A model generated the notes under the pieces. That model was not told where the DNA came from and made no database searches. It was given only the letters and a program-made list of their open reading frames with translations. Shown one piece after another: positions 1 through 64,000 of a stretch of 64,000 nt of DNA (positions within the stretch are counted from its first letter, which is position 1; each line of letters begins with the position of its first letter). The position numbers and the translations under genes are program-made. Source of the DNA: Thermoplasmatota archaeon (GTDB lineage Archaea > Thermoplasmatota > E2 > DHVEG-1); the NCBI GenBank assembly GCA_029939595.1, contig JAOZSQ010000001.1, positions 347,669 to 411,668 of the forward strand, given 5' to 3'.

Positions 1-18
1 TATGTTGATATAGGAGCG

Positions 19-1014
19 ATGAACCCATCTTGGTGTCATCTTTACACTAATATGCCAGGATTTATTTTTAATAGGTGTATTTCAGTTGTCAGTAAAATAC
101 AAATTCATGGGACTGCTACAACTTATTTAACACAAACAGAAGGTAGAATAAACAATCAAATTATTGCTACCAGAGATTGGGCAGCAAATAAAGCGGGTAA
201 TTCCACACAAGATTTTTCAGTTAAAGATTTATTTGTTACTAATGTTGGCAAGATAAACAACCAAATCATTGCAACACAGAATTGGGCAGCAAGTAAAGCG
301 GGTAATATAAATCAAGAGTTTTCAGCTAAAAAGTTATTATTTAGAGATAATTATGAAACTATTGAATTAGAAAAATCTAATAATACTTTGCTAATTACTA
401 CTGGTAATGGAACTCTTAGTATAGGAGTACAGCAGATAAATGGAAAATGTCTTATGATGACTAGTGCCGACCAGTTTTATTTCAATAAAGGAATGTATGT
501 GGGTGGTGATATTCAAGTTGGTAATGCTGGAGATACATTGGCACCTAAAGAGTGGGTTAAAAGTAATTGTGCTGTTAAAGCCAATGGTAAAATATCATTG
601 GGGTCTGACACAATGGATGATGATTGGCAACAGGGTTTTTATTTTCATACAAGTCATCATCCTTCATATGGTATATTTAGAGAATCGGGTGTTTGGGCTG
701 AACCTGATTATCCCAATATGAGGATTGCTTTTGGTACTGGAATAAAGATAGGAGCCAGTAATACTTATCCTAATGGTGGAGTGAAATTTTATAACAATGG
801 TGATATGTCATCATCAGAAATCATGTCAATAGGTAAAGGTAATGATAATGTTTATATTAAGTTTGAATTGGAAGTAACTGGTAGTATTAAAACTTCAGGT
901 GGTTTAACTGTATCTGGTGATATTACTTCTCGTGGAAGAACTGTCCCAACAGTAACGGTGTCAGCAGCCGTTCCGACTGGTGGAAAACACGGCGATATTC
1001 ACTTTGTCGTATAA
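19..1014 (+). CDS. Putative tail-fibre or structural protein with two ~35-aa tandem repeats; the reading frame is open back to the window start, so the true 5' end may lie upstream
   Basis: 331-aa ORF with Gly/Asn/Thr-rich fibre-like composition. Internal repeat INNQIIAT(R/Q)(D/N)WAA(N/S)KAGN... occurs twice. Weak AGGAG at 12-16, only 2 nt before the ATG. Confidence 0.4.
   Translation: MNPSWCHLYTNMPGFIFNRCISVVSKIQIHGTATTYLTQTEGRINNQIIATRDWAANKAGNSTQDFSVKDLFVTNVGKINNQIIATQNWAASKAGNINQEFSAKKLLFRDNYETIELEKSNNTLLITTGNGTLSIGVQQINGKCLMMTSADQFYFNKGMYVGGDIQVGNAGDTLAPKEWVKSNCAVKANGKISLGSDTMDDDWQQGFYFHTSHHPSYGIFRESGVWAEPDYPNMRIAFGTGIKIGASNTYPNGGVKFYNNGDMSSSEIMSIGKGNDNVYIKFELEVTGSIKTSGGLTVSGDITSRGRTVPTVTVSAAVPTGGKHGDIHFVV
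148..357 (+). repeat. About 105-bp tandem direct repeat, two copies, inside the first ORF
   Basis: ataaacaatcaaattattgctaccagagattgggcagcaaataaagcgggtaat... recurs from about 253 with roughly 75% identity; boundaries approximate. Confidence 0.55.
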
Positions 1015-1026
1015 TAGGAATGAACT

Positions 1027-2493
1027 ATGGCAATACAAGTAAATGATAGTGGAGTTTGGAAGACTCCAAAAGAAGTTTGGGTGAATAATATCGGTACGTG
1101 GATAAAAAAAGATGTGTTTTCGTATTATAATGGAACCACTTGGGAAGAGGTATCTTTTGGTGTTCCTCCAGCGTTTATTTGGAAAAGTTCTTGGACAGCT
1201 ATTGAAAATGTATTAGCGAATGATGCTAGTCATTGGATTTGTAAATTTACAAATATAAAGCAAACTTGCACTATCAGAGCAAAGGTAAATAATGATTCAG
1301 GAGCAAGTTCTAATTGGGCAAATCATACTTTAAATCCAGGCGATTCTCAAAACATTTTTTTGTTGGTTGGTAATAGAAGTGCCAGTACCAGTGTAACTGT
1401 TGAATATCAAGGGATGTATTATACTTGCCCTTCTAAAGTATGGACTACTGGGGGAAGTTCTTTTGATATTGATTATGAATTTCATGTTGGATATAATTAT
1501 TTGCCTCCGATATTCATGGAAAATGCTGAAGTGGTTATGTATGAATCTACTTATAATACTTCAAGTAATGGATTGTGGAGAGCGGATAAATTGAAATATT
1601 GGGAACCTAATTTGGATCATTATCAAAGTAGTAGATATCCGGCTCAATCACAAAGAAAAGTTGAAGAACAAGATGGATACCCATGTTTGGGTGGAAATCA
1701 AGGAGGTTGGTTTTGTGGTCAATATCCATCTAGTAAGGCGTGGATTTATAGAACTAAAGTATTTTTTAAAGCAGGTTATACTTATCAGTTGAGATTTGAT
1801 GTGATGTGTACTGGTGGTTCTCCTCAAAGAACACAATGGATGTTGGGTGAATATACCGATACATTATCATATCGTTATACTTTAGGTAATAATGAATGGC
1901 ATTCTAGGACCTTAACAAAGGCAATTACAGCGGATAGAGAATGTTATCAATACTTTTTTATGTGTCCTTATCATTGGGGTCAATATAATTGGTGGAGAAA
2001 AATTGAATTGGTTCATTGGAAGAGTGATGATTCAAGTAAGAAGTTGATAGTTGTTCCGCCACCAAAGTTGGTTTTGAATTTTAGACTTAATCTTACTAAT
2101 GTTGTTGTAGAAGATACTGGTAAGTTGATAGCACATACCATGTATACTAACAGGGTAGATGTGAATATACAAGAATGTACAATGCGTACTGATGAAACTT
2201 TAAAGGTGGAATTTTTTCAAGATACATCTGTTTTTGCTAATTCAGCAGACAATTTTCTTAGAGGTTCGCCATTATCAGGAACCGTTACTATAAAAGCAGG
2301 TCAGGCTCCAGGTTGGGTGAAGGCTTTTGATTGTAATGTCAATTTTGGAAGATTATTTACTAATACAGCCTTGAGAGCTAGTATAGTAGGTAAAGAAAGT
2401 AAAGGTACTATAATAACTTCTATTATGTCGTCTGCATCAGCAGGGTTATATTCTCCTCCGATGATTAACACTACTATACCGGTGGGGTGGTGA
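1027..2493 (+). CDS. Hypothetical virion structural protein
   Basis: 488-aa ORF directly downstream of the fibre-like gene; Trp/Tyr/Asn-rich; no motif recognised. Confidence 0.35.
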   Translation: MAIQVNDSGVWKTPKEVWVNNIGTWIKKDVFSYYNGTTWEEVSFGVPPAFIWKSSWTAIENVLANDASHWICKFTNIKQTCTIRAKVNNDSGASSNWANHTLNPGDSQNIFLLVGNRSASTSVTVEYQGMYYTCPSKVWTTGGSSFDIDYEFHVGYNYLPPIFMENAEVVMYESTYNTSSNGLWRADKLKYWEPNLDHYQSSRYPAQSQRKVEEQDGYPCLGGNQGGWFCGQYPSSKAWIYRTKVFFKAGYTYQLRFDVMCTGGSPQRTQWMLGEYTDTLSYRYTLGNNEWHSRTLTKAITADRECYQYFFMCPYHWGQYNWWRKIELVHWKSDDSSKKLIVVPPPKLVLNFRLNLTNVVVEDTGKLIAHTMYTNRVDVNIQECTMRTDETLKVEFFQDTSVFANSADNFLRGSPLSGTVTIKAGQAPGWVKAFDCNVNFGRLFTNTALRASIVGKESKGTIITSIMSSASAGLYSPPMINTTIPVGW

Positions 2494-2494
2494 T

Positions 2495-2968
2495 ATGGAT
2501 GATTTATTTAATTTTAAATTAGAAGTTTCTACAGAAGAGAGGAAACAATATGTAATAGAAGTTGATAGAGCAACCAATATGTATATTTGTTATACCAGAT
2601 TACCAGTTCCCTGGAAAATGTATCAAATAACCTTTGGAGCGGGTACTAATAAATATGGAGCGGATTTTAAGAAATTTATTAATATAACCAATAGAGATGA
2701 TGTAAAACGACTATCAAAAACAATGAGAGCTATATTAGTACATTTTATTGATAATTTTTCTGTTGATGGTTTTTTGACTGCGGTTGCTTCTACGGATAAG
2801 AGATTGGGTTTTGTTAGAAACAATGAACGGGTTGTAGGTTTTACAAATGTGTTGGAAGAACGATCAAGTAAAGGAGCATTTATTAGACTGTCTTGTAGAA
2901 AGGATTTAGATATTGAAAAAGTGCGTCCTTCAATGAGTGTAATAAAGGAAGCAGTGGGATTATCATGA
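2495..2968 (+). CDS. Hypothetical protein
   Basis: 157-aa ORF whose start overlaps the upstream stop (TGATATGG). Confidence 0.3.
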   Translation: MDDLFNFKLEVSTEERKQYVIEVDRATNMYICYTRLPVPWKMYQITFGAGTNKYGADFKKFINITNRDDVKRLSKTMRAILVHFIDNFSVDGFLTAVASTDKRLGFVRNNERVVGFTNVLEERSSKGAFIRLSCRKDLDIEKVRPSMSVIKEAVGLS

Positions 2969-3450
2969 GGTATAGGGTAAAAAGTAATAACTATGTTCAA
3001 ATAGAAGATTATTACCCCAAGTTGAGGTGTCCTGAAAAGTATGTTGGAAAGAGACCATTAACAGTAAGATCAAGTTATGAGATAAAATATTTCAAGTGGT
3101 GTGATGCCAATAAATCGGTGTTGGAGTGGTCAAGTGAATCAATAATCATTCCATACCGATATTCGGTGGATAAGAGAATGCACAGGTATTATCCTGATGC
3201 ATGGATTAAGGTTGTTGATAAGAAAGGAGATATTAGAGAGTATCTAGTTGAGATAAAACCATATAAACAGACTTTCCCTCCTAAACCACAAAAGAGGCAA
3301 ACAAAGGCTTATATACAGCGATGTAGAACTTATATTAAAAATCGCAATAAGTGGGATGCTGCCGAGGAGTATTGTAGGAGAATGAGAGCGAAGGGTGAGG
3401 ATCTTACCTTTAAATTAGTTACTGAACGTGAATTAGGAATAAAAAATTAA
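2965..3450 (+). CDS. Hypothetical protein with a PD-(D/E)xK-like motif (possible head-completion or nuclease-fold protein)
   Basis: 161 aa; motif YYPDAWIKVV...REYLVEIKP resembles a D...(D/E)xK nuclease core; ATGA overlap with the upstream gene. Confidence 0.3.
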   Translation: MRYRVKSNNYVQIEDYYPKLRCPEKYVGKRPLTVRSSYEIKYFKWCDANKSVLEWSSESIIIPYRYSVDKRMHRYYPDAWIKVVDKKGDIREYLVEIKPYKQTFPPKPQKRQTKAYIQRCRTYIKNRNKWDAAEEYCRRMRAKGEDLTFKLVTERELGIKN

Positions 3451-3459
3451 GGAGGAGTT

Positions 3460-3894
3460 ATGAATTGGACCAAGATGGATATTACAACAGCCAAACCGAT
3501 GTTGTTAGAGTTTTTCAAAATATATTTTAAGAAGCCGAAGACAGCTAAAGAGGTTGTTGAGCAACATGTAAATGGTTGTAATTTTTATAAACGCCCGACT
3601 ACAAAGCCGGTGAAAAAGGATTGGAGATTTTTAAATAATGTTAAAGTGTTTGTTGCGGGTAAACCGAAGGTATTTAAATTTGCGAACTTTAAAAACAATT
3701 TTGATGGGTTGGTTAGTTTGGGTGAGAATTCAATTATTGGAAAAGTGTTTTCAGCTTTTCTTAATGGTACTTCATCTTCCCCAATTATTTTCGTAGCGAA
3801 TTCTCAAGAAAGTTTTTTGGTAACGGGCAAGCATGAACTAATAATGGCTTCGTATTTGGGATTTTTACCTAATGTAATTATTATACATGAGTGA
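3460..3894 (+). CDS. Hypothetical protein (virion module)
   Basis: 144 aa; preceded by AAGGAGGAG Shine-Dalgarno. Confidence 0.3.
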   Translation: MNWTKMDITTAKPMLLEFFKIYFKKPKTAKEVVEQHVNGCNFYKRPTTKPVKKDWRFLNNVKVFVAGKPKVFKFANFKNNFDGLVSLGENSIIGKVFSAFLNGTSSSPIIFVANSQESFLVTGKHELIMASYLGFLPNVIIIHE

Positions 3895-4333
3895 TATGGC
3901 AAGATATGGTGAGTTCAAAAATTTTGAAGATAACGTATATTATTTTAAATACGCCAATCCCAAGACAAAAGAGAGATTGCGAGTGTGGGACCGGCAACCA
4001 ATAATAGTGGTGGTGTATATGACTACAAAACATATTATTGGAATCAACTTACACTGGTTGCCATTCTTCCGACTTCCATTGTTTCTTTATATATTTAAGA
4101 GGTTACAGAAGGCGTTATCAACTACTATTAATGGTCACAGGAAGTTATTAAGATTGACATATGGGTTATTAAAGAATGATATTAGGTTTGAGCGAACCCA
4201 ATATAAAAAGGCAATCAGGAAGTATTTGATAAGAAGAATAACTAACGTAAAAGAAATTCCAATAAAAGATATAGGTGTTTTTGCAGCTACGTTTAGACAT
4301 AGGAAAGACATACGAAAGGGAGGCAGAAGATGA
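3887..4333 (+). CDS. Hypothetical basic protein
   Basis: 148 aa; start overlaps the upstream stop. Confidence 0.3.
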   Translation: MSDMARYGEFKNFEDNVYYFKYANPKTKERLRVWDRQPIIVVVYMTTKHIIGINLHWLPFFRLPLFLYIFKRLQKALSTTINGHRKLLRLTYGLLKNDIRFERTQYKKAIRKYLIRRITNVKEIPIKDIGVFAATFRHRKDIRKGGRR

Positions 4334-4479
4334 TATCAAAATTAGCTGAAAGTTCAAAGACTAAATACAAAGAGAAGACCAAAAAGAAGACCCGAAAGGA
4401 AAAATGTGAAGAGGCTGGTGGAACTTGGGAAGGTTTTAGTGGCTGTGTTAAGAAAGGAATTAGATTAGAAATAAAATAG
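4330..4479 (+). CDS. Small Lys-rich protein of the MIS(R/K) leader family (shorter than the ORF-track cutoff)
   Basis: Translation MISKLAESSKTKYKEKTKKKTRKEKCEEAGGTWEGFSGCVKKGIRLEIK. The GGTW.GF.GC motif is shared with the C-terminus of 10683..11159 (KCKGQGGTWRGFGGCV). ATGA overlap with the upstream gene. Confidence 0.4.
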   Translation: MISKLAESSKTKYKEKTKKKTRKEKCEEAGGTWEGFSGCVKKGIRLEIK

Positions 4480-4489
4480 AGGAATAATT

Positions 4490-6235
4490 ATGAACTTATT
4501 TGAAAGATTAAAAAAACCTTTTTATTTTGATAAAGAGTTAGCAATCAAGAAAAGTGTTAAGTCTAGCAGAACGAGTACCGAGATTGATATAGAAGATCCA
4601 GGTAGTTGTTTAACGGAGCAGTTTTTCTCATATTCTATGCGTGGGGATATTTTATATTCGTTGGAGTATAGAGATAATTTGATACAGCAATGGCGTGATA
4701 TGGCTTTGATGTGTTCGGAATGTGATGAAGCCATTAATGAGATAGTAACTGAGGCGGTTGTATACTCGGATAGTGAACCTTCTATAAAGATAAATTTGGA
4801 CAAGATAGAGATGCCAGCTAAAATCAAGAAAAAGATTCATAAGGCATTTGAGCGCATTTTAAACTTGTTAAATTGGGAATTACGTGGTGATGAGTTATTT
4901 AGACAATGGTATACTGATGGGATATTGAATATTGAATCGGTGTATAACAATACCCATTTGGATGAGGGAATATATGCTTTAGTGGTATTAACTCCGTTTG
5001 GATTTATGAAAATAAAGGAGGAAAGAACTGGCAAGGAGATGTATTTTTATCAAAACAGAGAAGGGTATGGTGGATCTAACACAGGTATTACTTCTTCTGC
5101 TATGGCGTTACAACAGGCATATGATACATCTGATGAAGTATTTGAACCAGAACAGATTTCACAAGTTTTTTCAGGTCTTTGGAGTCAAGATAAATTATTT
5201 TCTATGTCGCATCTTGCGAAAGCCAGCAAAATTGTAAATCAATTAAGGTTAATTGAAGATAGTTTGGTTATTCATAGGATAACAAGGGCACCGGAGAAGA
5301 AAGTATTTTATGTTGATACGGGAAACCTTCCAAAAGGAAAAGCTGAAGAATATGTTAAGGGTCTTATAACGAGGTATAGACAGAAAAGAACCTATAATGT
5401 TGATACTGGTGACATCGTAGAGAATCCAAAGGAAATAAATGTATTAGAAGATTTTTGGATGCCTCGTATGGGTGGTTCAAGAGGAACTGAAATTGATATG
5501 ATTCAGGGGTCCGATGCTAGTTTAGAGGAAATAGCCGATTTGGATTATTTTGCTAAGAAGTTGTATAGGGCTTTGAATGTTCCAAGGTTAAGACGTGATT
5601 ATATGGAATCCAGGGCAGTTTATTCTCCCAATTTGGATTTAGAGAGGGAAGAATTAAGGTTTCATAAATATATTATGAAGTTACGAAGGCAATTTAATCG
5701 TATATTTTTAGATTTGATGAAGAAGCAGTTATTAGCAACAAATGTTTTAAGTGTACAAGATTGGTTGTTATTGGAAGACAATATAATTTTTGATTGGTTA
5801 AACGATAATGAAATATCTCAGGTAAAGGCGTTACAAGTTTGGGAAGGTAGGATGAACATAGCGTCTACAGCTACCCAATTGTTTGATTACAAGCTTCTTT
5901 CCAGAGATTGGGTTCGCAAGAAGATTTTAATGTTTACTGATGCTGAGATTAGGGACATGGAAAAGGCGAACAAGGAAGAGCCGCCAGGAATGGATCAAAT
6001 GGGTGGTATGGGTATGGAAGAACCAGGAATGGAAGGAGGTGAAGAGCCATTGCCACCAGAACAAGGTGGTGAAGTTCCACCTGATCAAGTTAGATCTGGT
6101 ACGGTTCCTGAAGATCAAAAGACCGATGATGAAAAGATGGGTGATTTTGATGGTATGTTTCCAGGTGCAGAAGAGGAAGCAGGGGCAAAAGGTGGTTTGA
6201 CTTATACACAAAGAGGAGGTGAAAATTTTGGTTAA
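4490..6235 (+). CDS. Portal vertex protein (T4 gp20-like)
   Basis: 581 aa. Sits immediately upstream of the protease, scaffold and major capsid genes in T4 gene order. Acidic Gly/Pro/Glu-rich C-terminal tail. Confidence 0.7.
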   Translation: MNLFERLKKPFYFDKELAIKKSVKSSRTSTEIDIEDPGSCLTEQFFSYSMRGDILYSLEYRDNLIQQWRDMALMCSECDEAINEIVTEAVVYSDSEPSIKINLDKIEMPAKIKKKIHKAFERILNLLNWELRGDELFRQWYTDGILNIESVYNNTHLDEGIYALVVLTPFGFMKIKEERTGKEMYFYQNREGYGGSNTGITSSAMALQQAYDTSDEVFEPEQISQVFSGLWSQDKLFSMSHLAKASKIVNQLRLIEDSLVIHRITRAPEKKVFYVDTGNLPKGKAEEYVKGLITRYRQKRTYNVDTGDIVENPKEINVLEDFWMPRMGGSRGTEIDMIQGSDASLEEIADLDYFAKKLYRALNVPRLRRDYMESRAVYSPNLDLEREELRFHKYIMKLRRQFNRIFLDLMKKQLLATNVLSVQDWLLLEDNIIFDWLNDNEISQVKALQVWEGRMNIASTATQLFDYKLLSRDWVRKKILMFTDAEIRDMEKANKEEPPGMDQMGGMGMEEPGMEGGEEPLPPEQGGEVPPDQVRSGTVPEDQKTDDEKMGDFDGMFPGAEEEAGAKGGLTYTQRGGENFG

Positions 6236-6258
6236 TAGATAAAAAAAATGATAAATAA

Positions 6259-6266
6259 TATAAATA
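6259..6266 (+). promoter_or_regulatory. T4-type late promoter motif TATAAATA
   Basis: Exact TATAAATA in the AT-rich intergenic spacer upstream of the 6390 gene. Confidence 0.35.
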
Positions 6267-6389
6267 AAAGAAAGCATTATTACATTGCAAAATCTATTAT
6301 ACCAGAAGTTTGAAAACTATCCGACTAAAGGTAAATAATTAAGGAAATAAGTCAATTAATTTATATAACATTTTATTAAGGTAAAAGGT

Positions 6390-6905
6390 ATGAAAGAAAA
6401 GATTACAGAATTACTATTAGCAGCAAGCAAAAGGAAATACAGTGATTTTGCTAAAATAGCAAAAGGCATGTTAGGCAAGAAGGTGTCACTTATTAAGGAA
6501 TCATATTATCTCAAGGAAGATTGTCCTTGTACTCCTTATTTAACCAAATTAGGCAAATATCTTAAAAATGATACAGAGGTGTCAGATTTTAATTCTATTG
6601 TTGAAAGGGATACAGATTGGGATGAATTCGGTACTGATTTGAGAGAATTCTTTAAATCCAGATTGTCAGAAGATGAAATGGGAGATGCTGATACGATCAT
6701 AGAAGAAATGCTCAAAAAAATGAAAATAGAAGATCCTGTAGAAGATCCTGCAAAGGATAAAGGAAAAGGGGTTCAAACAGAAGATGAAGAAACTGAAGAT
6801 GATGAAGATGACAAAGATGCCAAGAAAGGCGAAGAGAAGGCATTTGATAAACTTTCCGAGTCATTAAAACAGAGAAAAGAAAATTGTAAACTAATCGTAT
6901 CATAA
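6390..6905 (+). CDS. Small acidic protein, possible prohead core protein (gp67/gp68 position)
   Basis: 171 aa, very acidic C-terminus (EDEETEDDEDDKD). Sits between the portal and protease genes, as gp67/gp68 do in T4. Confidence 0.35.
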   Translation: MKEKITELLLAASKRKYSDFAKIAKGMLGKKVSLIKESYYLKEDCPCTPYLTKLGKYLKNDTEVSDFNSIVERDTDWDEFGTDLREFFKSRLSEDEMGDADTIIEEMLKKMKIEDPVEDPAKDKGKGVQTEDEETEDDEDDKDAKKGEEKAFDKLSESLKQRKENCKLIVS

Positions 6906-6916
6906 GAGAGGTTATA

Positions 6917-7588
6917 ATGATAGTACCAACATTTCTTAAAGAGGATATGGATTTTCATGTAATGGAAAATCTAATTCTTGAAAAAGATGTAACGGGTGGA
7001 AAAATTAAGAATTATTTCATTAAAGGACCTTTTTTAGAAGCAAATATTAAGAACAAGAATGATAGGATCTATCCATTTCCAGTGTTAGAAAGAGAAGTTG
7101 ATGAATTCAATAAATCCAAAATAGCAACCAAAAGTGCTGTTGGTGAATTGGGTCATCCCGATTCTGTTCAAATAAATGAGGAGAGAATTTCACATTTAAT
7201 TACAGAGTTGTCTTTTGTTGACAAAAATATTTGTGTAGGAAAAGCATTAATAGGTAATACGCCTATGGGAAAGATAGCAAAGAGTTTGCTTGATATGGGT
7301 GTTAGAATGGGTGTTAGTTCCAGAGGATTAGGTACTTTGAAAGAAGGAGTAGTTCAAAATGATTATAAACTTAAAACTGTAGATTGTGTAGCAGAGCCAT
7401 CAGCACCCAATGCTTGGGTTGAAGGTATTATGGAATCTAAGAAGGATTGGGTTTATGAGAATGGTCTTTTGACAGAGAAAGAAATTGAAACTTTTGAAAA
7501 AAAGTTAGATACGTATACTGTTGAAGATAGGCAAACTGCTATTTTAAGAGTTTTTGACGAAGTTTTAAATACAGTTGCTAAAAAATAG
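6917..7588 (+). CDS. Prohead core protease (T4 gp21-like)
   Basis: 223 aa, located between the portal and scaffold genes. GELGHPDS segment. Size and position match T4 gp21. Confidence 0.6.
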   Translation: MIVPTFLKEDMDFHVMENLILEKDVTGGKIKNYFIKGPFLEANIKNKNDRIYPFPVLEREVDEFNKSKIATKSAVGELGHPDSVQINEERISHLITELSFVDKNICVGKALIGNTPMGKIAKSLLDMGVRMGVSSRGLGTLKEGVVQNDYKLKTVDCVAEPSAPNAWVEGIMESKKDWVYENGLLTEKEIETFEKKLDTYTVEDRQTAILRVFDEVLNTVAKK

Positions 7589-7713
7589 GGGTAAATTTAA
7601 CCTCTTAAAGATAACAGGAAAGTGTTATTAATCACTTAATAATACTGCAATTTTTAACAAAATAAATAAATACATATAATTAAATAAATTAATTTTTATA
7701 GGAGACAAATATT

Positions 7714-8472
7714 ATGGATGAATTAGTAAAGTTACTTCAAAAGATGCTGAAGCTTAATGAGGATGTTATTACTGAGGAGTTTAAAACAAAACTTTCAACA
7801 ATCCTTGAAGCGAAAATCAACGAAAAGGTTGAAGAAAAGAAAAAGGAGTTCCAAGAAGAGATTGAGAAGACAAAACAAGATGAACTTGAACTTTATAAAG
7901 AAGAGTTAGTTGATTCTTTAGATGAGTATTTAAGTTTAAGTGCTGAAGAGTATGCAAAAGACAATAAAAAGAATTTTGCAAACGCTAAGATGGTTAGAGA
8001 AGCTAAACAAATCAGAGAACAGTTTCAGGAGTTTGTCAAGAATTTCGGTTTCCAACTTTCTGAAGAAAAGCTTGAGCAAGATGACAAGTATAAAGAACTT
8101 GAAGAAAAATATAATAAAGCTGTGAATGAAAAGCTTGAATCAGAAAAGCTCATCAAAAAAATGCAAAAGTCTAAAAAAATTGAAGAAAAAGGAAGTGAAT
8201 TGAAAACTGAATCAGAAAAAGAGAAGTTTGCTAATTTGGCAGGATCTCTCCTTTTTGAAACGGAAGAAGAGTTTGATAAGAAGTTGACTAGTCTTGCCGA
8301 AGTTGTGAAAGGTGAAAAAGAAGACGAAAACAAAGATGGTAAAAAAGTTCCTTTGACTGAAAAAGAGAAGGTAGACGGTGTTCAGCCTCCTCAACCTGTA
8401 GTTAAGCACACAGACGCTATGCAAAACTATATGCATACTTTGAAAGATTTAGGCGAAACAAAAAGTATGTAA
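7714..8472 (+). CDS. Prohead scaffold/core protein (T4 gp22-like)
   Basis: 252 aa, strongly Glu/Lys-rich with predicted coiled coil; directly upstream of the major capsid gene. Confidence 0.55.
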   Translation: MDELVKLLQKMLKLNEDVITEEFKTKLSTILEAKINEKVEEKKKEFQEEIEKTKQDELELYKEELVDSLDEYLSLSAEEYAKDNKKNFANAKMVREAKQIREQFQEFVKNFGFQLSEEKLEQDDKYKELEEKYNKAVNEKLESEKLIKKMQKSKKIEEKGSELKTESEKEKFANLAGSLLFETEEEFDKKLTSLAEVVKGEKEDENKDGKKVPLTEKEKVDGVQPPQPVVKHTDAMQNYMHTLKDLGETKSM

Positions 8473-8531
8473 TAAACATACAAACTTTAAATTAACAATT
8501 TAATAACAAATTTTACTGGAGAAAATAAATT

Positions 8532-10151
8532 ATGGATGGAAAAGAATTACTTAAAAAATGGAGTGGATTAATAAATGATGATAATGCAAAACCCATCAAA
8601 CCAGCATCAAGAGAAGCTGCTGCTCTTATTTTAGAAAGTCAAGAAAAATATCATGTAGAATCACAAGGAACCACAACTACTGATATGATTAATTTTACAA
8701 AAATTATGGTTCCAGTTGCAAGAAGAATTTTCCCACAATTATTAGCTAATAATGTTGTAGGTATTCAGCCAACTAATAGATCAACCGGTCATGCTTATGC
8801 ATTGAGATATTCATATGCTGGTGTTCAACAACCAGGAATGCCTGGGGTTGACAGATCTGCTGCTAATGCAGATACCGCAGGTATGGGTGAGATCAACGCT
8901 ATTGAAGATCTTGAAAGAGTTCAAAGACAACCTTCTGGCGACAGAAAGAAAGGACCTTGGCCTCCAACCAATAAAGGTGAAGTTATCAATCCAGGTGGAT
9001 TTAAAATGCCAACAAATCAACCAGATTTTAGAGGTATTGCTATTATCTTGGATCAAGCCATTACTGGTGAAGATGAATTCAAAGTTGGTGCAGAACTTAA
9101 AACCAATGAAGCCACTCCTGTTACACTCGGTACAATTATGTATAGAGAAGAAAACAAGTGTTTGGTTAATTTGGCAGAAGGTAAGAAAATGTCTGATGTT
9201 GCAGGAAGTAAAGATGGTGTAGTAAACGCTGTTAAAGTTGGCGCATTTGCTGATGCTGTACCTGTTCAATATTTGACAAACAATGAAGCTGGTTATGACA
9301 TTATCTTTAAGTATTATTCAGGTAATCCTGATGCTGAAGGTGGATGGTATACAACTCAACAAGGTGAGATGCTAGGAACTCCTGGTTATCCGATGAAAGA
9401 AATGAAATTCAGCCTTGAGAGAAAAGCTTATGAAACCAAATCAAGAAAGTTAAAAGCTCGTTATACACAAGAACTTGCAACTGACTTGCAAAATGAATTC
9501 AATATTAACGCTGAAACTCAATTGATCAACATTTTGGAATACGAAATTGTTGCTGAGATTGATAGAGACTTGGTTGATTGTATCAACGGTTGTGCAACTA
9601 AGACAACTGGATGGTGGTATGATAAAACTAAAGTATCAGCAGGAACAGGTGTTGGTGCCGATGGTAGATGGGAAGCTGAGAAGATGAGAGTTATGTACAC
9701 AAAAATCATCAAGGAAGCCAACTTTATCCAGAAGACAACCCGAAGAGGTTCAGCTAACATTATTATCGCTTCAACAAATGTTGTAACCGCTCTTCAAAAC
9801 TTGAGAAACTTCATGCCTTGGAGTCTTGACTCTAACATGGATGCAAACTCAGGTGGTGTAACTCGTGTAGGAACACTTGATAACAGATTTGCAGTTTACA
9901 TGGATTCATGGACATTTGAAGATTATGTAACCTTGGCTTATAAAGGTGCAGATAATTTTGATACTGGTATTGTATATTGCCCATATGTAATGTTGACATT
10001 GCACAAAGCAGTTGATTCCGAATCATTTCAACCTGTTATTGGTTTCTCAACCAGAGCAGCTATTGTTGATAATATTTGGGGCGCACAGCAATATTACAGA
10101 ACCTTTGGAATTGATTTTTCAGGTTCATCATTAGAAGGTGTTTTATATTAA
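8532..10151 (+). CDS. Major capsid protein (T4 gp23 family)
   Basis: 539 aa. The N-terminal region matches the remembered T4 gp23 sequence (for example VGIQPTNRSTGHAYALRYSYAG against VGVQPMNSPTGQVFALRAVYG). A propeptide with LILE and HVE sites precedes the mature domain. Confidence 0.9.
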   Translation: MDGKELLKKWSGLINDDNAKPIKPASREAAALILESQEKYHVESQGTTTTDMINFTKIMVPVARRIFPQLLANNVVGIQPTNRSTGHAYALRYSYAGVQQPGMPGVDRSAANADTAGMGEINAIEDLERVQRQPSGDRKKGPWPPTNKGEVINPGGFKMPTNQPDFRGIAIILDQAITGEDEFKVGAELKTNEATPVTLGTIMYREENKCLVNLAEGKKMSDVAGSKDGVVNAVKVGAFADAVPVQYLTNNEAGYDIIFKYYSGNPDAEGGWYTTQQGEMLGTPGYPMKEMKFSLERKAYETKSRKLKARYTQELATDLQNEFNINAETQLINILEYEIVAEIDRDLVDCINGCATKTTGWWYDKTKVSAGTGVGADGRWEAEKMRVMYTKIIKEANFIQKTTRRGSANIIIASTNVVTALQNLRNFMPWSLDSNMDANSGGVTRVGTLDNRFAVYMDSWTFEDYVTLAYKGADNFDTGIVYCPYVMLTLHKAVDSESFQPVIGFSTRAAIVDNIWGAQQYYRTFGIDFSGSSLEGVLY

Positions 10152-10164
10152 TAGATGTTAAACT

Positions 10165-10184
10165 ATTGGGTGGTGACACCCAAT
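10165..10184 (+). terminator. Perfect hairpin directly after the major capsid gene
   Basis: attgggtg-gtga-cacccaat gives an 8-bp stem and 4-nt loop. It is the only GC-rich element in the spacer; no T-run follows. Confidence 0.3.
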
Positions 10185-10203
10185 AAACATTTTAATAGGA
10201 GAC

Positions 10204-10437
10204 TTGAAAATGAATTTAAACAGATTTTGTTATCCGACTGAGGCTGGTGCGTGGAGATGTTATCAAACGCACCGATCAAGATTAGAGCCTCGGATTAAGG
10301 ATAAAAATTTACTATCAAACAGAGGCAATGAACTCAATGTAAAAAGAGAGATTGCTGGAATGAAGGAAAGATTGACTCAGAGAATGGATGGCCAAGTAAG
10401 AGTTCGTTCTGCGAATGCTTATGGTGAGGATTTATGA
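10204..10437 (+). CDS. Hypothetical small protein
   Basis: 77 aa; preceded by TAGGAGA. Confidence 0.25.
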   Translation: MKMNLNRFCYPTEAGAWRCYQTHRSRLEPRIKDKNLLSNRGNELNVKREIAGMKERLTQRMDGQVRVRSANAYGEDL

Positions 10438-10673
10438 AAAAGACAATAAAACGGATGTTTGGTAATCTGCAACAAAGCCATTATTTGAGACAAATGGGAA
10501 AAAATAACTATAAGGGCTGTGTATCAGATGCCAAGTTTTATTTGGCTGATTGTAAACGTAAATGGAAAGGTGATCCTTCATTTGATTGTAAAGGTGATTA
10601 TAAAGAAGCAATGAAAGTTTGTAAGCAACGTAAAAAGCTACATCCAGATGAATTGGGTCGTACATATGGTTAA
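10434..10673 (+). CDS. Small Cys-rich basic protein (first gene of the internal-protein-like array)
   Basis: 79 aa with 5 Cys in CxxxC-like spacing; Lys-rich. Confidence 0.35.
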   Translation: MKKTIKRMFGNLQQSHYLRQMGKNNYKGCVSDAKFYLADCKRKWKGDPSFDCKGDYKEAMKVCKQRKKLHPDELGRTYG

Positions 10674-10682
10674 TGAGGATTT

Positions 10683-11159
10683 ATGATCAATAGGCGACTG
10701 TTTGAGAAGAAAAAAGAACCCTCTAAAAGTGCATTTGGGGTTTGTATAGAGAAGTGCGGCATTGAAATGAGTTCGCAGAAAGCTCTTGGTGTAGGCAAAA
10801 AGGCTTGGACCGAGATGGAAAAACCACCAGGAAATGATGCTGCAAGTGTCATTGGATCTATGGCTGCGAATGGAAAAGGTGCTGGTAATTTCAAAAATCC
10901 AATGTGTATACGAGGGTGCTTTAAATATAAGACAGCCGATGATGATAATAAGATAAAGGAAGCAAGAACACAGGCACAAAAAATTGTGGATACTGTCCAA
11001 GTAAGGAATGTACAAGGAAGCGACATAGGTAAAGGTCAACCTCCGGCTGCTGGTGCGGCTCCCGCTAAATCTGTCAAAGCACAGAAATGTAAAGGACAGG
11101 GAGGTACTTGGAGAGGATTTGGAGGATGTGTAAACGCTCAAGGTAAAAAAATGTTTTAG
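10683..11159 (+). CDS. Internal-protein-like small basic protein
   Basis: Leader MINRRLFE|KKK carries the (L/I)xE motif. C-terminal KCKGQGGTWRGFGGCV. Confidence 0.4.
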   Translation: MINRRLFEKKKEPSKSAFGVCIEKCGIEMSSQKALGVGKKAWTEMEKPPGNDAASVIGSMAANGKGAGNFKNPMCIRGCFKYKTADDDNKIKEARTQAQKIVDTVQVRNVQGSDIGKGQPPAAGAAPAKSVKAQKCKGQGGTWRGFGGCVNAQGKKMF

Positions 11160-11168
11160 GAGAACATT

Positions 11169-11354
11169 ATGATTACAAAAAACTCAAGATTACAAAATGA
11201 AGGTCTCAAAAGTGCTGTTAAAGGTATGGGAAGAGACATCGCAGCATTCAGTGAATGCAAAAAGGTTGATTGTAAAGACAAAAAAGGACACGCAAAACAG
11301 CTTTGTATAGCCGATTGTGTTCAAAAGAAAGCGGCTGGAAGTATTGATACATAG
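11169..11354 (+). CDS. Internal-protein-like small protein
   Basis: 61 aa; leader MITKNSRLQNEG; Cys pairs; upstream TAGGAGA RBS. Confidence 0.35.
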   Translation: MITKNSRLQNEGLKSAVKGMGRDIAAFSECKKVDCKDKKGHAKQLCIADCVQKKAAGSIDT

Positions 11355-11425
11355 AAGCCAAAATATTAAACTAATTTATAAAAGAAAAAAATATACCATT
11401 TAATCTATTCAAATGAGGATTAGAT

Positions 11426-11710
11426 ATGATTAGTAGAAAATCAATGTACATGACTGAAAAATACGGTGTTGGTGCTACAATAGGAATTGCAGCAGGTGGC
11501 ATGAAAAATAAAGCTAAAGAAGCTTTTGATAAACATAAAGGAAAACTTACAGGTAAAAAAGCAAAGATCGCAGGTGGTGCATTAGCAGGTGGTGCAGCAA
11601 TAGCAGGTGGTGCAGCAATAGCTAAAAAACTCAAAAAAAGAAAATGTTTGAAAAGATGCGATACAATGAAAGGCAAGAAAAAAAGCGGATGCGTAAGAAT
11701 GTGTAAATAA
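11426..11710 (+). CDS. Internal-protein-like Gly/Ala-rich basic protein
   Basis: MISRKSMYMTEKYG leader, (AGG)n hydrophobic segment. Its C-terminal 30 aa (KKLKKRKCLKRC.TMKGKKKSGCVRMCK) is identical to that of the next gene. Confidence 0.45.
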   Translation: MISRKSMYMTEKYGVGATIGIAAGGMKNKAKEAFDKHKGKLTGKKAKIAGGALAGGAAIAGGAAIAKKLKKRKCLKRCDTMKGKKKSGCVRMCK

Positions 11711-11741
11711 AAACTTATTTTTAAAATTATGGAGAATAACT

Positions 11742-12098
11742 ATGATTAGTATGCAAAGAGTTCAAAGAGTTCAAAGAGTTCAAAGAGTACCATTGGTTTT
11801 AAAAGAAGCCGGTATATTTGATCCTGCTCCTGGTGAAAAAACCGGTGGTGCATTAAAAAAATTAAGGAAGGCTGCTGATGCAGCAACAGGTTCAACTACA
11901 AGTAATCGTGTAAAAGAGGCTGGAAAAGGCAAGCATGGAACAAAATTGAAGGTTGCAGGAGCAGCAGTAGCAGGAGCAGCAGTAGTTGGTGCTGGAATGG
12001 CTATTAAAAAGAAATTGAAAAAGAGAAAGTGTCTGAAAAGATGTGCAACAATGAAAGGCAAGAAAAAAAGCGGTTGTGTAAGAATGTGTAAAAAATAA
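11742..12098 (+). CDS. Internal-protein-like Gly/Ala-rich basic protein (paralog of 11426)
   Basis: MISMQ(RVQ)4...LVLKE|AG leader; same Cys-rich tail as 11426. Confidence 0.45.
   Translation: MISMQRVQRVQRVQRVPLVLKEAGIFDPAPGEKTGGALKKLRKAADAATGSTTSNRVKEAGKGKHGTKLKVAGAAVAGAAVVGAGMAIKKKLKKRKCLKRCATMKGKKKSGCVRMCKK
11754..11789 (+). repeat. 9-bp tandem repeat, four copies (caaagagtt), encoding (QRV)4
   Basis: caaagagtt caaagagtt caaagagtt caaagagta read directly from the sequence; the unit preserves reading frame. Confidence 0.8.
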
Positions 12099-12110
12099 TC
12101 AAGGATTATT

Positions 12111-12368
12111 ATGATAGTTAGACAACATTTGAAAGAAGGTGTTGACATCTCACAATTGAGATCTTGTATTGAGGATTTTCCTCAAGGTAGAGGGGATCGT
12201 GGATTTGATGCTTGTATGAGAGGTGGACCGCCTGAGATTGATTATTCTAGGCATATGACACAAAGGCAAAAATCTATAAATGATTGCCAATCCGATGCAC
12301 GAGCGGCATGTGGAGGAAAGAAAACTTGTATAGTTGCTTATATCAATGATTGTATTACCAATAAGTGA
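12111..12368 (+). CDS. Internal-protein-like Cys-rich small protein
   Basis: MIVRQHLKE|GV leader; 6 Cys. Confidence 0.35.
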   Translation: MIVRQHLKEGVDISQLRSCIEDFPQGRGDRGFDACMRGGPPEIDYSRHMTQRQKSINDCQSDARAACGGKKTCIVAYINDCITNK

Positions 12369-12595
12369 CAATGAGAAGAGATTGTAGTTCCATAGATAAC
12401 CAAAATATGAAAGTTCGTTGTTGTGTTAATTATTGTGGTAAAAACAATCTCAGTAACACCCAACGGAGTACAGGTAAATCTTGTTTAGCTACATGTATGG
12501 ATAAAGGTCGTCCTTTAGATATAGACAGATCACGATCTGTGGGTTTTAGATCAGGAAATTATGCTGATGATATTGCCCATTTAATGAGAAGATAA
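12365..12595 (+). CDS. Small Cys-rich protein
   Basis: 76 aa, 8 Cys (CC.NYCG...C..C); ATGA overlap with the upstream gene. Confidence 0.3.
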   Translation: MTMRRDCSSIDNQNMKVRCCVNYCGKNNLSNTQRSTGKSCLATCMDKGRPLDIDRSRSVGFRSGNYADDIAHLMRR

Positions 12596-12610
12596 ATTTA
12601 GGAGAAAAAT

Positions 12611-12886
12611 ATGATTTCACGAAAAGGTTGTATTACAGAAAAACACTTTGCAAGAAAAGCTGTTGGTGCTCTTATTGGTGGTGCAGCCGGTGCCGCAGTA
12701 GGTAGTAAAGTTAAGAATGCCAAGGGTAAAGGTCATAAGAAAACTGGTGCTATTGCTGGAGCAGTTGCAGGATGGCAAGGAGCCGGTGCAGCTAGTAAAG
12801 CAGTAGATTGTGCAAAAAAACGTAAGAAAATGTGTGCTGGTAAAAAAGGACCTGCTTTGGAAAAATGTAAAGCTAGAGCTTGTTAA
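12611..12886 (+). CDS. Internal-protein-like Gly/Ala-rich basic protein
   Basis: MISRKGCITE|KH leader; GGAAGAAVG and AGAVAGWQGAGAAS segments; Cys-rich Lys tail. Confidence 0.45.
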   Translation: MISRKGCITEKHFARKAVGALIGGAAGAAVGSKVKNAKGKGHKKTGAIAGAVAGWQGAGAASKAVDCAKKRKKMCAGKKGPALEKCKARAC

Positions 12887-12895
12887 GGAGATATT

Positions 12896-13207
12896 ATGAT
12901 CTCAAGACTTACAGAAAAACATGAAGGTAAAAAACTTCTTGGTATGCTTGGTGGTGCTTATGCTGGTGCTAAAGCGGCTTCTGCTGCTACCAATAAATAT
13001 GGTAAACCACAAACCGGTATAGAAGGTATGTCAAGAGATATAAGAAATAGTTCTCTAGGTGCATTGGCTGGAGGTTTTGCTGGTTATCAAGGTGGTAAGA
13101 AAATTGGTAAAGTAATGGATGCAAAATGTAGGAAAAAAAGAAAGAAAGCATGTGGCAAGATATCCAAATCTAAAAGAAAAGATTGTTATAAATCGGTTAA
13201 ATGTTAG
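12896..13207 (+). CDS. Internal-protein-like Gly/Ala-rich basic protein
   Basis: MISRLTE|KH leader; stop codon embedded in TAGGAGG. Confidence 0.45.
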   Translation: MISRLTEKHEGKKLLGMLGGAYAGAKAASAATNKYGKPQTGIEGMSRDIRNSSLGALAGGFAGYQGGKKIGKVMDAKCRKKRKKACGKISKSKRKDCYKSVKC

Positions 13208-13214
13208 GAGGATT

Positions 13215-13508
13215 ATGATTTCAAGACAATATATTACAGAAAAACATTTTTTTAAAAAACTTGGTGGAGCCATTGTTGGTGGTGCTGCTGGCGGAACTGC
13301 TGGTAGAATAGCATCTGGTAATAAAAATGCGCCAAGTGCTGCTGGTGCTGTTGGAACCATAGCTGGTGCTGTAGCTGGTTGGAAAGGTGGAAAAGCAATA
13401 GGCAAGCATTTAGATTGTAAAAAGAAAAAAGATAAAGCTTGTAAAAAATTTAAAGGAACACCGAAGTATAAAACGTGTGCGGATAAAATTGCATGTCCAG
13501 GTAAATAG
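13215..13508 (+). CDS. Internal-protein-like Gly/Ala-rich basic protein (start corrected from the ORF-track 13119)
   Basis: MISRQYITE|KH leader with the RBS taggaggattATG; GGAAGGTAG...AGAVAGWKGGKAIGK; CKKKKDKACKKF...C tail. Confidence 0.45.
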   Translation: MISRQYITEKHFFKKLGGAIVGGAAGGTAGRIASGNKNAPSAAGAVGTIAGAVAGWKGGKAIGKHLDCKKKKDKACKKFKGTPKYKTCADKIACPGK

Positions 13509-13515
13509 GAGAGTT

Positions 13516-13809
13516 ATGATTTCAAGACAATATATTACGGAAAGACATACGGGTAAAAAAGTAGCTGGTGCCGTTGCTGGTTTTTTTGGTGGTGGAATAG
13601 CTGCTGATGCTGCTGCTAATGCTGCTGGATTAAAAGGTAATAAGTTTTCAGCAGCTAAACTTACTGGATATATCGGTGGTGCTGCTGCTGGTTGGAAAGG
13701 TGGCAAAAAACTTGGTAAAATGTCAGATTGTAGAAAAAAGAAGAAAAAAGAATGTGGCAAGCTATCAGGCGATGCAAAAGCCAAATGTCTTAAAAGTGTT
13801 AAATGTTAG
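13516..13809 (+). CDS. Internal-protein-like Gly/Ala-rich basic protein (close paralog of 13215; start corrected)
   Basis: MISRQYITE|RH leader; AAAGWKGGKKLGK; RBS taggagagttATG. Confidence 0.45.
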   Translation: MISRQYITERHTGKKVAGAVAGFFGGGIAADAAANAAGLKGNKFSAAKLTGYIGGAAAGWKGGKKLGKMSDCRKKKKKECGKLSGDAKAKCLKSVKC

Positions 13810-13818
13810 GAGGATATT

Positions 13819-14064
13819 ATGATAAGTAGAATGCCATCTCTTTTATCATTATTTGAAAAAACCAAAATCATTAAAAAGTGTGCTAACAAAGATAAAGTTA
13901 GACTCGGAGATACATGTGTTTCCAAAAAAGACAAAAGAGTTATTAAAAAGGCGAAAGCCAGTAAGAAATGGGCTAAAGAACATGGAGTAAGTGTTGCTAA
14001 GTCCAGAGCGAAAAGCAAGAAAAATAAAGGAAAAACTAAAACTAGAATTGTTAAAGTTAAATAG
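13819..14064 (+). CDS. Internal-protein-like Lys-rich protein
   Basis: MISRMPSLLSLFE|KTK leader; C...C pair; very basic. Confidence 0.4.
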   Translation: MISRMPSLLSLFEKTKIIKKCANKDKVRLGDTCVSKKDKRVIKKAKASKKWAKEHGVSVAKSRAKSKKNKGKTKTRIVKVK

Positions 14065-14074
14065 GAGAATACAA

Positions 14075-14377
14075 ATGATTAATAGATTACCAGTTCCAAT
14101 ACGAGCACAATCTATAACCAGACAATTAGTGGCAGAAACATCAATGTCAGAAACACTAATGGAAGGTAAAAAACTTATTGTACCTTGTAAGGGTAATAAA
14201 GTTAAAGTCGGTGGAAAATGTTTGAAAAAATCTGATCATAAAGTTGTGAAGATGAAAAAGAAAGCCAAAATAAGTAATAAAAAGAATAAAAGAGGAAGAG
14301 AATTATCTGTGAAGAAGTATAACAAAAGAAAAGCTCAAGGTAAAGTAAGAACCAAAAAAGGGAAAGCTATGAATTAG
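14075..14377 (+). CDS. Internal-protein-like Lys-rich protein (start corrected from 13991)
   Basis: MINRLPVP...TLME|GKK leader; RBS ataggagaatacaaATG; C..C pair. Confidence 0.4.
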   Translation: MINRLPVPIRAQSITRQLVAETSMSETLMEGKKLIVPCKGNKVKVGGKCLKKSDHKVVKMKKKAKISNKKNKRGRELSVKKYNKRKAQGKVRTKKGKAMN

Positions 14378-14386
14378 GAGACTGCT

Positions 14387-14623
14387 ATGATTTCAAGACA
14401 ATATTCAAGATCAATGTTAATTGAGAAGAAAGGAGTAGCTTGTAAGGATGTTTGTAAAGGCAATAAAGATCCTAAATGTATTACAAAGTGTAGAGCCAAA
14501 AAAGTATTAACAGGTAAAAATGTTGGTACTAAAGGTAAATTGGCTAGTCTTGCTGGTGGAATTGCTCTTGGTGGAGCAGCTATAGCAGCACGTAAGCATT
14601 TTAAAAATAAAAAACAGGCATAG
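14387..14623 (+). CDS. Internal-protein-like protein
   Basis: MISRQYSRSMLIE|KKG leader; Cys cluster followed by a GGIALGGAAIAA hydrophobic segment. Confidence 0.4.
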   Translation: MISRQYSRSMLIEKKGVACKDVCKGNKDPKCITKCRAKKVLTGKNVGTKGKLASLAGGIALGGAAIAARKHFKNKKQA

Positions 14624-14625
14624 CA

Positions 14626-14918
14626 ATGATATCAAGAATGCCAATTTTATTGGAAGCCAAACGGTTAACAACAGTATCAAAGAGTCAGTTTAACAAGAAT
14701 GTTAAACTGTCTCAAAAATCTTCTGTTAAAAGAAAGAAAGCAAAGGCTAATGTGTTATATGCAAAATAAAATAAAACAAAGCTTAAAGCAGCAAAAAGAA
14801 TAAAAGATAGGTGTACTGATGGCGTGGGTCCAAATAAAAAGTGTGTTGTGCAAGGTGGCAAAATGAAAAAGATTGCATCCAATGTAGTGGTTAGAAACGT
14901 AAATACCAAGAAAAAGTG
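14626..14918 (+). pseudogene. Internal-protein-like paralog interrupted by an in-frame TAA at 14767
   Basis: MISRMPILLE|AKR leader. The frame continues after the TAA into CTDGVGPNKKCVVQGG, which matches the C-x9-C motif of neighbouring paralogs. Confidence 0.35.
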
Positions 14919-15179
14919 ATGATTATAGAAAAACTTAGTCCGGCTCAACGTCTAATCCCAACAGGAAAAAGACGAAATATGCAAAGAACTAAGGCAACTA
15001 TGCAGGTTAAAACATCTGTTTATAATGATCAGTATTATAAAACTAAGAAGAAGAAAATATCCACAAAACGGGCAAGGAAGCGTTTGATTTGTCCAGCCAA
15101 CAAAAAAGCAATCACTAATCCAAAAACTGGTGTCATTACTTGTGTGAATTTACATAAAGTAGCTAGAAAGGTATATTAG
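14919..15179 (+). CDS. Internal-protein-like basic protein
   Basis: MIIE|KLSP leader; Lys/Arg-rich. Confidence 0.35.
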   Translation: MIIEKLSPAQRLIPTGKRRNMQRTKATMQVKTSVYNDQYYKTKKKKISTKRARKRLICPANKKAITNPKTGVITCVNLHKVARKVY

Positions 15180-15186
15180 GAGTGTT

Positions 15187-15627
15187 ATGATTCACAGAAA
15201 AAGAGTATTAAAGGAAGCCACTTTTGATTATGACGATTGGGAAAAGTCAAGTAGAACTGGTGGTATGGGATCTAATAGATCAGGTTATAATAGGAATTCA
15301 CCACCAGGAGATGACAAATTATCAAAGTTTTTAGATTTGTTTAAATATGGTGTTTCTAATCAGGATGCTCTTGCTAAATTGGGTGATAGAACATCAAAGA
15401 TGTTCAGAACCAAGAAACAAAAAGAAAGGGATGGTAGTCAAGAAACTGAAATGAAGTTGAAAGACTGTTTTCAGGCATCCCATAAGGATTGTATACAGTT
15501 TGCAGAACGCAATGGGAAAATAGAAGATTATCAAAAGTGCTACGATTTATCTACTGCTAATTGTATAGGCAGATTTGATAAGAAATTAAGTAAGCATTAT
15601 TTGAAAAAAGCGAAATCTTTAAGATAG
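15187..15627 (+). CDS. Internal-protein-like protein
   Basis: MIHRKRVLKE|AT leader; 146 aa; RBS ttaggagtgttATG. Confidence 0.4.
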   Translation: MIHRKRVLKEATFDYDDWEKSSRTGGMGSNRSGYNRNSPPGDDKLSKFLDLFKYGVSNQDALAKLGDRTSKMFRTKKQKERDGSQETEMKLKDCFQASHKDCIQFAERNGKIEDYQKCYDLSTANCIGRFDKKLSKHYLKKAKSLR

Positions 15628-15633
15628 GATACT

Positions 15634-15948
15634 ATGATACGGTTAAATGAGAAATACAAGAAATCCATTGCCGGACCGAAGGGTTCTGCAAAGGGTATGA
15701 AAGCTAACATTACTAAAGAATTTAATAGAGCGTATGTTGCACAGGCTGAAATAGAAAGAAAAAATTGTAAAACGACAGTTGATAAAAACTATAAATGTTG
15801 TAAAAAACTTGCTGGTGGTAAGGAAGATACTAAATTTTGTGATTATGCTTATAAAAGAGTAAAAATGTCTTGTGCAGGTGCAATTAAGAAGGGTGAAGGA
15901 GCAAAGATGGGTTTTAATCCAACTAATTTTTGTAGTAAAAAAAAATAA
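15634..15948 (+). CDS. Internal-protein-like Cys-rich basic protein
   Basis: MIRLNE|KYKK leader; 7 Cys. Confidence 0.4.
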   Translation: MIRLNEKYKKSIAGPKGSAKGMKANITKEFNRAYVAQAEIERKNCKTTVDKNYKCCKKLAGGKEDTKFCDYAYKRVKMSCAGAIKKGEGAKMGFNPTNFCSKKK

Positions 15949-16037
15949 AGATATTTTATCAATTCTTAACAGTAAGTAAGTATTTGGATAATACAATATT
16001 ATAAAGCAAAAGCAAAATCATTAAGATAGGAGATATT

Positions 16038-16520
16038 ATGATTATATTAAACGAGAGAGGAACTAAATTGGGGATGGCTCAAGCCAGGGGAGCTAAAGAG
16101 GTCCTGTCTATGAAAAGAGCAGGCAAACTTACCAAAAGTGGGCGTGGAGGACTTCGTATAAGGAAATCCGATGCCAATGAACTTAAACTGATGAAAAAAG
16201 CTATTAAGGCAGAAGAAAAGTATAAGGATTTTAGATCAAAAGGTAAACGTGGTATGACTCAGATTGGAAACAATCAGTGTTTTTGTCAGGATCGTGGTGA
16301 TGGTTCGGGAACCATTTGTTATGTAAGAACCAATAAAGGTAATGTTAAACCTTCTAATGGTAAAAAATGTACACCTAAATTAGCTGCTAAACATGCGTTG
16401 GCAAGAGAACGTGGTGGGCAAAAAGCAAAGAGTTCTGAACATAATAGACGACAGGCACTTGGTTCATTAGGTGGATTAGGAAAAGCAGCGAAGTCAATGT
16501 GGCCAAAAGGCATAAATTAG
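16038..16520 (+). CDS. Internal-protein-like basic protein
   Basis: MIILNE|RGTK leader; RBS taggagatattATG. Confidence 0.4.
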   Translation: MIILNERGTKLGMAQARGAKEVLSMKRAGKLTKSGRGGLRIRKSDANELKLMKKAIKAEEKYKDFRSKGKRGMTQIGNNQCFCQDRGDGSGTICYVRTNKGNVKPSNGKKCTPKLAAKHALARERGGQKAKSSEHNRRQALGSLGGLGKAAKSMWPKGIN

Positions 16521-16527
16521 AGGTGTT

Positions 16528-17220
16528 ATGATACACAGAAAACCACAGAGAAGATTAAATGAGGGAGTTTCTAAAGATGCTTTGGATACTGGCGCAAAAG
16601 GTGTTGCTGGTGCGTTTAAAGATCCTGAAGGATTTGAGAAATTCCAAAATAATGTTCGTAGATGGATGGGTAAGCAAGCCAGAAAAAATGTGGATATGGA
16701 TGAGTTAGTAAGATATACTAACAAATGCATGGCTTACAAAGACAATGTTTGTGTTGATAGATATATGGGTAAAGAAGGAAGTGCAATGAATTCTGCTCCA
16801 ACTTTTAGAGGAGATGGAAAAATGGCATCAGCAAAGCTTCCAAAATCACAGGCTGATTTAAAGGGATATTGGAAGTGCAAGAAAGAACTCACTAAAGGTT
16901 GTTTGGATACCGCAGATAAAAGTTTGGCACTTCAAGATAAAATAGATGCAAGAAGACCCAAAAGTTGTAAAGATAAGTGTAAAACTAAGTATAATACTTC
17001 TCAAGAGATAAAAAAATGTAAACGTGGATGTACAGCCAAGTCCATAGGAAAAGGCGTTGCAATTGGTGCTGGAATAGCGGCAACTGGAGCAGGTATTATG
17101 TATGGTAAACAAGGCATTTCTAGTGTGAAGAAGGCTGGTAGTAAGTATATGAAAGGAATTAAAAATGCACTTAGCGGAAAAGATAAGTCAACCAGTTCTA
17201 TTATATTAAGTAAAAGGTAA
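16528..17220 (+). CDS. Internal-protein-like protein with a C-terminal Gly/Ala hydrophobic segment
   Basis: MIHRKPQRRLNE|GVS leader; the ...CKDKCKTKYNTSQEIKKCKRGCTAKSIGKGVAIGAGIAATGAGI region is paralogous to the tail of 17227. Confidence 0.4.
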   Translation: MIHRKPQRRLNEGVSKDALDTGAKGVAGAFKDPEGFEKFQNNVRRWMGKQARKNVDMDELVRYTNKCMAYKDNVCVDRYMGKEGSAMNSAPTFRGDGKMASAKLPKSQADLKGYWKCKKELTKGCLDTADKSLALQDKIDARRPKSCKDKCKTKYNTSQEIKKCKRGCTAKSIGKGVAIGAGIAATGAGIMYGKQGISSVKKAGSKYMKGIKNALSGKDKSTSSIILSKR

Positions 17221-17226
17221 GATAAT

Positions 17227-18099
17227 ATGATACATCAATCACGAAAACCGATTAGACAAAATAGAGTGGGTTGTTCACCTGTTAGACGACAGCGTTTGTT
17301 TGAAGAAGATTTAATTGAAGTGAGGAATTGGAGAAAGTATTCAAAAATGGAAAATGAAGAAAAATCCTCTAAAAAATCAACTCAAACGGATGAACAAGGT
17401 AATAAACTCAGAAAAGATGGTAAACGATTTGAACCAAGAGGATCGTCAGTAGCAGCACAACGACAAGCGACCTCTGGTATTGCTGCTATCTTTAACAACC
17501 CAGGAAAGTTTGATAGGTTCATGGGTAATATCAGAAAGCAAGTTAGTAGAATAGCCAGAACCAATGCTGAATATGATGAGATAATTAACAGTTTAGAGGA
17601 TTGTCAAAATTATAAAGATTTGATGTGTGTTGATAGGCATATGGGTGGTAGAATTGGTGATATTTTGAATGATCCAGTATCCACAGGAGCAATGCTTAGA
17701 GGTACACCCGCTAAAGGTAAAAAGCGTGATAAGGAAGAAACTGATAAAACATATAGAGAACCTGATTTGGCGGGATATGAAAAGTGTAGAGAAGTTCAAG
17801 TCAAGGCTTGTACTGATAATATGTTGAAAAGTTTAAAAGCTAGAAAGAAAATAAGTAAATTGCGTCCAAAAAGCTGCAAAGATAAGTGTAAGAAAGAATA
17901 TAAATCACAACCCGATTTGATGAAAGTATGTAACCGCAGATGTACAACTAAAGCAATTGGTAAAAGTGCTGCGTTTGGTGCTGGTGCAGCTTTGGCTGGT
18001 GCGGGTATTTATTATGGTACAAAATTTGGAGCATCTGGTATAAAGTCCAGATTAGAAAAAGCGGCTAGTCGTATGGCTGGTAGATTTACCCAAAAATAG
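17227..18099 (+). CDS. Internal-protein-like protein (largest array member, paralog of 16528)
   Basis: MIHQSRKP...RLFE|EDLIE|V leader; shares the CKDKCKKEY...CNRRCTTKAIGKSAAFGAGAALAGAGI tail with 16528. Confidence 0.4.
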   Translation: MIHQSRKPIRQNRVGCSPVRRQRLFEEDLIEVRNWRKYSKMENEEKSSKKSTQTDEQGNKLRKDGKRFEPRGSSVAAQRQATSGIAAIFNNPGKFDRFMGNIRKQVSRIARTNAEYDEIINSLEDCQNYKDLMCVDRHMGGRIGDILNDPVSTGAMLRGTPAKGKKRDKEETDKTYREPDLAGYEKCREVQVKACTDNMLKSLKARKKISKLRPKSCKDKCKKEYKSQPDLMKVCNRRCTTKAIGKSAAFGAGAALAGAGIYYGTKFGASGIKSRLEKAASRMAGRFTQK

Positions 18100-18101
18100 T
18101 C

Positions 18102-18269
18102 ATGCTACAAGAAAAGCGTAGATATTTAGTAAGGAAAGTATTTAAAAAACATTATAATAAGAAAGTAGAATGTGATCCATCAGAAAGGTTTGAAAAAGAA
18201 CCTTTCTGTTTGGATATGGGTAAGGTTTTTGATGAAAAAACTTGTGAATGTAAGAAACCCAAAAAATAA
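18102..18269 (+). CDS. Small Cys-containing array member (shorter than the ORF-track cutoff)
   Basis: Translation MLQE|KRRYLVRKVFKKHYNKKVECDPSERFEKEPFCLDMGKVFDEKTCECKKPKK; last gene of the plus-strand run. Confidence 0.3.
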   Translation: MLQEKRRYLVRKVFKKHYNKKVECDPSERFEKEPFCLDMGKVFDEKTCECKKPKK

Positions 18270-18506
18270 TTATTGATTAAAAAACTCTTGTTGATCCTTT
18301 CCACTCGGTTCAGATACTACTTCTTTCGCCTTTTTCCATTCTTCAGCAAACTCCGCAACAGCAAAGTCAGCTATTTTGTCAGCAAATAAATGGCCATTAA
18401 TAGTTATCAAATCTTCTTCTTTATATAGTTCAGTATACATTAACGCTTGATAAACAGATTGATATATCTGTTTTTTAGCTGTTTTTATATTTGAAAATAT
18501 TTCCAT
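18270..18506 (-). CDS. Hypothetical small acidic protein
   Basis: 78 aa; first gene of the minus-strand block. Confidence 0.3.
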   Translation of the reverse strand: MEIFSNIKTAKKQIYQSVYQALMYTELYKEEDLITINGHLFADKIADFAVAEFAEEWKKAKEVVSEPSGKDQQEFFNQ

Positions 18507-18523
18507 GATTCCTCCTATTTCTT

Positions 18524-18982
18524 TTATTTAGCTTCTGAAACCTGTTTATTATTGTTATTATTATGATGTTGTTTTGGTTTTCTTGGTTTATAATATCTTT
18601 TTTGGTTTCTTTTTAATGGAGGAGTATTTTTCAAATTGTCCTTTTTTGGATCGCTAACCGGTGTTAGCATTCTTCTTTTTTCTTCTTTAGGAATATGAGG
18701 TTGTATTGTTTGAAACGTATCTTTGTCTATGATGCGTTTTACAATTTTCATAGATTTCCAAGTTTTCCTATTTATTTCAATTATTTCTCTGGTGATTATT
18801 TGATCAATCACATTTTCCGCTTCTGCTTGTGAAACACAATCAATAGGGTTATCTGTGGTTGTGTCTTTCATAAAGGTCCATGTAGGCCAAATCCAGAATT
18901 TCCAATGTTTGCGTTGAATACGAAACAATGAACCGTTGGTTACTACACGAAACTTAAATTTATATTTTTTTAAAAAATTCAT
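18524..18982 (-). CDS. Hypothetical basic protein
   Basis: 152 aa; Trp-rich N-terminus and Lys/Asn-rich tail; overlaps the rnlA stop. Confidence 0.3.
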   Translation of the reverse strand: MNFLKKYKFKFRVVTNGSLFRIQRKHWKFWIWPTWTFMKDTTTDNPIDCVSQAEAENVIDQIITREIIEINRKTWKSMKIVKRIIDKDTFQTIQPHIPKEEKRRMLTPVSDPKKDNLKNTPPLKRNQKRYYKPRKPKQHHNNNNNKQVSEAK

Positions 18983-20124
18983 ATTTCAAATCCTTGTCTT
19001 TTGAGAAATGCCCTTGCTTCCTGTAAATGATATGTTTGTCTTAAAATTCGCCTGATTATAGTTTTACAAATTCCATCGGATGTGGGGTCTTTTAAAGACT
19101 CCATGATAGTTGGGAATAATTGACTATTTTTAAATACATTTACAAAATCTTTGCGAGATTTGTATTTGTTGTAAGTACATACTATTTTTTCAACTTCTTT
19201 CATTGTTTTGTTTATGTAATCTGAAAGAAATTTTGATAGGCGTTGAGCATTTATTTTCCGTTCATCATCATTCGGAATTTTAAGTAGGGCATCGTCTATT
19301 TGATTGTTTAATATCAAGTTAATGAGGGTATTTTCTCGCATCAAATCTTGAGTTAGAAGGTGATGCCGTTCATGATACCATTTTGTTTTTAATTTTATCT
19401 GTTTGCCATTTTTAAATGTGACAACGTAACCCTCATATTTTTCATCCGTCTCACACTTATTTATTAAATTATCTAGGTTTGTTATAGGAAAATCTTCGGT
19501 TGCCTCAATTTTACAAAATTTGATGAAATTTTGAAGGGTTTCATCAACATTATAATCAATGTATTTTCCAGATCGGTTGCATCTTATCTGAATTAATTTT
19601 AAAGATTCTTCGGGGTAATTAATAACAATCTGATTTTTTTTGCTTACATATTCAAAAAAAGGAAAGAACCAAAGTTGTTGACAGATATTTAAAAATTTTT
19701 CTAGTCTAGGATTGTTTTCTAAAATTTCCTGAGACAGTTTTGCTTGGTCACTAAAAAACGATGATATCGTTTTGGCATGAAAATGGCTTTTAAATGGAAT
19801 GAATTGAATTAGCGACCCATCCATCTTGTTTTGAATTCTTTTGATTTCTACCCCCCTTAAAACGTCATATTGAGTATCAATATTCTCATTTAGGTTAAAA
19901 AACTTTTTAAGGGCTAAATATCGGTTCGGTTCTTTTTTGTCAAAAACGAATGTAATACCTCTTAATTCCTTTGCTTCGGGGTGTTTAACGAAAAAGTTAT
20001 ATTCTGGAGCCAGCATATATTTGAAAATGTGGATTTTGGTTTCATTTATGAATTCTTCTTTTAATATAAAAGATGGATTTTTTTTAGTTATATCCAGGCA
20101 TTCTTGATAGGTTGGTAATCCCAT
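18979..20124 (-). CDS. rnlA: RNA ligase 1 (T4 RnlA family)
   Basis: 381 aa. Nucleotidyltransferase motif I KMDGSL with Lys at position 100 (T4 Rnl1 has K99). KELRGITF and KKFFNLNEN match the remembered T4 Rnl1 ECRGIMFE and EKFFNLNEN. Confidence 0.8.
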   Translation of the reverse strand: MGLPTYQECLDITKKNPSFILKEEFINETKIHIFKYMLAPEYNFFVKHPEAKELRGITFVFDKKEPNRYLALKKFFNLNENIDTQYDVLRGVEIKRIQNKMDGSLIQFIPFKSHFHAKTISSFFSDQAKLSQEILENNPRLEKFLNICQQLWFFPFFEYVSKKNQIVINYPEESLKLIQIRCNRSGKYIDYNVDETLQNFIKFCKIEATEDFPITNLDNLINKCETDEKYEGYVVTFKNGKQIKLKTKWYHERHHLLTQDLMRENTLINLILNNQIDDALLKIPNDDERKINAQRLSKFLSDYINKTMKEVEKIVCTYNKYKSRKDFVNVFKNSQLFPTIMESLKDPTSDGICKTIIRRILRQTYHLQEARAFLKRQGFEI

Positions 20125-20161
20125 GTTATTTTTTTAAGATAAATATTTAAGTAACCCATTT

Positions 20162-21280
20162 TTGGAGATTGTTATGAGAAAGATACTATGTTACTTTACG
20201 TTTATGATTTTGTCTATATCCATTATTTATGCTGGTGAATTTGATCCTATGTTAAATGGTGGTAAAAAGTGGAGAATTGGCTATATTGAAGGCGGGGAAT
20301 GGCCATCCTATCAAGAAACTTTTAGATATATGATTAAGCATCTAATAAAATATAATTGAATTAGAGGAGAGTTACCAAAATTTAAAGAAAAATCCAATAT
20401 TAAACCGGTTTGGACGTGGTTATTTAATAGAAGTAAATATTTAGAATTTGTGCCAGAAGCATATTGGACCTCTAATTGGGATAAGAATGAGAGACGAAAA
20501 AATTCTGTATCGGCACTTCGCTATTTGAAAAGAAATAAATTGGATTTGATGTTTGCATTTGGGACGTGGGCTGGTCAGGATATGGCTTTTGGAGATCATT
20601 CAATTCCAACTCTAATCATGTCAGTACGAGATCCAATTAGAGCGGGGTTAGTTAATACCAATGCTGATACAACCTATGATCATATTCATACTCGTGTTGA
20701 TATTGGACGACAAACCAGACATGTTGAATTGTTTCATTCTATTTTAGAATTTAAAAAAATGGGAATGGCGTTTGAATATTCAGAAGATGGTAGATTATAT
20801 TCAGGTTATGAACCTGTTAAGAAATTGTCTGTATCACTTGGATTTGAATTGGTGACTTGTAATGCTATTGACAACAATTGTACTAAGCAAGAAGCATATA
20901 AAGCACTAAAGAAGTGTTATGGTGAGCTAATTGCAAAAAATATTGATGTTTTATATTTGACTATTCATCGTGGTAAGACTTTGGAGACTTTGCCAAAATT
21001 ATTGAAAAATATTAAAATACCCACATACACTCAACCAAACAAACAGGCGTTTAAAGAAGTAAAATTAGGTGTCTTGTTTTCTATGTCTCAACAGTCTGCT
21101 GAAAACATGGCTCTTTTTCATACAAAAGCCATGATTAAGGTATTGAATGGTTCTGTGCCTTCTAAATTAAGTATGACATTTGTTGATCCATTGAAAATTA
21201 TTGTCAATACAAATACTGCAAGAATGATAAAATATAAGATACCGGATGATATCTTAGATATGGCGGATATTGTCTATTAG
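20162..21280 (+). pseudogene. Secreted ABC-transporter substrate-binding protein (ABC_sub_bind-like) interrupted by an in-frame TGA at 20357-20359
   Basis: A signal-peptide ORF (20162..20359) and 20450..21280 lie in the same frame, separated by a single TGA. AFGTWAGQ...IPTLIMSVRDPIRAGLV matches the AIGTPAAQ...IPIVFSAVTDPVGAGLV pattern of that family. Confidence 0.5.
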
Positions 21281-21516
21281 CATCCACCGATAGAGATCAA
21301 ATTTTTTGTGAAGAAAATACGATTGCCTACCAGGATCGTATTTTCGTCAAAACTTGATAAGTCTCCTACGATTTTTTCCCCTTCTACTGTTTTAACATTA
21401 ATTCTTTTCCCTTTTATTTTTTGCATATAAGAATAATAATTTGATTTTTTTGTATAATGTTTTTCTGCTATAAGATTATGAACAGTTAGGGGAGTATAAT
21501 TGCTCTTATGATCCAT
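21277..21516 (-). CDS. hfq: Hfq/Sm-like RNA-binding protein
   Basis: 79 aa. Sm1-like VEGEKIVGDLSSFDENTILV and Sm2-like FFTKNLISI resemble Hfq [20 protein letters not shown] and YKHAIS. Confidence 0.5.
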   Translation of the reverse strand: MDHKSNYTPLTVHNLIAEKHYTKKSNYYSYMQKIKGKRINVKTVEGEKIVGDLSSFDENTILVGNRIFFTKNLISIGGC

Positions 21517-21523
21517 ATACTCC

Positions 21524-21940
21524 TTAATGATTAAAATTCCCTTTTATTGCTTGTTTTATATTTTTTGATGCTTCTATGAATTTACTAATATCATCAAATA
21601 CGGGATCGTGTTTATCAAATCCCATAAGATATTTTAAAGCTGCCATTCGTTTTTTGTCCATTCTATCACCCAATTTTCGTTGAACCTTTCTCCAGGTATT
21701 ACAACCTTCACTTTTCCATTTAAACGCTTGTATAACGATTCTATCAATTCTGGCTTGATATTTTAAGAATTGAATTCTGCGTTCAATGCTTTCAAAATCA
21801 TCTTTGTATTTCTTTCTGAGATAATACAAACGGTTATGGTTGACTGCTGCAAACCCATGTTTTTTGATTTTCTTGATGTCGTTGCGTTCTTTTAATTGGG
21901 TTTTTGTAAGAAGTTTCGGTGAATTAAATTTTATTGGCAT
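21524..21940 (-). CDS. Hypothetical basic protein
   Basis: 138 aa. Confidence 0.3.
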   Translation of the reverse strand: MPIKFNSPKLLTKTQLKERNDIKKIKKHGFAAVNHNRLYYLRKKYKDDFESIERRIQFLKYQARIDRIVIQAFKWKSEGCNTWRKVQRKLGDRMDKKRMAALKYLMGFDKHDPVFDDISKFIEASKNIKQAIKGNFNH

Positions 21941-21941
21941 A

Positions 21942-22256
21942 TTATCTTCTTATTCGGCGTGATAGAACTATTTCTGTTTCAATGTCAAGAGATGCTTGAA
22001 TACAGATATGACTGAGTTCTCGTGCAACGAATTTATCGGTGTTTCTTTTATAAATAGATCTTAATTGGCTGTATACTTGGTCGTATATAGCATTTCCTTC
22101 TGGAGTTAACATTCCATTGATGGTGTAAAGAGGTCTTTTTCGTTGGGTTTCCATCAATGCCATTTGTTTTTGAATTTTCTTTTTGGAAACCTTTTTTATG
22201 ATTGTTTGCGGTTGTCTTCTGTTAGAAACAGGAGTGTCTTCAAAATCTTCGCTCAT
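21942..22256 (-). CDS. Hypothetical protein
   Basis: 104 aa. Confidence 0.3.
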   Translation of the reverse strand: MSEDFEDTPVSNRRQPQTIIKKVSKKKIQKQMALMETQRKRPLYTINGMLTPEGNAIYDQVYSQLRSIYKRNTDKFVARELSHICIQASLDIETEIVLSRRIRR

Positions 22257-22266
22257 ATTACCTTGA

Positions 22267-22482
22267 TTATAACAATGTAGATGGGTTTATTTCCCAACCA
22301 TAGAATGGTGATGATGGAATTGTTTCTTTTAATGTTTTGAGACTGAAGATTGCCTCGTAACTTGTATTCATTGTTTTGCTGTTTATAAGAACAACTATTT
22401 CTTCGTTATCTTGTGAAACAACGTCTACCCATTTTGTTTTACCGTGCAATAAAGATCCATATCCCTTTAATTGTACTTTCAT
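22267..22482 (-). CDS. Hypothetical small protein
   Basis: 71 aa. Confidence 0.25.
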   Translation of the reverse strand: MKVQLKGYGSLLHGKTKWVDVVSQDNEEIVVLINSKTMNTSYEAIFSLKTLKETIPSSPFYGWEINPSTLL

Positions 22483-22528
22483 TGTTATTTATCATTATTA
22501 AGATTTATAATTGGTCATGTTTAATTTT

Positions 22529-22536
22529 TATTTATA
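22529..22536 (-). promoter_or_regulatory. T4-type late promoter motif TATAAATA on the minus strand
   Basis: The plus strand reads tatttata; on the minus strand this lies about 45 nt upstream of the 22482 start codon. Confidence 0.25.
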
Positions 22537-23701
22537 ACATTCCGATTAAATTTCTAATAATGAAAAAATGATCCTCAAATATTTGACGTGGTTCAAGTTC
22601 GCCTAACGGCATCCAAAACGCCCGTTTAGCGTCATCAGATCCTCTGACTTTTGGGAGAGATTCTTCGTCTTTTAGTTGTATTAAATATGCTTTTGTGATT
22701 GTTCTTCCTCTTACTGATCTATATGGATAATCATATGTCCTTTCTTCTTTTATACTGCCTTTTAACACAGGTATAGGTATTTTTAATCTGGTTTCTTCTC
22801 TGAGTTCCCGAATCATTGCATCTATAAGTTTTTCTTCTGGATTGAGAAATCCCCCAGGAAGTGCATATAAACTCTTTCCAGGATGTGATTTTCTTTCAAC
22901 CATCAATACATGACCCGATTGGATAACAACGGCATCTACTGTTTGAAAAATGGGTTTGAATTTATCTTTGAATTCGCCCTTGTAGTGTTGTACAAAATTG
23001 TATTCTTCTTTTATATTTCTATATTCATCGGTTTTTCTGAATTCCATCAAAAAATTGATTGACGAATTTGGAACCAACGAAGATACAAAATTTTTAAATG
23101 GTTCCGGTTCAGTATAAAAGTAAGGTCCTCTAATTGATGATCCGTTAATATTTTTGTGGCTGTTTAAAAGAATTAGTTCCCATTGTGGAAACGATTTGAG
23201 ATAAAATGAAGTTGGATCTTTATCATGCCCTATTATACCAATTTTAGCCATGTTGTACATTGTTTTGCCATGTTCTTTAATAATGTACTTAATCTTTTTT
23301 TGTACTTTCAGTATCCAAAGTACATTATTATAAATGTAATCATCTAAAGGGTTTATGATAATTGGTTTTCCATCAAATTCTTCAAATAACATTTGATGAA
23401 CTTCTTCGTATATGAAAGGGTTTCGTAGGAAGCTTCTAGCTAGATTGGATGATCCTATTAGAATAATTACTTGATTAGCCAATTTAAGGGCTTCTTTGAT
23501 GATATGAGCGTGTCCATTATGTAAAGGTTGGAAACGACCAATAAAAATTAAATAATCAAATTTTTTTTTCTTTTTTGGAAAGGTTTTTGATATAGATTCT
23601 ACATATGTTTTTGCGTCTTCATCTGTTAATGGCGCATCTGTTGGTGGTTCCATAAAAGCTATATCTTCATTTTGTGGTTGTTTTAATAATGCTGTTATCA
23701 T
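22532..23701 (-). CDS. nadM: Bifunctional NMN/NaMN adenylyltransferase (archaeal NadM type) fused to a Nudix hydrolase (NatV-like)
   Basis: HxGH motif in FIGRFQPLHNGHAHII. C-terminal Nudix box GGFLNPEEKLIDAMIRELREETRL. The ORF track begins at a TTG (23713); the ATG at 23701 is the likelier start. Confidence 0.75.
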   Translation of the reverse strand: MITALLKQPQNEDIAFMEPPTDAPLTDEDAKTYVESISKTFPKKKKKFDYLIFIGRFQPLHNGHAHIIKEALKLANQVIILIGSSNLARSFLRNPFIYEEVHQMLFEEFDGKPIIINPLDDYIYNNVLWILKVQKKIKYIIKEHGKTMYNMAKIGIIGHDKDPTSFYLKSFPQWELILLNSHKNINGSSIRGPYFYTEPEPFKNFVSSLVPNSSINFLMEFRKTDEYRNIKEEYNFVQHYKGEFKDKFKPIFQTVDAVVIQSGHVLMVERKSHPGKSLYALPGGFLNPEEKLIDAMIRELREETRLKIPIPVLKGSIKEERTYDYPYRSVRGRTITKAYLIQLKDEESLPKVRGSDDAKRAFWMPLGELEPRQIFEDHFFIIRNLIGML

Positions 23702-23719
23702 ATCTTCCTCCAAGATAAT

Positions 23720-23941
23720 TCAAGATAGGTCTTTTCCCTCTTTGAATTGTTGTTTGTATGATATACGAGCTTTTTCTTCAGCTTGTTCGTATATGTTCAT
23801 ATAATCGTTTTTAATATCATTATTGAAATTAGCTGTTTGTAATGCCTCTTTAAGAAATTCCTGGTAAGGTTTTGGCTGGATAAATTTTTTTAGTTGGGTG
23901 ATCATTTTAATCTCCATTAGTTGTTTTCCCATTATACACAT
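23720..23941 (-). CDS. Hypothetical small protein
   Basis: 73 aa. Confidence 0.25.
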   Translation of the reverse strand: MCIMGKQLMEIKMITQLKKFIQPKPYQEFLKEALQTANFNNDIKNDYMNIYEQAEEKARISYKQQFKEGKDLS

Positions 23942-23962
23942 AATTTAATGGGAAAGTCAACC

Positions 23963-24310
23963 TTAGACAAATTCCAACCCATTTATATTTTGAGCATATT
24001 CTTCAAAGGTTTCCCAAAAGTCATTAATAATATTTTCTCTGCTATTCATCCATGATATACCTTTTTTGAGGTAAAGAGTTAGTAATTGTGCGTTGCGTGA
24101 TGCACATTTGATATTATCAAATGGAATTATTACTCTTTCATCTTCAAAATAAAGTTTTTTAATACAAGGCAAAGAATTGACTATTAGTGATGGAATATCT
24201 TTAAAATCAACTTGGTGTTTGCCCTTTACAGGTACATTTTTTGTGATCAATATTATTTCATTATATGGAAATATATGATTGTCACTTATATGGTAAGTTG
24301 GATTTATCAT
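23963..24310 (-). CDS. Hypothetical protein
   Basis: 115 aa; overlaps the nadE stop. Confidence 0.3.
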   Translation of the reverse strand: MINPTYHISDNHIFPYNEIILITKNVPVKGKHQVDFKDIPSLIVNSLPCIKKLYFEDERVIIPFDNIKCASRNAQLLTLYLKKGISWMNSRENIINDFWETFEEYAQNINGLEFV

Positions 24311-25122
24311 AATTCTATAAATTTTTTGAAATGTTTAGGAATATTGCAGACCGGTATTGGTTGCATTTTGTGTTGATTGGCTTTTTGAAATTTTTCATAA
24401 ATTTTCAAAACTTCTACTTGTCTATTATCCATGTTCAAAAGATTGGGTTTGTTGACAGCCCAATTTATTGCCCATTCCAATTCTTTGTATGTGGCACCGA
24501 TTTGATTTTCATCGGACCGGTTATCTTCCCATAAACCATCAGTAGGAGTGGCTTCTATAATATCTCTGGCTATTCCCAAATACCGACCCAAACCCCACAC
24601 TTCTGATTTCATCAAATCCCCAATTGGGGATATATCAACTCCACCATCTCCATATTTGGTATAAAAACCAATTCCAAAGTCTTCTACTTTATTACCGGTT
24701 CCTACTACCAAGTTATTGTTAGAACCAGCTAATGCATATAGAGTCATCATTCTTAACCTGGATTGAGTATTTGCTAACGTCAAATTGTCCAATAAAGGCA
24801 TTTCATTTTTGAATGCTTGGAATGGTTCGGTTAGATTAATTTCAATGAATGTAACATGAGGATAATTATTTTGGAGCCATTTGATATGGTTTATGGCAGA
24901 GTTACGGGCTTGTTTTTGAGGTAGTTGCATATAATATTGTGTTGGCATCACAGCAAGGGTTGTTTCATAATCTGTTTTGGCGCATAATGTGGAAACAACA
25001 GCCGAGTCAATTCCACCGGATACACCAACTACAAATCCATTCATTTTGGAATTGTCACAATATGTTTTTAGCCAATCTACTATATGTTTGGTTATCAATT
25101 TATATTTCATTTTTCCTTTCAA
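24307..25122 (-). CDS. nadE: NH3-dependent NAD+ synthetase
   Basis: PP-loop GVSGGIDSAV; 271 aa, size typical of NadE. Confidence 0.8.
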   Translation of the reverse strand: MKGKMKYKLITKHIVDWLKTYCDNSKMNGFVVGVSGGIDSAVVSTLCAKTDYETTLAVMPTQYYMQLPQKQARNSAINHIKWLQNNYPHVTFIEINLTEPFQAFKNEMPLLDNLTLANTQSRLRMMTLYALAGSNNNLVVGTGNKVEDFGIGFYTKYGDGGVDISPIGDLMKSEVWGLGRYLGIARDIIEATPTDGLWEDNRSDENQIGATYKELEWAINWAVNKPNLLNMDNRQVEVLKIYEKFQKANQHKMQPIPVCNIPKHFKKFIEL

Positions 25123-25294
25123 AAAAATTGCATTTGTAATTTTTAGTGGAAAGAATTTGCATTAAAAATCCCTCATCTGAATGTCCACTAAAAAAAAGTC
25201 GTTTTTTACAGAGTCCTAATTTGATATATTCAACATCAACCGGTTTAATTTTTTTACAATGCCAATGTTTACAATTTTTACATGCTTTTTTCAT
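25100..25294 (-). CDS. Small Cys-rich (zinc-ribbon-like) protein
   Basis: CKNCKHWHC...C in 64 aa. Confidence 0.3.
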   Translation of the reverse strand: MKKACKNCKHWHCKKIKPVDVEYIKLGLCKKRLFFSGHSDEGFLMQILSTKNYKCNFFERKNEI

Positions 25295-25296
25295 GA

Positions 25297-26445
25297 TTAT
25301 TTTATATTGAAGGTTTCTTTTAGATAATTCAAAAAAGTCTCACTTTTGCACATTCCTTTTCCTGGAGAATCACTTACTTTGGCAACTGGATGATCATTAC
25401 ATTTTATCATTTTCATGACAATTTGTATGGGTTCCAATCCCACATCATTGGTAAGATTGGTTCCGATTCCAAAAGCAGTATTGGTGTATGCTTTGAAATC
25501 ATAGTACGTTTTAATGGCTGTTGGAATAGTTAAACCGTCACTGAATATCAGTGTTTTGGTTTTGGGATCAATGCCCATTTTTTCATAATGTAGCAATGCT
25601 TTGTTACCCCATTCCAAAGGATCACCAGAATCGTGTCGCATACCATCAAACAGTTTGGAAAAGTATAAATCAAAGTCTTTTAAAAATGCGTCAAACCCAA
25701 CTGTATCAGTTAATGCAATTCCAAGTCTACCTCTATATTCTTTTGCCCAAACATCTAATGCAGCTTTTTGGAAAACGTGTAATGGTACTAGTTGTTGGAA
25801 TGCTTGTAAATATTCATGAGCCATTGTACCGATAGGTGTTATCCCAAATCTCATAGCCAGATCAACATTACTGGTTCCGATTATGTTTTGTTTGTTTTCT
25901 TTTAGGAGATATTCTAAAACAGCTATTTGCCATTTTTTAGAATATCTCCTTCTGGTTCCAAATTCGGCTATTTTAATATCTTTGCCATGTTTTCTAAGAT
26001 ATTCGGACTTTTCTGCTAGATGGATGGCTCCACCGGTCAAGTTTTTGTTGTCAGAAAAATACACTTCATTGACAGTAGCCAGGATTGGGATTTCAAAAAG
26101 TGTGGTTTGGAGCCACGGACCTTTGACATTGATACAGAGATCGTTTTTATCACACCGAATATCAACATATTGTTCGGGTACAAAGCAAAAACCTCTTAAA
26201 AAGTCTACGTAGTCTTCGCTTAGAAATCCTAATTTCAAAAGGTAGTTGGCTTCCTCATAGGTTAAATTGAGGTTTTTGAGTTTATAAATTTCTTCGCTAA
26301 TCTTCTCCAAATATGGATTGAAGTCTATGTTGGGAGTTCGGCATTTGAATTCATATTCAACCTCTACACCAGCAAAATGATGAAGTACCACTTGTTGCAT
26401 GGTGAGTTTATAAAGGTCTGTATCAAGAAGACTTGTAATTATCAT
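25297..26445 (-). CDS. pncB: Nicotinate phosphoribosyltransferase
   Basis: N-terminus SLLDTDLYKLTMQQVVLHHF...EVEYEFKCR aligns with E. coli PncB [20 protein letters not shown]...AAEFRCR. 382 aa (PncB is about 400 aa; NadV is about 490 aa). Confidence 0.75.
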   Translation of the reverse strand: MIITSLLDTDLYKLTMQQVVLHHFAGVEVEYEFKCRTPNIDFNPYLEKISEEIYKLKNLNLTYEEANYLLKLGFLSEDYVDFLRGFCFVPEQYVDIRCDKNDLCINVKGPWLQTTLFEIPILATVNEVYFSDNKNLTGGAIHLAEKSEYLRKHGKDIKIAEFGTRRRYSKKWQIAVLEYLLKENKQNIIGTSNVDLAMRFGITPIGTMAHEYLQAFQQLVPLHVFQKAALDVWAKEYRGRLGIALTDTVGFDAFLKDFDLYFSKLFDGMRHDSGDPLEWGNKALLHYEKMGIDPKTKTLIFSDGLTIPTAIKTYYDFKAYTNTAFGIGTNLTNDVGLEPIQIVMKMIKCNDHPVAKVSDSPGKGMCKSETFLNYLKETFNIK

Positions 26446-26499
26446 AATTTAACCTTTGAGTTTGTCCCGACATTTATCCCGACAAAATGGCGGGAGATT

Positions 26500-27234
26500 T
26501 TAAAAATTGAACTGAGAAGGATCAATTTGTGTACTCGGTCCGCCACTTCCTAAACTGGAACTTTGACTAGAAATGCTCTTACTTACGAACCTCCCAAGTT
26601 TTGCCAGTTTCTCCGGTGTGGCATCTCCAATATCAACAAATTCATCAAATTGGACAGTGTTCTGGTAATCGTCCAAATCCTGTTTGTATTGGCCAGTATT
26701 GACACCAATCAGAATGTTGAGGATAGATTCCATGTTCTTGTCTTTTTTGGTAGACGTAATCGCTTGTTTCACATCATCCGGTTGCATGTCCCATACAGTT
26801 TCCCAACCATCTGTTATCACGAAGTTGATGGCATTAACATCAAAATCTTGATCCCGAAGGTCTTTGGCATAGGCGGCAACGGTTTTAACAGCGTCACAAG
26901 TTGCTCCAAACAGGTTGGTATACCCACCCGCTTTCATTCCATCATAATCGGTTAATTCAATATCACCAACCGGCATGAAACCATGTACTTCATTCAGTTC
27001 TTGGTTGAAATATCCAACCCTCAAAATGATATTTTCAGAGCGATCATCTTTTCTACAAGCAAGTACCACATTCTTAACTGCTTGGATCAATTGATCTTGA
27101 AAAGAACTTACACTGGAAGATTTATCGCACCAGAGATTCACAAGAGTTTGTTCGGCAGCACCCAAATCTTCGGGGCGCACGGCACTAAATGCGAAGTTAG
27201 AGCCTTTTACCATTTGTTTACTAAGTACAGGCAT
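26500..27234 (-). CDS. von Willebrand factor A (vWA) domain protein with intact MIDAS (TerY-like)
   Basis: DxSxS in LWCDKSSSV; GGYTNLFGA; FVITDGWET. Confidence 0.55.
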   Translation of the reverse strand: MPVLSKQMVKGSNFAFSAVRPEDLGAAEQTLVNLWCDKSSSVSSFQDQLIQAVKNVVLACRKDDRSENIILRVGYFNQELNEVHGFMPVGDIELTDYDGMKAGGYTNLFGATCDAVKTVAAYAKDLRDQDFDVNAINFVITDGWETVWDMQPDDVKQAITSTKKDKNMESILNILIGVNTGQYKQDLDDYQNTVQFDEFVDIGDATPEKLAKLGRFVSKSISSQSSSLGSGGPSTQIDPSQFNF

Positions 27235-27255
27235 AGTAGCCTCCTTTATATAAGT

Positions 27256-27702
27256 TTAAAAAAGTAGTTTTGGATGTAAACTGATGTAAATCATTGCCGG
27301 ACCGCTGGCTATGAATTCATCAGCATATCCAAATTCACTGATGGAACCGATTCGGTTATTGATAGCCATGATGGTATCCCATTCAAGAGTGAATGTTGAA
27401 TTTATTGTGAATACCATTACAACTTTTTTATAGTTGTTTAGAAAAACTCTCAGAGGGCGCAATTTCAAACCTTTGAGAATTTTTCTTATTTTTTTCTTCC
27501 GTCTATCAGATATATCCTTTTCACCAGCAGTAATGAATGATGCCATATATGATGAATATTCATCTTCCATTCCTGTTTGAACAGAAATCATTTGTTTTCT
27601 GAATTCTTTGGCGAATGTATTGCTATTATCCATCATTTTTTTAAGCATCTCTACAAGTTGCTTTTGTGGGAGATACGGAATTTCAAATTTGCGCTTTGAC
27701 AT
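27256..27702 (-). CDS. Hypothetical protein
   Basis: 148 aa; its stop lies in an AAGGAGG RBS for the downstream gene. Confidence 0.3.
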   Translation of the reverse strand: MSKRKFEIPYLPQKQLVEMLKKMMDNSNTFAKEFRKQMISVQTGMEDEYSSYMASFITAGEKDISDRRKKKIRKILKGLKLRPLRVFLNNYKKVVMVFTINSTFTLEWDTIMAINNRIGSISEFGYADEFIASGPAMIYISLHPKLLF

Positions 27703-27765
27703 TGTTACTCCATGTAAAGTCTACTGACTTTGGGTTTTTCTTATAAAGAAGTCAGTAGACTTGGG

Positions 27766-28611
27766 TTAAAATAAATAATCGGTTGTTCTGGCTACTTGCA
27801 TTCCACGATCCTTCATTTGCATTATAAAATCCGCTGCCATCGTTTCAAATCCAGGAACAGGAGAAGTTGCATCTTCCAATAACACAATTTTTTTCAATAC
27901 TTCATCACCAAATGCATCTACAATCTGTTCCAGAGTAGCCTTTAAACAATGACTGGAAGCCCAACCAGCCAATGGAACTAGATCGGCTTCTTCAATAGTT
28001 TCAATGGCTTCTTTGTTCATACCAGTTCCAGGGTCACTCGGAACAACAACTTCGGCTTGTAATCCACCATAATGTTCAGAAAGAAAGTTGCTTCCTTTTG
28101 TTAGGATATTCGTGACACCAAATCGGGTTGTTTCCCATTCGTCCAAAGCCTCCGCAATTGGAGTATATATACTAAATCCTGGTTGAGCGATTAAACAATG
28201 CTCCGGCCAGATGCAAAGCACATACTTGCTTTTTTGTTCAAGTTGCTCAGTATAGTAAAGTACCCATTCCAATAAAGATTTTGTTGATCCATCTGGCATT
28301 AATACAGGTACATTCGGATTGGTTGGCAACCATTCTTTTTTTCTTATGTCTTCATTGTATATCAGAGTGGGTTTGCCACCTTCAAATGGTATAGGATGTT
28401 TGCCACGTTTGTTCTTCCAAAAATGTGGATGGGCAATATGAATTCTATGGTGAGAATCCAATGTAACGTGAATATCATCTAACCGTTTGATATTATTTTT
28501 TATGTATTTTGCAAGGCGATTACCGTCTTCTTTTGCTCCTGCCACTGGCAGGTTTCCGTTTTCCAAAACAAAATCGTTTTGGGGGTCAATGATAACGAGT
28601 TGCATGTTCAT
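27766..28611 (-). CDS. pncA: Nicotinamidase (isochorismatase family, PncA-like)
   Basis: LVIIDPQNDF against E. coli PncA LLLVDLQNDF. IWPEHC against FWPDHC. Catalytic Cys context LAGWASSHCLKAT against GLATDYCVKFT. Confidence 0.75.
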   Translation of the reverse strand: MNMQLVIIDPQNDFVLENGNLPVAGAKEDGNRLAKYIKNNIKRLDDIHVTLDSHHRIHIAHPHFWKNKRGKHPIPFEGGKPTLIYNEDIRKKEWLPTNPNVPVLMPDGSTKSLLEWVLYYTEQLEQKSKYVLCIWPEHCLIAQPGFSIYTPIAEALDEWETTRFGVTNILTKGSNFLSEHYGGLQAEVVVPSDPGTGMNKEAIETIEEADLVPLAGWASSHCLKATLEQIVDAFGDEVLKKIVLLEDATSPVPGFETMAADFIMQMKDRGMQVARTTDYLF

Positions 28612-29447
28612 GTTGTCTCCTGGTCTAAATTAAGAAATGAAGCTCCAACAACTGTTAGATCGTCTAAATTGAGGATTCTCTCTTCAGCACAATCATTAAC
28701 AAATCGTTTGAATCTTCTTTGAATAAATTCTCCTTTGAAATTTTTAAAATTTAACATTTGTTTGAAAAATTCTGAATCATTCTTTTTATGATGATTCCCG
28801 CCCATTTGATGAAATGAATTAATTCCGTCACTTGCGAGAAGTAAAAATTCCAATTTATCTTCATCAAATTCTTGGGCAAAGGGTTCTTCTTTTGAAACAT
28901 TGTAAGTTATAGTATTAAGTTTAGGACCCAATGTTTGTATATGAACCTCTTTTGATAACCCATTTACTGCTCCCCATTTTTTTCTTTTTCCCTCATCTAC
29001 ATAGTATAAAGGATAGTATGGGTATTCACCACCAACCATTTTGATTGTAATTATACAAATTGTTGAACTTTCTTTCAATTTGAAAATAATGGAACCATCT
29101 CCAAAAATTATAATGTTTACTTTACCTTCATCGCTGTATGCTAGTAATAACGTGGCAAATAACGATTCGGAAGGAAGATCCATTAGTTTAGTAACTTCCA
29201 TTGATTTGTTCATTAATTCATCAATATATGTTTCATATCCTTCGTTTTTTATTAGATATGTTGAATATAAGCTGAAATGGGATAATATTCTTGCTCCCAT
29301 ATCGGAGTTTTTGGCACTGGAACAGCCATCACATAACGACATATAGAATTCTTCATAGTTATCTCCACCATAACAAAAATAGTCTTCGTTGTGTAGGTGT
29401 TGTTTGCCTTTATGAGTAAACCCATCAATGTGTATTTCTGGTTTCAT
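28608..29447 (-). CDS. PP2C-family Ser/Thr protein phosphatase
   Basis: LCDGCSSAKNSDMGARILSHFS and LLASDGINSF resemble PP2C metal-binding motifs. Confidence 0.5.
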   Translation of the reverse strand: MKPEIHIDGFTHKGKQHLHNEDYFCYGGDNYEEFYMSLCDGCSSAKNSDMGARILSHFSLYSTYLIKNEGYETYIDELMNKSMEVTKLMDLPSESLFATLLLAYSDEGKVNIIIFGDGSIIFKLKESSTICIITIKMVGGEYPYYPLYYVDEGKRKKWGAVNGLSKEVHIQTLGPKLNTITYNVSKEEPFAQEFDEDKLEFLLLASDGINSFHQMGGNHHKKNDSEFFKQMLNFKNFKGEFIQRRFKRFVNDCAEERILNLDDLTVVGASFLNLDQETT

Positions 29448-29607
29448 TTTGCCTGATAAGTTATTTGTTTTGGTTCAATAATTCTGGATTCTTTTGTTAT
29501 GTCTTTTGCTTCTTTGAGTCTTAATGACCAAAGAGGTTGTCTTAAATTATTAAGTACCCTTTTTTCTATTTTAGCTATTATTTTTATTTTGCGTTCTGGT
29601 TCAATTT

Positions 29608-29793
29608 TCATGTGGTCTCCTTATAACGATAATAAGCAAATGGAGTTCTTACTTGCCATTCTCCTGGATATTCTTTCATAACTTCAATGGCTAATTCAAC
29701 CGATTTATAATTACCATCTAAGCCACGTTTCAGTTCGGCTTCGGTTATTTGTTCTATCTCTTTTTCTCCAACAAATTGTCTTTCGTACATCAT
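29608..29793 (-). CDS. Hypothetical small protein
   Basis: 61 aa. Confidence 0.25.
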   Translation of the reverse strand: MMYERQFVGEKEIEQITEAELKRGLDGNYKSVELAIEVMKEYPGEWQVRTPFAYYRYKETT

Positions 29794-30002
29794 TTGCTCC
29801 AGAGTGGGAAGATTGAAAATATTAAACAGGATATTATAAATGTAATAATTACAATTTTTATTAGATAATTTTTAAAAGGTTTGTGAAATTTTTTATCAGG
29901 AAATATTTTGAAATTAAAGTTATATTCACTCACTGATAAAAAAATTGTAAAACCAGTAACTATTGTTATCATGATTATACTCATTATAATATAAAGAATC
30001 AT
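29790..30002 (-). CDS. Small membrane protein (2 predicted TM helices)
   Basis: Hydrophobic IIMSIIMITIVTGFTIFL and IVIITFIISCLIFSIF segments. Confidence 0.3.
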   Translation of the reverse strand: MILYIIMSIIMITIVTGFTIFLSVSEYNFNFKIFPDKKFHKPFKNYLIKIVIITFIISCLIFSIFPLWSK

Positions 30003-30004
30003 GA

Positions 30005-31726
30005 TTACCTCGTGGAAAATTGATATAAGATATTATCTTTGAAAACTAAAGCTTTTTCCTCATTACATGATAATGTTAAATCTCCATCTAATGTGTTATC
30101 AGTTACAACCCGTACTTTTTGATTTTCAGGTTGATTGGAAAACATTTCAACTTCATTGTTTTCATTGATTAATAAACCAATTCCTTGTCTAAGCACAGTG
30201 AAATTAATATCCATGAATCCAGGTATGGTTTTGTTTTGAATAGTGTAGCTTTCCATTCCTTTTGCGAACCGGATTATAAATCTTATATATTTTCTTCCTC
30301 TGTTGCCGATTAAAATGGCTACTTGATTCATATATTTTCCATAAAGAATTTTATAACCTTGTAATTCTTTTATTTGGAGGAACTGCCCTGCTAACCGTTT
30401 GCCAGTATTTTGAGGTATCAAAATATATGGTTTACCCAATATGTTTTGGTAAACCATTCCGTTCATTATTTGAGTCGCATAGGGCAGCACACCCCAACTT
30501 GTTCCATATGTTAAAATGGGTTTTCTTAACATTTTAATGTTGATTTCAACGATTCGGTCCTGCACTTTACCAATCAATGCGTTATCCGCAACATTTATTT
30601 GTTCAAATTTAGTAGTATAATCCACCTTTTCACCAGAACTTAATATTTTTGCAAAATTAGTATCAGCTTCTACTGGTTCAAGGGTTTTTGGGAGTATGAT
30701 TGTTTCCATTTGCCGATCAAATGCACTGAATGTACAATCGTCAATATAGATTACATAACCAGCTTTTACTACGTTTTTTCCCTGATGGGAAAAATGCCAT
30801 TTGATTGGATCTCGGTATTCTTTTATTTTTTCTAATTTAAAGAAGTTACTGGAAACCACTTTTTTGAAAATGGGAGCAACCACCTTTACAATACCAGCCA
30901 TATCGGGTGGTAATGTGCGTTTACCATGTTTAAAAATATCTTCTAACCATCCACGCATATTGGTGGGTATGTGATCCATCGTTCTCACACATGGAGGCAT
31001 TTTGACCCCTTTATCAAAGATAGATGCATTTTCCTTCATCCGTTTCAGATAAAGTTCTTGTTTGTCGTTATATTGTTTTGGATTATATTTGGGATGGGTT
31101 CCTTTAAATGGATGTTCTCCCAAGTACACTTTAGTTGCCAAGATTCCAAAAGAAAACCAATCACTTAGTTCGGTAAATTTTTTAGTTTGCATTACTTGTG
31201 GATCGGTCATCAATGGAGAATAGGCATCCGCAGGAAAATCTTTGGTTTGCCAAGAATCCACATCTAAAAAGTGAGGCAATGCCATATCAGCTAAACTAAT
31301 AAGGAAATTAACCTCATTCCAATCCACAATCAAACATTTTTTACTGTGGATGAATTCAAGAGTTATTGCGATTTCATCAACCAGTTTATTTGCTTGATCA
31401 ATTGTGAAATTATTGATTTTGCGAAAGGATTTGGTAAAGGTTTTACACAATGCTTCCATGTTGTCGGCATAGTGCATTGTGATACCTAATGGCGTTCCAC
31501 GTTTGTTAGTGAAAATATCAGTTGGGCGAGATATATTATCCCGTTTCAATTCCATTAATTGGTTGATTTTACCAATCGGAATCATTTTAGAAGGGTCAAT
31601 ATATATTTTGAAAACGGTTTTGTTTTTAACGCAGATATGGCCTTGACCGCCTGTGGTCTTGTAGTTAGCGTCATTCAGCTTGATGGGCTGTTTGTCAAGA
31701 TATACTGTGGTGGGTTTGAAATTCAT
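30005..31726 (-). CDS. Eukaryotic-like Ser/Thr protein kinase
   Basis: Gly-rich loop TTGGQGHICV. Catalytic-loop-like IHSKKCLIVDWNEVNF. Subdomain IX-like DWFSFGILATKVYLGEHPF. Confidence 0.5.
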   Translation of the reverse strand: MNFKPTTVYLDKQPIKLNDANYKTTGGQGHICVKNKTVFKIYIDPSKMIPIGKINQLMELKRDNISRPTDIFTNKRGTPLGITMHYADNMEALCKTFTKSFRKINNFTIDQANKLVDEIAITLEFIHSKKCLIVDWNEVNFLISLADMALPHFLDVDSWQTKDFPADAYSPLMTDPQVMQTKKFTELSDWFSFGILATKVYLGEHPFKGTHPKYNPKQYNDKQELYLKRMKENASIFDKGVKMPPCVRTMDHIPTNMRGWLEDIFKHGKRTLPPDMAGIVKVVAPIFKKVVSSNFFKLEKIKEYRDPIKWHFSHQGKNVVKAGYVIYIDDCTFSAFDRQMETIILPKTLEPVEADTNFAKILSSGEKVDYTTKFEQINVADNALIGKVQDRIVEINIKMLRKPILTYGTSWGVLPYATQIMNGMVYQNILGKPYILIPQNTGKRLAGQFLQIKELQGYKILYGKYMNQVAILIGNRGRKYIRFIIRFAKGMESYTIQNKTIPGFMDINFTVLRQGIGLLINENNEVEMFSNQPENQKVRVVTDNTLDGDLTLSCNEEKALVFKDNILYQFSTR

Positions 31727-31834
31727 ATCCGATATGCTCCATATCGTAATTTTGTTTTGGGTCTTTCCCCAAAAATTTTGTTGTCTCTTTTATTTATATT
31801 ATAATTTTCTAAAAAGGTTTCTGTCAAGAAAAAA

Positions 31835-32149
31835 TTATAAAACATAATTATGAATCAACCAACCAAGTCCTAATGATATAGCGGGAACCAAACCCCCATA
31901 TACAATTAATTTTAGAATAGTTACAGTTTTATCATCATCTTTTGGTTCTGAAATATGAGGGGCAAGTAATCCCATAATAATTACCATTCCTAATGCCGAA
32001 CCCATTGTGATTTGAGCAAAATTTAAAGGTGCCAGTGTTAAAAACCAACCCCAATGTTTTGTAATCACAAAGGCTTTCCAACACATTATAGTAATTCCTG
32101 CTACAATTAAAAAGCCGACCCATAATATTCCGCCTAAAAATTTATCCAT
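31835..32149 (-). CDS. Small integral membrane protein (3 TM helices)
   Basis: 104 aa, highly hydrophobic. Confidence 0.35.
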   Translation of the reverse strand: MDKFLGGILWVGFLIVAGITIMCWKAFVITKHWGWFLTLAPLNFAQITMGSALGMVIIMGLLAPHISEPKDDDKTVTILKLIVYGGLVPAISLGLGWLIHNYVL

Positions 32150-32272
32150 CTTTACTCCAAAACCAATTAAATAAGGTTAGACTATCTTTTTGTGGTGGGA
32201 AACTTTCTCTTTCTTTTGTTTTATATGAAACAACCCATTTTCCATCGCAATTTTCATTGGGTTCACAATTTG

Positions 32273-33718
32273 TTACCCAACATTCTGTTCCATTTTCTCG
32301 TGTATATTTTTCTCCTTTTCGGGGTAAGTTTTGCATTGTTCAATTTCCAGTGATTTGTTATATAATTTTGTTGCGTATTCGTTTAACAATTCTAATTTAA
32401 TTAATTTTGATGTCCATCGTTCAGGAATATTATCAATCCCATAATAAGCTCCGGCTAACATGCCATAAATAGCACCAACTGTATCAGCGTCATCACCCAA
32501 GTTTACAGCCAGAATACAACCTTCTTCAAAGGAATTGGAATTGTAAAATGCCCATAAAGCAGCTTCCATACTACTTGAAACTCTTCCCCAAGCACAAATA
32601 TCAGGAGGTCTTTTTTCTTTAAAAGATCCGTTGGCTATTTCCAATATTTTTGAATGGAGATTGGTATATCCTGTTTTCCAGTAATTATAGGGACCATATA
32701 ATGGAGAAAGAAGTTCTTCTTTTGGTATTTCATCAACGGCTCCCCATATTAAACCACCATAATATTCACATGCGCCAATACATTCGTGGGCTTGATGGGT
32801 GGTTTTTGAACTTAATCCTGAATTATGTATTGCTTTTTTGTGGTCAGTCCAATAGAAGAGCGGAACGGGTGCCAAACGCATTAAAGAACCATTACCTGCT
32901 TTTTCAGGATCGGCAGATCCACAATAAGCTTTTTTTTCTTTTTGAAATTTGAATTCATAGATAGCATCTCTTGTGGTCATGCCAACATCAAAACATTTTC
33001 CTATGCTACTTAGGAAGCCTTCAAAATGCTATCTGGAATAGTTTCTTATTTGGTCAAGAGGATCAAACTCGCCTTTATTTATAAGGCTTTCTGTGAGGCA
33101 TAACGCAAGCGAGGTATCGTCTGTCCATTGTCCAGGTGAAACATTGAATTCGCCTCCACTGGTCATATCAGAGATAAAAGGAAAGGTTCCTGGGCTTCTG
33201 AACTCAACAGGTGCGCCGAGTGCATCACCACATGCCAATCCGATTATACTGCCTTTGAATCTATCAATTGTTTTCATATTTTTAATATCATTTGTATTCC
33301 GGCTGCTATTAGTTTCATATATTTCCTTTAGTATTTGGGTTCTTTTAGAGGGAAGACCTTTTGTTTTTTGCATACATTGTCTTTTTCCTTTGGAATAGTC
33401 AATATTTTCATAGTCATCAAATTGTTCTGCGGTTAGGTCAACAATTTCATCATCTGGCCATTTTGCAAACCAATGGTTTGCATCATAACCAGGAATTTTC
33501 AAACAAAAAGGTTTTGAACCGGCTGGTGCAATGTGTTCAATTAGAAATTCAGTAACCACATAACAATAATTTTTAGTTGGATTTTTATCGGACCAATCTT
33601 TTCTTAATTTGGGTTTTAAATTTCTTCTGCCCAATCTTCTGAGAGCATGATATAACACATCTTTTTTGATACCCGCTTTTTCAAACATTTTGTTTGATTC
33701 TTCAGGAGATATTTTCAT
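32273..33718 (-). pseudogene. ADP-ribosylglycohydrolase (ARH/DraG family) interrupted by an in-frame TAG at 33029-33031
   Basis: N-terminal half carries [20 protein letters not shown]...[18 protein letters not shown]-terminal half carries GNGSLMR and GDDADTVGAIYGMLAGAYYG. Both halves are in the same frame with 16 sense codons between the TAG and the next Met. The TAG sits where ARH proteins have a Trp (RYxxW). Confidence 0.65.
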
Positions 33719-36357
33719 GCCGGTTCATATTGTTTGATATCATCTTGGAATTGCTTTAGTAAATCTTCGGCTTCTTCTTTATTTTTTAAAGATTTAATAA
33801 ATTCCGATTTTTTACCTCCATCAACCAGAGATTTTTCAAATATTGCAGATGCGAATATACAGTACACCATTTCTGAACCGTTTCCTGTTCCATAAGTTTC
33901 ATCATCATCCATTTCTAGTTTAGTGGGATTTCTTGAATCCGCATTAATTGCAAAACAACCATCGCTTTGAACAAGATTGGTGGAGAGTTTTACATCTTTG
34001 ACTATTCTTCCTAATGCACTATTTGCTTTTTCGTTATCTCTTTCAAAATTATCGTGCATTATCTTTTGGACTCCATGATGGGCACTGTTATATATTTGAA
34101 CAGGTCCTCTCATTTCACAAATGGATAACTTACGCAAATCGGGACGATCAGTATACAATCCCAATTTAGGATGCACTTTTTCAAAAGTTATTTCTTCTTC
34201 TGGTTTATATTTTATTTTTGTTTTTGGTGCAAATTCTATATTTAAACGTGGGAGTCGTATTCTTTTTTTGGTTCCTTTTACGTTTATATATAAAAAAGTA
34301 TCGGGTATTCTGTGAGCAGCCTTCAGTAATCTCCATTTATTCAAATTGACAGGATTGAAAATGGGTTTGGCACCGTGTTGTGTATCTTTTGGATTGATTA
34401 ATTCCTGTGGAGGATTAATTATCATTTTCCAAATATCAACATTTTTATATTTTGGAATATCTTCTTTTATATCCAGTGTTGTAGAGTCACCCTTTTCAAT
34501 AATCAAGGATTGTTCACGTTTAACTGCTGCCATTCCTTTGATGCTGTTGGTGTCGGTTACTTCTGGAATTAGATATTCTTCGGTGTTGCGTTTTCTTAGA
34601 ATAAAATATATAACCTTTTTCATGTCGGTTGAATATTTGGTGTCGGAGTATGTGATCTTACCATCTTTAATTTCTATACCTTCATTTATAATTTCATTTC
34701 CATTTTCATCTTTAAATGTTAAGGTATCACATTTATCGGTAAGTAATGATTCAATCCAACCCTTTTTGGTTCGTATAAAAGCTATAATATCTGCTTTCAT
34801 AGTGTTGTCTGTTTCTACGTTGAATTCTTTTCCTTTGAATTTGCTTTTCCTTGTTACCATTACATTTTTTGCATATTCATATAATTTAGATTTATCAGAT
34901 TTGTTCAACGCAGCAAAACAGCGGGTTATAAAAGCATTTGCTGTGAGTCTATGTTCATTTTTTAAACTGAACATAGAATTGGTATCCAAGAATGGGGGAT
35001 GAGCGTCATTTTTTTCGTTTTTATATTTAACATCAATGATTGTTAATTTAAGAAAAAATTTTGCTCGTCTGTGGTCAATTTCAAGGTCATCACCGATTTC
35101 TTTTTCCAAACCATATAACAGAGTTGAAAATTCTGATAGGTTTTCTGCAAAGGTGTTAATTGGCTCTTTTTCATATCGGTATGCACCTTTGCTGATGGTT
35201 TTAGCCAAATATGGAGAATATATTGCTCCTCCTTGATAATTTTTGACATAGTAATCAGTATCTTCTTTGTCATCATCTTTTTTTACTCTATCTGACTTAT
35301 AAACTTTTACCCCCCTATCATTTTCTGTTTTGGATAATTTTCCTTTTTTTTCAAGATATGAATACATATTTTCATAGTTTTTATGTTTTTCTAATATCTT
35401 TTTTAGAAGTTCGTGGGTTTTGGCAGCTTCTATCTCTTTTTGATATGAAGCAAATTCGGTATAGCTTGGATCAATCATATAACCACCAATCAATGTTTTG
35501 ACCACGAATTCATCTTTTGTTTTTTCGTTAGTCATATCTATGTCTGCTAGTACATCAAATACTTGAATAGTTCTTTGACTCATAGTTTTGTAGTTTTCAT
35601 TTTCATCTAATTTCCCTATATTATGCTTCCGGCGCAATCCGCAATTTATTTCCATAATTTCTTTGATTACATCATGGCATTGAATTATGTCAATTCCAAG
35701 TAATTGCCTGTTTGTGGGTTCTGAATGACCGCATATTGAAAAGTAATGGGATGCGGGATTGTAGAAACAATCTTGTGTCATAAGATATTCCATATATTCG
35801 TTAATTATTCTTATTTCATTGGCATAATAGTTTGTTTCTTCCAATGTTTTTGTTTTTAGTTCCTCTTGTAATGAAGCTATTATTTTACGCATTTCTTCGG
35901 GTGTTGGGGCTTTGAATTTATCGGGTCGTTCACTTCCATTAAAGGGAGGAAAAAAGTCACAAATTTCTTGATATATTCCACTGTTGGATTGAGATAACGC
36001 ATAACCGGCATCTTTTGCTCCTTGACCAAAACAAGATATTTTTCCAAACGAACTTTTATATGGTTTCAACATGGAAATTGCTTCAAGTGTGTTGGGTTTG
36101 CCGCCAGTGTGATATATTCCGAGCCAGTATGAATTGTCTCGTAAGTGGTATAATGAAATTTGTATTTTGAGTTTTGAGTTTTTGTTTTTGTAATCTACAT
36201 TATTGTGATAAATTTCACGAATGTACGTTCTGATTGCTCTTTCTTGAACTTCTCCAGTTTTTTCAGTAATAGGTGAACTGTGTTGTTCTGAAGTCAATTC
36301 CCTTAATGAATTATGATCTTCTTCGGGAAAATGAGTTAATGTAATTTCTTCAATCAT
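33715..36357 (-). CDS. Large hypothetical protein with an N-terminal GHKL-type ATPase-like region
   Basis: 880 aa. N-box-like [10 protein letters not shown]1-like [11 protein letters not shown]2-like [16 protein letters not shown]. The rest is unrecognised. Confidence 0.3.
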
Positions 36358-36405
36358 TTTTATTTTTTAGTTAGTTTGTTTGCTTCATTTTGGAGTTAAA
36401 ATTTA

Positions 36406-36435
36406 ATAGTAAATCATTTTTGAGAATTCTGTCAA
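36406..36435 (-). promoter_or_regulatory. Near-consensus sigma70-type promoter for the leftward accessory operon
   Basis: The minus strand reads TTGACA-N18-TACTAT, about 50 nt upstream of the 36357 start. A GC-rich inverted repeat gtacgc..gcgtac (36444-36467) lies just upstream, after the pspA stop. Confidence 0.4.
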
Positions 36436-36474
36436 GTTTTATTTTCAAGTACGCCGGAGTACGCCAGCGTACAT

Positions 36475-37206
36475 TTATGCTGCTTCTTCAACAGTTTCAG
36501 TATCCATGCCGATCTGTTTCTTCAACTTCTCCAGTTCGGATTCTACTTCGCTATCACCAATTTGAAGAACATTATCAATTTCATCTTCCAGAGTCTTGGC
36601 TTGTGTTTGTTGACCCATTTCTTCATACGCCAAAGCAAGCACTTCTTCACTTTCCACACGCCGTTTCATTTCTTCCATCATTGATATCGTATCATTGAAA
36701 TCAATTTGTGCGATTTGTTTATTAACTTCTTTTGATACTGCTGCTGCTTTTTGACGAGCGGTTAATTCAGCTAATTCCCTTTCGTATTTCTTGATTTCTT
36801 CTTTTAATGTTGCAATGGTTTGTTCAACCTTTTTAACACTATCTATCCGGCTCCCAACGAGGGTTTCAGATAATTGAAGGTTCTTTTTGTAATCATTTTG
36901 TTTTTGGAGGGCTGCTGTTGCTAACCGAGTGGCTTCTTTTTCATCAATTTTGCCATCTTTTGCCGATTGAAGTAACCCAATCGCCTTGTTGCCCCAAACA
37001 CCAACTAATTCTTTATTAGCCTTTACATCTCTGTTAGCCTTTATTTGGAGGGCTTTGGTTTCTGCATAGGCGTTTAAAGCCAGTTCAAGTTTCTTTTTTA
37101 GTTCACGAATTCCCTCGGCTATCAATTTGATAGGATCTTCAATTTTGCTTATGAGTTCGTGGCTTTGCGATTTAAAAATGCGCCCGATAGATTTAAAAAA
37201 TCCCAT
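36475..37206 (-). CDS. pspA: PspA/IM30/Vipp1-family membrane-stress protein
   Basis: MGFFKSIGRIFKSQSHELISKIEDPIKLIAEGIRELKKKL aligns with E. coli PspA [40 protein letters not shown]. Coiled-coil throughout. Confidence 0.8.
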   Translation of the reverse strand: MGFFKSIGRIFKSQSHELISKIEDPIKLIAEGIRELKKKLELALNAYAETKALQIKANRDVKANKELVGVWGNKAIGLLQSAKDGKIDEKEATRLATAALQKQNDYKKNLQLSETLVGSRIDSVKKVEQTIATLKEEIKKYERELAELTARQKAAAVSKEVNKQIAQIDFNDTISMMEEMKRRVESEEVLALAYEEMGQQTQAKTLEDEIDNVLQIGDSEVESELEKLKKQIGMDTETVEEAA

Positions 37207-37310
37207 TTTATTCTCCTATTTAAAGATGTCAGCCAAATTAGTAGTCGGTTTTTCCAGGGTGATCTTGTTGATTATGAAATCTTTCCATATTTCATTTTGT
37301 TCTTCGTTTG

Positions 37311-37766
37311 TCATAATGAATCCAATATCGCTTTTTTTATTCGGTCACGAGACCAATCGTTTTTCCAATCAGCTAATCTTCCTAATCTATCAGCACTTTT
37401 TAGCTTTGTCAAATCTTTTTTTAAACTTTCTTTTGCTTCTGGAATTTCCTTGTCCATGTGATGTTTAATCAACCAAAATGTTTCATCTGATATAATATAA
37501 GAGAAAGGTAATAATAATTTAACTGATGCATCAGAATGGCCTTTGGTTTGAATTGTTTTACCTAAGTCATGTAAGAGGGTAGCTAAAATTAGATCGCAAT
37601 TCTGAGGCCATTTTGATACTGCTATGGCAAATGATTGAATAGAATGTGAATAGGCGCATATTTCTGGATGAAGATTGGGGTCCTGTTTTACCCATTTCAA
37701 TTCCTCAATCATATTTAAAAATATGTCCAGATAAGGTTCCACTATTTTGGGGTCTTTAATTTTCAT
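37311..37766 (-). CDS. HD-domain phosphohydrolase
   Basis: H...HD motif: HSIQSFAIAV ... LLHDLGK. Confidence 0.55.
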   Translation of the reverse strand: MKIKDPKIVEPYLDIFLNMIEELKWVKQDPNLHPEICAYSHSIQSFAIAVSKWPQNCDLILATLLHDLGKTIQTKGHSDASVKLLLPFSYIISDETFWLIKHHMDKEIPEAKESLKKDLTKLKSADRLGRLADWKNDWSRDRIKKAILDSL

Positions 37767-37820
37767 GTTGCCACTAAATACTAAGAAAGACTTAATTTTT
37801 CGTTTTAAAAAGGCAAAATT

Positions 37821-38162
37821 ATGGATGATGAAACTTTTTTGATACGTCTTCGTGATAATATTAAAAAGAAATACCCAAATGCTTGTAAATTTTTTGAATT
37901 AAGGGAAAAAGATCCTGTCGTGGAGAAATATTTAAAAGCATGGGAAGATAATCAGTTAAAATCTTTGCAAGATAATACACAGGCTAAACTCACTTTTGAA
38001 ATTGTACTTATTGAATGTTCTGTTATTTTGTCCAGACGAGTGCAATGTATTCTTGAACAACAAAAAAAGATAAAACAACAAAAGGCAGCACAAGAACAAA
38101 CAAAAAAATCAAATCCAACACCCAAATCAAATCCGTTTGGTGCGGAAGTTCTTAGGAGATAG
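37821..38162 (+). CDS. Hypothetical protein
   Basis: 113 aa; lone plus-strand gene. Confidence 0.3.
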   Translation: MDDETFLIRLRDNIKKKYPNACKFFELREKDPVVEKYLKAWEDNQLKSLQDNTQAKLTFEIVLIECSVILSRRVQCILEQQKKIKQQKAAQEQTKKSNPTPKSNPFGAEVLRR

Positions 38163-39636
38163 AGTTAAGAGCATTGTGTATGGTTTTTGATATTTCTTCC
38201 ATTGATGCTGGTTTTGAAAGATAACAACTATTCAATTTTTGCATTGTTTCTCCATTTACAGTTGATCCACTCATTAATATTATGGGGAAATTCTTGTCAA
38301 GTTCTCGTATTCTTTTAATGAGTTCTAAACCTGACATATCCGGCATACCTTGATCGGTGATTAGTAAATCATAATCATCAATAGTATCCTCTAATTTTTC
38401 TAGGGCTTTTGGGCTGGATTGTTCTGCTATTACCTCATAACCGAGTTGAGTTAACATGCCTTCTAGTGCATCTAAAAGGGATTTTTCATCGTCAACGAGT
38501 AGTATTGTTTCTTTATCACCTTTTATAATAACTGTATCTTCTTCAATTTTATCTTCAGTTTTGAAATATGGTAAATGTATTATGAATTTTGTTCCTTTTT
38601 TTAGTTGGCTTTCTACATCAATACTTCCATTATAGTTATTAACAATTCCATGAATCACTGATAATCCCAATCCTGAACCATTTCCAACTTTTTTGGTGGT
38701 GAAAAATGGATCAAATATTTTTTTTATGTTTTCTTTTGGAATTCCACAACCATTATCTTCAATACTAATTTGGATATAACCATTTTCTTTTTCTACATTT
38801 ATTTGTATTTTTCCACTATTATAACCCATAGCATGTTCGGCGTTTTTACATATATTAATTAAAATTTGGTGTACTTGGGTTTCGTTGCATTCAACTATGG
38901 CACTATCAGTGCTGATTTTATAATCTAAATCAATATTGGTTGGAATTGACGTTCTCAATATTTTTAGACTATTTTTAATAACGGGGATTATGTTTGTTTT
39001 TTTGGTGGTTGTTTTATCTTGTCTGGTAAAGGCTAAAATCTGGTGGATAATATCGGTTGCTCTCTTACCAGCATCTTTTATATTGTTACAGTATTGTTTA
39101 CCTTCTTCATTTATGAATCTTTCTAATAAGTTGAGATTGCCTAGCATAATGAATAATAAATTGTTGAATTCATGAGCAGTTCCACCTGCGAGTGTTCCCA
39201 ACGCTTCTATTTTTTTTGAATGATAAAGTTCATCTTCTAATTTATTTTTTTCTGTTATGTAAGATTTCCATTCTTTGATATATTTTATGGCTTTATCTAA
39301 TGTAATTTTTACATCTTCTATAACGAGAGGTTTTAATAGAAAATCAAAAGCTTCTTTGTTCATCGCAGTTCGGATGTTCGCCATGTCAGTGTCAGAAGAT
39401 ATAATTATATTTGCCATGATCCGGTCCAATTCGTTTATTTCATCCAACAAGCTCAATCCATCCATTCCAGGCATATGAATGTCTATGATGGTTACAATAA
39501 TATCGGGTTCATTGTTGAGTATTTCCAAAGCTTCTGTGGCGTTTGAAGCAAATAGAAGTGAATAATCATCTTCCAGAACACCATCAAACCAGTGATGGAT
39601 AGAAATTTCGTCATCAACTATCAGTATATTTTCCAT
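38152..39636 (-). CDS. Hybrid histidine kinase (REC-HisKA-HATPase-REC)
   Basis: N-terminal receiver (IVDDE...DIHMPGMDG...LLKP). H-box GGTAHEFNNLL. HATPase N/G boxes NAEHAM, EDNGCGIP, GSGLGLSV. C-terminal receiver (LLVDDE...TDQGMPDMSG). Confidence 0.8.
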   Translation of the reverse strand: MENILIVDDEISIHHWFDGVLEDDYSLLFASNATEALEILNNEPDIIVTIIDIHMPGMDGLSLLDEINELDRIMANIIISSDTDMANIRTAMNKEAFDFLLKPLVIEDVKITLDKAIKYIKEWKSYITEKNKLEDELYHSKKIEALGTLAGGTAHEFNNLLFIMLGNLNLLERFINEEGKQYCNNIKDAGKRATDIIHQILAFTRQDKTTTKKTNIIPVIKNSLKILRTSIPTNIDLDYKISTDSAIVECNETQVHQILINICKNAEHAMGYNSGKIQINVEKENGYIQISIEDNGCGIPKENIKKIFDPFFTTKKVGNGSGLGLSVIHGIVNNYNGSIDVESQLKKGTKFIIHLPYFKTEDKIEEDTVIIKGDKETILLVDDEKSLLDALEGMLTQLGYEVIAEQSSPKALEKLEDTIDDYDLLITDQGMPDMSGLELIKRIRELDKNFPIILMSGSTVNGETMQKLNSCYLSKPASMEEISKTIHNALNSIS

Positions 39637-39642
39637 TTTCCC

Positions 39643-41754
39643 TCATTTCAGATGTTTGTTTAAGATAGGAATTAGTTTTGCTAATTCCAGGGGTTTAGTT
39701 AAATAACCATTCATTCCAGACAATATACCTTTTTCTTTTTGTTCGTCAAAAGCATCAGCCGACAATCCGAATATAGGAATGAATTTACAATCGTCATAAG
39801 TTCTAATTTTTTTTGTTGCTTCAATTCCATTCATTCCAGGCATGTGAACGTCCATTAAAACCAAATCGGGTTTAAATCGTCTTGTTAAAGTAACAGCTTC
39901 GTAACCATCATGAGCAATTTTTATTGTCAATCCCATGTCTTTTAAAAGGATTTCAACTATTTGTTGGTTCATGGGTTCATCTTCAACAACTAATAATGTA
40001 TTAGATGAACTAAAGGAGGCAATTTCAATTTTTGGTTTTATATCAGCACGATTTTTTATTATTTTTATTGGGATGGTTACTGTAAAGGTACTACCCACAT
40101 CCAACGAGCTTTCTACTTCAATTTTTCCATCTAGTAAATTGATTAGGTTTTTTGTAATAGATAATCCCAAACCTGTTCCTTGGTAGTGTCTGGTGTTTGA
40201 ATTGTCTACTTGGGTGAATGGTTTAAAAATATCGGTTAGTTTGTCTTCGGGAATTCCAATTCCTTCATCTGATATTTCAAATACGAGGTTTTCACCGGTT
40301 GATGTTGAATTGAAATTTATATATTTATTTGTAGGTGTGAATTTTATGGCGTTACTAATAAGATTGATTAAAATTCTTTGGAGTTTGTTTCTGTCAGTGA
40401 ATATAATTTGGGGTAGGTTACTAAAATTATAAACGAATTTTATTCCTTTTTTGAAAGCGGTTGATTTGAGACCATGAAAAACTGTTTTTATGAGTATTTC
40501 AATGTCTATTTCTTCATTTTTTATTTCGTCTTTTCCTGCCTCAATTTTAGATAAATCAAGAACATTATTGATTAGTTCTGTCAAATTTCCACCAGCTATT
40601 TTTATCATATTTAAATAACCAAGTTCTTTTTCTCCAAATTGGATTTTATCTTGTCGGTTAATAAGTATCTGAGCAAACCCATATATAGAATTCAATGGGG
40701 TCCGAATTTCATGACTTATGTTTGCGAGAAACCTGCTTTTTGCTATATTGGCTGTTTCAGCTTGTTCTTTTGCTTTTATTAATTCCATTGCTATTTTCTT
40801 TTTGTCAGTTATGGGTATAGCGTAATGTAAAAGAAGATCATCACCAAGGGGACACCAGTAAGTATCATACCATTCACCACCTGATAAAACCTCTGCATAT
40901 TGTATTTTATTATCGTTTAAGCATTTATCCGCCATACAAAAACTACAATGTGGATGCGTTGGTGGTACTTTGCCCGTTCTCTCAAAATATTCCTTATCTT
41001 CACTATTAATAAACTGACATCTGCCAAAGGAACTCCAACAGTATTCCCCTGTTTTTATACCTAAATTAGAAGCAGTTTGGTTGACAGCAATTATCTTTCT
41101 TTTTTTGGTTGTAAGAAGTGTTACAAAAGGAAGTCCATTTAAGATTAGTCGTAATCGCTTTTCATTTTCTTTTAACGCTTCTTCTGCTCTCTTTAATTCT
41201 GTAATATCTGTAATTATAGAAACAAATCCTATGAGTTTTCCCTGTTCATTTCGCTTATATTCCCAATCAACAGCAACATCAATTATATCTCCATTTGGTT
41301 TTTTATTTTGTCCAGTATAAGGAGTGGGTTCTGGTTGTTCTTTTTTGAGATATTCAAAATATTCTTTCAGGCTTTTAGTTTCAGATTCAGTTAGAGCGTT
41401 ATCCCAAATTTTCTTTTTTCCTATAATCTCATCTATTGGATAACCTATTATTTTAACATAGGGTTCATTGCAATAGACAACAGTTCCATCTAAATCATTT
41501 TCTTGTACTTCATAAGGAATAGTATCAGCTAAAGTTCGGTATTTTTCTTCACTTTCCTTTAGATTTTTTGCGTATATTTCTCTAAAATATCCAAAAATAA
41601 AACCTATTAGGATACCAGTTATGGTTGATACTCCAACTATTTCAAAATGATATCCTAATGTTGGATGTTCAATAGTGTGGTGAATATATGAAAGAAAATG
41701 AAATAGTGCAAATCCTATAAGGATAAAACATAAAATGTTTATATATTTTTTCAT
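39643..41754 (-). CDS. Membrane-anchored PAS-domain hybrid sensor histidine kinase with a C-terminal receiver
   Basis: N-terminal TM segments; PAS-like regions; H-box ISHEIRTPLNSIYGF. HATPase LISNAIKFT, SDEGIGIPEDK, GTGLGLSI. Receiver LLVVEDEP...MDVHMPGMNG. Confidence 0.8.
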   Translation of the reverse strand: MKKYINILCFILIGFALFHFLSYIHHTIEHPTLGYHFEIVGVSTITGILIGFIFGYFREIYAKNLKESEEKYRTLADTIPYEVQENDLDGTVVYCNEPYVKIIGYPIDEIIGKKKIWDNALTESETKSLKEYFEYLKKEQPEPTPYTGQNKKPNGDIIDVAVDWEYKRNEQGKLIGFVSIITDITELKRAEEALKENEKRLRLILNGLPFVTLLTTKKRKIIAVNQTASNLGIKTGEYCWSSFGRCQFINSEDKEYFERTGKVPPTHPHCSFCMADKCLNDNKIQYAEVLSGGEWYDTYWCPLGDDLLLHYAIPITDKKKIAMELIKAKEQAETANIAKSRFLANISHEIRTPLNSIYGFAQILINRQDKIQFGEKELGYLNMIKIAGGNLTELINNVLDLSKIEAGKDEIKNEEIDIEILIKTVFHGLKSTAFKKGIKFVYNFSNLPQIIFTDRNKLQRILINLISNAIKFTPTNKYINFNSTSTGENLVFEISDEGIGIPEDKLTDIFKPFTQVDNSNTRHYQGTGLGLSITKNLINLLDGKIEVESSLDVGSTFTVTIPIKIIKNRADIKPKIEIASFSSSNTLLVVEDEPMNQQIVEILLKDMGLTIKIAHDGYEAVTLTRRFKPDLVLMDVHMPGMNGIEATKKIRTYDDCKFIPIFGLSADAFDEQKEKGILSGMNGYLTKPLELAKLIPILNKHLK

Positions 41755-41758
41755 TGGT

Positions 41759-42118
41759 TTATATTAATTGTTTATAAATTATCTCCTCGTCATACAGGAT
41801 TTCTAAAAAGCTTTCTATATCTTCTTCTTCCGAGTGGAATGCAACCATTACTTTTTGTTGGGTTACGTCAATACTATAATTATCAATATTGGAATCGTCC
41901 AATATTTGTAATAGATCCATTCCAAGAAGTTCTCTTTCATGAAAAGTAAAGACATATTTATCGTCCAATATTTTTTTTGCAAAATCTTCTGATACGTCTT
42001 TTACTTTGTCTGTGGCATATGCCACTACTTTTTCTTTTACCTCTTTTATTTCATCTTCAAACCAATCTTGAACCACAGAGATTACAAGAGAAATTAAAAA
42101 ACTGGTTTCAAAAATCAT
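41759..42118 (-). CDS. Small acidic protein translationally coupled to the nuclease gene
   Basis: 119 aa, Asp/Glu-rich; start overlaps the nuclease stop (ATGA). Confidence 0.3.
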   Translation of the reverse strand: MIFETSFLISLVISVVQDWFEDEIKEVKEKVVAYATDKVKDVSEDFAKKILDDKYVFTFHERELLGMDLLQILDDSNIDNYSIDVTQQKVMVAFHSEEEDIESFLEILYDEEIIYKQLI

Positions 42119-43443
42119 TTAGTCTCCTTATCACATAATCTTTTTGTATAATGATTATAATTTCCTTGTATGGCATATATTAACTCGTTTCTTTTACATT
42201 CATTATCCGTTACAGGATATTCTTCATTCCATCTCATTGCCAATGCTAGTTCAATATTATTAAAAATACTATATCCCAAAGCTTCTGAATAAGCTTCTTG
42301 CATATATAGTTGGGTCCGAGCAATGTAACCTCTTGCTACATCTGCTGGTGGTTCTGCTTTTTTGACATCATCGGTGTCATAACCAACTTCAAAATCACAT
42401 TCACCATATAATCTTGGTTCCCCTTCTAAGTTTTCTGTAAATGGATGATTACTTCTATCACCGTTCACTTCCCCTAATGCTGGCCACAAATTGTGAATGT
42501 CGTTATGTGCTCTGTTTCCAGTTATATGATAATGTTCAGCACAACTTCTGCCATATCGGTAGCTTCCCCCTCTTTCAATACAACCAGGATTTGAGTTGTT
42601 TTTATCAATCCATTCTGGTAATCTTCCTAACATCTTATTGGCAGGAACCACATGTTCGGCTTCAATACGATTTTGTCTGGTTTCGTTCAATCTGTATTTC
42701 GTTTTACATCCAGCCAGATCAATAGTATGTAGATCTGTATAATTACAATGACAATATATAGTGGTTTTCCAAAATTCATGTACCAAATATAATCGGCTTT
42801 TGGCAATATTAAAACTGGTAATTGTTTTGTTTCCTATGCCGGTGTAAGGCGTATCATATCCGCTATCGGATGTCCCTTCTTTTTCAACTAACAATACCGA
42901 ATTTTCAGCATTGGGAGTTCCAAATCCACCATCATAAGGGGTGGTTGCGTTTGCCCATGATATGTCATTGTCACCAGGAAGGTTAGAAGATGTTCTTTCC
43001 ATTGTGGCTTTTTTGGTGTTGTTTCCCGCATACCATTTACTGATGGTATCCATTATAACGCCGGATGAATTAACCAACATTAAAATTTCACCAGAATTGG
43101 CTAATGTGCCTTTGGTGGTTTGATTGGGGGTTACAACGGGAATTACGTTTTTAGTGATTAGAAAGAATCCGTGTGGATTAATCTTGCCATCTAGGATGAT
43201 GTCTATGCCACCATCTTGGGTTTTTAATATCCATCCTGTCAAGTCAATAGTTGCATCAGAATTGTTTTTGAGTTCTATCCATTCGTGATTGTAGGATGTT
43301 GTCATTCCCATCCAAGCAATTTCATTAAATGTAACGGGTGGAGGTTCGGCAGCATCCAGCATTACAGCACTGAGCAAAATTACAGTTAAAATTGCAATTA
43401 TTGCTAGTATTGATGCACCGGTATAAAGTAAATATTTTTTCAT
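42115..43443 (-). CDS. Secreted lamin-tail-domain plus endonuclease I (Vvn/EndA family) nuclease
   Basis: Signal peptide. LTD-like FNEIAWMG...HEWIELKN...IDLTGWIL. Endonuclease I motifs EHVVPAN and NDIHNLWPALGEVNGDRSNHPF. Many Cys. Confidence 0.65.
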   Translation of the reverse strand: MKKYLLYTGASILAIIAILTVILLSAVMLDAAEPPPVTFNEIAWMGMTTSYNHEWIELKNNSDATIDLTGWILKTQDGGIDIILDGKINPHGFFLITKNVIPVVTPNQTTKGTLANSGEILMLVNSSGVIMDTISKWYAGNNTKKATMERTSSNLPGDNDISWANATTPYDGGFGTPNAENSVLLVEKEGTSDSGYDTPYTGIGNKTITSFNIAKSRLYLVHEFWKTTIYCHCNYTDLHTIDLAGCKTKYRLNETRQNRIEAEHVVPANKMLGRLPEWIDKNNSNPGCIERGGSYRYGRSCAEHYHITGNRAHNDIHNLWPALGEVNGDRSNHPFTENLEGEPRLYGECDFEVGYDTDDVKKAEPPADVARGYIARTQLYMQEAYSEALGYSIFNNIELALAMRWNEEYPVTDNECKRNELIYAIQGNYNHYTKRLCDKETK

Positions 43444-43643
43444 AAATCTCCTTAAAAAATAGCCTAATTATCATATCCTACTGATCATTTTCTATTTTGT
43501 CAAGTTCTTTTTTAAACGCAGGATTTTTATGTTTATTTATATTTTTATCTTGGGTTACTCCTTCTTCACTGAGAGTAAATTTGGTATCAATTTTCTTGAC
43601 AATTATCTTAAAGGCGGATTTATATTTGATTGGATTGATCAGG

Positions 43644-44069
43644 TCATAGAATTTCATTCAATTTTGTTTTATCTATTTTAATGTTTCTGGATTTTTCAAA
43701 GTACCGAATGATGGCTTCTGTAACTTCTTCCCAAAAATCCTCAAATTTATGAACTATTTCTTTTTCTACCCTTTGGTATTTTACCCAATTTGTATTGGAA
43801 AACAGTAGCATTCGGCTGTAGTCATATTTAGTCATGAATACGATGTATGTGTTGTTCCATAAGTGAACAGACCTATTTATAAAGTTACCCAAGATTAATT
43901 CTGCAAGCCAATCTTGGGTTGTTTTAGGTTTGAGAGTTTTTAAAAAATCAAAAAAGTTACAAATCTCATTCATTAATTTATTTGGAATATTAAATTTCCA
44001 AATAAAAGGTATTACCGCAGATCCACAATCTTGTAATTTTTTGACGATTCTGAATTTTGCATAATGCAT
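43644..44069 (-). CDS. Hypothetical protein
   Basis: 141 aa. Confidence 0.3.
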   Translation of the reverse strand: MHYAKFRIVKKLQDCGSAVIPFIWKFNIPNKLMNEICNFFDFLKTLKPKTTQDWLAELILGNFINRSVHLWNNTYIVFMTKYDYSRMLLFSNTNWVKYQRVEKEIVHKFEDFWEEVTEAIIRYFEKSRNIKIDKTKLNEIL

Positions 44070-44082
44070 GGTTATTTATTGG

Positions 44083-45840
44083 TTAGAGAAAGTCAGTTAT
44101 TCCATTTTCTTTTTCTGGACGTTTATATATTCCAGAACCCAACATTCCTGATTCTGAAACTCTAAATAAGAATTCTTTTAACATTCTGAAGATTTCAGCT
44201 TCAACCATTACAAAGAATATCTTTCCGTTGTCTTGTTCTATATAGTCCAATAAATTTTTAATTTTTGTTCGTATTTTCTCAATTAATGTTTTGAGGTCAT
44301 CTTTCAAGAGTTTTGTAATTGATTCGCCGGATGCTTTTTTCAAATTAACCATTTCCTGGAGCATTACTACCAATTGATCGTTGAGTAGAGATTCAATTAT
44401 TTTTGTTTTCTTTTTTATTTCATTGTGTTGTTTGATGCTTTCTTTATTTTCACGAATGGACCCCATTAATCTAAAGCTCATAACTGTTAAATGTAAGCTT
44501 ACAATAAGTTCTAAATCTTCTTTTCTAGTGAATTTAATTTTGACACTATTTAAAATTTCTCTGGAAACAATTTTTATGTCATTTTTTAAATTTGTAATGC
44601 TCATTTCTATTTGATTTTTTGATTCAGTAAATCCATTTTCTATTCCTCTATCAAAATTGGAAATTTTATTAGATTCTTCCAATAACTGTGTTTTAATATC
44701 CGATGCCAGTTTGTTTCCGTCTTCAAAATGTTTGGCTGATTTAGATAAGAAATCTCTTGCATTTTGTTCATTTGTTTTTTGTAGACGATCAACTTCTTCT
44801 AATATATTTTCAATGTCTTTATTTTGTTTTGAATGGATCAATTCTACTTTATGTTGCATACCAACGAGTGTTTCTTTTATTTCCTGAATAACGCCGGATG
44901 TTTTCTGCATGAACGTATCTATTTGATTCATAGCGGATACAGCTTTTAACATCTCTGGTGGTAATGCTTGAGGTTTTGTTTCAGCAGTTGTCTCTTTTTT
45001 GTCATCTTTACCAGGAATTATATTACTAACAGTTTTTTGAGTTCCTACAATTATTCTCATTATAAGTCTATATGCTAAAAATAACAAAACTAACGCTAGA
45101 ACACCACCAATAGCCAAACCAGTGATACCTTTATCTGTAAATAACTTAACAAGATCTAAACCAGTAGACATATATTGTTTAGCCGCATCTTTTCCACGAT
45201 TACTTGAACCGGTCGTTGGAGTTTTCTCTTTGTTTGTTTTGATCGGTTCGGTTAGTTTTTTAATTATTTTAGATTTTATAGAAGGGTGGCTTTTCCATTT
45301 ATTTTTAAGTTTATTACTTCTGGCTTCGCTTAAAGGAAATGGGTATATATCACTATCTTTAATTAATCTGCTTAGTTTGAAAGAAAATTTTTCAATATTT
45401 TTAATGGCTTCTTCAGATGAAATTCTTGTTTTATAAACAACGAAAGAAATACCCACCAAACTTGTCAAATCTTTATCAAATAGAGCAGTAACATACCCAT
45501 ATTTCATTCCTTCTTCCGCCCATGTATGCATAAAATCTTCATTAGCAGTTTCTAAATCTAAAACAATGGGTTTACCTAATGATGAATATGATTTTCGTAT
45601 TGGAGCAAATAATCGGTTGTATATTATTTTTTGATGAGTTGAATCTTTGCTAATATGTAATTTATCACCAGCAATAACGGTTAATATTCTGTTTTGATTC
45701 GGTTTTTTTATAACTAAAACAATACATTTTTTTGCACCAAAGGTTTGTTTGAATTCGGAGCATCTATTTATCAATTCGTCATTTGCTAACAAAATTGAGT
45801 TTAATAGCAATATAAAAAGTAAAATCAGTAACTTTTTCAT
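44083..45840 (-). CDS. Membrane protein: signal peptide, periplasmic domain, one TM, cytoplasmic coiled-coil
   Basis: 585 aa; TM segment ITGLAIGGVLALVLLFLAYRLIM; long heptad-rich C-terminal half. Confidence 0.4.
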   Translation of the reverse strand: MKKLLILLFILLLNSILLANDELINRCSEFKQTFGAKKCIVLVIKKPNQNRILTVIAGDKLHISKDSTHQKIIYNRLFAPIRKSYSSLGKPIVLDLETANEDFMHTWAEEGMKYGYVTALFDKDLTSLVGISFVVYKTRISSEEAIKNIEKFSFKLSRLIKDSDIYPFPLSEARSNKLKNKWKSHPSIKSKIIKKLTEPIKTNKEKTPTTGSSNRGKDAAKQYMSTGLDLVKLFTDKGITGLAIGGVLALVLLFLAYRLIMRIIVGTQKTVSNIIPGKDDKKETTAETKPQALPPEMLKAVSAMNQIDTFMQKTSGVIQEIKETLVGMQHKVELIHSKQNKDIENILEEVDRLQKTNEQNARDFLSKSAKHFEDGNKLASDIKTQLLEESNKISNFDRGIENGFTESKNQIEMSITNLKNDIKIVSREILNSVKIKFTRKEDLELIVSLHLTVMSFRLMGSIRENKESIKQHNEIKKKTKIIESLLNDQLVVMLQEMVNLKKASGESITKLLKDDLKTLIEKIRTKIKNLLDYIEQDNGKIFFVMVEAEIFRMLKEFLFRVSESGMLGSGIYKRPEKENGITDFL

Positions 45841-45841
45841 A

Positions 45842-46546
45842 TTAAGTAGTATCCTTATTTGGTTTGGTTGCTACGTATACAACAGCTATTATCACCATTG
45901 CTCCAAGTATTGATAAGAATATGAATATAGCCATTAAAGTATATACTCTATCATATGCTATCATTCTATCTTCTGATAGTTTTAATTTTAAGTCTTCCAA
46001 ACTTGAACTTGTAACTATAATTAAGCCTAGTGGTTCAAATAATTTACAATAATTTACAATTAGTTTTTTATCATCATAATGGTATATATAACCTTCTCCT
46101 GTATCACCATTTGCAGTGTTTATTATTTCCCGAACGTAGTAGTGGTTTTTACTATCTTTAACACCATAAAGATTTTTGCCGTTGAGATTAAATTTAATAG
46201 GATGAAAAAACATGTTGTGATCCATGTCTACGACCCAAAAGTGATGTCGGATTTTATTTTCTGGAGTAAATGTTACATTTTTTAATACATCTTTCAAAAA
46301 TATATTAAAATCCATTTGTATTTTTAATTTCATGTAATTTTTATGTACTATCGTTATTGAACCATGTAACACTTCTATTGCAACTTTTGTTTTTCTTTTT
46401 CTTTCTCTTATATAATGGTCTTGTAATGCTTCAACAATACCTGAACCCGCAGTATGCAAAGTTACAAAAGTGATGGTGTTGGCAATTATAAATATACCAA
46501 TTATAAAAGTTACCCAATGCGTAAATGAGAGTTTGATTTTTTTCAT
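45842..46546 (-). CDS. Two-TM membrane protein with a periplasmic sensor-like domain (no output domain)
   Basis: N-terminal and C-terminal TM helices flank a domain of about 170 aa; adjacent to the receiver and histidine-kinase genes. Confidence 0.35.
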   Translation of the reverse strand: MKKIKLSFTHWVTFIIGIFIIANTITFVTLHTAGSGIVEALQDHYIRERKRKTKVAIEVLHGSITIVHKNYMKLKIQMDFNIFLKDVLKNVTFTPENKIRHHFWVVDMDHNMFFHPIKFNLNGKNLYGVKDSKNHYYVREIINTANGDTGEGYIYHYDDKKLIVNYCKLFEPLGLIIVTSSSLEDLKLKLSEDRMIAYDRVYTLMAIFIFLSILGAMVIIAVVYVATKPNKDTT

Positions 46547-46639
46547 TTCTATCCCTAAATTTTTTTGCCATATAAATATACTACTATGACTACTATTAAT
46601 AAATATATTATTTCTATAATTGATAATGTCAAAAACATT

Positions 46640-47050
46640 TTATCCTTCAGTTATCAGATTAATCTCTACCAGAATTTCATAAACCTTTTTTTTATCAACT
46701 GGTTTAGTTAGATAATAATCACATCCTTCGGTGAAGGCATTTAGAATGTTATCTGTGTCATTAAGTGCTGTGACCATTATGATTGGAGTATATTTTCTTC
46801 TTTTATTCGGTGGGAAATAGGTTTCTTCAACAGTTCTTATTTTTTCCATTGCTTCATGTCCATCCATTACCGGCATCATGATATCCAGAAAAATAGCTGA
46901 ATATGGTTTATTTTCTTCTTTAGATTCCATAAAAAGTTCTACAGCAATTAATCCATTTTCAGCGTGTTCGCAGACAGCACCATGTTTGACGAGAATTGTT
47001 TCTAACATTTTTCTGTTGATATTGCTATCATCTACAATTAACATTTTCAT
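46640..47050 (-). CDS. CheY-like single-domain response regulator receiver
   Basis: LIVDDS...FLDIMMPVMDG...IIMVTAL...YYLTKP. Confidence 0.75.
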   Translation of the reverse strand: MKMLIVDDSNINRKMLETILVKHGAVCEHAENGLIAVELFMESKEENKPYSAIFLDIMMPVMDGHEAMEKIRTVEETYFPPNKRRKYTPIIMVTALNDTDNILNAFTEGCDYYLTKPVDKKKVYEILVEINLITEG

Positions 47051-47075
47051 TTTGTCCTCTATTGATGAGGTTTAT

Positions 47076-47333
47076 TTATGTCATATCTAAGAAATCTTGT
47101 TTGAGACATTCAAGATATCCGATTGTTTTAAATGGATCATTTTCAACCGACCCCCACCATCCAATTCCTGGTTTGTTGTTTTTGTCTATTGTAATAATGG
47201 CTAATCCTTGGAGTTCTCCACAACATGTCCGATCCATTAGATTTTTTATGGCATTGAGAATTTCCCAATTTGGTTCGGTTTTTTGATTTTCACTGGTATA
47301 TAAAGTCAAAATTTTTTTTGGTTCGGTTTTCAT
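47076..47333 (-). CDS. Hypothetical protein
   Basis: 85 aa. Confidence 0.3.
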   Translation of the reverse strand: MKTEPKKILTLYTSENQKTEPNWEILNAIKNLMDRTCCGELQGLAIITIDKNNKPGIGWWGSVENDPFKTIGYLECLKQDFLDMT

Positions 47334-47380
47334 TTTTCCTCTTTACTTGTATTTATTTATGAAATAATAAATAATATTGT

Positions 47381-47923
47381 TTGAATTTAATTATATTTAT
47401 CATTAGGAAGGTTATGCTATTTAAGGAATTTATGAGAAAGAACGAAACTCCAAGAGAGATTGTATTGTTATGCGGTCCTCAGTGTTCAGGTAAAAGTACA
47501 TGGCTCAAGAAAAATAAGAAAGCTTATTACAAGGTTTTGTCTAGGGATGGGATCATTATGAAAAAAGCTGCTAGAATGGGTGTTACCAACTACGAAAAGG
47601 CTTTTGACTCGGTTCCAGCAAAAGAAGTTGATTCGGAATTATACAACAGGTTGAAACAACTGACTGATGCTGGAAGAGGAGTGTATATAGATATGATGTC
47701 GTTGACTTCCAAATCACGAGCCAAGATACTTGATAAAGTGCCGGACGATTATAAAAAAGTAGCTGTGGTATTTGATACTCCGCTTCAAACGCTGTTGAAA
47801 CGGAATGAAGCCCGATCTAAAGAGGAAGATAAGTATCTCCCCCCAGGAGTCATAGTCAACTCATTTAAACGATTAGAGTACCCAAGCAAGACCGAAGGCT
47901 TTACAACCATCTCAAAAGCATAA
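47381..47923 (+). CDS. pnk: Polynucleotide 5'-kinase, kinase domain only (T4 Pnk N-terminal-domain-like)
   Basis: P-loop LLCGPQCSGKSTW against T4 Pnk TIGCPGSGKSTWA. TLLKRNEARSK against T4 ELVKRNSKRGT. No phosphatase domain. Confidence 0.6.
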   Translation: MNLIIFIIRKVMLFKEFMRKNETPREIVLLCGPQCSGKSTWLKKNKKAYYKVLSRDGIIMKKAARMGVTNYEKAFDSVPAKEVDSELYNRLKQLTDAGRGVYIDMMSLTSKSRAKILDKVPDDYKKVAVVFDTPLQTLLKRNEARSKEEDKYLPPGVIVNSFKRLEYPSKTEGFTTISKA

Positions 47924-48178
47924 ATCACGTTCTTTGAAACTATCCGTTTTTCCCCATCCGCCATGAGGTAGTTTTTCGTTATTGGTTTCATAATATTTTC
48001 TCGTATCATCATTATAGAGTTGTCTTCTCTCGTTCCTACTGTTAACTTTGTATATTTGTAGGTTACTTGATATTTTATGCCTATTGTCTATACTAGGTAA
48101 GTTATCCATGATATACCCAATTCCATTATTGAAGGCACAAAAGCGTCCTTGTTGATTTAATGCTTTTCCAAAATTCAT
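47912..48178 (-). CDS. Hypothetical protein
   Basis: 88 aa. Confidence 0.25.
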   Translation of the reverse strand: MNFGKALNQQGRFCAFNNGIGYIMDNLPSIDNRHKISSNLQIYKVNSRNERRQLYNDDTRKYYETNNEKLPHGGWGKTDSFKERDLCF

Positions 48179-48254
48179 AATCTCTCCTAAAAATTCATAA
48201 TAATTTGTATTTTACTTTCGCATAAGTCACAACATCCATTTGATATCGCATTTT

Positions 48255-48638
48255 TTAGTTTTTTGGATAAACGATGCTGCCCTTTTTCCAACAGCCTTTT
48301 ATGCATTGGATTGAGTATTTAAAAGTTCCAAAGTCAATTTTATGCCGAGCAAGTCCATCACATCCAATCATCTTCGCTATCTCTTTCCAATATGAACCAT
48401 GTCCGTGTCCTGGACCACATAAAGCGTGAGCGATTTCATGAAGTAAAGTATTGACAAGTTGGGAAGTTGAGGCTACTAAAATATAGTCTTCAGCAATGAA
48501 AATTGTTTTCTTAATGAAATTACACAATCCAGCTACTCTTGATTTGTATGTAGTGAATCTCCAGCCTTTCCTATATAGTTTATAAAATTTAAGAAGCCTA
48601 TTACCCTCTTCTATAACGGTTCTAAACATCTTCTTCAA
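48255..48638 (-). CDS. SprT-like zinc metallopeptidase
   Basis: HExxH followed by GHG: LLHEIAHALCGPGHGHGSYW. Confidence 0.55.
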   Translation of the reverse strand: MKKMFRTVIEEGNRLLKFYKLYRKGWRFTTYKSRVAGLCNFIKKTIFIAEDYILVASTSQLVNTLLHEIAHALCGPGHGHGSYWKEIAKMIGCDGLARHKIDFGTFKYSIQCIKGCWKKGSIVYPKN

Positions 48639-48849
48639 AAATAAAATATGGAATGTTTATTTCTTTGTACATGCAGATTGGGCAAAATGCGATTAGTTCG
48701 GTTGTTTCATTGTATGGATTTTCAATAATCCAAGGAAGAAGTTGAATATCACAGTCAGGACAACAAACTCCTTTTCTTCCTTTTTGGAATTCAATGAATT
48801 TTCTCTTTTTTTCATCCATTACATATCTCTTTATAATTATCCTTTCCAC
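48622..48849 (-). CDS. Small zinc-ribbon protein
   Basis: CCPDCD...CPICMYK. Confidence 0.35.
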   Translation of the reverse strand: MERIIIKRYVMDEKKRKFIEFQKGRKGVCCPDCDIQLLPWIIENPYNETTELIAFCPICMYKEINIPYFIFEEDV

Positions 48850-48864
48850 ATTATTGTTTAGAAT

Positions 48865-48872
48865 TATTTATA
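48865..48872 (-). promoter_or_regulatory. T4-type late promoter motif TATAAATA on the minus strand
   Basis: The plus strand reads tatttata, 16 nt upstream of the minus-strand start at 48849. Confidence 0.25.
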
Positions 48873-49080
48873 TTTAATAAATATTAATAAACCATTTTTA
48901 TATGAAGGGAGTTATGGAAGAAGAAAAGTCACCGATTGAAAAAAATGATCGTGTTAAAGATTATGAAATAAAAGAAAGAATGGATAAATCATATAAAGAA
49001 AGAGAAAATATATTAGAGAAGGCAAGAAAGAAAGCGGATACACATGTAACAAAATGGATTAGTAGGTATTAGGAGAAAGT

Positions 49081-52000
49081 ATGAAGATTTATAGTAATCA
49101 ATTTGAAGTAATAACAGAAGTTGACGATACCAAAGAAGGACTAGAAAATGTAAATTTTTCTGATATTACAAAAAGATTTATATCATTGGAAACACAAGTA
49201 TCAAATATGTTTATCAAATCCAATAATGATATCAGTTTTAAAGGTAATATGGTTCCTGATGCTGATGATACATGGAGCATCGGTTCGTCAACTAAAAAAT
49301 TAGCAGAATTACATATATCAGCAAATACCATTTATTTAGGAGATGGTACACAATTTAAAGGTCATTCAGTTACTATTACAGGTGAACCAAATCCAACGTC
49401 AATGACAGAACAACCCATTTTAACAGCCAGCAGATTGATTGCCAAACCTTGGAAATATAATCCTGGTAGTGGAGAAGTTAAAGTTCGTCCATCTATTGAA
49501 TTTGAAGGAACTGATGGTAATAGATATCCGATTTCTTTCAATACAGATGATAATTCTTTTTCTTTTGATGCAAAAGGAAATTATGGTGAGGGTTGGATTG
49601 TAGCTAGAAAACTTACTTTAGAAGATAGTGGTCAAACTGCTTTGTCTGTGAGAGGACATGCTGAATTTGAAGATAATGTGAAAATTAGGGAAACTCTTAA
49701 AGTATATGGCAATACCACTTTAGGTGATGATAGTAGTAATACAATCACTGTTAGAGGAATTTTGGATATAACAACTCCTATATTATTCAAAACAGGAGCC
49801 ACATTAGGAGACGGAAATGACACTATTGCAGTGAATGCGGGAACTCAAAATAATTTTACAGTATTAGCAAAGAATTTTGAATTAGATGGTGAGGGTATTG
49901 CCAAGGTATCAAATATTGAAATAGCTGGAAAATCCATATATGAAATAGCTGGAAAAGCTTCTGTTATTTCTGATACTGATGGAGATACTCAAATAACAAC
50001 TCAGAGTTGTTTTTCAGAAACTTGGCAACCTAATTATCCATACGAATTGAAAAATATAGTGAAACCTACAGTTTCCAATGGGCATTATTATAAACCTATA
50101 GCAATAACTGGTGATGGAAGGTCTGGTTCTACTGAACCTGTATGGCCGACAGAGGTGGGTTCAAAAGTTATTGATAACCAAGTAGAGTTTCAAGAATATG
50201 ACGAAGATATTACAAGATTTTTGGCGAGTGGAAAAGAAGTTGCCAGAATACATCCTAATGGTTCCTTTGATTTTGATACTATAATGGTGCATGGTTTATC
50301 TTATTGTAATTCTTCTGTGATATGTACTCCTGGTGCTAAAGGAGGTGGATTTTATCAGGTAGATAGAAAACATTTAGGTGCTGAGAAAACTGCTCCTGTA
50401 AGTACGGGAAATTTTGATGTAACAGGTGGTTTATATGATAAGTTATTTACTTCTACCACTAATATGTTCAGTTCAACAGATGTAGGTAATGTAATTTTCA
50501 TAATTGATGGATTTTTGAAAGGTGCTGCTGCTCAGATTATGCGAGTTATTGATGAAAAAAATGTTATTATTTATAATCCTTTATGGACTGAGGATATGTT
50601 AAATGTTGCATTTTCAGTGGTTCCTGCTCCATCTTTTGCTGTGCAAGATGGAGGGGCTGTTACTTCAGTATTAGGTAAGGATGGTAGATTTTTTATTCAA
50701 GATTTACAACAAGAATGGAGGAAAGCTTTTCATATCCATAATAGGGCTGCTAATGGAAATATAACGGCTGCATATATTGAAACTGAGGTTGAATCATTTG
50801 ATAGAGTTTCATCACTTAACGTAGATTATAGAATAGGACAAGGAACAAATCCAAGATTTTTAAGTGTCATAAAAACACATATTGACGATGCTGATAATAA
50901 TACTAATCAGGTAAATGTTATGGAAGTATCAGCTAATAAATCGCAATCAAATAAAACCGTTTTGCATATAGAACCAGGATTTGATAATGTTGTAAAAGTT
51001 AGGGGAGAAATAGCAGAGACTCCTGAAAAAGCATATCAACACGATTCTAATTATTATAAATTTGCCCCTTCTTTAGAAAGTCAATATAATGTTGCTGATT
51101 GGCAAAAAGTGTCAATGAAAGATAGCATTCTCAAATTGACAGGATTTAATTTTGCAGACATAAAAGGTTACTGGAAATTTAATAATAATTTAATAGATTC
51201 GTCAGGTAATAATCATAATGGTTCAGGTAGCCCTAGTTATGTTACGGGTAAATTGAATCAGGCTATAGATATGTCTGATACTATTAGTTTGGGAAATCAT
51301 TCAGATTTAGACCTTAGTAATACATCATTTACTATTACATTATGGTTCTATCCTAATAAAATGGCTAATAAGATGATGTTCCATAAGGCATTAACATCAA
51401 GTCCTTGGAATGGTTTCGTTGTAAGAGGTTCATATTGGGAAGGAGATATTGAATTTATTTGTTATTGGGATGGTGGTGATGAAACAATTTCAATATCAGA
51501 TGCACCTTCAAATAATAATTGGCATCAATTAGTTATAACTTATAATGGTTCTACTGTTAAAATGTATTTGGATAGTTCATTAAAAACTTCTGAAAATGTA
51601 ACACTAGGAAATTTTTCTAATACTAGAAATTTCACATTAGGTGGTGAGTTAGACGGTTGGAATGGAAATCAATTTGATGGTTATATGGATGAAATGTCTA
51701 TCTGGAAAAGAGAGTTAAGTCATTCTGAAATAATTTATCTTTATAATAATGGTTCTGGTTATGAAATTGAACCAAATCAAACAGAATCTCAAACTGTTAC
51801 TAACAAAACAGGAATTGATTTAGCTGATTGGACCGGCATTAACGAAGTAAAAACACTAACAACAAATCCTAGCGGAACATCTATAAAGTTTTTATTTAGT
51901 GTGGATGGAGGAACCGTTTGGAATAAATGGAGTGGTTCTGCTTGGAATAGTGCAGCGATTGGAGATATTGAGACACAAGGGAATACATCAACTGAAATAA

Positions 52001-52638
52001 CACAACTCACCTCTGCTAATTGGTTAAGTTTGACAACAGGGAAATCGTCTTTGCATTGGGCTACTAATTTAAAAACTACTGTGCCAATGGTAACTCCTAT
52101 ATTACAAGAAATTAGTTTTCATAGTATATTAAAAACGATGAATTTTTCAAATACTGTTTTATTTTCAAGTATACACAATTATATATTGATAGGAAGAAGT
52201 AAACCTTTTGGTATATTAGAACTTATGTTAACAACGAAAGCATCAAATTCTGTAGGCATTCAATTGGAATACTCAACAGGAAATAATACTTGGAAACCTC
52301 TGACATTTAGCGACCAAACAAGCGAGTTAAAAACATCTGGAAAACTATCTTTTTCACCTCCTTCTGATTGGGTTGCTATTACTGAAATTGATGGACAAAC
52401 AATACCTAGCCATTATTATATCAAAATGAATAGAACTTTAGATATTTCAATATATCCTGTAACTGAGGATATGAAGATATATGAAACTTCCACAAGAGGT
52501 GAGATGTTAATTCGTGGAGATGGAACCATTAAACCAGCACAATTGGAAAATAGCGAGGCAGTTAATAACTCAATTTATTACAATGGAACTAATCTGGTTT
52601 TTAAAGATCCCACAGGAGTCATTAAAACAATAGTATAG
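49081..52638 (+). CDS. Large tail/baseplate structural protein with a LamG (concanavalin-A-like lectin) domain
   Basis: 1185 aa. The Laminin_G_3-like block NNHNGSGSPSYVTGKLNQAIDM...FTITLWFYP...WHQLVITYNGSTVKMYLD...DEMSIW is recognisable. Confidence 0.5.
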   Translation: MKIYSNQFEVITEVDDTKEGLENVNFSDITKRFISLETQVSNMFIKSNNDISFKGNMVPDADDTWSIGSSTKKLAELHISANTIYLGDGTQFKGHSVTITGEPNPTSMTEQPILTASRLIAKPWKYNPGSGEVKVRPSIEFEGTDGNRYPISFNTDDNSFSFDAKGNYGEGWIVARKLTLEDSGQTALSVRGHAEFEDNVKIRETLKVYGNTTLGDDSSNTITVRGILDITTPILFKTGATLGDGNDTIAVNAGTQNNFTVLAKNFELDGEGIAKVSNIEIAGKSIYEIAGKASVISDTDGDTQITTQSCFSETWQPNYPYELKNIVKPTVSNGHYYKPIAITGDGRSGSTEPVWPTEVGSKVIDNQVEFQEYDEDITRFLASGKEVARIHPNGSFDFDTIMVHGLSYCNSSVICTPGAKGGGFYQVDRKHLGAEKTAPVSTGNFDVTGGLYDKLFTSTTNMFSSTDVGNVIFIIDGFLKGAAAQIMRVIDEKNVIIYNPLWTEDMLNVAFSVVPAPSFAVQDGGAVTSVLGKDGRFFIQDLQQEWRKAFHIHNRAANGNITAAYIETEVESFDRVSSLNVDYRIGQGTNPRFLSVIKTHIDDADNNTNQVNVMEVSANKSQSNKTVLHIEPGFDNVVKVRGEIAETPEKAYQHDSNYYKFAPSLESQYNVADWQKVSMKDSILKLTGFNFADIKGYWKFNNNLIDSSGNNHNGSGSPSYVTGKLNQAIDMSDTISLGNHSDLDLSNTSFTITLWFYPNKMANKMMFHKALTSSPWNGFVVRGSYWEGDIEFICYWDGGDETISISDAPSNNNWHQLVITYNGSTVKMYLDSSLKTSENVTLGNFSNTRNFTLGGELDGWNGNQFDGYMDEMSIWKRELSHSEIIYLYNNGSGYEIEPNQTESQTVTNKTGIDLADWTGINEVKTLTTNPSGTSIKFLFSVDGGTVWNKWSGSAWNSAAIGDIETQGNTSTEITQLTSANWLSLTTGKSSLHWATNLKTTVPMVTPILQEISFHSILKTMNFSNTVLFSSIHNYILIGRSKPFGILELMLTTKASNSVGIQLEYSTGNNTWKPLTFSDQTSELKTSGKLSFSPPSDWVAITEIDGQTIPSHYYIKMNRTLDISIYPVTEDMKIYETSTRGEMLIRGDGTIKPAQLENSEAVNNSIYYNGTNLVFKDPTGVIKTIV

Positions 52639-52645
52639 GAGAATT

Positions 52646-53179
52646 ATGTTAGAATTTAAAAAAGATGGAATTTCATCAGATAAACCATTTGAGAATTTGC
52701 CGGTTGGTACTATTCTTATGTTTGATGGTGAGAATTGGGAAGATAATATTACATTGCCAGGATGGTTTCTATGTAATGGAAATAATGGTACACCAAATTT
52801 GATTGATAAATTTGTAAGAGTGGGCAATACCAGTGGTAATGAAGGTGGAAAAAAGATTGTTACATTAGCAGAAGCGAATATGCCTAGTCATTATCACAAC
52901 GTAAGTAAAGTAACTATGAATACAGGCAATCAAAATGCTAATCACACTCATGGATATAATCTTTATCATGGTGTTCATTATACTTCTACTTCATGGAAAA
53001 CAGGTTGTACGGCTACTGGTGCGGGTTCGGCTGGTACAACAGTTACAGGTAATCAACAGGCGAATCATGGTCACTCTGTTACCTTTCCATCAAAAGATAC
53101 TAATTCCAAAGGTTCTGGAACGGGATTTGATATAACACCTGAATATTACAGTTTAATTTTTATTAAAAAAACACAGTGA
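52646..53179 (+). CDS. Tail-fibre collar-domain protein (T4 gp12 collar / MdpB-like), copy 1
   Basis: PVGTILMFDG..W....LPGWFLCNG matches the phage tail collar motif. His-rich HYH/NHTHG/NHGHS motifs. 80% identical to 53894..54424. Confidence 0.55.
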   Translation: MLEFKKDGISSDKPFENLPVGTILMFDGENWEDNITLPGWFLCNGNNGTPNLIDKFVRVGNTSGNEGGKKIVTLAEANMPSHYHNVSKVTMNTGNQNANHTHGYNLYHGVHYTSTSWKTGCTATGAGSAGTTVTGNQQANHGHSVTFPSKDTNSKGSGTGFDITPEYYSLIFIKKTQ

Positions 53180-53187
53180 GAATACTT

Positions 53188-53892
53188 ATGAAATATTTAC
53201 TTTTTTTATTTTTGTTAATACCCACATTTCTTTATGCCCAATTTCTGACAGTGGTTACAGAAAATTGGAAACCATATAATTATGAAGAAAATGGGGTAGC
53301 AAAAGGAATATCAACAGTTGTGGTTGAAAAGATTTTAAAACACGCAAAAATCAAATATAAACTTCGTGTGTTGCCTTGGGCAAGGGCATATATGATGGCA
53401 CAATCAAAAAAGGATTGTTTGATATATACTATTATACGCATATCTCCTAGAGAAACCCTGTTTAAATGGGTCCGCCCATTGGGTAAAGGTGGAGTTACAT
53501 CGTTATATAGACTTAAAAAGAATACTTCAATAAGTTTTAATACATTAGAAAAAGCTAAAATATATTCTATTGTGGCTAATATGTCTTCTATGGATCATCT
53601 ATGGCTTGAATTTAACAACTTTCCAAATATACATATGTCTGTTAAACCAAGGCATTCTATTAGGATGTTGTTTGCTAAAAGAGTGGATTTACTTCCATTC
53701 AATGATGCCGTTATAAAAGACGAATTTGAAAGTGCGGGATACGATTTAAATAAGGTGACTAAAATAATGCCTCTTTTTCGTACACCACCTTATTTTGCTT
53801 TATCTTTATTCACTTCTGATTATATTTTGCTCAAATTAAGAGATTCATATGATGAGTTGATCAAATCAAAACAAATTTCACTGGTAGATTAA
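53188..53892 (+). CDS. Secreted solute-binding protein (SBP_bac_3 / amino-acid ABC-type periplasmic binding fold) acquired from outside the phage (a moron)
   Basis: Signal peptide MKYLLFLFLLIPTFLYAQ; ENWKPYNY...LPWARAY...TIIRISPRE pattern. The ORF track starts at a GTG (53176); the ATG at 53188 is the likelier start. Confidence 0.45.
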   Translation: MKYLLFLFLLIPTFLYAQFLTVVTENWKPYNYEENGVAKGISTVVVEKILKHAKIKYKLRVLPWARAYMMAQSKKDCLIYTIIRISPRETLFKWVRPLGKGGVTSLYRLKKNTSISFNTLEKAKIYSIVANMSSMDHLWLEFNNFPNIHMSVKPRHSIRMLFAKRVDLLPFNDAVIKDEFESAGYDLNKVTKIMPLFRTPPYFALSLFTSDYILLKLRDSYDELIKSKQISLVD

Positions 53893-53893
53893 A

Positions 53894-54424
53894 ATGTTAG
53901 AATTTAAAAAAGATGGGATTATATCAAACAAACCGTTTGAGAATCTACCGATTGGCACTATCCTGATGTATGATGGTGAAAGTTGGGAAAATGATGTTAC
54001 ATTGCCAGGATGGTTTATGTGTGATGGTTCAAACCAAACACCGGATCTTAGAAAGAGATTCGTTACAATGGATGAAGAAGAAAAAACTGGTGGGAAAAAG
54101 ATTATTACATTGGCGGAAGCGAATATGCCTAGTCATTATCATAACGTAAGTAAAGTAACTATGAATACGGGTAATCAAAATGCAAATCACGCTCATGCAG
54201 TTAATCTTTATCATGGTGTTCATTATCTTTCTTCTTCATGGAAAACAGGTTGCACCCAGACTGTTGCGGGTTCGGCTGGTACAGCAGTTACAAGTAATCA
54301 ACAGACGAATCATGGTCACTCTGTTACCTTTCCATCAAAAAATACTAACTCAAAAGGTTCTGGAACGGGATTTGATATAACACCTGAATATTACAGTTTG
54401 ATTTTCATTAAAAAGATAATTTAG
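53894..54424 (+). CDS. Tail-fibre collar-domain protein, copy 2
   Basis: Paralog of 52646..53179 with long identical nucleotide stretches. Confidence 0.55.
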   Translation: MLEFKKDGIISNKPFENLPIGTILMYDGESWENDVTLPGWFMCDGSNQTPDLRKRFVTMDEEEKTGGKKIITLAEANMPSHYHNVSKVTMNTGNQNANHAHAVNLYHGVHYLSSSWKTGCTQTVAGSAGTAVTSNQQTNHGHSVTFPSKNTNSKGSGTGFDITPEYYSLIFIKKII

Positions 54425-54432
54425 AGGAAATT

Positions 54433-54884
54433 ATGGAAAAACATGATGTTATACGTACAACAGACAAATCAGGAGGTGGCGGAGGAGGCACAATCGGAGA
54501 GATTGTTGTTTGGCCACTTCCTACTATACCAATAAACTTTTTAAAATGGGATGGCTAAACCGAGCGGAGTATGGTTCCGATGATACCTGTCAATATTTAA
54601 AGGATAGTTCGGGGGTGGTTCATATTAAGGGAATGGTCAAACATCCATTTACAGCGGCGAATCCTATATTCACGTTGCCAGCGGGGTATTACAGACCTGG
54701 AAAGCAAGTTAATAAACCGATACAAACGAGTTCTGGTCATGGTTTGCTTTATATACAACAGAATGGGAATGTAGTAGTAGGCGTTGGGGGTTGTGCGTAT
54801 GTTGCTTTGGATGTCAATTTTTATGTGGGATTTAAAAAAAAAAGGATGATTTATGGAAGAAACATTAGTTACCTTATCAGTTAG
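54433..54884 (+). CDS. Third collar-domain-like protein that requires a -1 frameshift at TTTAAAA (54540-54546)
   Basis: An RBS-led ORF MEKHDVIRTTDKSGGGGGGTIGEIVVWPLPTIPINFLK stops at 54558. The -1 frame continues as MGWLNRAEYG... to 54884, completing the collar motif (G.I..WP...IP..FL.MGWL). The slippery heptamer T_TTA_AAA is read directly from the sequence. Confidence 0.45.
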
Positions 54885-55107
54885 AGATGCCATAGATTGT
54901 GGTATTTGGGAAAATGTTTGTAAACTCAAAAATTGGGAAATAGATCAGTATTCATTAGATCATGTCATAACGATGACTGAACGGGATTGCATGGAGTATG
55001 AATGGCTTTTGGTTATGGAAGTGGAAGAGGGCATGGAAGAAGAAGATGAACCAGAATATATATACTTGGAGGATGATGAAGATGATGACTTATTCCCAAA
55101 AGATTAG
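54853..55107 (+). CDS. Small acidic hypothetical protein
   Basis: 84 aa, Glu/Asp-rich tail. Confidence 0.25.
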   Translation: MEETLVTLSVRDAIDCGIWENVCKLKNWEIDQYSLDHVITMTERDCMEYEWLLVMEVEEGMEEEDEPEYIYLEDDEDDDLFPKD

Positions 55108-55219
55108 AGAAGAATTAAGAAAAGAATTAGAAAAATCAGATTCAAGAGCACTACTGATTTGGTTTATTTCTACTCTTATATTAATCTTTTTGTATTATAT
55201 CTTACAGTGAAAGAAAATG

Positions 55220-55227
55220 TATAAATA
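55220..55227 (+). promoter_or_regulatory. T4-type late promoter TATAAATA
   Basis: Exact motif 26 nt upstream of the 55254 start codon of the long fibre gene. Confidence 0.45.
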
Positions 55228-55253
55228 ATACAAACCATACTAACGGGATTATT

Positions 55254-58200
55254 ATGATAAACCAACACAAGATTATTAAATCAAATGATATATCAGATTT
55301 AGGAGAAATTGTTGCAACCACTGAAGAGGTGGCTGATTTAACTGGAAAGGTAACAACTCTTGAAAATGATGTTAATACTATTAAAACAGAGGGAGCCGGT
55401 GGTTCAGAATTAGCCGCTCTTGCAGAGAAAGTAACAAATTTGGAAACCGGTGGAGCAATCGCTGGCAAATCAATTTCATATAAATATATTATCGGATCAG
55501 CCGAGGAAAAGGCAACAGGGAAAGCGGATTGTTTAATTAACAACTTAAAACCAACACCAACTGCGGTTCCAAAAGCTCTTACTTTAAAACAGGTCCCCTA
55601 TATTGGTGACTATTCATCGGTTGCTTTTTTTAAAGGGACATATTTCATTACAACAGGAAGTTTAACCATTCCAGGAAAGGTTATTCTTACTAATTCAGTA
55701 TATGCAACAAATACCAAGGAATATGTCTTAGGAAACGGATACGTCACGCTTGATGAAATTAATGGAAAGTTATTTGCGAGTCTCCTGACTACTACGAGTT
55801 TTTCTTTATATCTTTATAAAGAAGATACTGACGAATTTGTAAAGGTCTTTGATAAAACAGGTTTTACAATAGGTCAAGAGCAAATGCAAATATTTTTGTT
55901 TTCTAAAATTGTCTATCATCTTGGAAAATATATTTACCTTTGGCCGATTATTACAGATAAAAATATAATTACTTCTGCTGATGGAGAAACGTGGACAGAA
56001 AATACGTTTATTTTGGATGCCGCTAATCCAGAACGATGGAGCATACTAGCTTATGATACATTGGGCGATTATCTTGTTTATTCTGGTGTATTTGGGGCAA
56101 TGGTAAGTAAAGATCTGGTTAATTGGCAGGTTATTGATGACGCTAGTTATTATCTCAGCGTTTGTGAATTTGAAGGAACTATTTACATTTTTGCAGGGTT
56201 TGCAGATTCATACAAATCAACCAATGGAGTAGATTGGGTTAAATTTAAAAGAGAAGATGTTACTCCTGGTTATCCACGAAAATATGGAAGTGCTTATATT
56301 GTGCCCCTTCTTGATTTTCAAAATGGCAAAATAGAATTTGCATTCGGAACTACACCATTTAATGCACAATTATGCAACATAACGCCAACCTTTGAAGAAT
56401 CATTGGGTGGAGACGCAAATAGTCATGTAATGATTTCTTCTGTTGTTAGACCACTAGATAATAAATTCTATTTTCCAACAATGGGTAAAGGTTTCTTCCT
56501 TTTATCAAATGAAAATTTGGTGAACGAGCTTGGTGTTGGTGATCTTGAATTTAAGGAAAAAGATACTGCGTTGATAAAAGATGGTACTCATGTTCTTTCT
56601 GGTTCCTTTATTATTCCAGATGGAACAGTTGTAAGATCACACTCACCATCGGCTGTTATAGATAACAGTATGTTTTCAATAGGAATTACAGGAGGGCATT
56701 CCGATGTTGATATTTATTGTACCAATATAGATAACATTGGGGCTGATTTTGAAAATCAAATTAGTTCAAGAATTTTTATTAATGGTGCAGAACGCTATTC
56801 TGTTGGTAGAACCCAAAAGGATTCATATAAAACAGAAAGAGAATTGCATGAATCCGAAGAGATGACTCCATTTGTTATAAAAACCAAAACCGAATATGAA
56901 AGATGGACTAACATTGGAAATCCATTAAGTCAAAATATTACCAGTTCTTTTATTAACAGAAGTCAGGATATGATGTATGTATTCAGTCATATATCAGGAG
57001 AATACGCATATTGTGGCAAAGATTGTAATTTTACAAAAGTTACATTTCCACATGCATTAACTGGAACTCGGAATATGGTTGGTTTAGAAATTGGTTCTAG
57101 TAAAAATATTAATGTGTTTTTTAATGTAGATAAAGATATATATAGGTCAGAGAATGGTGGTGCATGGGCAAAGGTTGGAACAACAACAAATTCTATCGCT
57201 AAGTTGGGTGCAATAGATTCGGTTACAGGTGGAAGATTTTTAGCATACTGTGAAATCAATGATAAACTTTTAGATGATAACGGGTTAGAATTTGATTTTC
57301 CTGTAGATGTAAACACAAAATCAGGTGAAAAGTATAATTTTGTTGGTGTTGGTGATTGGTGGTTTTTTTATTTTGATTGTAAACTTTGGAGATCTCACTA
57401 TGCAAACACATGGGAAGAAGTTCAAGTAACAGATGAAAATGGTAAAAATCCAATAATGTTTGATGTTTTTTTAAAAAACAATTTAAATTTCTATGATTGG
57501 GAAGATATTGATAATGTATTAGCGGTTCCCAATACATCTTATTTAATTGCTCAAACCAATTCTGGTAAAAACGTAGTGCTTCGGAATGAAGAAGGACATG
57601 TTGTTTTCATTCAATATTACCGAGGAAATTTAGTTGGTTTGAGCTATTGTGCAGAATTATATCAGATTTCACGAAATAGTATTTGGTATACTAACCCTAG
57701 TGTTATGTTTTCTGATGGAAGAATATTAAAATTGGATATTAATGTTGACGGAAGTTGGTTCACATCTTGGCCACTCTTAACAGGAATGCCAATAACTTTA
57801 ACTGGTGATGATTATAATGGCGGTTTATATCATTTGGCAAGAGGTATATTTATGCGAGTATGCTCATCTGGTATACATAAATATGATTGGTCTTCAGAAG
57901 TGGAATTTACCAATGAGGATCTTGAACGAAAAAGGTTAGTGAGTAATTTGGTGGATATGCCAGCTATTCCTGAGACAACATTATACTTCAAAGGAAGGGC
58001 TGATAATAATCCAACATATTTCTTTTGTTCAGAAAATGTTCATTATATTTTCAATATGGAATCATCCAATAATATATTCATTTATATTCATGGAAAAAAT
58101 AATAGATTAACTTTAAATAAGGAACATACCAATGATGTAGCTGAAAATCCATGTGAATATGTTATAAATGAAACCAGAGATGGCAACTATCAATCCAATA

Positions 58201-59303
58201 CTGTTTATACTCAAGGAAATAAATTACTACATTATAATCCATTGAATTGTTCTTACTCGTATTTGTTGGATGAGAATAACGTGAAAAAGAATGAATTGGC
58301 TCTAGGATTAGAAACAAGAGCACCAGTTGTTCATACTCATCCATATTTAACCCCTGAACCCTTCATTGATCGTCCAGAATTAAAAGAAGATTTATACAAA
58401 AATTGGGAAATAATAAACGAATCCATGACACATTATATATGGGAATTCGCAAATCTAGGTGCCGGTGTTATATTAGCTGGAACTGACAATGGGTGTCTCC
58501 GAAGTGTTGATTATGGTTTAACCTGGAGCTACATCCAAAATTCAAGTGAAACTACCGCATTAGCGAATTGTGGTAACGGAATCGTGTTGGGTTGTTTAGC
58601 AAATCAAATTAAGAGAAGTACAGACTATGGTGCTACATGGTCATCGCTTACACCGAATATATATAGTAATTTTCGTGCGATAGAATATTGTGGAAATGGC
58701 GTGTTGGTTGCGGGTAAATCGTCTAATAGTGCTAATTCATGTTTTATAAGAAGTACCGATTTTGGAAAGACGTGGGCACAGGTTTCAGGACCATCTGGAT
58801 CAACAGGTAGATCAATATGGGCTATTAATTATATAGGTAATAATATTATTGTTGCCGAATTGAATGATGCTATATGGAAAAGTGTAGATAAAGGAGTTAA
58901 TTGGGTGAACCAAGTTTCTACATATGGATTTGGAGTATTACATTCACTATATTTAGGTAACGGAATAATACTTCAAGGTGGTAGAATTGGTGATAGAGCA
59001 ACAATAAAAAAATCAATCAATAAGGGTGATGCATGGGATCAGGCTTTTATTGCCCCTGCGGGTAGTGGTTTTGTAATGGTTCGTGGAATGGTGTTTGATA
59101 GACAACATGGAATAGTTCTTTGTTCACCACAAACAGGTGGAGGTGATGAAGAATTAAGTTTGTTGAAAAGTGATGATTTGGGTCAAGCATGGAGTGATGT
59201 GTTTTTTGCTCCGGCTGGAACAAAATTTTCTGAATTAGTTTATTTAAGCGAAGGAAAAATACTATTAGGAAGTGATAAAGGACTTTATTCTAGTATAATA
59301 TAA
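55254..59303 (+). CDS. Long tail-fibre protein with an N-terminal coiled-coil and a C-terminal BNR/Asp-box beta-propeller
   Basis: 1349 aa. At least six S.D.G.(T/N/A)W repeats in the last ~300 aa (RSVDYGLTW, RSTDYGATW, RSTDFGKTW, KSVDKGVNW, KSINKGDAW, KSDDLGQAW). Confidence 0.55.
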   Translation: MINQHKIIKSNDISDLGEIVATTEEVADLTGKVTTLENDVNTIKTEGAGGSELAALAEKVTNLETGGAIAGKSISYKYIIGSAEEKATGKADCLINNLKPTPTAVPKALTLKQVPYIGDYSSVAFFKGTYFITTGSLTIPGKVILTNSVYATNTKEYVLGNGYVTLDEINGKLFASLLTTTSFSLYLYKEDTDEFVKVFDKTGFTIGQEQMQIFLFSKIVYHLGKYIYLWPIITDKNIITSADGETWTENTFILDAANPERWSILAYDTLGDYLVYSGVFGAMVSKDLVNWQVIDDASYYLSVCEFEGTIYIFAGFADSYKSTNGVDWVKFKREDVTPGYPRKYGSAYIVPLLDFQNGKIEFAFGTTPFNAQLCNITPTFEESLGGDANSHVMISSVVRPLDNKFYFPTMGKGFFLLSNENLVNELGVGDLEFKEKDTALIKDGTHVLSGSFIIPDGTVVRSHSPSAVIDNSMFSIGITGGHSDVDIYCTNIDNIGADFENQISSRIFINGAERYSVGRTQKDSYKTERELHESEEMTPFVIKTKTEYERWTNIGNPLSQNITSSFINRSQDMMYVFSHISGEYAYCGKDCNFTKVTFPHALTGTRNMVGLEIGSSKNINVFFNVDKDIYRSENGGAWAKVGTTTNSIAKLGAIDSVTGGRFLAYCEINDKLLDDNGLEFDFPVDVNTKSGEKYNFVGVGDWWFFYFDCKLWRSHYANTWEEVQVTDENGKNPIMFDVFLKNNLNFYDWEDIDNVLAVPNTSYLIAQTNSGKNVVLRNEEGHVVFIQYYRGNLVGLSYCAELYQISRNSIWYTNPSVMFSDGRILKLDINVDGSWFTSWPLLTGMPITLTGDDYNGGLYHLARGIFMRVCSSGIHKYDWSSEVEFTNEDLERKRLVSNLVDMPAIPETTLYFKGRADNNPTYFFCSENVHYIFNMESSNNIFIYIHGKNNRLTLNKEHTNDVAENPCEYVINETRDGNYQSNTVYTQGNKLLHYNPLNCSYSYLLDENNVKKNELALGLETRAPVVHTHPYLTPEPFIDRPELKEDLYKNWEIINESMTHYIWEFANLGAGVILAGTDNGCLRSVDYGLTWSYIQNSSETTALANCGNGIVLGCLANQIKRSTDYGATWSSLTPNIYSNFRAIEYCGNGVLVAGKSSNSANSCFIRSTDFGKTWAQVSGPSGSTGRSIWAINYIGNNIIVAELNDAIWKSVDKGVNWVNQVSTYGFGVLHSLYLGNGIILQGGRIGDRATIKKSINKGDAWDQAFIAPAGSGFVMVRGMVFDRQHGIVLCSPQTGGGDEELSLLKSDDLGQAWSDVFFAPAGTKFSELVYLSEGKILLGSDKGLYSSII

Positions 59304-59329
59304 ATGTCAATTTAATTTAAGAGGATATT

Positions 59330-60781
59330 ATGGCAGATAAATACAATGTTATCAAAGCATCTGACATGGGTGCAGGAGGGGGCGGTGGTTCTCCAATAAA
59401 AACCATTGCTTTAAATTCAAGCATGATAGAACAGGCTGAATTAACAATAAATGAATTAAAAGTATTAAGAATTAAAACCGGTGATGGCATCACATATGAT
59501 AAAGATGAATCTAGTGATACTCTTACATTGGGTCTTGGAAGTGGATTCAAAACCATTAATACCTCACACGGCGATACATTAGTAGCCATCGCAGAAGATG
59601 AGTATACTTTAGAAGGTGGAACCGGTATTAGAGTAACTGGATATCCAACAGGGTCCGATACACTTCCAGGCAAGAAATCAATCAGAATTGAAGCGATTTC
59701 TGGAACCACAGAAGAAACTAAATCCACAACTGATGTACCAGCAGGATTGATTCTTCTATCTCCAACTACCTTAACCAGTGCGGATGAAGGAACAAAAGTG
59801 TTTGGTTCAGCTAAATTTTCAACTGAAACCAGTTTTGCCAATGTGTTTGGTTCAGAAGGTATGTGGCAATTGAAAAAACCAACCAATCCCGATCTGAACG
59901 GATGGGTTGCATTGAAGATGGATAGCATTTCAACTATTCATAGATACGCTTTTACAGCCAGTATGGATGGAGCCAATGGCCGACCTTCTAGTTGGGTTAT
60001 GGAAGTTTCAATGGATTCGTCAAATGGATCTGATGGTATTTGGGAAATGATAGACCAAGTAACAGAAGATGTGACAATTGGCGCAGGAAGAAGTGTCAAT
60101 GTAGAAATCAAAAATATGAAGGCTTGCCTTTGGGTAAGATTTAGAATCACCGGTATTGATGATCCAGGTAGTATGGATGATGTGGCAATTCAGATGTTGT
60201 CTATTTGGGGTAAAGAAGAGGCTAAACAAGTTCAATTGATATCTCCAACCAACGCACAGTTATCTGATGGTGGTGTAAGTATTTTTGCTTCAGCACAAGA
60301 ATCTGAAAGTAATTCTTATATTAATCCTTTTAGCTCTCAAGGAAGTGGTCAATGGTTGATAGGAGAGAATATATCATCAGGTTGGGTTGCTCTAAAATTA
60401 AGTCAAGTAGTCAAGCTTCATAGATACGAAATTGCATCTGCTGCTACTCCATATGGTTCTCCGACAGCTTGGGTTGTTGAAGTTTCCAGTGATACAAACG
60501 ATGGAACTGATGGAACTTGGAAATTATTGGATAGTGTGTCTGATGCTGATATTCAAGGAAAATCATTAACAAGATATATTCCGAACACAAGTCTTGAATC
60601 AGGGACATGGTTGAGATTGAGAATAACATCAGGTAATTTGATTGCTGGTTATGTAACTGTTTCTAATCTTTCATATTATGGAATTGATGAGGGCGCACCA
60701 TTTACTGATAGTCCTGCTTCAGTTGAACAAGAAATTGCCAAACTAAAATTAGATATCCTTCAACTTAAAAGTAAACACTAA
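59330..60781 (+). CDS. Fibre-associated protein with two discoidin (F5/8 type C)-like carbohydrate-binding domains
   Basis: 483 aa. Poly-Gly N-terminus. Two repeats of the W(V)ALK....LHRY.......P..WV.EVS.D...G.DG.W pattern, each preceded by an LLSPT-type linker. Confidence 0.5.
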   Translation: MADKYNVIKASDMGAGGGGGSPIKTIALNSSMIEQAELTINELKVLRIKTGDGITYDKDESSDTLTLGLGSGFKTINTSHGDTLVAIAEDEYTLEGGTGIRVTGYPTGSDTLPGKKSIRIEAISGTTEETKSTTDVPAGLILLSPTTLTSADEGTKVFGSAKFSTETSFANVFGSEGMWQLKKPTNPDLNGWVALKMDSISTIHRYAFTASMDGANGRPSSWVMEVSMDSSNGSDGIWEMIDQVTEDVTIGAGRSVNVEIKNMKACLWVRFRITGIDDPGSMDDVAIQMLSIWGKEEAKQVQLISPTNAQLSDGGVSIFASAQESESNSYINPFSSQGSGQWLIGENISSGWVALKLSQVVKLHRYEIASAATPYGSPTAWVVEVSSDTNDGTDGTWKLLDSVSDADIQGKSLTRYIPNTSLESGTWLRLRITSGNLIAGYVTVSNLSYYGIDEGAPFTDSPASVEQEIAKLKLDILQLKSKH

Positions 60782-60790
60782 GGATAATTT

Positions 60791-61438
60791 ATGGATTTAA
60801 CACAAGAAAATATAAAGACCCAAGCCGGTTTGTTATTGGATAAAATATCTGCTAATATAGGTACGAATGAAAGCGAGAAGCTATATTATCAAACTCTCGC
60901 TCTTAAAGAATTGAATTTACTACAGAGTGGACAGGCGGGATTGCCAGGAGAAGGGTTGTTGAAACTTCTCAGTCCTGTACACGGAACAGCAAAATCAACC
61001 GATTCAACTATAAAAGGAAGTCAGTATACAACTCATCATCCTTCTTTGTTATGGAATGATAGCAATGAACACGGCTGGTATTGTAATGGGGTGGTTCCTA
61101 GATGGTGTGTATTGAAATTACAAAAGGTTTCAACACTTCACAGATATACTATCATCAACGGTCCTCACAATTCTGTAGGAAGACCTTCAGCATGGGAGAT
61201 ACAGGTATCACTGGATGAAAGTTATAGTGAATCAGGTATGAGTTGGCAATTATTAGATGAACAAACTGTTACTAATCCGGCTATACAAACTACTTATTCG
61301 TTTGATATCAAACCTGAAAAACTGAATCATACTTGTTGGTGGATAAAAATAATAATAAAAGCTTGGTATGATCCTAGTGGTGGAGGTAATGATGCTGCTT
61401 TGAGAAGTATTGAATATTGGGGTAAGGAGGTAGCATAA
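60791..61438 (+). CDS. Adhesin-array paralog 1 (conserved N-terminal module plus discoidin-like domain)
   Basis: MDLTQENIKTQAGLLLDKISANIGTNESEKLYYQTLALKEL ... LLSPVHG ... WCVLKLQKVSTLHRYTI. Confidence 0.5.
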   Translation: MDLTQENIKTQAGLLLDKISANIGTNESEKLYYQTLALKELNLLQSGQAGLPGEGLLKLLSPVHGTAKSTDSTIKGSQYTTHHPSLLWNDSNEHGWYCNGVVPRWCVLKLQKVSTLHRYTIINGPHNSVGRPSAWEIQVSLDESYSESGMSWQLLDEQTVTNPAIQTTYSFDIKPEKLNHTCWWIKIIIKAWYDPSGGGNDAALRSIEYWGKEVA

Positions 61439-62103
61439 TGGATTTAACAACAACAAATTTGAAAGCTGAATCGGGTAAACTGTTAGATAAAATAGATGCC
61501 AGTATTACAGCGAGTGAAAGTGAAAAATTATATTACCAAGTTTTGGCATTGAAAGAACTTGATATTATAAAGAGAAATCAAATGCAACTTCTAGCGGGAG
61601 GAAATTTAACATTACTCAGTCCCACTAACGCAACACCAGGAGATCCACGAATATTTCAAAACCAACAATATAATAATGATAATCAGTATCATGTAGCTAA
61701 TGCGTTTGGTTGGACAGGTGGAAGTCGTGTTCATCATAATAGTTCACATGGCGCAGACCCTTCTAATGCGAAATTGGGGGTACATTGGGGATATGGTAAA
61801 GGTGATAATGATTATTGTATGTTGAAAAAATATATTATTGGAACTTGGATAAGTGATCCACCTGGAAGTTGGTTTATTGATGTTTCTATGGATTCCACAA
61901 CAGGATTGGATGGAACTTGGATATTGGTTGATACTGCTAATGGCGTGAATCCAGGTAATTCGCAGATGGTTGAACGAGTTATAACTGAACCAGTTGCTTG
62001 TAAATGGATACGATTTAATTGTACTGGTACATCCACAGGAGGTTCAAGTTTGAGTATAGGTACATTTGCATTTCATGGTACTGAACATTTAGAGATAACA
62101 TAG
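61438..62103 (+). CDS. Adhesin-array paralog 2
   Basis: MDLTTTNLKAESGKLLDKIDASITASESEKLYYQVLALKEL ... LLSPTNA; ATGA overlap with paralog 1. Confidence 0.5.
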   Translation: MDLTTTNLKAESGKLLDKIDASITASESEKLYYQVLALKELDIIKRNQMQLLAGGNLTLLSPTNATPGDPRIFQNQQYNNDNQYHVANAFGWTGGSRVHHNSSHGADPSNAKLGVHWGYGKGDNDYCMLKKYIIGTWISDPPGSWFIDVSMDSTTGLDGTWILVDTANGVNPGNSQMVERVITEPVACKWIRFNCTGTSTGGSSLSIGTFAFHGTEHLEIT

Positions 62104-62110
62104 GAGTAAG

Positions 62111-62728
62111 ATGGATTTAACAACTGAAATCACACAAATTCGGACCGCTTTGACAAATTGTACGAAAGCAGAAGAATATTATTATTGGATGTTAGCTTTA
62201 AACGAAGCTAGAAAAGCTCATACAGAAGCAGTAGAGGGTGAACCTTATGAATTACTTTCACCAGTTAATGCTACTAATGCTACTACAGGTATAATAGGGT
62301 CTTCTACTAAAGATAATTGGAATAGTGATGGTGCTTGGATATTATTTTCTTCCAATGCTAATACTAGAGCAGTTATGAATAATGGTGGTTGGTGGGCACT
62401 AGATTTCCAAACTACAATGGGTTATAAAGCAATGATATATCGTTATACGATAACAACGAACTACAGTTATAGAGAACCTGATGATTGGGTTTTAGAAGTA
62501 TCAGACGATTTTGTGAATACCGAAACAGGAGAAGGTAATTGGTATGCTGTTGACCAAAGAGTAAATTCTCATATAGGTGCAGATTATAGTTCAAGATCGT
62601 TTGATGTTGTCACACCCAAAGCAGGAAGATGGGTTAGAATGAGAATACCAGGAGCAATCGTAAGGGAGTCAAGTAATGAAGCATGGACAGGTTTAAAAAG
62701 ATTAGCGTTTTATGGTAAGAGGATATAA
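62111..62728 (+). CDS. Adhesin-array paralog 3 (more divergent)
   Basis: MDLTTEITQIRTAL...EEYYYWMLALNEA ... LLSPVNA ... WWALDFQ...IYRYTI. Confidence 0.45.
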   Translation: MDLTTEITQIRTALTNCTKAEEYYYWMLALNEARKAHTEAVEGEPYELLSPVNATNATTGIIGSSTKDNWNSDGAWILFSSNANTRAVMNNGGWWALDFQTTMGYKAMIYRYTITTNYSYREPDDWVLEVSDDFVNTETGEGNWYAVDQRVNSHIGADYSSRSFDVVTPKAGRWVRMRIPGAIVRESSNEAWTGLKRLAFYGKRI

Positions 62729-62729
62729 A

Positions 62730-62879
62730 ATGGATTGGGAATTTAAAATAGAAGAAATAAAAAATCAAAAGGATTCTTGGTTTATGATTACAGCAAAAAA
62801 ACCAGGAATCGTTTTAATCAGATTCGTTAAAACGAAAGAAGAAATAGAAGAAGTTAAAAAGTCAATTGAATCGGAGTAA
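62730..62879 (+). CDS. Small hypothetical protein (shorter than the ORF-track cutoff)
   Basis: Translation MDWEFKIEEIKNQKDSWFMITAKKPGIVLIRFVKTKEEIEEVKKSIESE; RBS aagaggatataaaATG. Confidence 0.25.
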   Translation: MDWEFKIEEIKNQKDSWFMITAKKPGIVLIRFVKTKEEIEEVKKSIESE

Positions 62880-62882
62880 ATT

Positions 62883-63098
62883 ATGTATCAAACAAAAATA
62901 GAAGAGACGGTTGATCATGCCATCAATTTGATTATTCATAAAATAGAAGAAGATTATGGTATTGAGATAGAAGACACAGATAAGGAATTGTATTGCAGTG
63001 TTGGAAAGGGTGCAATAGAAAATTGGTATAGAGAACAAACTCAAGACGAGAGAGATGGCGACAGAAGCAAATTTAAAGAGAAATGGGATATAGATTAG
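62883..63098 (+). CDS. Small acidic hypothetical protein
   Basis: 71 aa. Confidence 0.25.
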   Translation: MYQTKIEETVDHAINLIIHKIEEDYGIEIEDTDKELYCSVGKGAIENWYREQTQDERDGDRSKFKEKWDID

Positions 63099-63105
63099 GA
63101 GCAAT

Positions 63106-63762
63106 ATGGATTTAACAATAGATAATTTAAAAGCACAATCAGGACTTTTACTTGATAAAATAAATGCTAATATAGGAACAAATGAGTCTGAAAAATTATA
63201 TTACCAGACTCTCGCTTTAGAAAAACTTCAACAAATACAAAGAAAAACACCAGCAATTCCTGGTGATGGAATTCTTAAATTATTGTCACCTACAGATGCA
63301 CAACCAAACGATATAAGAATATTTGGTAATCGTTTTGCTGATAATAATAATACTTATAAATATACGAATTGTTTTGGCTCTTATGGTGATGGAAGATGGT
63401 ATTTGAGAGTTTATACTGCTTGGGTTGCCCTTAGATTAGATAAACTCGCCACTCTTCATAAGTATTCTTTGGGAACACACGCAGTTAGTGAAGAAGGAAG
63501 ACCTAATGGGTGGTCCATTTTAATCTCACCTGATGGAGAGAATTGTTCAACGGATGGAGAAGATGGTGAATGGTTTACAATTGATACCGCACAATATCCT
63601 ACTGTTGATGCTGGTGTTACTATAGAAAGGGACATAGCACCAGAAAAATTAAATCATGTTACTCAATGGATAAAATTTAATATAACTTCTACATACGACC
63701 CAAGTTCATCTAACAGGAATTGTTCGGTATCATCATTGCAATATTTTGGAGTTGAAGTATGA
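63106..63762 (+). CDS. Adhesin-array paralog 4
   Basis: MDLTIDNLKAQSGLLLDKINANIGTNESEKLYYQTLALEKL ... LLSPTDA ... WVALRLDKLATLHKYSL. Confidence 0.5.
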   Translation: MDLTIDNLKAQSGLLLDKINANIGTNESEKLYYQTLALEKLQQIQRKTPAIPGDGILKLLSPTDAQPNDIRIFGNRFADNNNTYKYTNCFGSYGDGRWYLRVYTAWVALRLDKLATLHKYSLGTHAVSEEGRPNGWSILISPDGENCSTDGEDGEWFTIDTAQYPTVDAGVTIERDIAPEKLNHVTQWIKFNITSTYDPSSSNRNCSVSSLQYFGVEV

Positions 63763-63798
63763 ATGTACAATATTTAAGAACAGCAATTAAGGTATAAT

Positions 63799-64000
63799 AT
63801 GGATTTAAAAACACAAATAGAAAAGGTAATGGCAGAAATAGATGGTAATGTTTCTTTAGCGAATGGAGAAAAGTTATATTATCTGTCATTGACATTGAAT
63901 GAGTTAAGAAAAGCTCATTTACCTACATTGCCATCAGATGATAATTTACAATTACTAACACCTTCCAATGCTACTTCTGCAACTAATGGAATATGGCAAG
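63799..64000 (+). CDS. Adhesin-array paralog 5 (3' end beyond the window)
   Basis: MDLKTQIEKVMAEIDGNVSLANGEKLYYLSLTLNEL...LLTPSNA. Confidence 0.4.
   Translation, partial: MDLKTQIEKVMAEIDGNVSLANGEKLYYLSLTLNELRKAHLPTLPSDDNLQLLTPSNATSATNGIWQ

Follow-up and report, generated by a model that had tools for sequence, protein, structure and literature searches.

A putative set of T4-type internal head proteins encoded 3′ of the capsid gene in a 427-kb jumbo phage

Directly 3′ of the capsid gene, a 427-kb T4-like jumbo phage carries many small genes for basic proteins, most of which begin with a similar short peptide. This locus raises the question of what the shared N-terminus does and where the proteins act. 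A first-pass annotation had read the N-termini as T4-type capsid-targeting leaders cut by a prohead protease, and we examined that reading in the window, i.e. the whole 64-kb stretch of DNA analyzed.

The array and its head module

Between positions 10210 and 18269, 23 genes with Shine-Dalgarno (SD) sites are closely packed on the + strand (Table 1). The first-pass annotation had described about 23 genes at 10434–18269; the array is real, but that interval holds only 22 ORFs, and the 23rd, at 10210–10437, had been overlooked. All leader and Cys/Lys strings quoted in the annotation were found in place. The stop codon of the overlooked gene overlaps the 10434 start (ATGA); an SD sequence (TAGGAG) lies upstream, the gene is called in the Logan annotation, and its annotated frame is the best-scoring one. 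Intergenic gaps are mostly 2–15 nt, and TAGGAG or AGGAG precedes nearly all starts. Below, “the 24 array proteins” denotes the products of the 23 array genes and of the 49-aa ORF at 4330, and the 69 other ORFs of the window serve as background. Scored by the phage’s own codon usage, the annotated frame was best in 24/24 ORFs, and an independent gene caller called the same genes in a Logan assembly of this phage. The GC skew of the array is the same as that of the head genes. The ORF at 12365–12595 starts at GTG 12365 or ATG 12371 and is coupled to the stop of the preceding gene. In the gene at 14626–14919, the frame stays open beyond an in-frame TAA, with a CX9C loop encoded there and a terminal TGATG that overlaps the next gene; this gene is therefore either broken or subject to stop read-through.

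Pfam matches bore out the portal, gp21-like, gp22-like and gp23-like genes that had been placed 5′ of the array. Scanning of the flanking ORFs with PHROG and Pfam identified head genes, a gp2-like DNA end protector, a gp4-like head closure protein and an RnlA-like ligase. The major capsid protein is identical to P0001, which is encoded on a 426,929-bp contig. The protease aligned with T4 gp21 (5JBL; E=1.9e-16), with the catalytic His and Ser and the segments GELGHP and GVSSRGLG kept. Family searches, including Pfam, gave zero matches for the acidic ORF at 6390–6905, whose product is presumed to be a protease substrate. The stable hairpin right after the capsid gene, which is followed by a T-rich run, is possibly an attenuator preceding the array.

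Table 1. Features of the head module and the array (window positions; a slash marks the predicted cleavage position).
Position	Strand	Feature	Leader or N-terminus	Details
4330..4479	+	49-aa basic ORF, outlying set member	MISKLAE/SS	between gp2-like DNA end protector gene and portal gene
4490-6235		Portal_T4		Pfam
6390..6905	+	171-aa acidic ORF, T4 gp67/68 (prohead core) position	MKEKITE/L
6917..7588	+	prohead protease, Peptidase_S77, T4 gp21-like	MIVPTFLKE/D	Pfam E=2.8e-25
7714..8472	+	scaffold, T4_CASP, gp22-like		Pfam E=1e-20; rich in [LI]xE
8532..10151	+	major capsid protein, gp23 family		Pfam Gp23 E=1.5e-81
10153..10192	+	hairpin and T-rich run		dG -16.8 kcal/mol, z=-3.9
10210..10437	+	75-aa Arg-rich ORF, first array gene	MNLNRFCYPTE/A (atypical)	2 Cys
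10434..10673	+	79-aa basic ORF	none	twin CX10C (Cys spacings 10, 11, 10)
10683..11159	+	158-aa ORF	MINRRLFE/KKK	6 Cys: two CX3C pairs and CX12C
11169..11354	+	61-aa ORF	MITKNSRLQNE/G (atypical)	4 Cys (spacings 4, 10, 3)
11426..11710	+	family A, 94 aa	MISRKSMYMTE/K	Gly/Ala zipper; Lys tail with CX3C-x10-CX3C
11742..12098	+	family A, 118 aa	22 aa, ending LKE/A	(QRV)x4 repeat from 9-bp tandem repeat
12111..12368	+	85-aa ORF	MIVRQHLKE/G, close to protease N-terminus	6 Cys including twin CX7C
12365..12595	+	74-76-aa ORF	none	no Glu; 6 Cys
12611..12886	+	family A, 91 aa	MISRKGCITE/KH	fifth Cys inside predicted propeptide
12896..13207	+	family A, 103 aa	MISRLTE/KH
13215..13508	+	family A, 97 aa	MISRQYITE/KH
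13516..13809	+	family A, 97 aa	MISRQYITE/RH
13819..14064	+	family C, 81 aa	MISRMPSLLSLFE/KT	41% Lys+Arg; one CX11C pair
14075..14377	+	family C, 100 aa	long; three sites in succession VAE/, MSE/, LME/G	one CX10C pair
14387..14623	+	78-aa ORF	MISRQYSRSMLIE/KK
14626..14919	+	leader-bearing ORF, 47 aa	MISRMPILLE/AK	in-frame TAA 14767-14769
14919..15179	+	86-aa ORF	MIIE/KL	Lys-rich; C-terminal CX16C
15187..15627	+	146-aa ORF	MIHRKRVLKE/AT	twin CX7C (spacings 7, 15, 7)
15634..15948	+	104-aa ORF	MIRLNE/KY	6 Cys including CX9C and CX10C
16038..16520	+	160-aa ORF	MIILNE/RG	net charge +29; 4 Cys
16528..17220	+	family B, 230 aa	MIHRKPQRRLNE/G	C-terminal Gly zipper
17227..18099	+	family B, 290 aa	26 aa, ...RLFE/E, then DLIE/V	ninth Cys in predicted propeptide
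18102..18269	+	55-aa ORF, last array gene	MLQE/KR	4 Cys

A common leader shared with the prohead protease

The leader tag was defined as a first Glu within 35 residues that follows no acidic residue and has L/I/V/M at −2. It was found in 20/24 array proteins compared with 10/69 other ORFs of the window (Fisher p=1.7e-9), the bearers being 19 of the 23 array genes and the ORF at 4330, whose leader had correctly been described as the same. The typical start is MI(S/N/H/I)R..., and the leaders are 4 to 26 aa long, all ending in hydrophobic-x-Glu. The leader is the sole feature common to the non-homologous mature parts; with paralog families counted once, the tag was still present in about 10/13 independent lineages. 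The earlier statement that nearly every protein has the leader needs correction: the 10434 and 12371 products lack it and two others are atypical, 10210 (PTE) and 11169 (LQNE), the latter because Leu sits at −3.

The array-type tag is also present at the N-terminus of the S77 protease. Within the head module the combined signature appeared 17 times (in 15 array genes, the 4330 ORF and the protease); the rest of the 64 kb had just two occurrences. In the N-terminal region of the capsid protein, ALILE/S was observed at residue 35. The scaffold contains 13 [LI]xE sites against 6.5 expected and the ORF at 6390–6905 contains 9 against 3.1, an enrichment of about 2–3-fold, whereas the 20 predicted mature parts (about 1,950 aa) contain 3 against 5.7 (p=0.16, not significant alone), two of these three lying directly behind the first site.

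Mature parts and paralogs

With net charges of +1 to +29 and far more Lys than Arg, the predicted mature parts are polycationic, and their Cys residues are arranged in pairs, CXnC...CXnC. After removal of the predicted propeptide, the Cys count was even in 23/23 Cys-containing proteins; only two proteins have odd totals, and in both the extra Cys lies in the predicted propeptide. Among background ORFs, 21 counts were even and 33 odd. This parity fits leader removal. Glycine-zipper-like segments had also been annotated: Gly/Ala segments are present in several proteins, but Pfam glycine-zipper models matched only below threshold. In family A, two Gly/Ala-rich helices (maximum KD19 0.9–1.7) are followed by a very basic tail, an order permuted in the 14387–14623 product (twin CX3C first, Gly zipper last). 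The AF2 model of the 13215–13508 Cys tail is a helix-turn-helix (pLDDT 69–84); structure models were of low confidence (pLDDT 57 and 44). The eight conserved Cys of the 16528–17220 product form twin CX7C and twin CX3C, the 15634–15948 product gave a weak, sub-threshold COX6B (CHCH) match (E=0.075), and the C-terminal GGTWEGFSGCV of the 4330 protein is common to the 10683 protein.

The pairs previously considered recent duplicates turned out to be old paralogs, with 39–53% amino acid identity and dS of 0.6–1.5. Paralog dN/dS was 0.37–0.9, and conserved residues showed many synonymous differences. Searches for homologs of the array proteins outside this phage found none, including tblastn against phages with the 15187–15627 and 16038–16520 products (zero matches each). 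The array was absent from all six relatives sampled, and a search for a close relative of the phage found none.

Alternative readings

Given the low-complexity, A/G-rich DNA 3′ of the capsid gene, the ORFs might mostly be spurious chance products; long antisense ORFs also arise from this composition, and the array proteins are without homologs outside this phage. However, codon usage favors the annotated frame in every ORF, correctly spaced SD sites precede nearly all starts, stop/start overlaps occur, Cys and motif positions are kept between paralogs despite synonymous divergence, and the GC skew is that of the head genes, so that we regard this explanation as barely credible. An unlikely, though more serious, alternative is that the genes are real and their common N-terminus reflects a sequence favored for translation initiation (AT-rich ATG-ATT-TCA-AGA behind a strong SD), combined with shared ancestry or recombination among tandem duplicates. 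The products would then be non-virion late proteins, which might condense DNA or remodel the nucleoid inside the cell, or be small holin-like membrane proteins with two weakly hydrophobic helices and a highly basic C-terminus, an architecture that family A resembles. “MI” starts are fairly frequent elsewhere (9/69, compared with 20/24 array proteins; p=6e-10), junction DNA is partly conserved (a 19-nt identical start in three genes; families D1, D3, D10), and several leaders (4–6 aa) are too short for a conventional capsid-targeting sequence (CTS). Nevertheless, the MISR codons vary synonymously for Ile (ATT/ATC/ATA), Ser (TCA/AGT) and Arg (AGA/CGA); MISR is therefore conserved at the protein level, which indicates selection on the peptide. 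Translation efficiency does not explain why hydrophobic-x-Glu ends acid-free leaders of very different length across non-homologous families, and the tag on the protease, the concentration of the signature in the head module and the Cys parity also argue against this alternative, as do the hydrophobic segments, most of which stay under the usual transmembrane threshold.

Short conserved leaders on hypervariable Cys-rich cores would also suit exported, cationic, Cys-stabilized peptides (bacteriocin/antimicrobial-peptide-like or RiPP-precursor-like), with leaders removed by a dedicated exporter/protease rather than the prohead protease. Mini-proteins that fold oxidatively outside the cytoplasm typically show even Cys counts and paired CXnC motifs, and membrane-active peptides contain glycine-zipper segments, although the Pfam matches here were sub-threshold. 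Against this, maturase, exporter and peptidase genes were absent from the flanking ORFs scanned, the leaders show no Sec, Tat, lipobox or double-glycine features, the cores are long (37–264 aa), and the array, translationally coupled and on the strand of the head genes, lies inside a late head operon. We consider such peptides quite improbable.

Discussion

All in-silico tests that we ran support the view that an expanded set of head-internal proteins carries T4-type capsid-targeting/prohead-protease leaders. The S77 protease, its own tag, the [LI]xE statistics and the Cys parity support this part of the first-pass annotation; the array leader differs from the T-even CTS sequence, and a convincing leader is missing from three or four members. 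On sequence evidence we favor, with a probability of about 0.6, a lineage-specific expansion of roughly 8 kb of T4-Ip-like internal head protein genes whose products are targeted and trimmed via an N-terminal propeptide. The array, which closes the late head operon on its 3′ side, would, judging by strand, tight coupling and SD sites, be translated late with the head genes. The acid-free propeptide of 4–26 aa, with the consensus M-I-(S/N/H)-R...(L/I/V/M)-x-E, would act like a T4 CTS and, by analogy, dock the proteins onto the prohead core, a gp22-like scaffold. The S77 protease would cut after Glu, mostly before Lys, as the motif statistics suggest, and would destroy the [LI]xE-rich scaffold, leaving mature proteins of about 37–264 aa nearly free of internal sites. 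These may be built as small helical hairpins that paired CXnC...CXnC hold together (through disulfides or a metal), several with Gly/Ala-zipper helices, and they would remain with the DNA in the head and exit with it at infection. The role that we prefer as likely is to neutralize the charge of a very large genome, or to coat or protect it, both inside the capsid and during entry. Next in our preference, and also likely, are host-directed anti-defense effectors diversified in an arms race, like T4 Ip1–3, followed by a likely insertion of Gly-zipper members into the envelope during genome delivery. If true, this suggests that an unusually large protein set is packaged and injected alongside DNA.

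In T4, gp21 cleaves after L/I-x-E, and CTS propeptides of 10–19 aa direct the internal proteins (Ips) to the core (PMC9026906). The T4 IpI leader ends in ITE/A, and the same tripeptide ITE ends four array leaders; to the T-even CTS (MKTYQEFIAE), the array leader is similar only at the I-x-E end. The P1′ residue is mostly Lys in the array but Ala in T4 Ips, and the paired Cys of the array proteins contrast with T4 Ips, which have none. Cys-rich proteins are unusual in virions assembled in the cytoplasm. To our knowledge, the array leaders of 4–6 residues (MIIE, MLQE, MIRLNE, MIILNE) are shorter than any characterized CTS. Each T4 head holds about 1000 Ip molecules, and Ip Lys residues touch the DNA (PMC3012670). 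T4 Ip1–3 have only their leader in common, and each inhibits a different GmrSD variant (PMC12373910).

Head module and relatives of the phage

The 426,929-bp contig containing the window is present in NCBI and in Logan, and its Gp23 capsid protein (MCP) is identical to P0001. The only other contig, of 21.8 kb and assembled in Logan from run SRR21545386, was 100% identical to window positions 3152–20803 and thus represents the same phage. Comparison with Pfam and PHROG identified the + strand from 1 to 18.3 kb as a T4-type head module. The prohead protease aligned to T4 gp21 (5JBL; E=1.9e-16), with the His of GELGHP and the Ser of GVSSRGLG conserved. The closest MCPs from isolates, those of the Campylobacter CP21 group and of Vibrio phages, were ~30% identical, and the closest metagenomic MCP (contig L001) was 44% identical. 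A search of IMG/VR with MCP peptide patterns yielded no close relatives, and an exact MCP look-up returned no record. By these measures, the phage appears to be only distant kin of anything known.

The head region has several further features. In L001, collagen-repeat and YadA-stalk-like genes lie between the portal and protease genes (4412–6578). In another metagenomic relative, L005, the S77 protease gene is seemingly split or extended by an intein (7138–9189; PF14890 in a 599-aa product beside a 76-aa S77 fragment). In the window itself, a stable hairpin followed by a T-rich run is located just 3′ of the capsid gene stop (10153–10192; dG -16.8 kcal/mol, z=-3.9), and could be an attenuator setting expression of the downstream array below that of the capsid protein.

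Head-module genes and array paralogue families in the window (array genes are named by their start positions)
Feature	Position	Strand	Basis or character
gp4-like head closure protein	2965–3450	+	PHROG
gp2-like DNA end protector	3887–4333	+	PHROG
Portal_T4	4490–6235	+	Pfam
Acidic 171-aa ORF, gp67/68 position	6390–6905	+	Position in T4-type head module
Peptidase_S77 prohead protease	6917–7588	+	Pfam, E=2.8e-25
T4_CASP scaffold (gp22 family)	7714–8472	+	Pfam, E=1e-20
Gp23 capsid protein (MCP)	8532–10151	+	Pfam
Family A	11426, 11742, 12611, 12896, 13215, 13516; 14387 in permuted order	+	Two Gly/Ala-zipper helices
Family B	16528, 17227	+	Twin CX7C, twin CX3C, C-terminal Gly zipper
Family C-like	13819, 14075, 14626, 14919	+	Extremely Lys-rich, single Cys loop each (14626: only with TAA read-through)

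A run of small genes follows the capsid gene

Window positions 10210–18269 contain 23 + strand ORFs of 47–290 aa, which bears out the run of about 23 small ORFs reported in the first-pass annotation; a 49-aa ORF at 4330 is an outlying 24th member. The extent given there, 10434–18269, is right for the bulk of the array but leaves out its first gene, an Arg-rich 75-aa ORF at 10210–10437 that has a strong SD, lies directly 3′ of the capsid gene, overlaps the start of 10434 with its stop and is without a fitting leader. Intergenic gaps are mostly 2–15 nt and are otherwise replaced by stop/next-start overlaps, and TAGGAG or AGGAG precedes nearly every start. Neither a scan for sigma-70 promoters and terminators nor a search for T4 late promoters (TATAAATA) within the array was informative.

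When codon usage was learned from the other large genes of the phage, the annotated frame scored best in 24/24 ORFs. The same genes are called independently in the Logan annotation, the GC skew of the array is that of the head genes, and the paralogue pairs have accumulated many synonymous differences with Cys and motif positions kept (dN/dS 0.37–0.9, dS 0.6–1.5). Together, these data indicate real genes and old paralogues, and leave next to no chance that the ORFs are spurious. The dS values also rule out recent duplication, so that the description of several pairs as recent duplicates did not hold. One leader-bearing ORF, 14626–14919, is broken by an in-frame TAA (14767–14769); beyond it, the same frame goes on to encode a Cys loop of the kind typical of the neighbouring genes, up to a TGATG that overlaps the next gene. 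The TAA represents either a newly arisen pseudogene lesion or a stop that is read through.

The shared leader and its link to the prohead protease

In 20 of the 24 proteins, the first Glu falls within 35 residues of the start, with L/I/V/M at position −2 and no earlier Asp, as against 10 of 69 other window ORFs (p=1.7e-9). An “MI” start is likewise found in 20/24, compared with 9/69 elsewhere in the window (p=6e-10). When paralogue families are counted once, ~10 of 13 lineages keep the tag. The shortest leaders have 4 aa (MIIE, MLQE) and the longest has 26 aa (17227); every one ends in hydrophobic-x-Glu, and the next residue is K in 10, A in 3, G in 2 and R in 2. The earlier claim of a leader on nearly every protein is therefore sound for these 20, 4330 among them, and fails for 10434 and 12371, which have none, and for 11169 (LQNE) and 10210 (PTE), which are atypical. 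Sec, lipoprotein and double-glycine signal peptides were considered and rejected, the leaders being too short and their hydrophobic cores weak or absent. A 23-nt leader DNA pattern was absent from the metagenome and viral collections. In 11742, a perfect 9-bp tandem repeat (CAAAGAGTT x3.9; 11754–11788) encodes (QRV)x4 in the predicted propeptide, which suggests that the leader tolerates changes in length.

T4 gp21 cleaves after L/I-x-E, and Ip propeptides of 10–19 aa (CTS) direct cargo to the scaffolding core (PMC9026906). Using the (L/I)-x-Glu definition from that source, we counted 13 [LI]xE sites in the scaffold (6.5 expected) and 9 in the acidic ORF at the core position (3.1 expected). The ~1,950 aa of predicted mature sequence in the 20 leader-bearing proteins contained 3 sites against 5.7 expected, a depletion that is not significant alone; two of the 3, those of 14075 and 17227, directly follow the first site. 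The MCP carries ALILE|S at residue 35, where the bar marks the predicted cut, and the N-terminus of the protease, MIVPTFLKE|D, is nearly the same as the MIVRQHLKE|G of 12111. This motif distribution is as expected for protease substrates and survivors. When the entire window was scanned for an SD, an ATGAT start and hydrophobic-x-first-Glu, the ORFs retrieved were 15 from the array, 4330 and the protease, plus just two unrelated ones, indicating that the tag is a property of the head module. The tag is thus tied, statistically and positionally, to the head module and its protease.

Charge, cysteines and families of the mature parts

With leaders removed where predicted, the 24 proteins comprise 2,341 aa, of which 437 are K, 143 R, 111 D and 81 E (net +388), confirming the Lys-richness noted at first pass; individual mature parts range from +1 to +29. 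Cys makes up 4.2% of mature residues against 1.2% in other ORFs. All 23 Cys-containing proteins of the set have an even number of Cys after predicted propeptide removal, whereas the other window ORFs divide into 21 even and 33 odd. Odd totals occur only in 12611 and 17227, each of which has its extra Cys in the propeptide. In most members, the spacings form symmetric pairs, such as 3-10-3, 3-7-3, 3-12-3, 7-15-7 and 10-11-10. AlphaFold models (n=2) were poor overall (pLDDT 57 and 44), with a helix-turn-helix across the Cys pairs at the best local confidence (64–84). We read the Cys-paired segments as putative small helical hairpins in which two disulfides or a metal provide the cross-bracing.

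All-against-all BLASTP gave three small paralogue groups and singletons, and the mature parts were otherwise mutually non-homologous. A C-terminal motif, C..GGTW.GF.GCV, is common to the ORF at 4330–4479 and the 158-aa ORF at 10683 (11100–11159), which lie 6 kb apart and share 9 of its 11 residues.

Searches for relatives of the array

The family B protein 17227 retrieved only itself from 5.8 billion clusters, a family B profile found only the two query proteins among 1.84 billion representatives, and a family A profile search matched only proteins of the same contig. No match was obtained by tblastn with 15187 and 16038 against 50,697 phage records. Pfam, PHROG and NCBIfam gave no informative family match for the array proteins, the matches to Gly-zipper and tape-measure low-complexity models being sub-threshold. 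The ORF at 18102 matches a 13-residue CXCXC repeat model above its low cut-off, which is trivial and uninformative, and a weak COX6B match in Pfam (E=0.075) is not significant. On these searches, the array proteins appear to be without detectable relatives outside this contig.

An array after gene 23 was also sought in five metagenomic relatives (L001, L004, L005, L006 and L009; MCPs 36–44% identical) and in Campylobacter phage CP21, and nothing comparable was found; the capsid gene is followed there by other genes or by the opposite strand. Its absence from these six suggests that the array is lineage-specific. In L001, a 506-aa unknown protein is encoded at its site.

Other loci in the window

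On the - strand, a cluster at 22532–26445 encodes a cytidylyltransferase-like and NUDIX fusion, an NAD synthase and an NAPRTase, and may serve to rebuild NAD in the face of NAD-depleting defences. Also on this strand (30005–31726, 38152–41754, 42115–43443) are genes for a Ser/Thr protein kinase, for two hybrid histidine-kinase/response-regulator proteins, of which one has PAS domains, and for an Endonuclease_1 that carries a signal peptide and a lamin-tail domain; hybrid kinase genes also lie near the head module of L009. Four tandem paralogues of ~205–221 aa at 60791–63762 (N-terminus MDLT..N(L/I)K...G.LLDKI.A.I), downstream of very large fibre-like ORFs (1349 aa and 483 aa), may serve as exchangeable cassettes for a fibre tip or a chaperone. 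A substrate-binding-like periplasmic protein of the phage (53176–53892) has its nearest genomic relatives, 43–53% identical, in three Desulfobacterales/Deltaproteobacteria MAGs, which hints weakly at the lineage of the host. In an anaerobic host, the Cys residues would more probably bind metal than form disulfides.

Interpretation

We favour, with a probability of roughly 0.6, the reading that the array is an expanded set of head-internal proteins resembling T4 Ips. The N-terminal propeptide would target them to the prohead core, the S77 protease would trim them after the leader Glu, and the trimmed proteins would stay with the DNA and be ejected at infection. We infer targeting, cleavage, retention, ejection and function alike from the sequence of a single genome. 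T4 Ips include anti-defence effectors (PMC12373910) and make Lys-DNA contacts (PMC3012670), precedents that favour both roles here; the extreme charge and the genome size favour DNA coating or condensation, and some members may insert into membranes, as their Gly zippers suggest. More tentatively, the phage might package more than 20 polycationic mini-proteins made of Cys-cross-braced hairpins, some with Gly-zipper membrane-insertion helices, via a new MISR...hydrophobic-x-E propeptide; they would then form an undescribed virion-delivered class that coats or condenses the 427-kb genome and protects or escorts the DNA through the envelope at entry. Such a protein shield would resemble neither the phage nucleus found in phiKZ-like jumbo phages nor the Ips by which T4 inhibits enzymes.

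A competing view takes the shared N-terminus for a relic of translation or of duplication, and the array products for non-virion late proteins. The codons for MISR vary synonymously (ATT/ATC/ATA, TCA or AGT, AGA or CGA), which points to the peptide, not the DNA, as the target of selection, and we regard this view as improbable, at about one-third the weight of the Ip-like reading. The array could also encode exported AMP- or RiPP-like peptides, but no maturase, leader-peptidase or exporter domain was present in the flanking ORFs scanned (head genes, gp2-like, gp4-like, RnlA-like and unknowns), and this is very unlikely.

If the leader does work as a CTS and cleavage tag, there would be a second CTS, unrelated in sequence to the first, with over 20 natural cargo proteins in a single phage, which would help to define CTS requirements and to engineer protein delivery by phages other than the T-evens. 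The paradigm set by the T4 Ips, a hypervariable injected arsenal, would then reach a distant jumbo T4-like lineage, and its different chemistry (Lys-rich, Cys-braced hairpins, Gly zippers) would hint at roles beyond restriction-enzyme inhibition, such as coating or condensing very large genomes or envelope penetration. Concrete predictions would follow, namely even pairing of the Cys residues and the precise N-terminus of each mature protein, such as KHFFKK... for 13215.

Comparison with known systems

In the phiKZ-like phages phiKZ, 201phi2-1 and SPN3US, a gp21-related protease (gp175/gp245) trims head-internal proteins on the C-terminal side of Glu, at an S/A-x-E motif, and the propeptides may hold several successive sites (PMC9026906). 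Successive sites are comparable to those of 14075 and 17227, whereas the leaders here have L/I/V/M at −2 and do not match the phiKZ motif. Like the array proteins, the inner-body or ejection proteins of these phages are many and include paralogue families, and they occupy a giant capsid, as the array proteins are predicted to do. The phiKZ-type inner-body proteins are mostly large. The head module here is a bona fide T4-type gp20/21/22/23 module, unlike the phiKZ-type head, and the array proteins showed no homology to PHROG families.

Family A shares two Gly/Ala-rich GxxxG-type helices with glycine-zipper 2TM proteins (PF05433; SlyB/Pcp/YiaD-type outer-membrane lipoproteins). The Gly/Ala helices agree with the glycine-zipper-like segments of the first-pass annotation, but the PF05433 matches (E=8e-4 to 3e-3; 19.7 bits for 12611, 18.4 for 13215 and 18.0 for 12896) lie below the gathering threshold of 24.2 and place no protein in the family; the NF053611 YiaD match (E=6e-4) scores 19.6 against a curated cut-off of 175. 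In contrast to those lipoproteins, the array segments are without a lipoprotein signal, are fused to a Lys/Cys tail and belong to a phage head operon. A literature search for glycine-zipper ejection proteins found nothing. The symmetric paired Cys spacings recall the twin CX9C of CHCH proteins, the twin CX3C of small Tims and the CX3C-Xn-CX3C of plant alpha-hairpinins, which is not a homology result; those proteins belong to other organisms and compartments, and there is no significant sequence match.

The closest parallel in architecture is with the Ips of T-even phages. Both sets consist of small, mostly basic, mutually non-homologous proteins sharing only a short N-terminal propeptide that ends in (L/I)-x-Glu, both accompany a gp21-type S77 protease and a gp22-type scaffold, and both are hypervariable and lineage-specific in content (PMC12373910 and PMC3012670 for the Ips). 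The T4 IpI leader ends in ITE|A, and ITE is the tripeptide of four leaders here. However, the MI(S/N/H)R... leaders are unrelated to the T-even CTS (MKTYQEFIAE, MKTFKEF...ITE) apart from the terminal I-x-E, are free of acidic residues ahead of the site and are followed mostly by Lys at P1′ instead of Ala. In T4, an Asp at P1 prevents processing but leaves targeting intact. No homology to any known Ip was detected above threshold in Pfam, PHROG and NCBIfam or in the cluster and representative searches of 17227 and families A and B. The array thus appears to have the architecture of the T-even Ip/CTS system, while neither leader nor cargo belongs to it by sequence. T4 has 3 Ips and the T-evens together at least 10 (PMC12373910), compared with 20 leader-bearing genes in this one phage. 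These form one contiguous locus directly after gene 23, whereas the T4 Ips occupy two loci elsewhere in the genome. Mature net charge reaches +29 against +2 to +9 in T4 Ips, 4.2% of mature residues are Cys, arranged as paired CXnC motifs, where T4 Ips contain no Cys at all, and Gly-zipper segments set some members further apart. As judged from these comparisons, the array departs from the T-even Ips in scale, location and chemistry, and appears clearly unusual.

Follow-up and report, generated by a model that had tools for sequence, protein, structure and literature searches.

Can a single operon of a large phage take nicotinamide all the way back to NAD+, and what would such a route serve? 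The question is raised by the window, the whole 64-kb stretch of DNA that was analyzed, which forms part of a phage contig of ~427 kb; its phage origin was borne out by genes for a portal and a major head protein. The original prediction placed four NAD genes in one leftward cluster, and the coordinates and minus-strand orientation of all four ORFs were confirmed. Its gene list omitted the vWA, PP2C, and kinase partners, all of which were found in the same operon. The operon genes share one strand, with intergenic gaps of −23 to +63 nt. The features, from upstream to downstream, are as follows:

32273..33718, minus strand: ADP-ribosyl(arginine) hydrolase gene with an N-terminal YunG domain and one in-frame TAG (Pfam ADP_ribosyl_GH)
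31798..31827, minus strand: promoter-like site, TTGACA-18-TATAAT, 12/12 match, ~70 nt upstream of the kinase gene
30005..31726, minus strand: Ser/Thr protein kinase with C-terminal beta-propeller, cassette gene 4 (Pfam Pkinase, 43 bits, cutoff 31.7)
29444..30002, minus strand: three short overlapping ORFs between kinase and PP2C (55, 61, and 70 aa), no assigned function
28608..29447, minus strand: PP2C-family Ser/Thr phosphatase, cassette gene 3 (Pfam PP2C_2, 40 bits, cutoff 24)
27766..28611, minus strand: nicotinamidase-like cysteine hydrolase, divergent PncA-like, 281 aa, cassette gene 1 (AF2 model, Foldseek, invariant residues)
27256..27702, minus strand: 148-aa ORF between the PncA-like and vWA genes, an insert specific to this phage
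26500..27234, minus strand: TerY-like von Willebrand A protein with complete MIDAS, cassette gene 2 (homology, invariant motif)
25297..26445, minus strand: nicotinate phosphoribosyltransferase PncB, 382 aa (NCBIfam and Pfam above cutoffs)
25100..25294, minus strand: Cys-rich 64-aa ORF between PncB and NadE, no assigned function
24307..25122 (or 24307-25110), minus strand: NH3-dependent NAD synthetase family NadE, 271 aa (TIGR00552, Pfam)
23963-24310 (115 aa) and 23720-23941 (73 aa), minus strand: two small ORFs between NadE and NadM, no assigned function
22532..23701, minus strand: NadM-type NMN/NaMN adenylyltransferase fused to an ADP-ribose pyrophosphatase-type Nudix domain, 389/393 aa (NF003786, Pfam)

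These genes are best explained as a single compact leftward operon, from about 31.8 to 22.5 kb, uniting two modules, each found repeatedly in large phages. The first is best read as a four-gene cassette in which a nicotinamidase-like enzyme is encoded together with a PP2C phosphatase, a MIDAS vWA protein, and a beta-propeller Ser/Thr kinase, and the second as PncB, NadE, and NadM-Nudix. Sequence and structure showed family membership and intact active-site motifs for all seven proteins. The account as a whole, in which the two-module operon would carry a route from nicotinamide to NAD+ and maintain NAD+, including under NADase defense, is in our judgment rather probable. The operon possibly starts at the promoter-like site; because the total number of promoter-like sites was not above chance, the case for this one is its position and perfect match only. 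No minus-strand terminator-like sites were present between genes from this site down to 22.5 kb.

The assignments of the second module were secure, as the original prediction had them, and HMM searches passed the curated thresholds for all three proteins. PncB matched NCBIfam NF003704 (512.9 bits, cutoff 379) and the NAPRTase equivalog TIGR01514 (449.6 bits, cutoff 269.55) over its full length, together with Pfam NAPRTase (8.7e-76) and NAPRTase_N, and carried the motif GTMAH at 206-210. NadE matched TIGR00552 (179.9 bits, cutoff 63.65) and Pfam NAD_synthase (3.2e-48), with the motif SGGIDS at 35-40 and no glutaminase domain in its 271 aa. Its NH3-dependent family therefore stood as predicted; its start was moved, since the Shine-Dalgarno context makes ATG 25110 probable rather than TTG 25122. 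NadM-Nudix matched NF003786, the bifunctional NMNAT/Nudix family (424.9 bits, cutoff 397), as well as Pfam CTP_transf_like and NUDIX, and contained HNGH at 61-64, GSSIR at 187-191, and a Nudix box at 284-303. A GGAGG Shine-Dalgarno sequence precedes ATG 23701 and favors this start, in agreement with the predicted gene boundaries. Family matches in the module had E-values from 1e-48 to 1e-154, which excludes chance, and these data support all three proteins as sound members of their families. NadV was also considered for the 382-aa protein and was ruled out by NF003704, TIGR01514, and Pfam NAPRTase, which assign it to PncB.

The 281-aa protein is nicotinamidase-like, though it falls below the Pfam threshold for isochorismatases (16.6 bits, cutoff 27, with the first 35 residues covered); it had no NCBIfam match. 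Its AF2 model (pLDDT 93) retrieved nicotinamidases as all of the top 14 Foldseek hits in the PDB, the best being Pnc1 (3v8e, 4.6e-13). A profile of its family found yeast Pnc1 at 5e-13 and only nicotinamidases below 1e-3. Residues D9, D52, H54, H138, K172, and C222, which the original prediction had listed as family motifs, were invariant across the family and aligned with Pnc1 D8, D51, H53, H94, K122, and C167. Within the isochorismatase-like superfamily, the combination of an Asp/His/His metal site and an Asp-Lys-Cys triad typifies nicotinamidases. The model and these residues thus support a predicted nicotinamidase fold and active site. The fold, order of triad and metal site are those of the canonical nicotinamidases (yeast Pnc1, M. 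tuberculosis PncA, and bacterial PncA), but these are 180-216 aa long, whereas members of the present family have about 265-280 aa, and their metal ligands are separated by ~45 more residues than those of Pnc1. This family is well delimited, separate from canonical PncA, and comprises 1,330 clusters (50% identity, E ≤ 1e-30); unlike canonical enzymes, its members almost always lie beside vWA, PP2C, and kinase genes. The predicted PncA-like identity thus held for fold, motifs, and active site, but the protein belongs to a non-canonical family. Neither a NadV or other PRTase identity for the 382-aa protein, nor a non-nicotinamidase identity for the 281-aa protein, nor a loss of catalytic residues, the findings that the original prediction had named as refuting it, was found outright.

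At least 248 viral contigs encoded a relative of the nicotinamidase-like protein, as did no fewer than 590 stretches of cellular genomes, and the other three cassette genes adjoined the gene for it in most surveyed loci. The vWA gene was found in 65/67 viral and 32/35 cellular loci, and kinase and PP2C genes in 64/67 and 58/67 viral loci, respectively. PncB lay within 10 kb of the cassette in 21 of the 67 viral loci, although just 13 of 50,697 deposited phage records contain it. In four viral loci PncB sat between vWA and PP2C; PncB and a glutamine-dependent NadE were both nested inside the cassette of locus L003, and NadE and PncB inside that of locus L169. Chromosomes of Capsulimonadaceae showed the order PncA-like, vWA, PP2C, kinase, PncB. 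NrtR, an ADP-ribose-responsive repressor of pncA/pncB/nadV/nadE operons (PMC2330246), adjoined the PncA-like gene in 30/80 bacterial loci and three viral loci. The cassette-adjacent NrtR was full-length, with Nudix and winged-helix domains; nrtR was absent from the 64-kb window. This neighborhood fits the classical NrtR-regulated pncA-pncB operons (Rodionov et al. 2008, PMC2330246), as the bacterial cassette next to nrtR sometimes also adjoins pncB or an ADP-ribosylglycohydrolase gene, but the classical operons carry a canonical pncA without genes for a kinase, phosphatase, or vWA protein. The enrichment of PncB, NadE, and NrtR within or next to the cassette, seen in both phages and bacteria, links the cassette to NAD metabolism and argues for the two-module account.

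The same distribution bears on what the enzyme hydrolyzes, which might be a pyridine carboxamide other than nicotinamide, or a different amide altogether. The 281-aa protein might be the enzymatic output of a TerY-P-like signaling cassette acting on a different amide, with the adjacency of PncB, NadE, and NadM secondary. The cassette is indeed conserved far more tightly than its association with PncB, and the sub-threshold Pfam score, the extra residues between metal ligands, and the distinctness from canonical PncA are consistent with such a role. We nevertheless consider it unlikely, as the nicotinamidase-characteristic metal site and triad are invariant at all six positions, nicotinamidases came first in structural and profile searches, and the NAD genes and NrtR are enriched at the cassette.

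The three partner genes resemble the TerY-P triad (Anantharaman et al. 2012), in which, as outlined in PMC11090510, a TerY-like vWA protein, a PP2C phosphatase, and a Ser/Thr kinase are encoded together. The vWA protein was 40% identical to the product of the gene following the PncA-like gene in Beggiatoa alba, and its MIDAS was intact, with family-invariant residues D37-x-S39-x-S41, T106, and D142; Pfam VWA matched 9 of 28 family members (best 4e-7). The end of the PP2C gene overlaps the start of the PncA-like gene by 4 nt. In the kinase, K40, D135, N140, and D155 were invariant, and homologs aligned over their full length in most loci. Its AF2 model (pLDDT 91.9) was all-beta at about residues 285-573, and Foldseek matched it to kinases and to the propellers 3vu4 and 6x04. 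The TerY-P kinase, by the account in PMC11090510, carries a zinc ribbon or OB fold instead of a C-terminal beta-propeller, and TerY-P lacks the nicotinamidase-like enzyme that is the fourth constant member here; the window contained no Ter genes. Speculatively, kinase, phosphatase, and vWA protein could form a phospho-switch by which the nicotinamide-consuming first step is either controlled or monitored.

A route from nicotinamide to NAD+ in this phage is plausible from sequence and modeling, because three enzymes pass curated thresholds and the 281-aa protein is nicotinamidase-like. The latter would deamidate nicotinamide to nicotinate, which PncB would join with PRPP to give NaMN. In the classical order, NadM would then adenylate NaMN to NaAD and NadE would amidate NaAD to NAD+; in the Francisella order, NadE would first amidate NaMN to NMN, which NadM would adenylate to NAD+. 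Both orders are biochemically documented (PMC3376133). The original prediction assumed passage through NaAD, and the NMN order is equally possible because the nearest solved relative of NadE is the Francisella NMN synthetase (3fiu, 4.9e-39; B. subtilis 1ee1, 4.5e-18). The nearest structures to NadM-Nudix were 2qjo (Synechocystis, 7e-79) and 2qjt (Francisella, 1e-68), so that Francisella enzymes are among the closest for both proteins. The Francisella tularensis route, summarized in PMC3376133, likewise pairs NadE with NadM-Nudix and has no NadD, whereas in archaea and Acinetobacter a conventional NAD synthetase accompanies a NadM that accepts NaMN as well as NMN (PMC3376133). Against the proposed PncB-NadE-NadM route count the frequent preference of NadM enzymes for NMN and the finding of Iyer et al. 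2022 that every surveyed phage with NadM also had NadV (PMC9503650). No NadV was seen within the 64-kb window; the remainder of the ~427-kb genome could still encode one.

Neither PncB nor NadE lay within 10 kb in about two thirds of the viral loci with the cassette, and therefore the second module is not needed near the cassette. This pattern would also suit removal of nicotinamide instead of rebuilding of NAD+, by which product inhibition of NAD+ consumers would be relieved or nicotinamide denied to competitors with Nampt- or Namat-type salvage; a nicotinamidase would starve NARP1 and NARP2 because both require free nicotinamide. We regard this as very improbable here, since in the window the cassette is directly followed by three enzymes taking nicotinate to NAD+, an arrangement sensible only if the product is used.

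In the favored account, the operon would keep NAD+ available during infection, including when TIR- or SIR2-type NADases yield nicotinamide and ADP-ribose. The Nudix half of NadM would convert ADP-ribose to AMP and to ribose 5-phosphate, from which PRPP can be regenerated by the host. NAD+ reconstitution is proven phage counter-defense for other enzyme sets, namely NARP1 and NARP2 (bioRxiv 10.1101/2024.02.11.579819) and NARP3 (PMC13464706). NARP2 (Nampt/NadV with bifunctional Nmnat-Nudix; Osterman et al. 2024) and the KVP40-type NadV-NadM also lead from nicotinamide to NAD+ and end in an enzyme of the same NadM-Nudix family, present in 462 deposited phage records, whose Nudix domain handles ADP-ribose. 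NARP2, however, takes an amidated two-step route via NMN, whereas this phage has PncB in place of NadV, plus a nicotinamidase-like enzyme and NadE, for four steps at higher ATP cost.

We infer a counter-defense role from these parallels, and a general supply of NAD+ fits the sequence equally well. The window gives no indication of which defenses the phage encounters in its host. The operon might be an auxiliary metabolic module that provides more NAD+ for the phage's own NAD+ consumers in a slow or NAD-poor host, with no specific link to NADase defense. Li et al. 2024 read their 'NAD-jumbo phages' in this way, as complementing host pathways and encoding many NAD-consuming enzymes (PMC11662467). 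Moreover, the operon neighbors are an ADP-ribosyl hydrolase and many signaling genes instead of known anti-defense genes, and PADLOC returned nothing for the PncA-like or vWA protein. However, the inputs of the first enzyme and the Nudix domain, nicotinamide and ADP-ribose, are precisely the pair that NADase effectors release, the NrtR beside bacterial cassettes senses ADP-ribose (PMC2330246), and counter-defense was shown for other phage NAD+ pathways. We hold a purely general module to be somewhat unlikely, and the two roles are compatible with each other.

The observation behind the original prediction was thus confirmed and its interpretation partly supported. Its suggestion that phages with a deamidated route would represent a separate solution is weak, as complete nicotinamide-to-NAD+ enzyme sets via nicotinate have already been reported from jumbo phages: the 174 'NAD-jumbo phages' have complete salvage or Preiss-Handler pathways, including a pncB-nadD-nadE cluster, with phage pncA mentioned (Li et al. 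2024, Microbiome, PMC11662467). These are likewise large phages with clustered pncB, nadE, and adenylyltransferase genes and a route from nicotinate to NAD+ predicted from genomic evidence only. Their example cluster contains NadD, whereas this phage has NadM-Nudix and adds a nicotinamidase-like gene that would extend the route back to nicotinamide. The kinase/PP2C/vWA cassette around that gene is not described in PMC11662467, and we found no description of the four-gene cassette in the literature. What appears new is that the first enzyme of the proposed phage pathway sits in this cassette.

Of the small ORFs in the operon, the 73-aa, 115-aa, and Cys-rich 64-aa ORFs had no Pfam, NCBIfam, or PHROG match and no relatives in other surveyed loci; the 115-aa ORF shares 4 nt with the end of NadE. 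The 148-aa ORF had zero relatives among 165 other loci, and its PADLOC matches were weak and spurious only. The 55-, 61-, and 70-aa ORFs are spaced by −4, −4, −4, and +2 nt, and the same calls were made in a Logan contig. Upstream of the operon, ADP_ribosyl_GH positions 1-77 matched ORF 33029-33718 and positions 96-287 matched ORF 32273-32980, the two lying in one frame and separated by a single TAG. This adjoining hydrolase gene is possibly associated with the operon; in four Pyrinomonadaceae loci, too, a gene for an ADP-ribosyl(arginine) hydrolase adjoins the cassette and nrtR.

The window was read as phage DNA because it encodes a portal protein (4490-6235), a major head protein (8532-10151) and a T4 RnlA-like ligase. 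The public contig bearing the 281-aa protein of the operon considered here is 426,929 bp long, which places that protein in a huge phage. With the region as query, megablast returned zero matches among 50,697 phage records, so the phage is without a close deposited relative. The G+C content of the window was ~33%, and transcription ran leftward across 18.5-47 kb. Within this block, the genes from the kinase to NadM lay on a single strand with intergenic gaps of −23 to +63 nt. A perfect sigma-70 consensus ~70 nt 5' of the kinase gene, and a lack of same-strand terminator-like sites between the operon genes from the kinase to NadM, were each suggestive only. The genes considered were the following:

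30005-31726 (−), Ser/Thr kinase with a C-terminal beta-propeller, 573 aa
28608-29447 (−), PP2C phosphatase
27766-28611 (−), nicotinamidase-like protein (PncA-like), 281 aa
26500-27234 (−), von Willebrand A (vWA) protein, 244 aa
25297-26445 (−), nicotinate phosphoribosyltransferase (PncB), 382 aa
24307-25110 or 25122 (−), NAD synthetase (NadE), 267-271 aa
22532-23701 (−), NadM fused to a Nudix domain (NadM-Nudix), 389 aa

The original prediction had described a phage cluster of four NAD+ salvage enzymes (PncA-like, PncB, NadE and NadM-Nudix). All four open reading frames were recovered at the predicted coordinates; three of the enzymes stand and the fourth is nicotinamidase-like, but the vWA, PP2C and kinase genes, which form a cassette with the PncA-like gene, had been overlooked. 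With PADLOC, the PncA-like and vWA proteins had no match and the kinase and PP2C gave weak matches only; the region is therefore not a catalogued defence system.

Three of the enzyme identities passed curated HMM thresholds. PncB matched the TIGR01514 equivalog at 449.6 bits (cutoff 269.55) and NF003704 at 512.9 bits (cutoff 379) over residues 1-381, and both Pfam NAPRTase domains were found. With these thresholds passed, assignment of the phosphoribosyltransferase to NadV/Nampt, the outcome that would have spoken against the predicted route, was not what we found. No NadV models were among its NCBIfam matches, the PHROG "nicotinamide PRTase" family gave a partial match only (2.5e-14), and no NadV-like ORF was present among the scanned ORFs of the 64-kb window. 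By its sequence, the 382-aa protein is assigned as PncB, not NadV. NadE matched TIGR00552 at 179.9 bits (cutoff 63.65), carried an SGGIDS PP-loop at 35-40, and was a single-domain protein lacking the glutaminase domain. Its nearest solved structure was Francisella 3fiu (4.9e-39, vs. 4.5e-18 for B. subtilis). NadM-Nudix matched the bifunctional NMNAT/Nudix equivalog NF003786 at 424.9 bits (cutoff 397) and structure 2qjo at 7e-79, and contained HNGH and GSSIR motifs and a Nudix box (284-303). Ribosome-binding sites favored ATG 25110 for NadE and ATG 23701 for NadM. Among deposited phage records, NadM-Nudix occurred in 462, NadE in 41, PncB in 13 (of 50,697) and the PncA-like protein in 4. Close PncB relatives were examined in 12 IMG/VR loci: NadE adjoined PncB in 8, the cassette was present in 4 or 5, and one locus, L175, encoded NadM-Nudix, NadE and PncB together.

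The fourth identity, nicotinamidase for the 281-aa protein, held for the fold, catalytic triad and metal site but not at the level of family models. The protein scored 16.6 bits against Pfam PF00857 Isochorismatase (cutoff 27), with the match confined to the N-terminal 35 residues, and the NCBIfam search gave no match; a precomputed PF00857 assignment exists for some homologues. Its predicted structure (pLDDT 93) was compared with the PDB using Foldseek, and the best 14 matches were all nicotinamidases of the isochorismatase-like fold, in the order yeast Pnc1, then Acinetobacter, Pyrococcus, Drosophila, Leishmania, M. tuberculosis, S. pneumoniae and B. subtilis. A profile of the family searched against the PDB retrieved nicotinamidases only below 1e-3, with Pnc1 at 5e-13. 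The catalytic triad D9/K172/C222 aligned with D8/K122/C167 of Pnc1 and with D8/K96/C138 of M. tuberculosis PncA, and the metal ligands D52/H54/H138 (the DxH motif and the WPxHC histidine) aligned with Pnc1 D51/H53/H94. More than 2,200 homologues were collected and 30 aligned, in which all six of these residues were invariant. The nicotinamidase-like fold and chemistry are thus supported, and nicotinamide is the predicted substrate.

Members of the PncA-like family were ~265-280 aa long, and the stretch separating their metal ligands was longer. The family comprised 1,330 clusters (50% identity, E ≤ 1e-30), and of the 1.8 billion proteins in the library searched, its profile reached only 4,133 at E ≤ 1e-3. 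This is a family distinct from canonical nicotinamidases. Fusion proteins were scanned for telling partner domains and yielded only a tandem duplication and an ankyrin/ion-channel fusion. The latter, P0206, a 1,629-aa protein from a public collection, joins ankyrin repeats, an ion-transport (channel) domain and a PncA-like-family domain in an architecture reminiscent of ligand-gated channels with enzyme-derived sensor domains.

Relatives of the 281-aa protein are encoded on at least 248 IMG/VR contigs and at least 590 cellular genome stretches, and 80 of each were fetched to investigate the gene neighborhood of the PncA-like family. Each fetched locus was searched with the proteins of the window, and the tabulated counts cover those flanked by 6 kb or more on each side (67 viral, 35 cellular).

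Genes near the PncA-like gene in viral and cellular loci with flanks of 6 kb or more on each side.
Feature; viral loci; cellular loci
vWA gene near; 65/67; 32/35
vWA directly downstream; 49/67; 31/35
Ser/Thr kinase near; 64/67; 28/35
PP2C phosphatase near; 58/67; 19/35
Full triad near; 55/67; 19/35

The most frequent order was PncA-like, vWA, PP2C, kinase; that of the window was kinase, PP2C, PncA-like, a unique 148-aa insert, vWA. This insert (ORF 27256-27702, −) interrupts the PncA-like/vWA pair, which are mostly neighbors elsewhere, and relatives of it were present in 0 of 165 other loci examined. The same cassette was found in LR756511.1, a 595-kb huge phage, and the neighbor of the Beggiatoa alba PncA-like homologue shared 40% identity with the 244-aa phage ORF. 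We assigned the latter as a vWA protein because 9 of the 28 members of its family matched Pfam VWA and because the MIDAS motif (D37-x-S39-x-S41, T106, D142) is invariant among them; a sequence profile of the family retrieved nothing significant from the PDB. The window PP2C (PP2C_2) and kinase (Pkinase) were both above Pfam cutoffs. Kinase homologues aligned across all 573 residues, and the model (pLDDT 91.9) showed an N-terminal kinase with conserved K40/D135/N140/D155 followed by an all-beta region (285-573) with structure matches to beta-propellers. A kinase profile matched the kinase domain alone in the PDB, the beta-propeller having come from the structure model.

The closest known arrangement is the TerY-P triad of vWA, PP2C and kinase, in which the kinase C-terminus is fused to a zinc ribbon, with an OB fold in the defence variant (PMC11090510). 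Like TerY-P, the trio of the window combines a MIDAS vWA, a PP2C and a Ser/Thr kinase encoded together. Unlike TerY-P, the kinase C-terminus is a beta-propeller, with neither zinc ribbon nor OB fold, and the cassette has a nicotinamidase-like enzyme as a fourth constant member. Our literature search, in which TerY-P was known via PMC11090510, found no paper joining nicotinamidase, PP2C and von Willebrand domains.

Four independent observations tie the cassette to NAD metabolism. First, although PncB is rare in phages (13/50,697 records), 21 of 67 viral loci encoded it no more than 10 kb from the cassette. Second, NAD genes were at times nested inside the cassette itself: PncB between vWA and PP2C in four viral loci, PncB with a glutamine-dependent NadE in locus L003, and NadE with PncB in locus L169. 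Third, complete Capsulimonadaceae chromosomes encoded PncA-like, vWA, PP2C, kinase and PncB consecutively. Fourth, the "Nudix" matches flanking bacterial cassettes proved to be NrtR, having a Nudix and an NrtR winged-helix domain (Pfam 1e-25), and in 30 of the 80 cellular loci, which came from several phyla, full-length NrtR adjoined the PncA-like gene, as it did in three viral loci. L109 (8019-9892) is among these 30 cellular loci. NrtR is an ADP-ribose-responsive repressor of pncA/pncB/nadV/nadE operons, and an NrtR-regulated gene pair, nrtX-nrtY, was listed by Rodionov 2008 with its function not assigned there (PMC2330246). In four Pyrinomonadaceae loci, an ADP-ribosylglycohydrolase was divergent from nrtR, an arrangement echoed in the window, where an ADP-ribosyl hydrolase gene lies immediately upstream of the kinase.

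Taken as predicted, the operon would encode the conversion of nicotinamide to nicotinate, NaMN and finally NAD+, and the Nudix domain of NadM may hydrolyze ADP-ribose. From NaMN to NAD+, either NadE or NadM could act first. Francisella NadE is an NMN synthetase acting upstream of NadM, while archaeal and Acinetobacter NadM accept NaMN and partner ordinary NAD synthetases (PMC3376133). The two orders are equally possible, NadE being nearest to 3fiu and some NadM enzymes accepting NaMN.

NAD+ depletion is among the commonest bacterial anti-phage strategies. The putative substrates of the operon are the two NADase products, the cassette is linked to NrtR, and other phage NAD+ pathways have a proven role; from these points we infer that the operon may counter NADase defences. 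A general role in NAD+ supply, as proposed for the NAD-jumbo phages, would look the same in sequence, and we regard it as a less likely account. Our best guess, which is speculation, is that the kinase, PP2C and vWA trio could act as a phospho-switch on the nicotinamide-consuming step. More broadly, and with considerable doubt, the PncA-like protein, MIDAS vWA, PP2C and kinase-beta-propeller might together form a previously undescribed, phosphorylation-controlled switch for nicotinamide sensing or salvage, NrtR-controlled in bacteria and captured by hundreds of large phages, often with PncB/NadE nested, which would manage NAD+ in NAD+-depletion conflicts.

Three NAD+-rebuilding phage pathways, NARP1-3, have been proven experimentally, and neither Osterman et al. 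2024 nor the NARP3 paper mentions PncA, PncB or NadE (bioRxiv 10.1101/2024.02.11.579819; PMC13464706). Unlike NARP2, the window has PncB as its phosphoribosyltransferase and lacks Nampt/NadV as the first enzyme. Across 21,191 viral proteomes, Iyer et al. 2022 reported NadV, NadM and NadR as the only phage NAD+ synthesis enzymes, with NadV present in every NadM phage (PMC9503650). The deamidated route had been put forward in the original prediction as distinct from the best-known phage route; it was already in print as a genomic prediction by Li et al. 2024, who described complete Preiss-Handler pathways, a pncB-nadD-nadE cluster and phage pncA in jumbo phages (PMC11662467). The interpretation as a whole is partly supported, with the NAD+ route kept as plausible and the claim of novelty not kept. 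pncB and nadE are common to the jumbo-phage cluster and the window, where the adenylyltransferase is NadM, with NaMN as a putative substrate, and not NadD. The window differs from Li et al. 2024 in that NadM-Nudix replaces NadD, that the route reaches back to nicotinamide, and that the PncA-like gene lies within a conserved kinase/phosphatase/vWA cassette.

The deamidated four-step phage route is so far genome-predicted only, and this operon offers a compact, clonable example that starts at nicotinamide and pairs NadM with PncB/NadE, not NadV. The part worth pursuing is the cassette and its NrtR link. The cassette is widespread and unstudied, and it couples a nicotinamidase-like enzyme with kinase, phosphatase and vWA partners. 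Should this coupling prove functional, it would be the first example of NAD+ salvage under a protein-phosphorylation switch, common to phages and bacteria, and TerY-P-like triads would gain a defined biochemical output.

Several neighboring genes were also noted. The ADP-ribosyl(arginine) hydrolase gene (32273-33718, −) is nearest to Tri1/DraG, below cutoffs, and has an N-terminal YunG domain; it is split by a single in-frame TAG (…IRNYSR*HFEGF…). Recoding of TAG was rejected, as 12 of the 52 long ORFs terminate in TAG and few genes are merged when it is recoded. TAG is thus an ordinary stop elsewhere in the window, and the split reflects a pseudogene, a sequencing error or local readthrough. 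Overlapping the start of this gene by 4 nt is a gene for an 880-aa protein (33715-36357, −), which matched nothing in Pfam, PHROG, PADLOC or PDB sequences and gave only a sub-threshold match to the NCBIfam HPE1-effector model. Farther upstream of the NAD region are a PspA/IM30 family protein (membrane stress/remodelling) and a small HD-domain protein (36475-37206 and 37311-37766, −). Two hybrid histidine kinases (HisKA, HATPase and receiver, one with PAS) and a Cache-domain protein (38152-39636, 39643-41754 and 45842-46546, −) make up a two-component signalling set that is sizeable for a virus. A lamin-tail domain is fused to an Endonuclease I domain at 42115-43443 (−), and the lone plus-strand gene in the leftward block (20450-21280, +) is ABC-transporter substrate-binding-like (Pfam ABC_sub_bind, 3.7e-11). 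In the related viral contig L003 (IMG/VR 3300045107_000036), a group II intron-type reverse transcriptase (4736-6418; RVT_N, RVT_1, GIIM, HNH) appears to interrupt a Thg1-like gene a few kb upstream of the cassette.

Follow-up and report, generated by a model that had tools for sequence, protein, structure and literature searches.

What does a vWA/PP2C/Ser-Thr kinase triad do among the NAD-salvage genes of a huge phage? The locus that raises this question lies in a window of 64,000 nucleotides, part of a 426,929-bp contig, that is phage DNA and encodes a portal protein (positions 4490-6235) and a major head protein (8532-10151). The original prediction saw here a TerY-P-like triad that would form one functional island with NAD salvage and an ADP-ribosylglycohydrolase (ARH), and that may counter ADP-ribosylation and NAD-based immunity of the host. 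The vWA, PP2C and kinase calls were all confirmed at their coordinates on the minus strand, where the three genes are confined to 5.2 kb (Table 1). Across related loci, the coupling of this TerY-P-type triad to a PncA-like nicotinamidase is well supported; no description of a nicotinamidase-triad association was found in the searchable literature.

Table 1 Features of the triad locus and its surroundings (window coordinates).
Feature	Positions	Strand	Basis or remark
NadM-type nucleotidyltransferase-Nudix fusion (NMN/NaMN adenylyltransferase)	22532..23713	-	Pfam CTP_transf_like and NUDIX
NAD synthetase NadE	24307..25122	-	Pfam NAD_synthase, E=3.2e-48
Nicotinate phosphoribosyltransferase PncB	25297..26445	-	Pfam NAPRTase, E=8.7e-76
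TerY/YegL-type vWA protein, 244 aa	26500..27234	-	MIDAS D37, S39, S41, T106, D142; Ser-rich C-terminal helix
148-aa ORF, function unknown	27256..27702	-	Between PncA-like and vWA genes
PncA-like nicotinamidase (isochorismatase fold), ~70-aa insertion	27766..28611	-	Catalytic triad and metal ligands present
PP2C-type phosphatase, 279 aa	28608..29447	-	Pfam PP2C_2, E=3.9e-10, above gathering cut-off
Three small ORFs, 70 aa (hydrophobic), 61 aa and 55 aa	29444..30002	-	Between kinase and PP2C genes, 4-nt overlaps
YegI-type Ser/Thr kinase with all-beta C-terminal domain, 573 aa	30005..31726	-	Pfam Pkinase, E=4.9e-11
Sigma-70-type promoter candidate	31798..31827	-	TTGACA-18 nt-TATAAT, 12/12 matches, ~70 nt upstream of kinase start codon
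Putative membrane protein, 104 aa	31835..32149	-	phrog_2169 'membrane protein', E=2.9e-4, weak; upstream of promoter
YunG-domain/ADP-ribosylglycohydrolase fusion, Tri1/DraG type	32273..33718	-	Pfam and NCBIfam; in-frame TAG

The vWA protein has no match of its own in Pfam. It belongs to a family of ~245-aa proteins, some members of which match PF00092 or carry the JGI name 'YegL'. Family alignment, predicted structure and Foldseek agree on a vWA protein with an intact MIDAS, as had been predicted: D37, S41, T106 and D142 of the DxSxS...T...D motif are invariant in the alignment, and the PDB matches of the AlphaFold2 model (pLDDT 89.5) are, with few exceptions, vWA or integrin I domains. The family matches the E. 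coli YegL profile weakly (16%), so that the vWA fold and the MIDAS are firm and the specific TerY subtype is less firm. The C-terminal helix (FVSKSISSQS) is Ser-rich and highly conserved in the family, and the C-terminus of E. coli YegL is similarly Ser-rich. A small number of loci are without kinase and PP2C, and the tail is conserved there too; its conservation is thus no proof of a phospho-acceptor role.

The phosphatase call is backed both by the Pfam profile and by the invariant residues of the family (D22, D40-G41, D117, D207-G208 and D262-D263), among which all metal-binding Asp are present. The third protein comprises a kinase domain (residues 1-275) and an all-beta C-terminal domain (about 296-572). 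A check of the catalytic Lys and Asp on the family alignment indicates a kinase of the active type: D135 and D155 are invariant, together with G26, G27, N140, D189-W190 and R270, and K40 is nearly so. In the AlphaFold2 model (pLDDT 92.3), the C-terminal ~280 residues are predicted to fold into 28 beta-strands, arranged as seven sets of four. Foldseek with this model returned kinases, the only non-kinase among the top matches being the Nup133 beta-propeller, and the modelled C-terminal domain is consistent with a seven-bladed beta-propeller. E. coli YegI aligns with the kinase family over 255 columns (hhalign 98.5%, E=1.9e-15), and the two have the atypical motifs GGEGxIY, KIYHxP and IDxDSxQ in common; E. 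coli PphC matches the PP2C family with an hhalign probability of 94%. These two matches bear out the TerY-P-type domain combination.

The nicotinamidase gene had been described as interleaved with the triad. It is instead a core member of the unit and the tightest partner of the vWA gene, directly upstream of it and on the same strand in 160/160 related loci; the gap between the two genes has a median of 38 nt. Judged by sequence, the PncA-like protein is best read as a distinct long nicotinamidase subfamily; 509 representative clusters score E<=1e-30. Across 37 family members, neither the D9-K172-C222 triad nor the metal ligands (D52, H54 and H138 of the WPxHC motif) vary, positions that were matched by eye to M. 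tuberculosis PncA and yeast Pnc1. The best PDB matches of the family profile are nearly all nicotinamidases, headed by yeast Pnc1 (2h0r, E=6.5e-15) and followed by 29iv, 3pl1, 1ilw and 2wt9.

The order PncA-like, vWA, PP2C, kinase is kept in 126/132 loci. Gene content was counted in the loci with full 10-kb flanks (n=96; 58 viral and 38 from bacterial genomes): the PncA-like gene is present in 96/96, and all four genes are present in 55/58 viral and 33/38 bacterial-genome loci. Huge phages carry the unit, and so do ordinary chromosomes of bacteria. Cultured carriers include Bradyrhizobium strains, which have all four genes, and Variovorax sp. WDL1, which has the PncA-like/vWA pair.

The surroundings of the unit point to NAD salvage. 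Of the 96 full-flank loci, 58 (31/58 viral, 27/38 genome) have a gene for NrtR, PncB, NadE or NMNAT no more than 10 kb away, and ~40% have no NAD gene inside that distance. The predicted functional island with NAD salvage is upheld by this conserved synteny, in which the recurrent neighbours are the PncA-like gene itself, NrtR, PncB, NadE and NMNAT. NrtR is present in 23 of the 38 full-flank genome loci; in a Desulfosudis MAG, for example, nrtR is divergent from a run of PncA-like, vWA, PP2C, kinase and PncB genes amid ordinary chromosomal genes. The idea of a phage-specific conflict module does not survive such loci, which place this operon beside nrtR on ordinary chromosomes of bacteria. Just upstream of the PncA-like gene, ~20 bacterial loci carry a 21-bp palindrome (TTARTTGCA-N3-TGCAAYTAA), the size and symmetry of which fit NrtR operators as described in PMC2330246. 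The window has no NrtR gene (its Nudix domain is that of the NadM fusion) and no match to the palindrome. The phage PncA-like, PncB, NadM-type and NadE proteins are best read, from their sequences, as a complete nicotinamide -> nicotinate -> NaMN -> NaAD -> NAD+ (Preiss-Handler) route.

This arrangement resembles the NrtR-regulated pncA-pncB salvage I operons (Rodionov et al. 2008, PMC2330246), where nrtR is likewise divergent from a nicotinamidase-first operon; common to those operons and the bacterial unit are also the frequent presence of pncB and nadE in the operon and a 21-bp palindrome in the divergent region. It differs in that the nicotinamidase here is of a distinct long subfamily, whose gene always has a vWA gene after it and, in most cases, genes for PP2C and kinase too. 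The triad genes are not among the NrtR regulon members in that paper, unless they correspond to its unexplained 'nrtX-nrtY'.

The PncA-like protein could act on something other than nicotinamide, as an effector hydrolase that serves in conflict or stress under the control of the triad, with another amide as its substrate, for example a nucleotide-derived signal. On Pfam Isochorismatase, the window's protein by itself reaches 16.6 bits, below the cut-off of 27, and this divergence together with the large insertion means that the substrate could differ. The family profile nevertheless matches solved nicotinamidases first, and the family retains the D-K-C triad as well as the WPxHC metal ligand that typifies nicotinamidases. 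Some PncA-like relatives are fused into very large proteins; NADAR, RNA ligase and RtcB genes are recurrent neighbours of the unit in part of the viral loci; and in one Gammaproteobacteria MAG the PncA-like/vWA pair adjoins TerD and HIT genes. The TerD/HIT neighbourhood, however, recurs in no other related locus, whereas PncB, the consumer of the nicotinamidase product, is among the commonest neighbours. We consider an effector hydrolase unlikely.

A second alternative takes the vWA, PP2C and kinase as a stand-alone TerY-P anti-phage defence, carried for superinfection exclusion, with coincidental NAD neighbours. As quoted in PMC11090510, the TerY-P triad (Anantharaman, Iyer and Aravind 2012) comprises a TerY-like vWA protein, a PP2C and a Ser/Thr kinase; the same source summarizes Gao et al. 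(2020) as showing protection from phages by TerY-P-like triads. Homology of the kinase and PP2C to YegI and PphC speaks for this reading, as do the mobile-element-type genes (PDDEXK, radical SAM, HerA) that surround the unit in Bradyrhizobium. The likeness to TerY-P and to E. coli YegL-PphC-YegI extends to the same three domains, to the same vWA-PP2C-kinase order in most relatives, and to the MIDAS of the vWA protein and its C-terminal helix, which is rich in Ser as in YegL. The differences are in what accompanies the triad. Here the triad has an obligate fourth gene, that of a PncA-like nicotinamidase; the kinase ends in a predicted beta-propeller, whereas YegI ends in a membrane anchor and the other described triads in a zinc ribbon or an OB fold; and the context is NAD salvage with NrtR, in contrast to the Ter genes or restriction/DNA-processing systems of the described triads, TerD occurring in one bacterial locus only. 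With the TerY-P defence system of Gao et al. (2020), a kinase-OB fusion, the unit has the three-domain composition in common; it has no OB fold, is phage- as well as bacteria-borne, and is linked to NAD salvage. Among the defence-system models of PADLOC-DB 2.0, neither the vWA protein (no match at E<=0.1) nor the kinase (matches only to other kinases, mad6 and PD-T4-6) is recognized as a TerY-P component, and the PP2C matches weakly (E=3.8e-6) a generic 'PP2C' model. With the PncA-like gene beside the vWA gene in every related locus, and with the unit adjoining nrtR amid ordinary chromosomal genes in several bacterial lineages, a stand-alone defence appears distinctly improbable.

In the window, the gene order is rearranged to kinase, PP2C, PncA-like, extra ORF and vWA, an order not found in any other related locus. 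A gap of 2 nt separates the kinase gene from the first small ORF, and 4-nt overlaps continue from there through PP2C to the PncA-like gene, whose start codon and the PP2C stop likewise share a 4-nt overlap. The three small ORFs, of which the 70-aa one (29790-30002) looks membrane-embedded, have no family match, and their relatives are absent from the locus set except for the window's own duplicate contig. The 148-aa ORF is present in this phage only within the locus set, and its PADLOC matches are weak and not credible. Two small membrane proteins had been predicted beyond the kinase: the 104-aa protein indeed looks membrane-embedded, whereas the 64-aa ORF (32142-32336) is hydrophilic. The 104-aa protein has no relatives in related loci and is a doubtful member of the unit. 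The promoter candidate is the only perfect sigma-70 match within 22000-38000, a region in which the total of promoter-like sites is not above shuffled controls; this host-type element before the kinase gene probably drives transcription. That the kinase and phosphatase mainly target host proteins for takeover, as T7 gp0.7 does, with the vWA and PncA-like proteins as passengers, would suit the phage location, a host-type promoter suggestive of early expression and the other signalling proteins of this phage (two hybrid histidine kinases and a Cache-domain protein), but makes no sense for bacterial chromosomes, where the same four genes stay together, and we give it very little credence.

The link to the ARH proved weak. 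Of the 96 full-flank loci, 5 have an ARH gene, and the window copy carries a premature stop: a single in-frame TAG (33029-33031) splits it into ORFs 33029-33718 and 32273-32980, which match PF03747 positions 1-77 and 96-287, and neither ORF holds a complete domain. The TAG aligns with a conserved Trp of 2cwc and of Tri1 (6dre). The window gives no sign of general TAG recoding and contains no tRNA.

The best reading of the locus is a putative TerY-P-type phospho-switch, coupled to a nicotinamidase that belongs to a complete Preiss-Handler route. On balance, we favour the conserved PncA-like/vWA/PP2C/YegI-type kinase unit as an integral part of NAD-salvage operons that would act as a phospho-switch on nicotinamide recycling. 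The occurrence of the four-gene unit inside bacterial NAD-recycling operons suggests phospho-control of NAD salvage and its capture as a whole by phages. In such a switch, the MIDAS of the vWA protein would serve to bind the nicotinamidase or a different salvage enzyme, and the kinase and PP2C would reversibly phosphorylate the invariant Ser-rich C-terminal helix of the vWA protein. In integrin I domains, movement of helix alpha7 sets MIDAS affinity, and the Ser-rich helix is predicted to sit at the position of that helix. The beta-propeller of the kinase may serve as the input domain, and the outcome would be switchable nicotinamide recycling. The phage would benefit by rebuilding NAD+ from the nicotinamide freed when NAD+ is consumed or destroyed in infection, and a role of the unit against NAD-based immunity is plausible.

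NARP1, NARP2 and NARP3 are also phage-encoded enzyme sets that rebuild NAD+. According to their papers, these pathways use Adps/Namat, Nampt/Nmnat and PnuC/NadR, without mention of PncA or PncB, whereas the route here is deamidated (PncA, PncB, NMNAT, NadE); the NARPs have no vWA/PP2C/kinase module. As a more tentative extension, the triad and the long-form nicotinamidase could constitute a phospho-regulated, MIDAS-mediated control of NrtR-governed NAD salvage that is widespread in bacteria, including many CPR lineages, and huge phages might have captured the whole operon, which would then be a fourth pathway of NAD+ reconstitution, a deamidated one, for use against NAD+-depleting immunity.

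TerY-P triads are listed as anti-phage systems, yet we know of no mechanism for them, nor of a substrate for E. coli YegL-PphC-YegI. A triad clade that is locked to one assayable enzyme offers a concrete way to learn what a vWA/kinase/phosphatase switch does. The control of bacterial NAD salvage is so far known mainly as transcriptional (NrtR, NiaR and NadR), and the restoration of NAD+ by phages through NARP1 to NARP3 is an actively studied topic. If our reading is true, post-translational control would be added to bacterial NAD salvage, and a regulated Preiss-Handler route would join the means by which phages restore NAD+ in infection.

The vWA protein, PP2C phosphatase and Ser/Thr kinase of the window belong to a four-gene unit, the fourth member of which is a PncA-like protein, a predicted nicotinamidase. 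A search with the single kinase sequence found no related loci; 160 (80 each from IMG/VR and GTDB species genomes) were retrieved via an alignment of the vWA family, and all of their ORFs were searched with HMMs built from the window proteins. All 160 loci have a co-oriented PncA-like gene immediately upstream of vWA (median gap 38 nt), and in all 133 cases PP2C comes before the kinase gene. The full order PncA-like, vWA, PP2C, kinase is found in 126 of 132 loci. When the count is restricted to loci whose 10-kb flanks are complete, 55 of 58 viral loci and 33 of 38 genome loci have the whole unit. All four genes occur in Bradyrhizobium. The PncA-like/vWA pair stands alone in a few bacterial loci, with or without NrtR (for example, in Variovorax sp. 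WDL1). Two clusters (c6_428 and one of 277 aa) were discarded as spurious antisense ORFs over PncA-like and vWA genes. The gene order of the window (kinase, PP2C, PncA-like, an extra ORF, vWA) occurs in no other related locus and is a rearrangement. The pncA gene that the original prediction described as interleaved with the triad does lie among the triad genes, as the core partner of the vWA gene.

The unit lies in phage DNA: portal and major head proteins are encoded in the window, which comes from a contig of 426,929 bp. Megablast of positions 26400-33800 against GenBank phages gave zero matches, and tblastn against GenBank matched three uncultured huge phages and no others; the nearest relatives of the window there measure 485 kb and 595 kb and are uncultured huge phages. 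Every gene between 22.5 and 36.4 kb is on the minus strand (see table). The 880-aa gene has no match in Pfam, PHROG or PADLOC, and its stop codon shares a 4-nt overlap with the start codon of the ADP-ribosylglycohydrolase (ARH) gene. Similar 4-nt overlaps chain the small ORFs, PP2C and PncA-like genes, and a 2-nt gap separates the end of the kinase gene from the first small ORF. PADLOC matches of the 148-aa ORF to Cas12e or GajB were short and weak, and were disregarded.

Features of the window around the four-gene unit
Feature	Position	Strand	Remark
T4 RnlA-type RNA ligase	18979-20124	minus	close to the NAD island (a few kb)
NadM-type adenylyltransferase-Nudix fusion	22532-23713	minus	
NadE	24307-25122	minus	
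PncB	25297-26445	minus	
vWA protein	26500-27234	minus	
148-aa ORF	27256-27702	minus	
PncA-like protein	27766-28611	minus	
PP2C phosphatase	28608-29447	minus	
Three small ORFs	29444-30002	minus	
Ser/Thr kinase	30005-31726	minus	
Candidate sigma-70 promoter	31827-31798	minus	directly upstream of the kinase gene
104-aa putative membrane protein	31835-32149	minus	
64-aa ORF		minus	between ARH and 104-aa ORF in transcription order
YunG/ADP-ribosylglycohydrolase gene	32273-33718	minus	stop-broken; in-frame TAG at 33029-33031
880-aa protein	33715-36357	minus	weak NCBIfam 'HPE1 effector' match only
PspA/IM30 homologue	36475-37206		upstream of the NAD island
Hybrid histidine kinase	38152-39636	minus	
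Hybrid histidine kinase	39643-41754	minus	
Endonuclease I-lamin-tail domain fusion	42115-43443	minus	
Cache-domain protein	45842-46546		separate protein

Signalling proteins are unusually numerous for a phage. Both hybrid histidine kinases have HisKA, HATPase_c and receiver domains, one of the two also has a PAS domain, and a Cache domain is encoded separately. An endonuclease I-lamin-tail fusion lies nearby, and the RNA ligase carries the PHROG annotation 'RNA ligase and tail fiber protein attachment catalyst'.

All three members of the triad could be identified, as originally predicted, and the catalytic and MIDAS residues are intact. Pfam Pkinase recognises the kinase (E=4.9e-11). Across 42 aligned full-length relatives there is no variation at G26 and G27 of the glycine loop, D135, N140, D155, D189-W190 or R270, and almost none at K40; neither the catalytic Lys nor the catalytic Asp is therefore missing. 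In the AlphaFold2 model of the kinase (pLDDT 92.3), the kinase fold is succeeded by 28 beta-strands arranged as seven groups of four, and Foldseek matched this model to kinases and to the Nup133 beta-propeller. The phosphatase scores above the gathering threshold of Pfam PP2C_2 and, in the family alignment, retains all of the metal-binding aspartates. The vWA protein itself has no Pfam match; some members of its family (210 proteins found) match PF00092 or are named YegL. The MIDAS residues D37, S41, T106 and D142 are invariant in the family alignment, and PDB structural matches to the model (pLDDT 89.5) are almost only vWA or integrin I domains. Strikingly conserved is a C-terminal helix (LAKLAxFVSKSISSQSQALGTG), in which three serines are invariant.

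On its own, the PncA-like protein of the window (281 aa) falls under the Pfam cut-off. Its family retains the nicotinamidase triad D9, K172 and C222 together with the metal ligands, including the WPxHC motif, and has an insertion of ~70 residues. Close to the C-terminus there is a conserved acidic residue. Nicotinamidases come first when the family profile is compared with solved structures (yeast Pnc1 at 6.5e-15). The subfamily comprises 509 representative clusters at E<=1e-30; four relatives (P0197, P0273, P0303 and P0326) are fused into larger proteins (614 aa with two copies; 1225-1629 aa).

Escherichia coli K-12 encodes a comparable triad in the order yegL (vWA), pphC (PP2C), yegI (kinase), of which PphC and YegI have been characterised biochemically, their substrates being unknown (bioRxiv 10.1101/819920). 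YegI matches the kinase family at 98.5% hhalign probability (E=1.9e-15), with atypical motifs in common, and PphC matches the PP2C family at 94%; the match of YegL to the vWA profile is weak (16%), although its C-terminus is a Ser-rich segment (FSWLSSSLRSVSRS) comparable to the vWA family tail. TerY-P triads, as defined in PMC11090510, associate with Ter or restriction-type systems, and their kinases carry a zinc ribbon as fusion partner, which in the defence systems of Gao et al. is replaced by an OB fold (PMC11090510). By contrast, the kinase of the four-gene unit carries a beta-propeller and the unit is linked to NAD salvage. PADLOC recognised neither the vWA protein nor the kinase as a TerY-P component. 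The unit is therefore best classed as a variant of TerY-P and not as a member of the described defence family: the predicted TerY-P likeness holds for homology to YegI and PphC, but not for kinase fusion, genomic context or PADLOC recognition. A Ter-system reading, raised by TerD/HIT genes beside the PncA-like/vWA pair in one MAG, was dropped, as this neighbourhood did not recur when related loci were clustered. Full-text literature searches for a nicotinamidase/isochorismatase with vWA and PP2C, or for NrtR with those, returned nothing relevant. The four-gene unit is absent from a survey of jumbo phages and from another of viral NAD/ADP-ribose systems, and the phage NAD+ reconstitution pathways NARP1 to NARP3, as described, are without a PncA/PncB route.

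Beyond the four genes, NrtR (Nudix plus NrtR winged helix), PncB, NadE and an NMNAT are the most frequent neighbours; NADAR, RNA ligase (12 loci) and ARH are rarer. One or more NAD genes lie within 10 kb in 31 of the 58 viral loci and in 27 of the 38 genome loci. The single island originally proposed for the phage is supported in part: the triad belongs with the nicotinamidase and NAD-salvage genes, and does so in bacteria too. A typical bacterial map reads PncA-like, vWA, PP2C, kinase, PncB, with nrtR divergent, flanked by ordinary chromosomal genes (molybdate transporter, methyltransferase, carboxylate reductase). The nrtR/PncA-like intergenic regions have in common a 21-bp palindrome, TTARTTGCA-N3-TGCAAYTAA, which adjoins a TATACT-like -10 box and is spread over Beta-, Gamma- and Deltaproteobacteria (for example, L163 9009-9029, L096 8956-8976 and, as two tandem copies, L004 9072-9114). 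A mismatch-tolerant search placed it just upstream of PncA-like in ~20 bacterial loci, some without a close NrtR gene. NrtR operators are 21-bp palindromes that vary by lineage, and ADP-ribose releases NrtR (PMC2330246); the palindrome is a candidate NrtR operator. With nrtR as neighbour and this palindrome upstream of PncA-like, the bacterial unit behaves as part of an NAD-salvage regulon. The NrtR-controlled 'nrtX-nrtY' operons of Streptomyces, Frankia, Kineococcus, Proteus mirabilis and Hahella, whose function was unexplained (PMC2330246, Table 1), match the nrtR/PncA-like/vWA loci in their divergent layout, and might be the PncA-like/vWA pair.

In another huge-phage lineage (loci L007 and L008), PspC and PspA homologues flank the unit (8817-9128 and 16462-17139); the PspA proteins of the window and of these loci are too divergent for clustering to link them. 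At 4873-7138 of the same loci, RtcB is present as two ORFs (148 aa and ~200 aa) around an I-TevI-type zinc finger gene, adjoined by NADAR and RNA ligase genes, which looks like a homing-endonuclease or intron insertion.

The predicted ARH-family hydrolase is present, but its reading frame is interrupted. Its two ORFs are one gene, with a YunG domain fused at the N-terminus, split by an in-frame TAG. Where this stop falls in the alignment, the solved homologues nearest to the protein, Thermus thermophilus 2cwc (E=1.4e-63) and Serratia Tri1 6dre, have a conserved Trp (TGG); apart from this position, conservation of the two halves is good. From this alignment, one TGG-to-TAG change would explain the split. 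The stop may mark a very recent pseudogene, may reflect a polymorphism or assembly error, or may be suppressed. Few related loci have an ARH gene near the unit, and these genes belong to different subfamilies, uninformative on the TAG position. Stop-codon reassignment was rejected: the standard code leaves the portal and capsid genes unbroken, no other convincing window gene has an in-frame TAG, and a tRNA/Rfam search of the window gave zero matches.

With the gene content, intact catalytic sites, obligate linkage and regulatory context of the unit documented, we propose that the nicotinamidase would feed PncB, NadM and NadE, converting nicotinamide to NAD+. The MIDAS of the vWA protein may engage the nicotinamidase or a neighbouring enzyme, and the kinase, receiving its signal through the beta-propeller, and PP2C could switch this contact on and off through modification of the Ser-rich C-terminal helix, whose position would correspond to that of the allosteric alpha7 helix in integrin I domains. 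This switching is the weakest step, because the Ser-rich tail is also kept in loci without a nearby kinase gene.

The palindrome is absent from the window, and the candidate promoter is a perfect TTGACA-18 nt-TATAAT. In the phage unit, NAD-regulon control is probably exchanged for this candidate consensus sigma-70 promoter, the sequence of which suggests transcription by unmodified host RNA polymerase. Since NAD+-depleting defence systems release nicotinamide, a counter-defence role for the phage unit is plausible.
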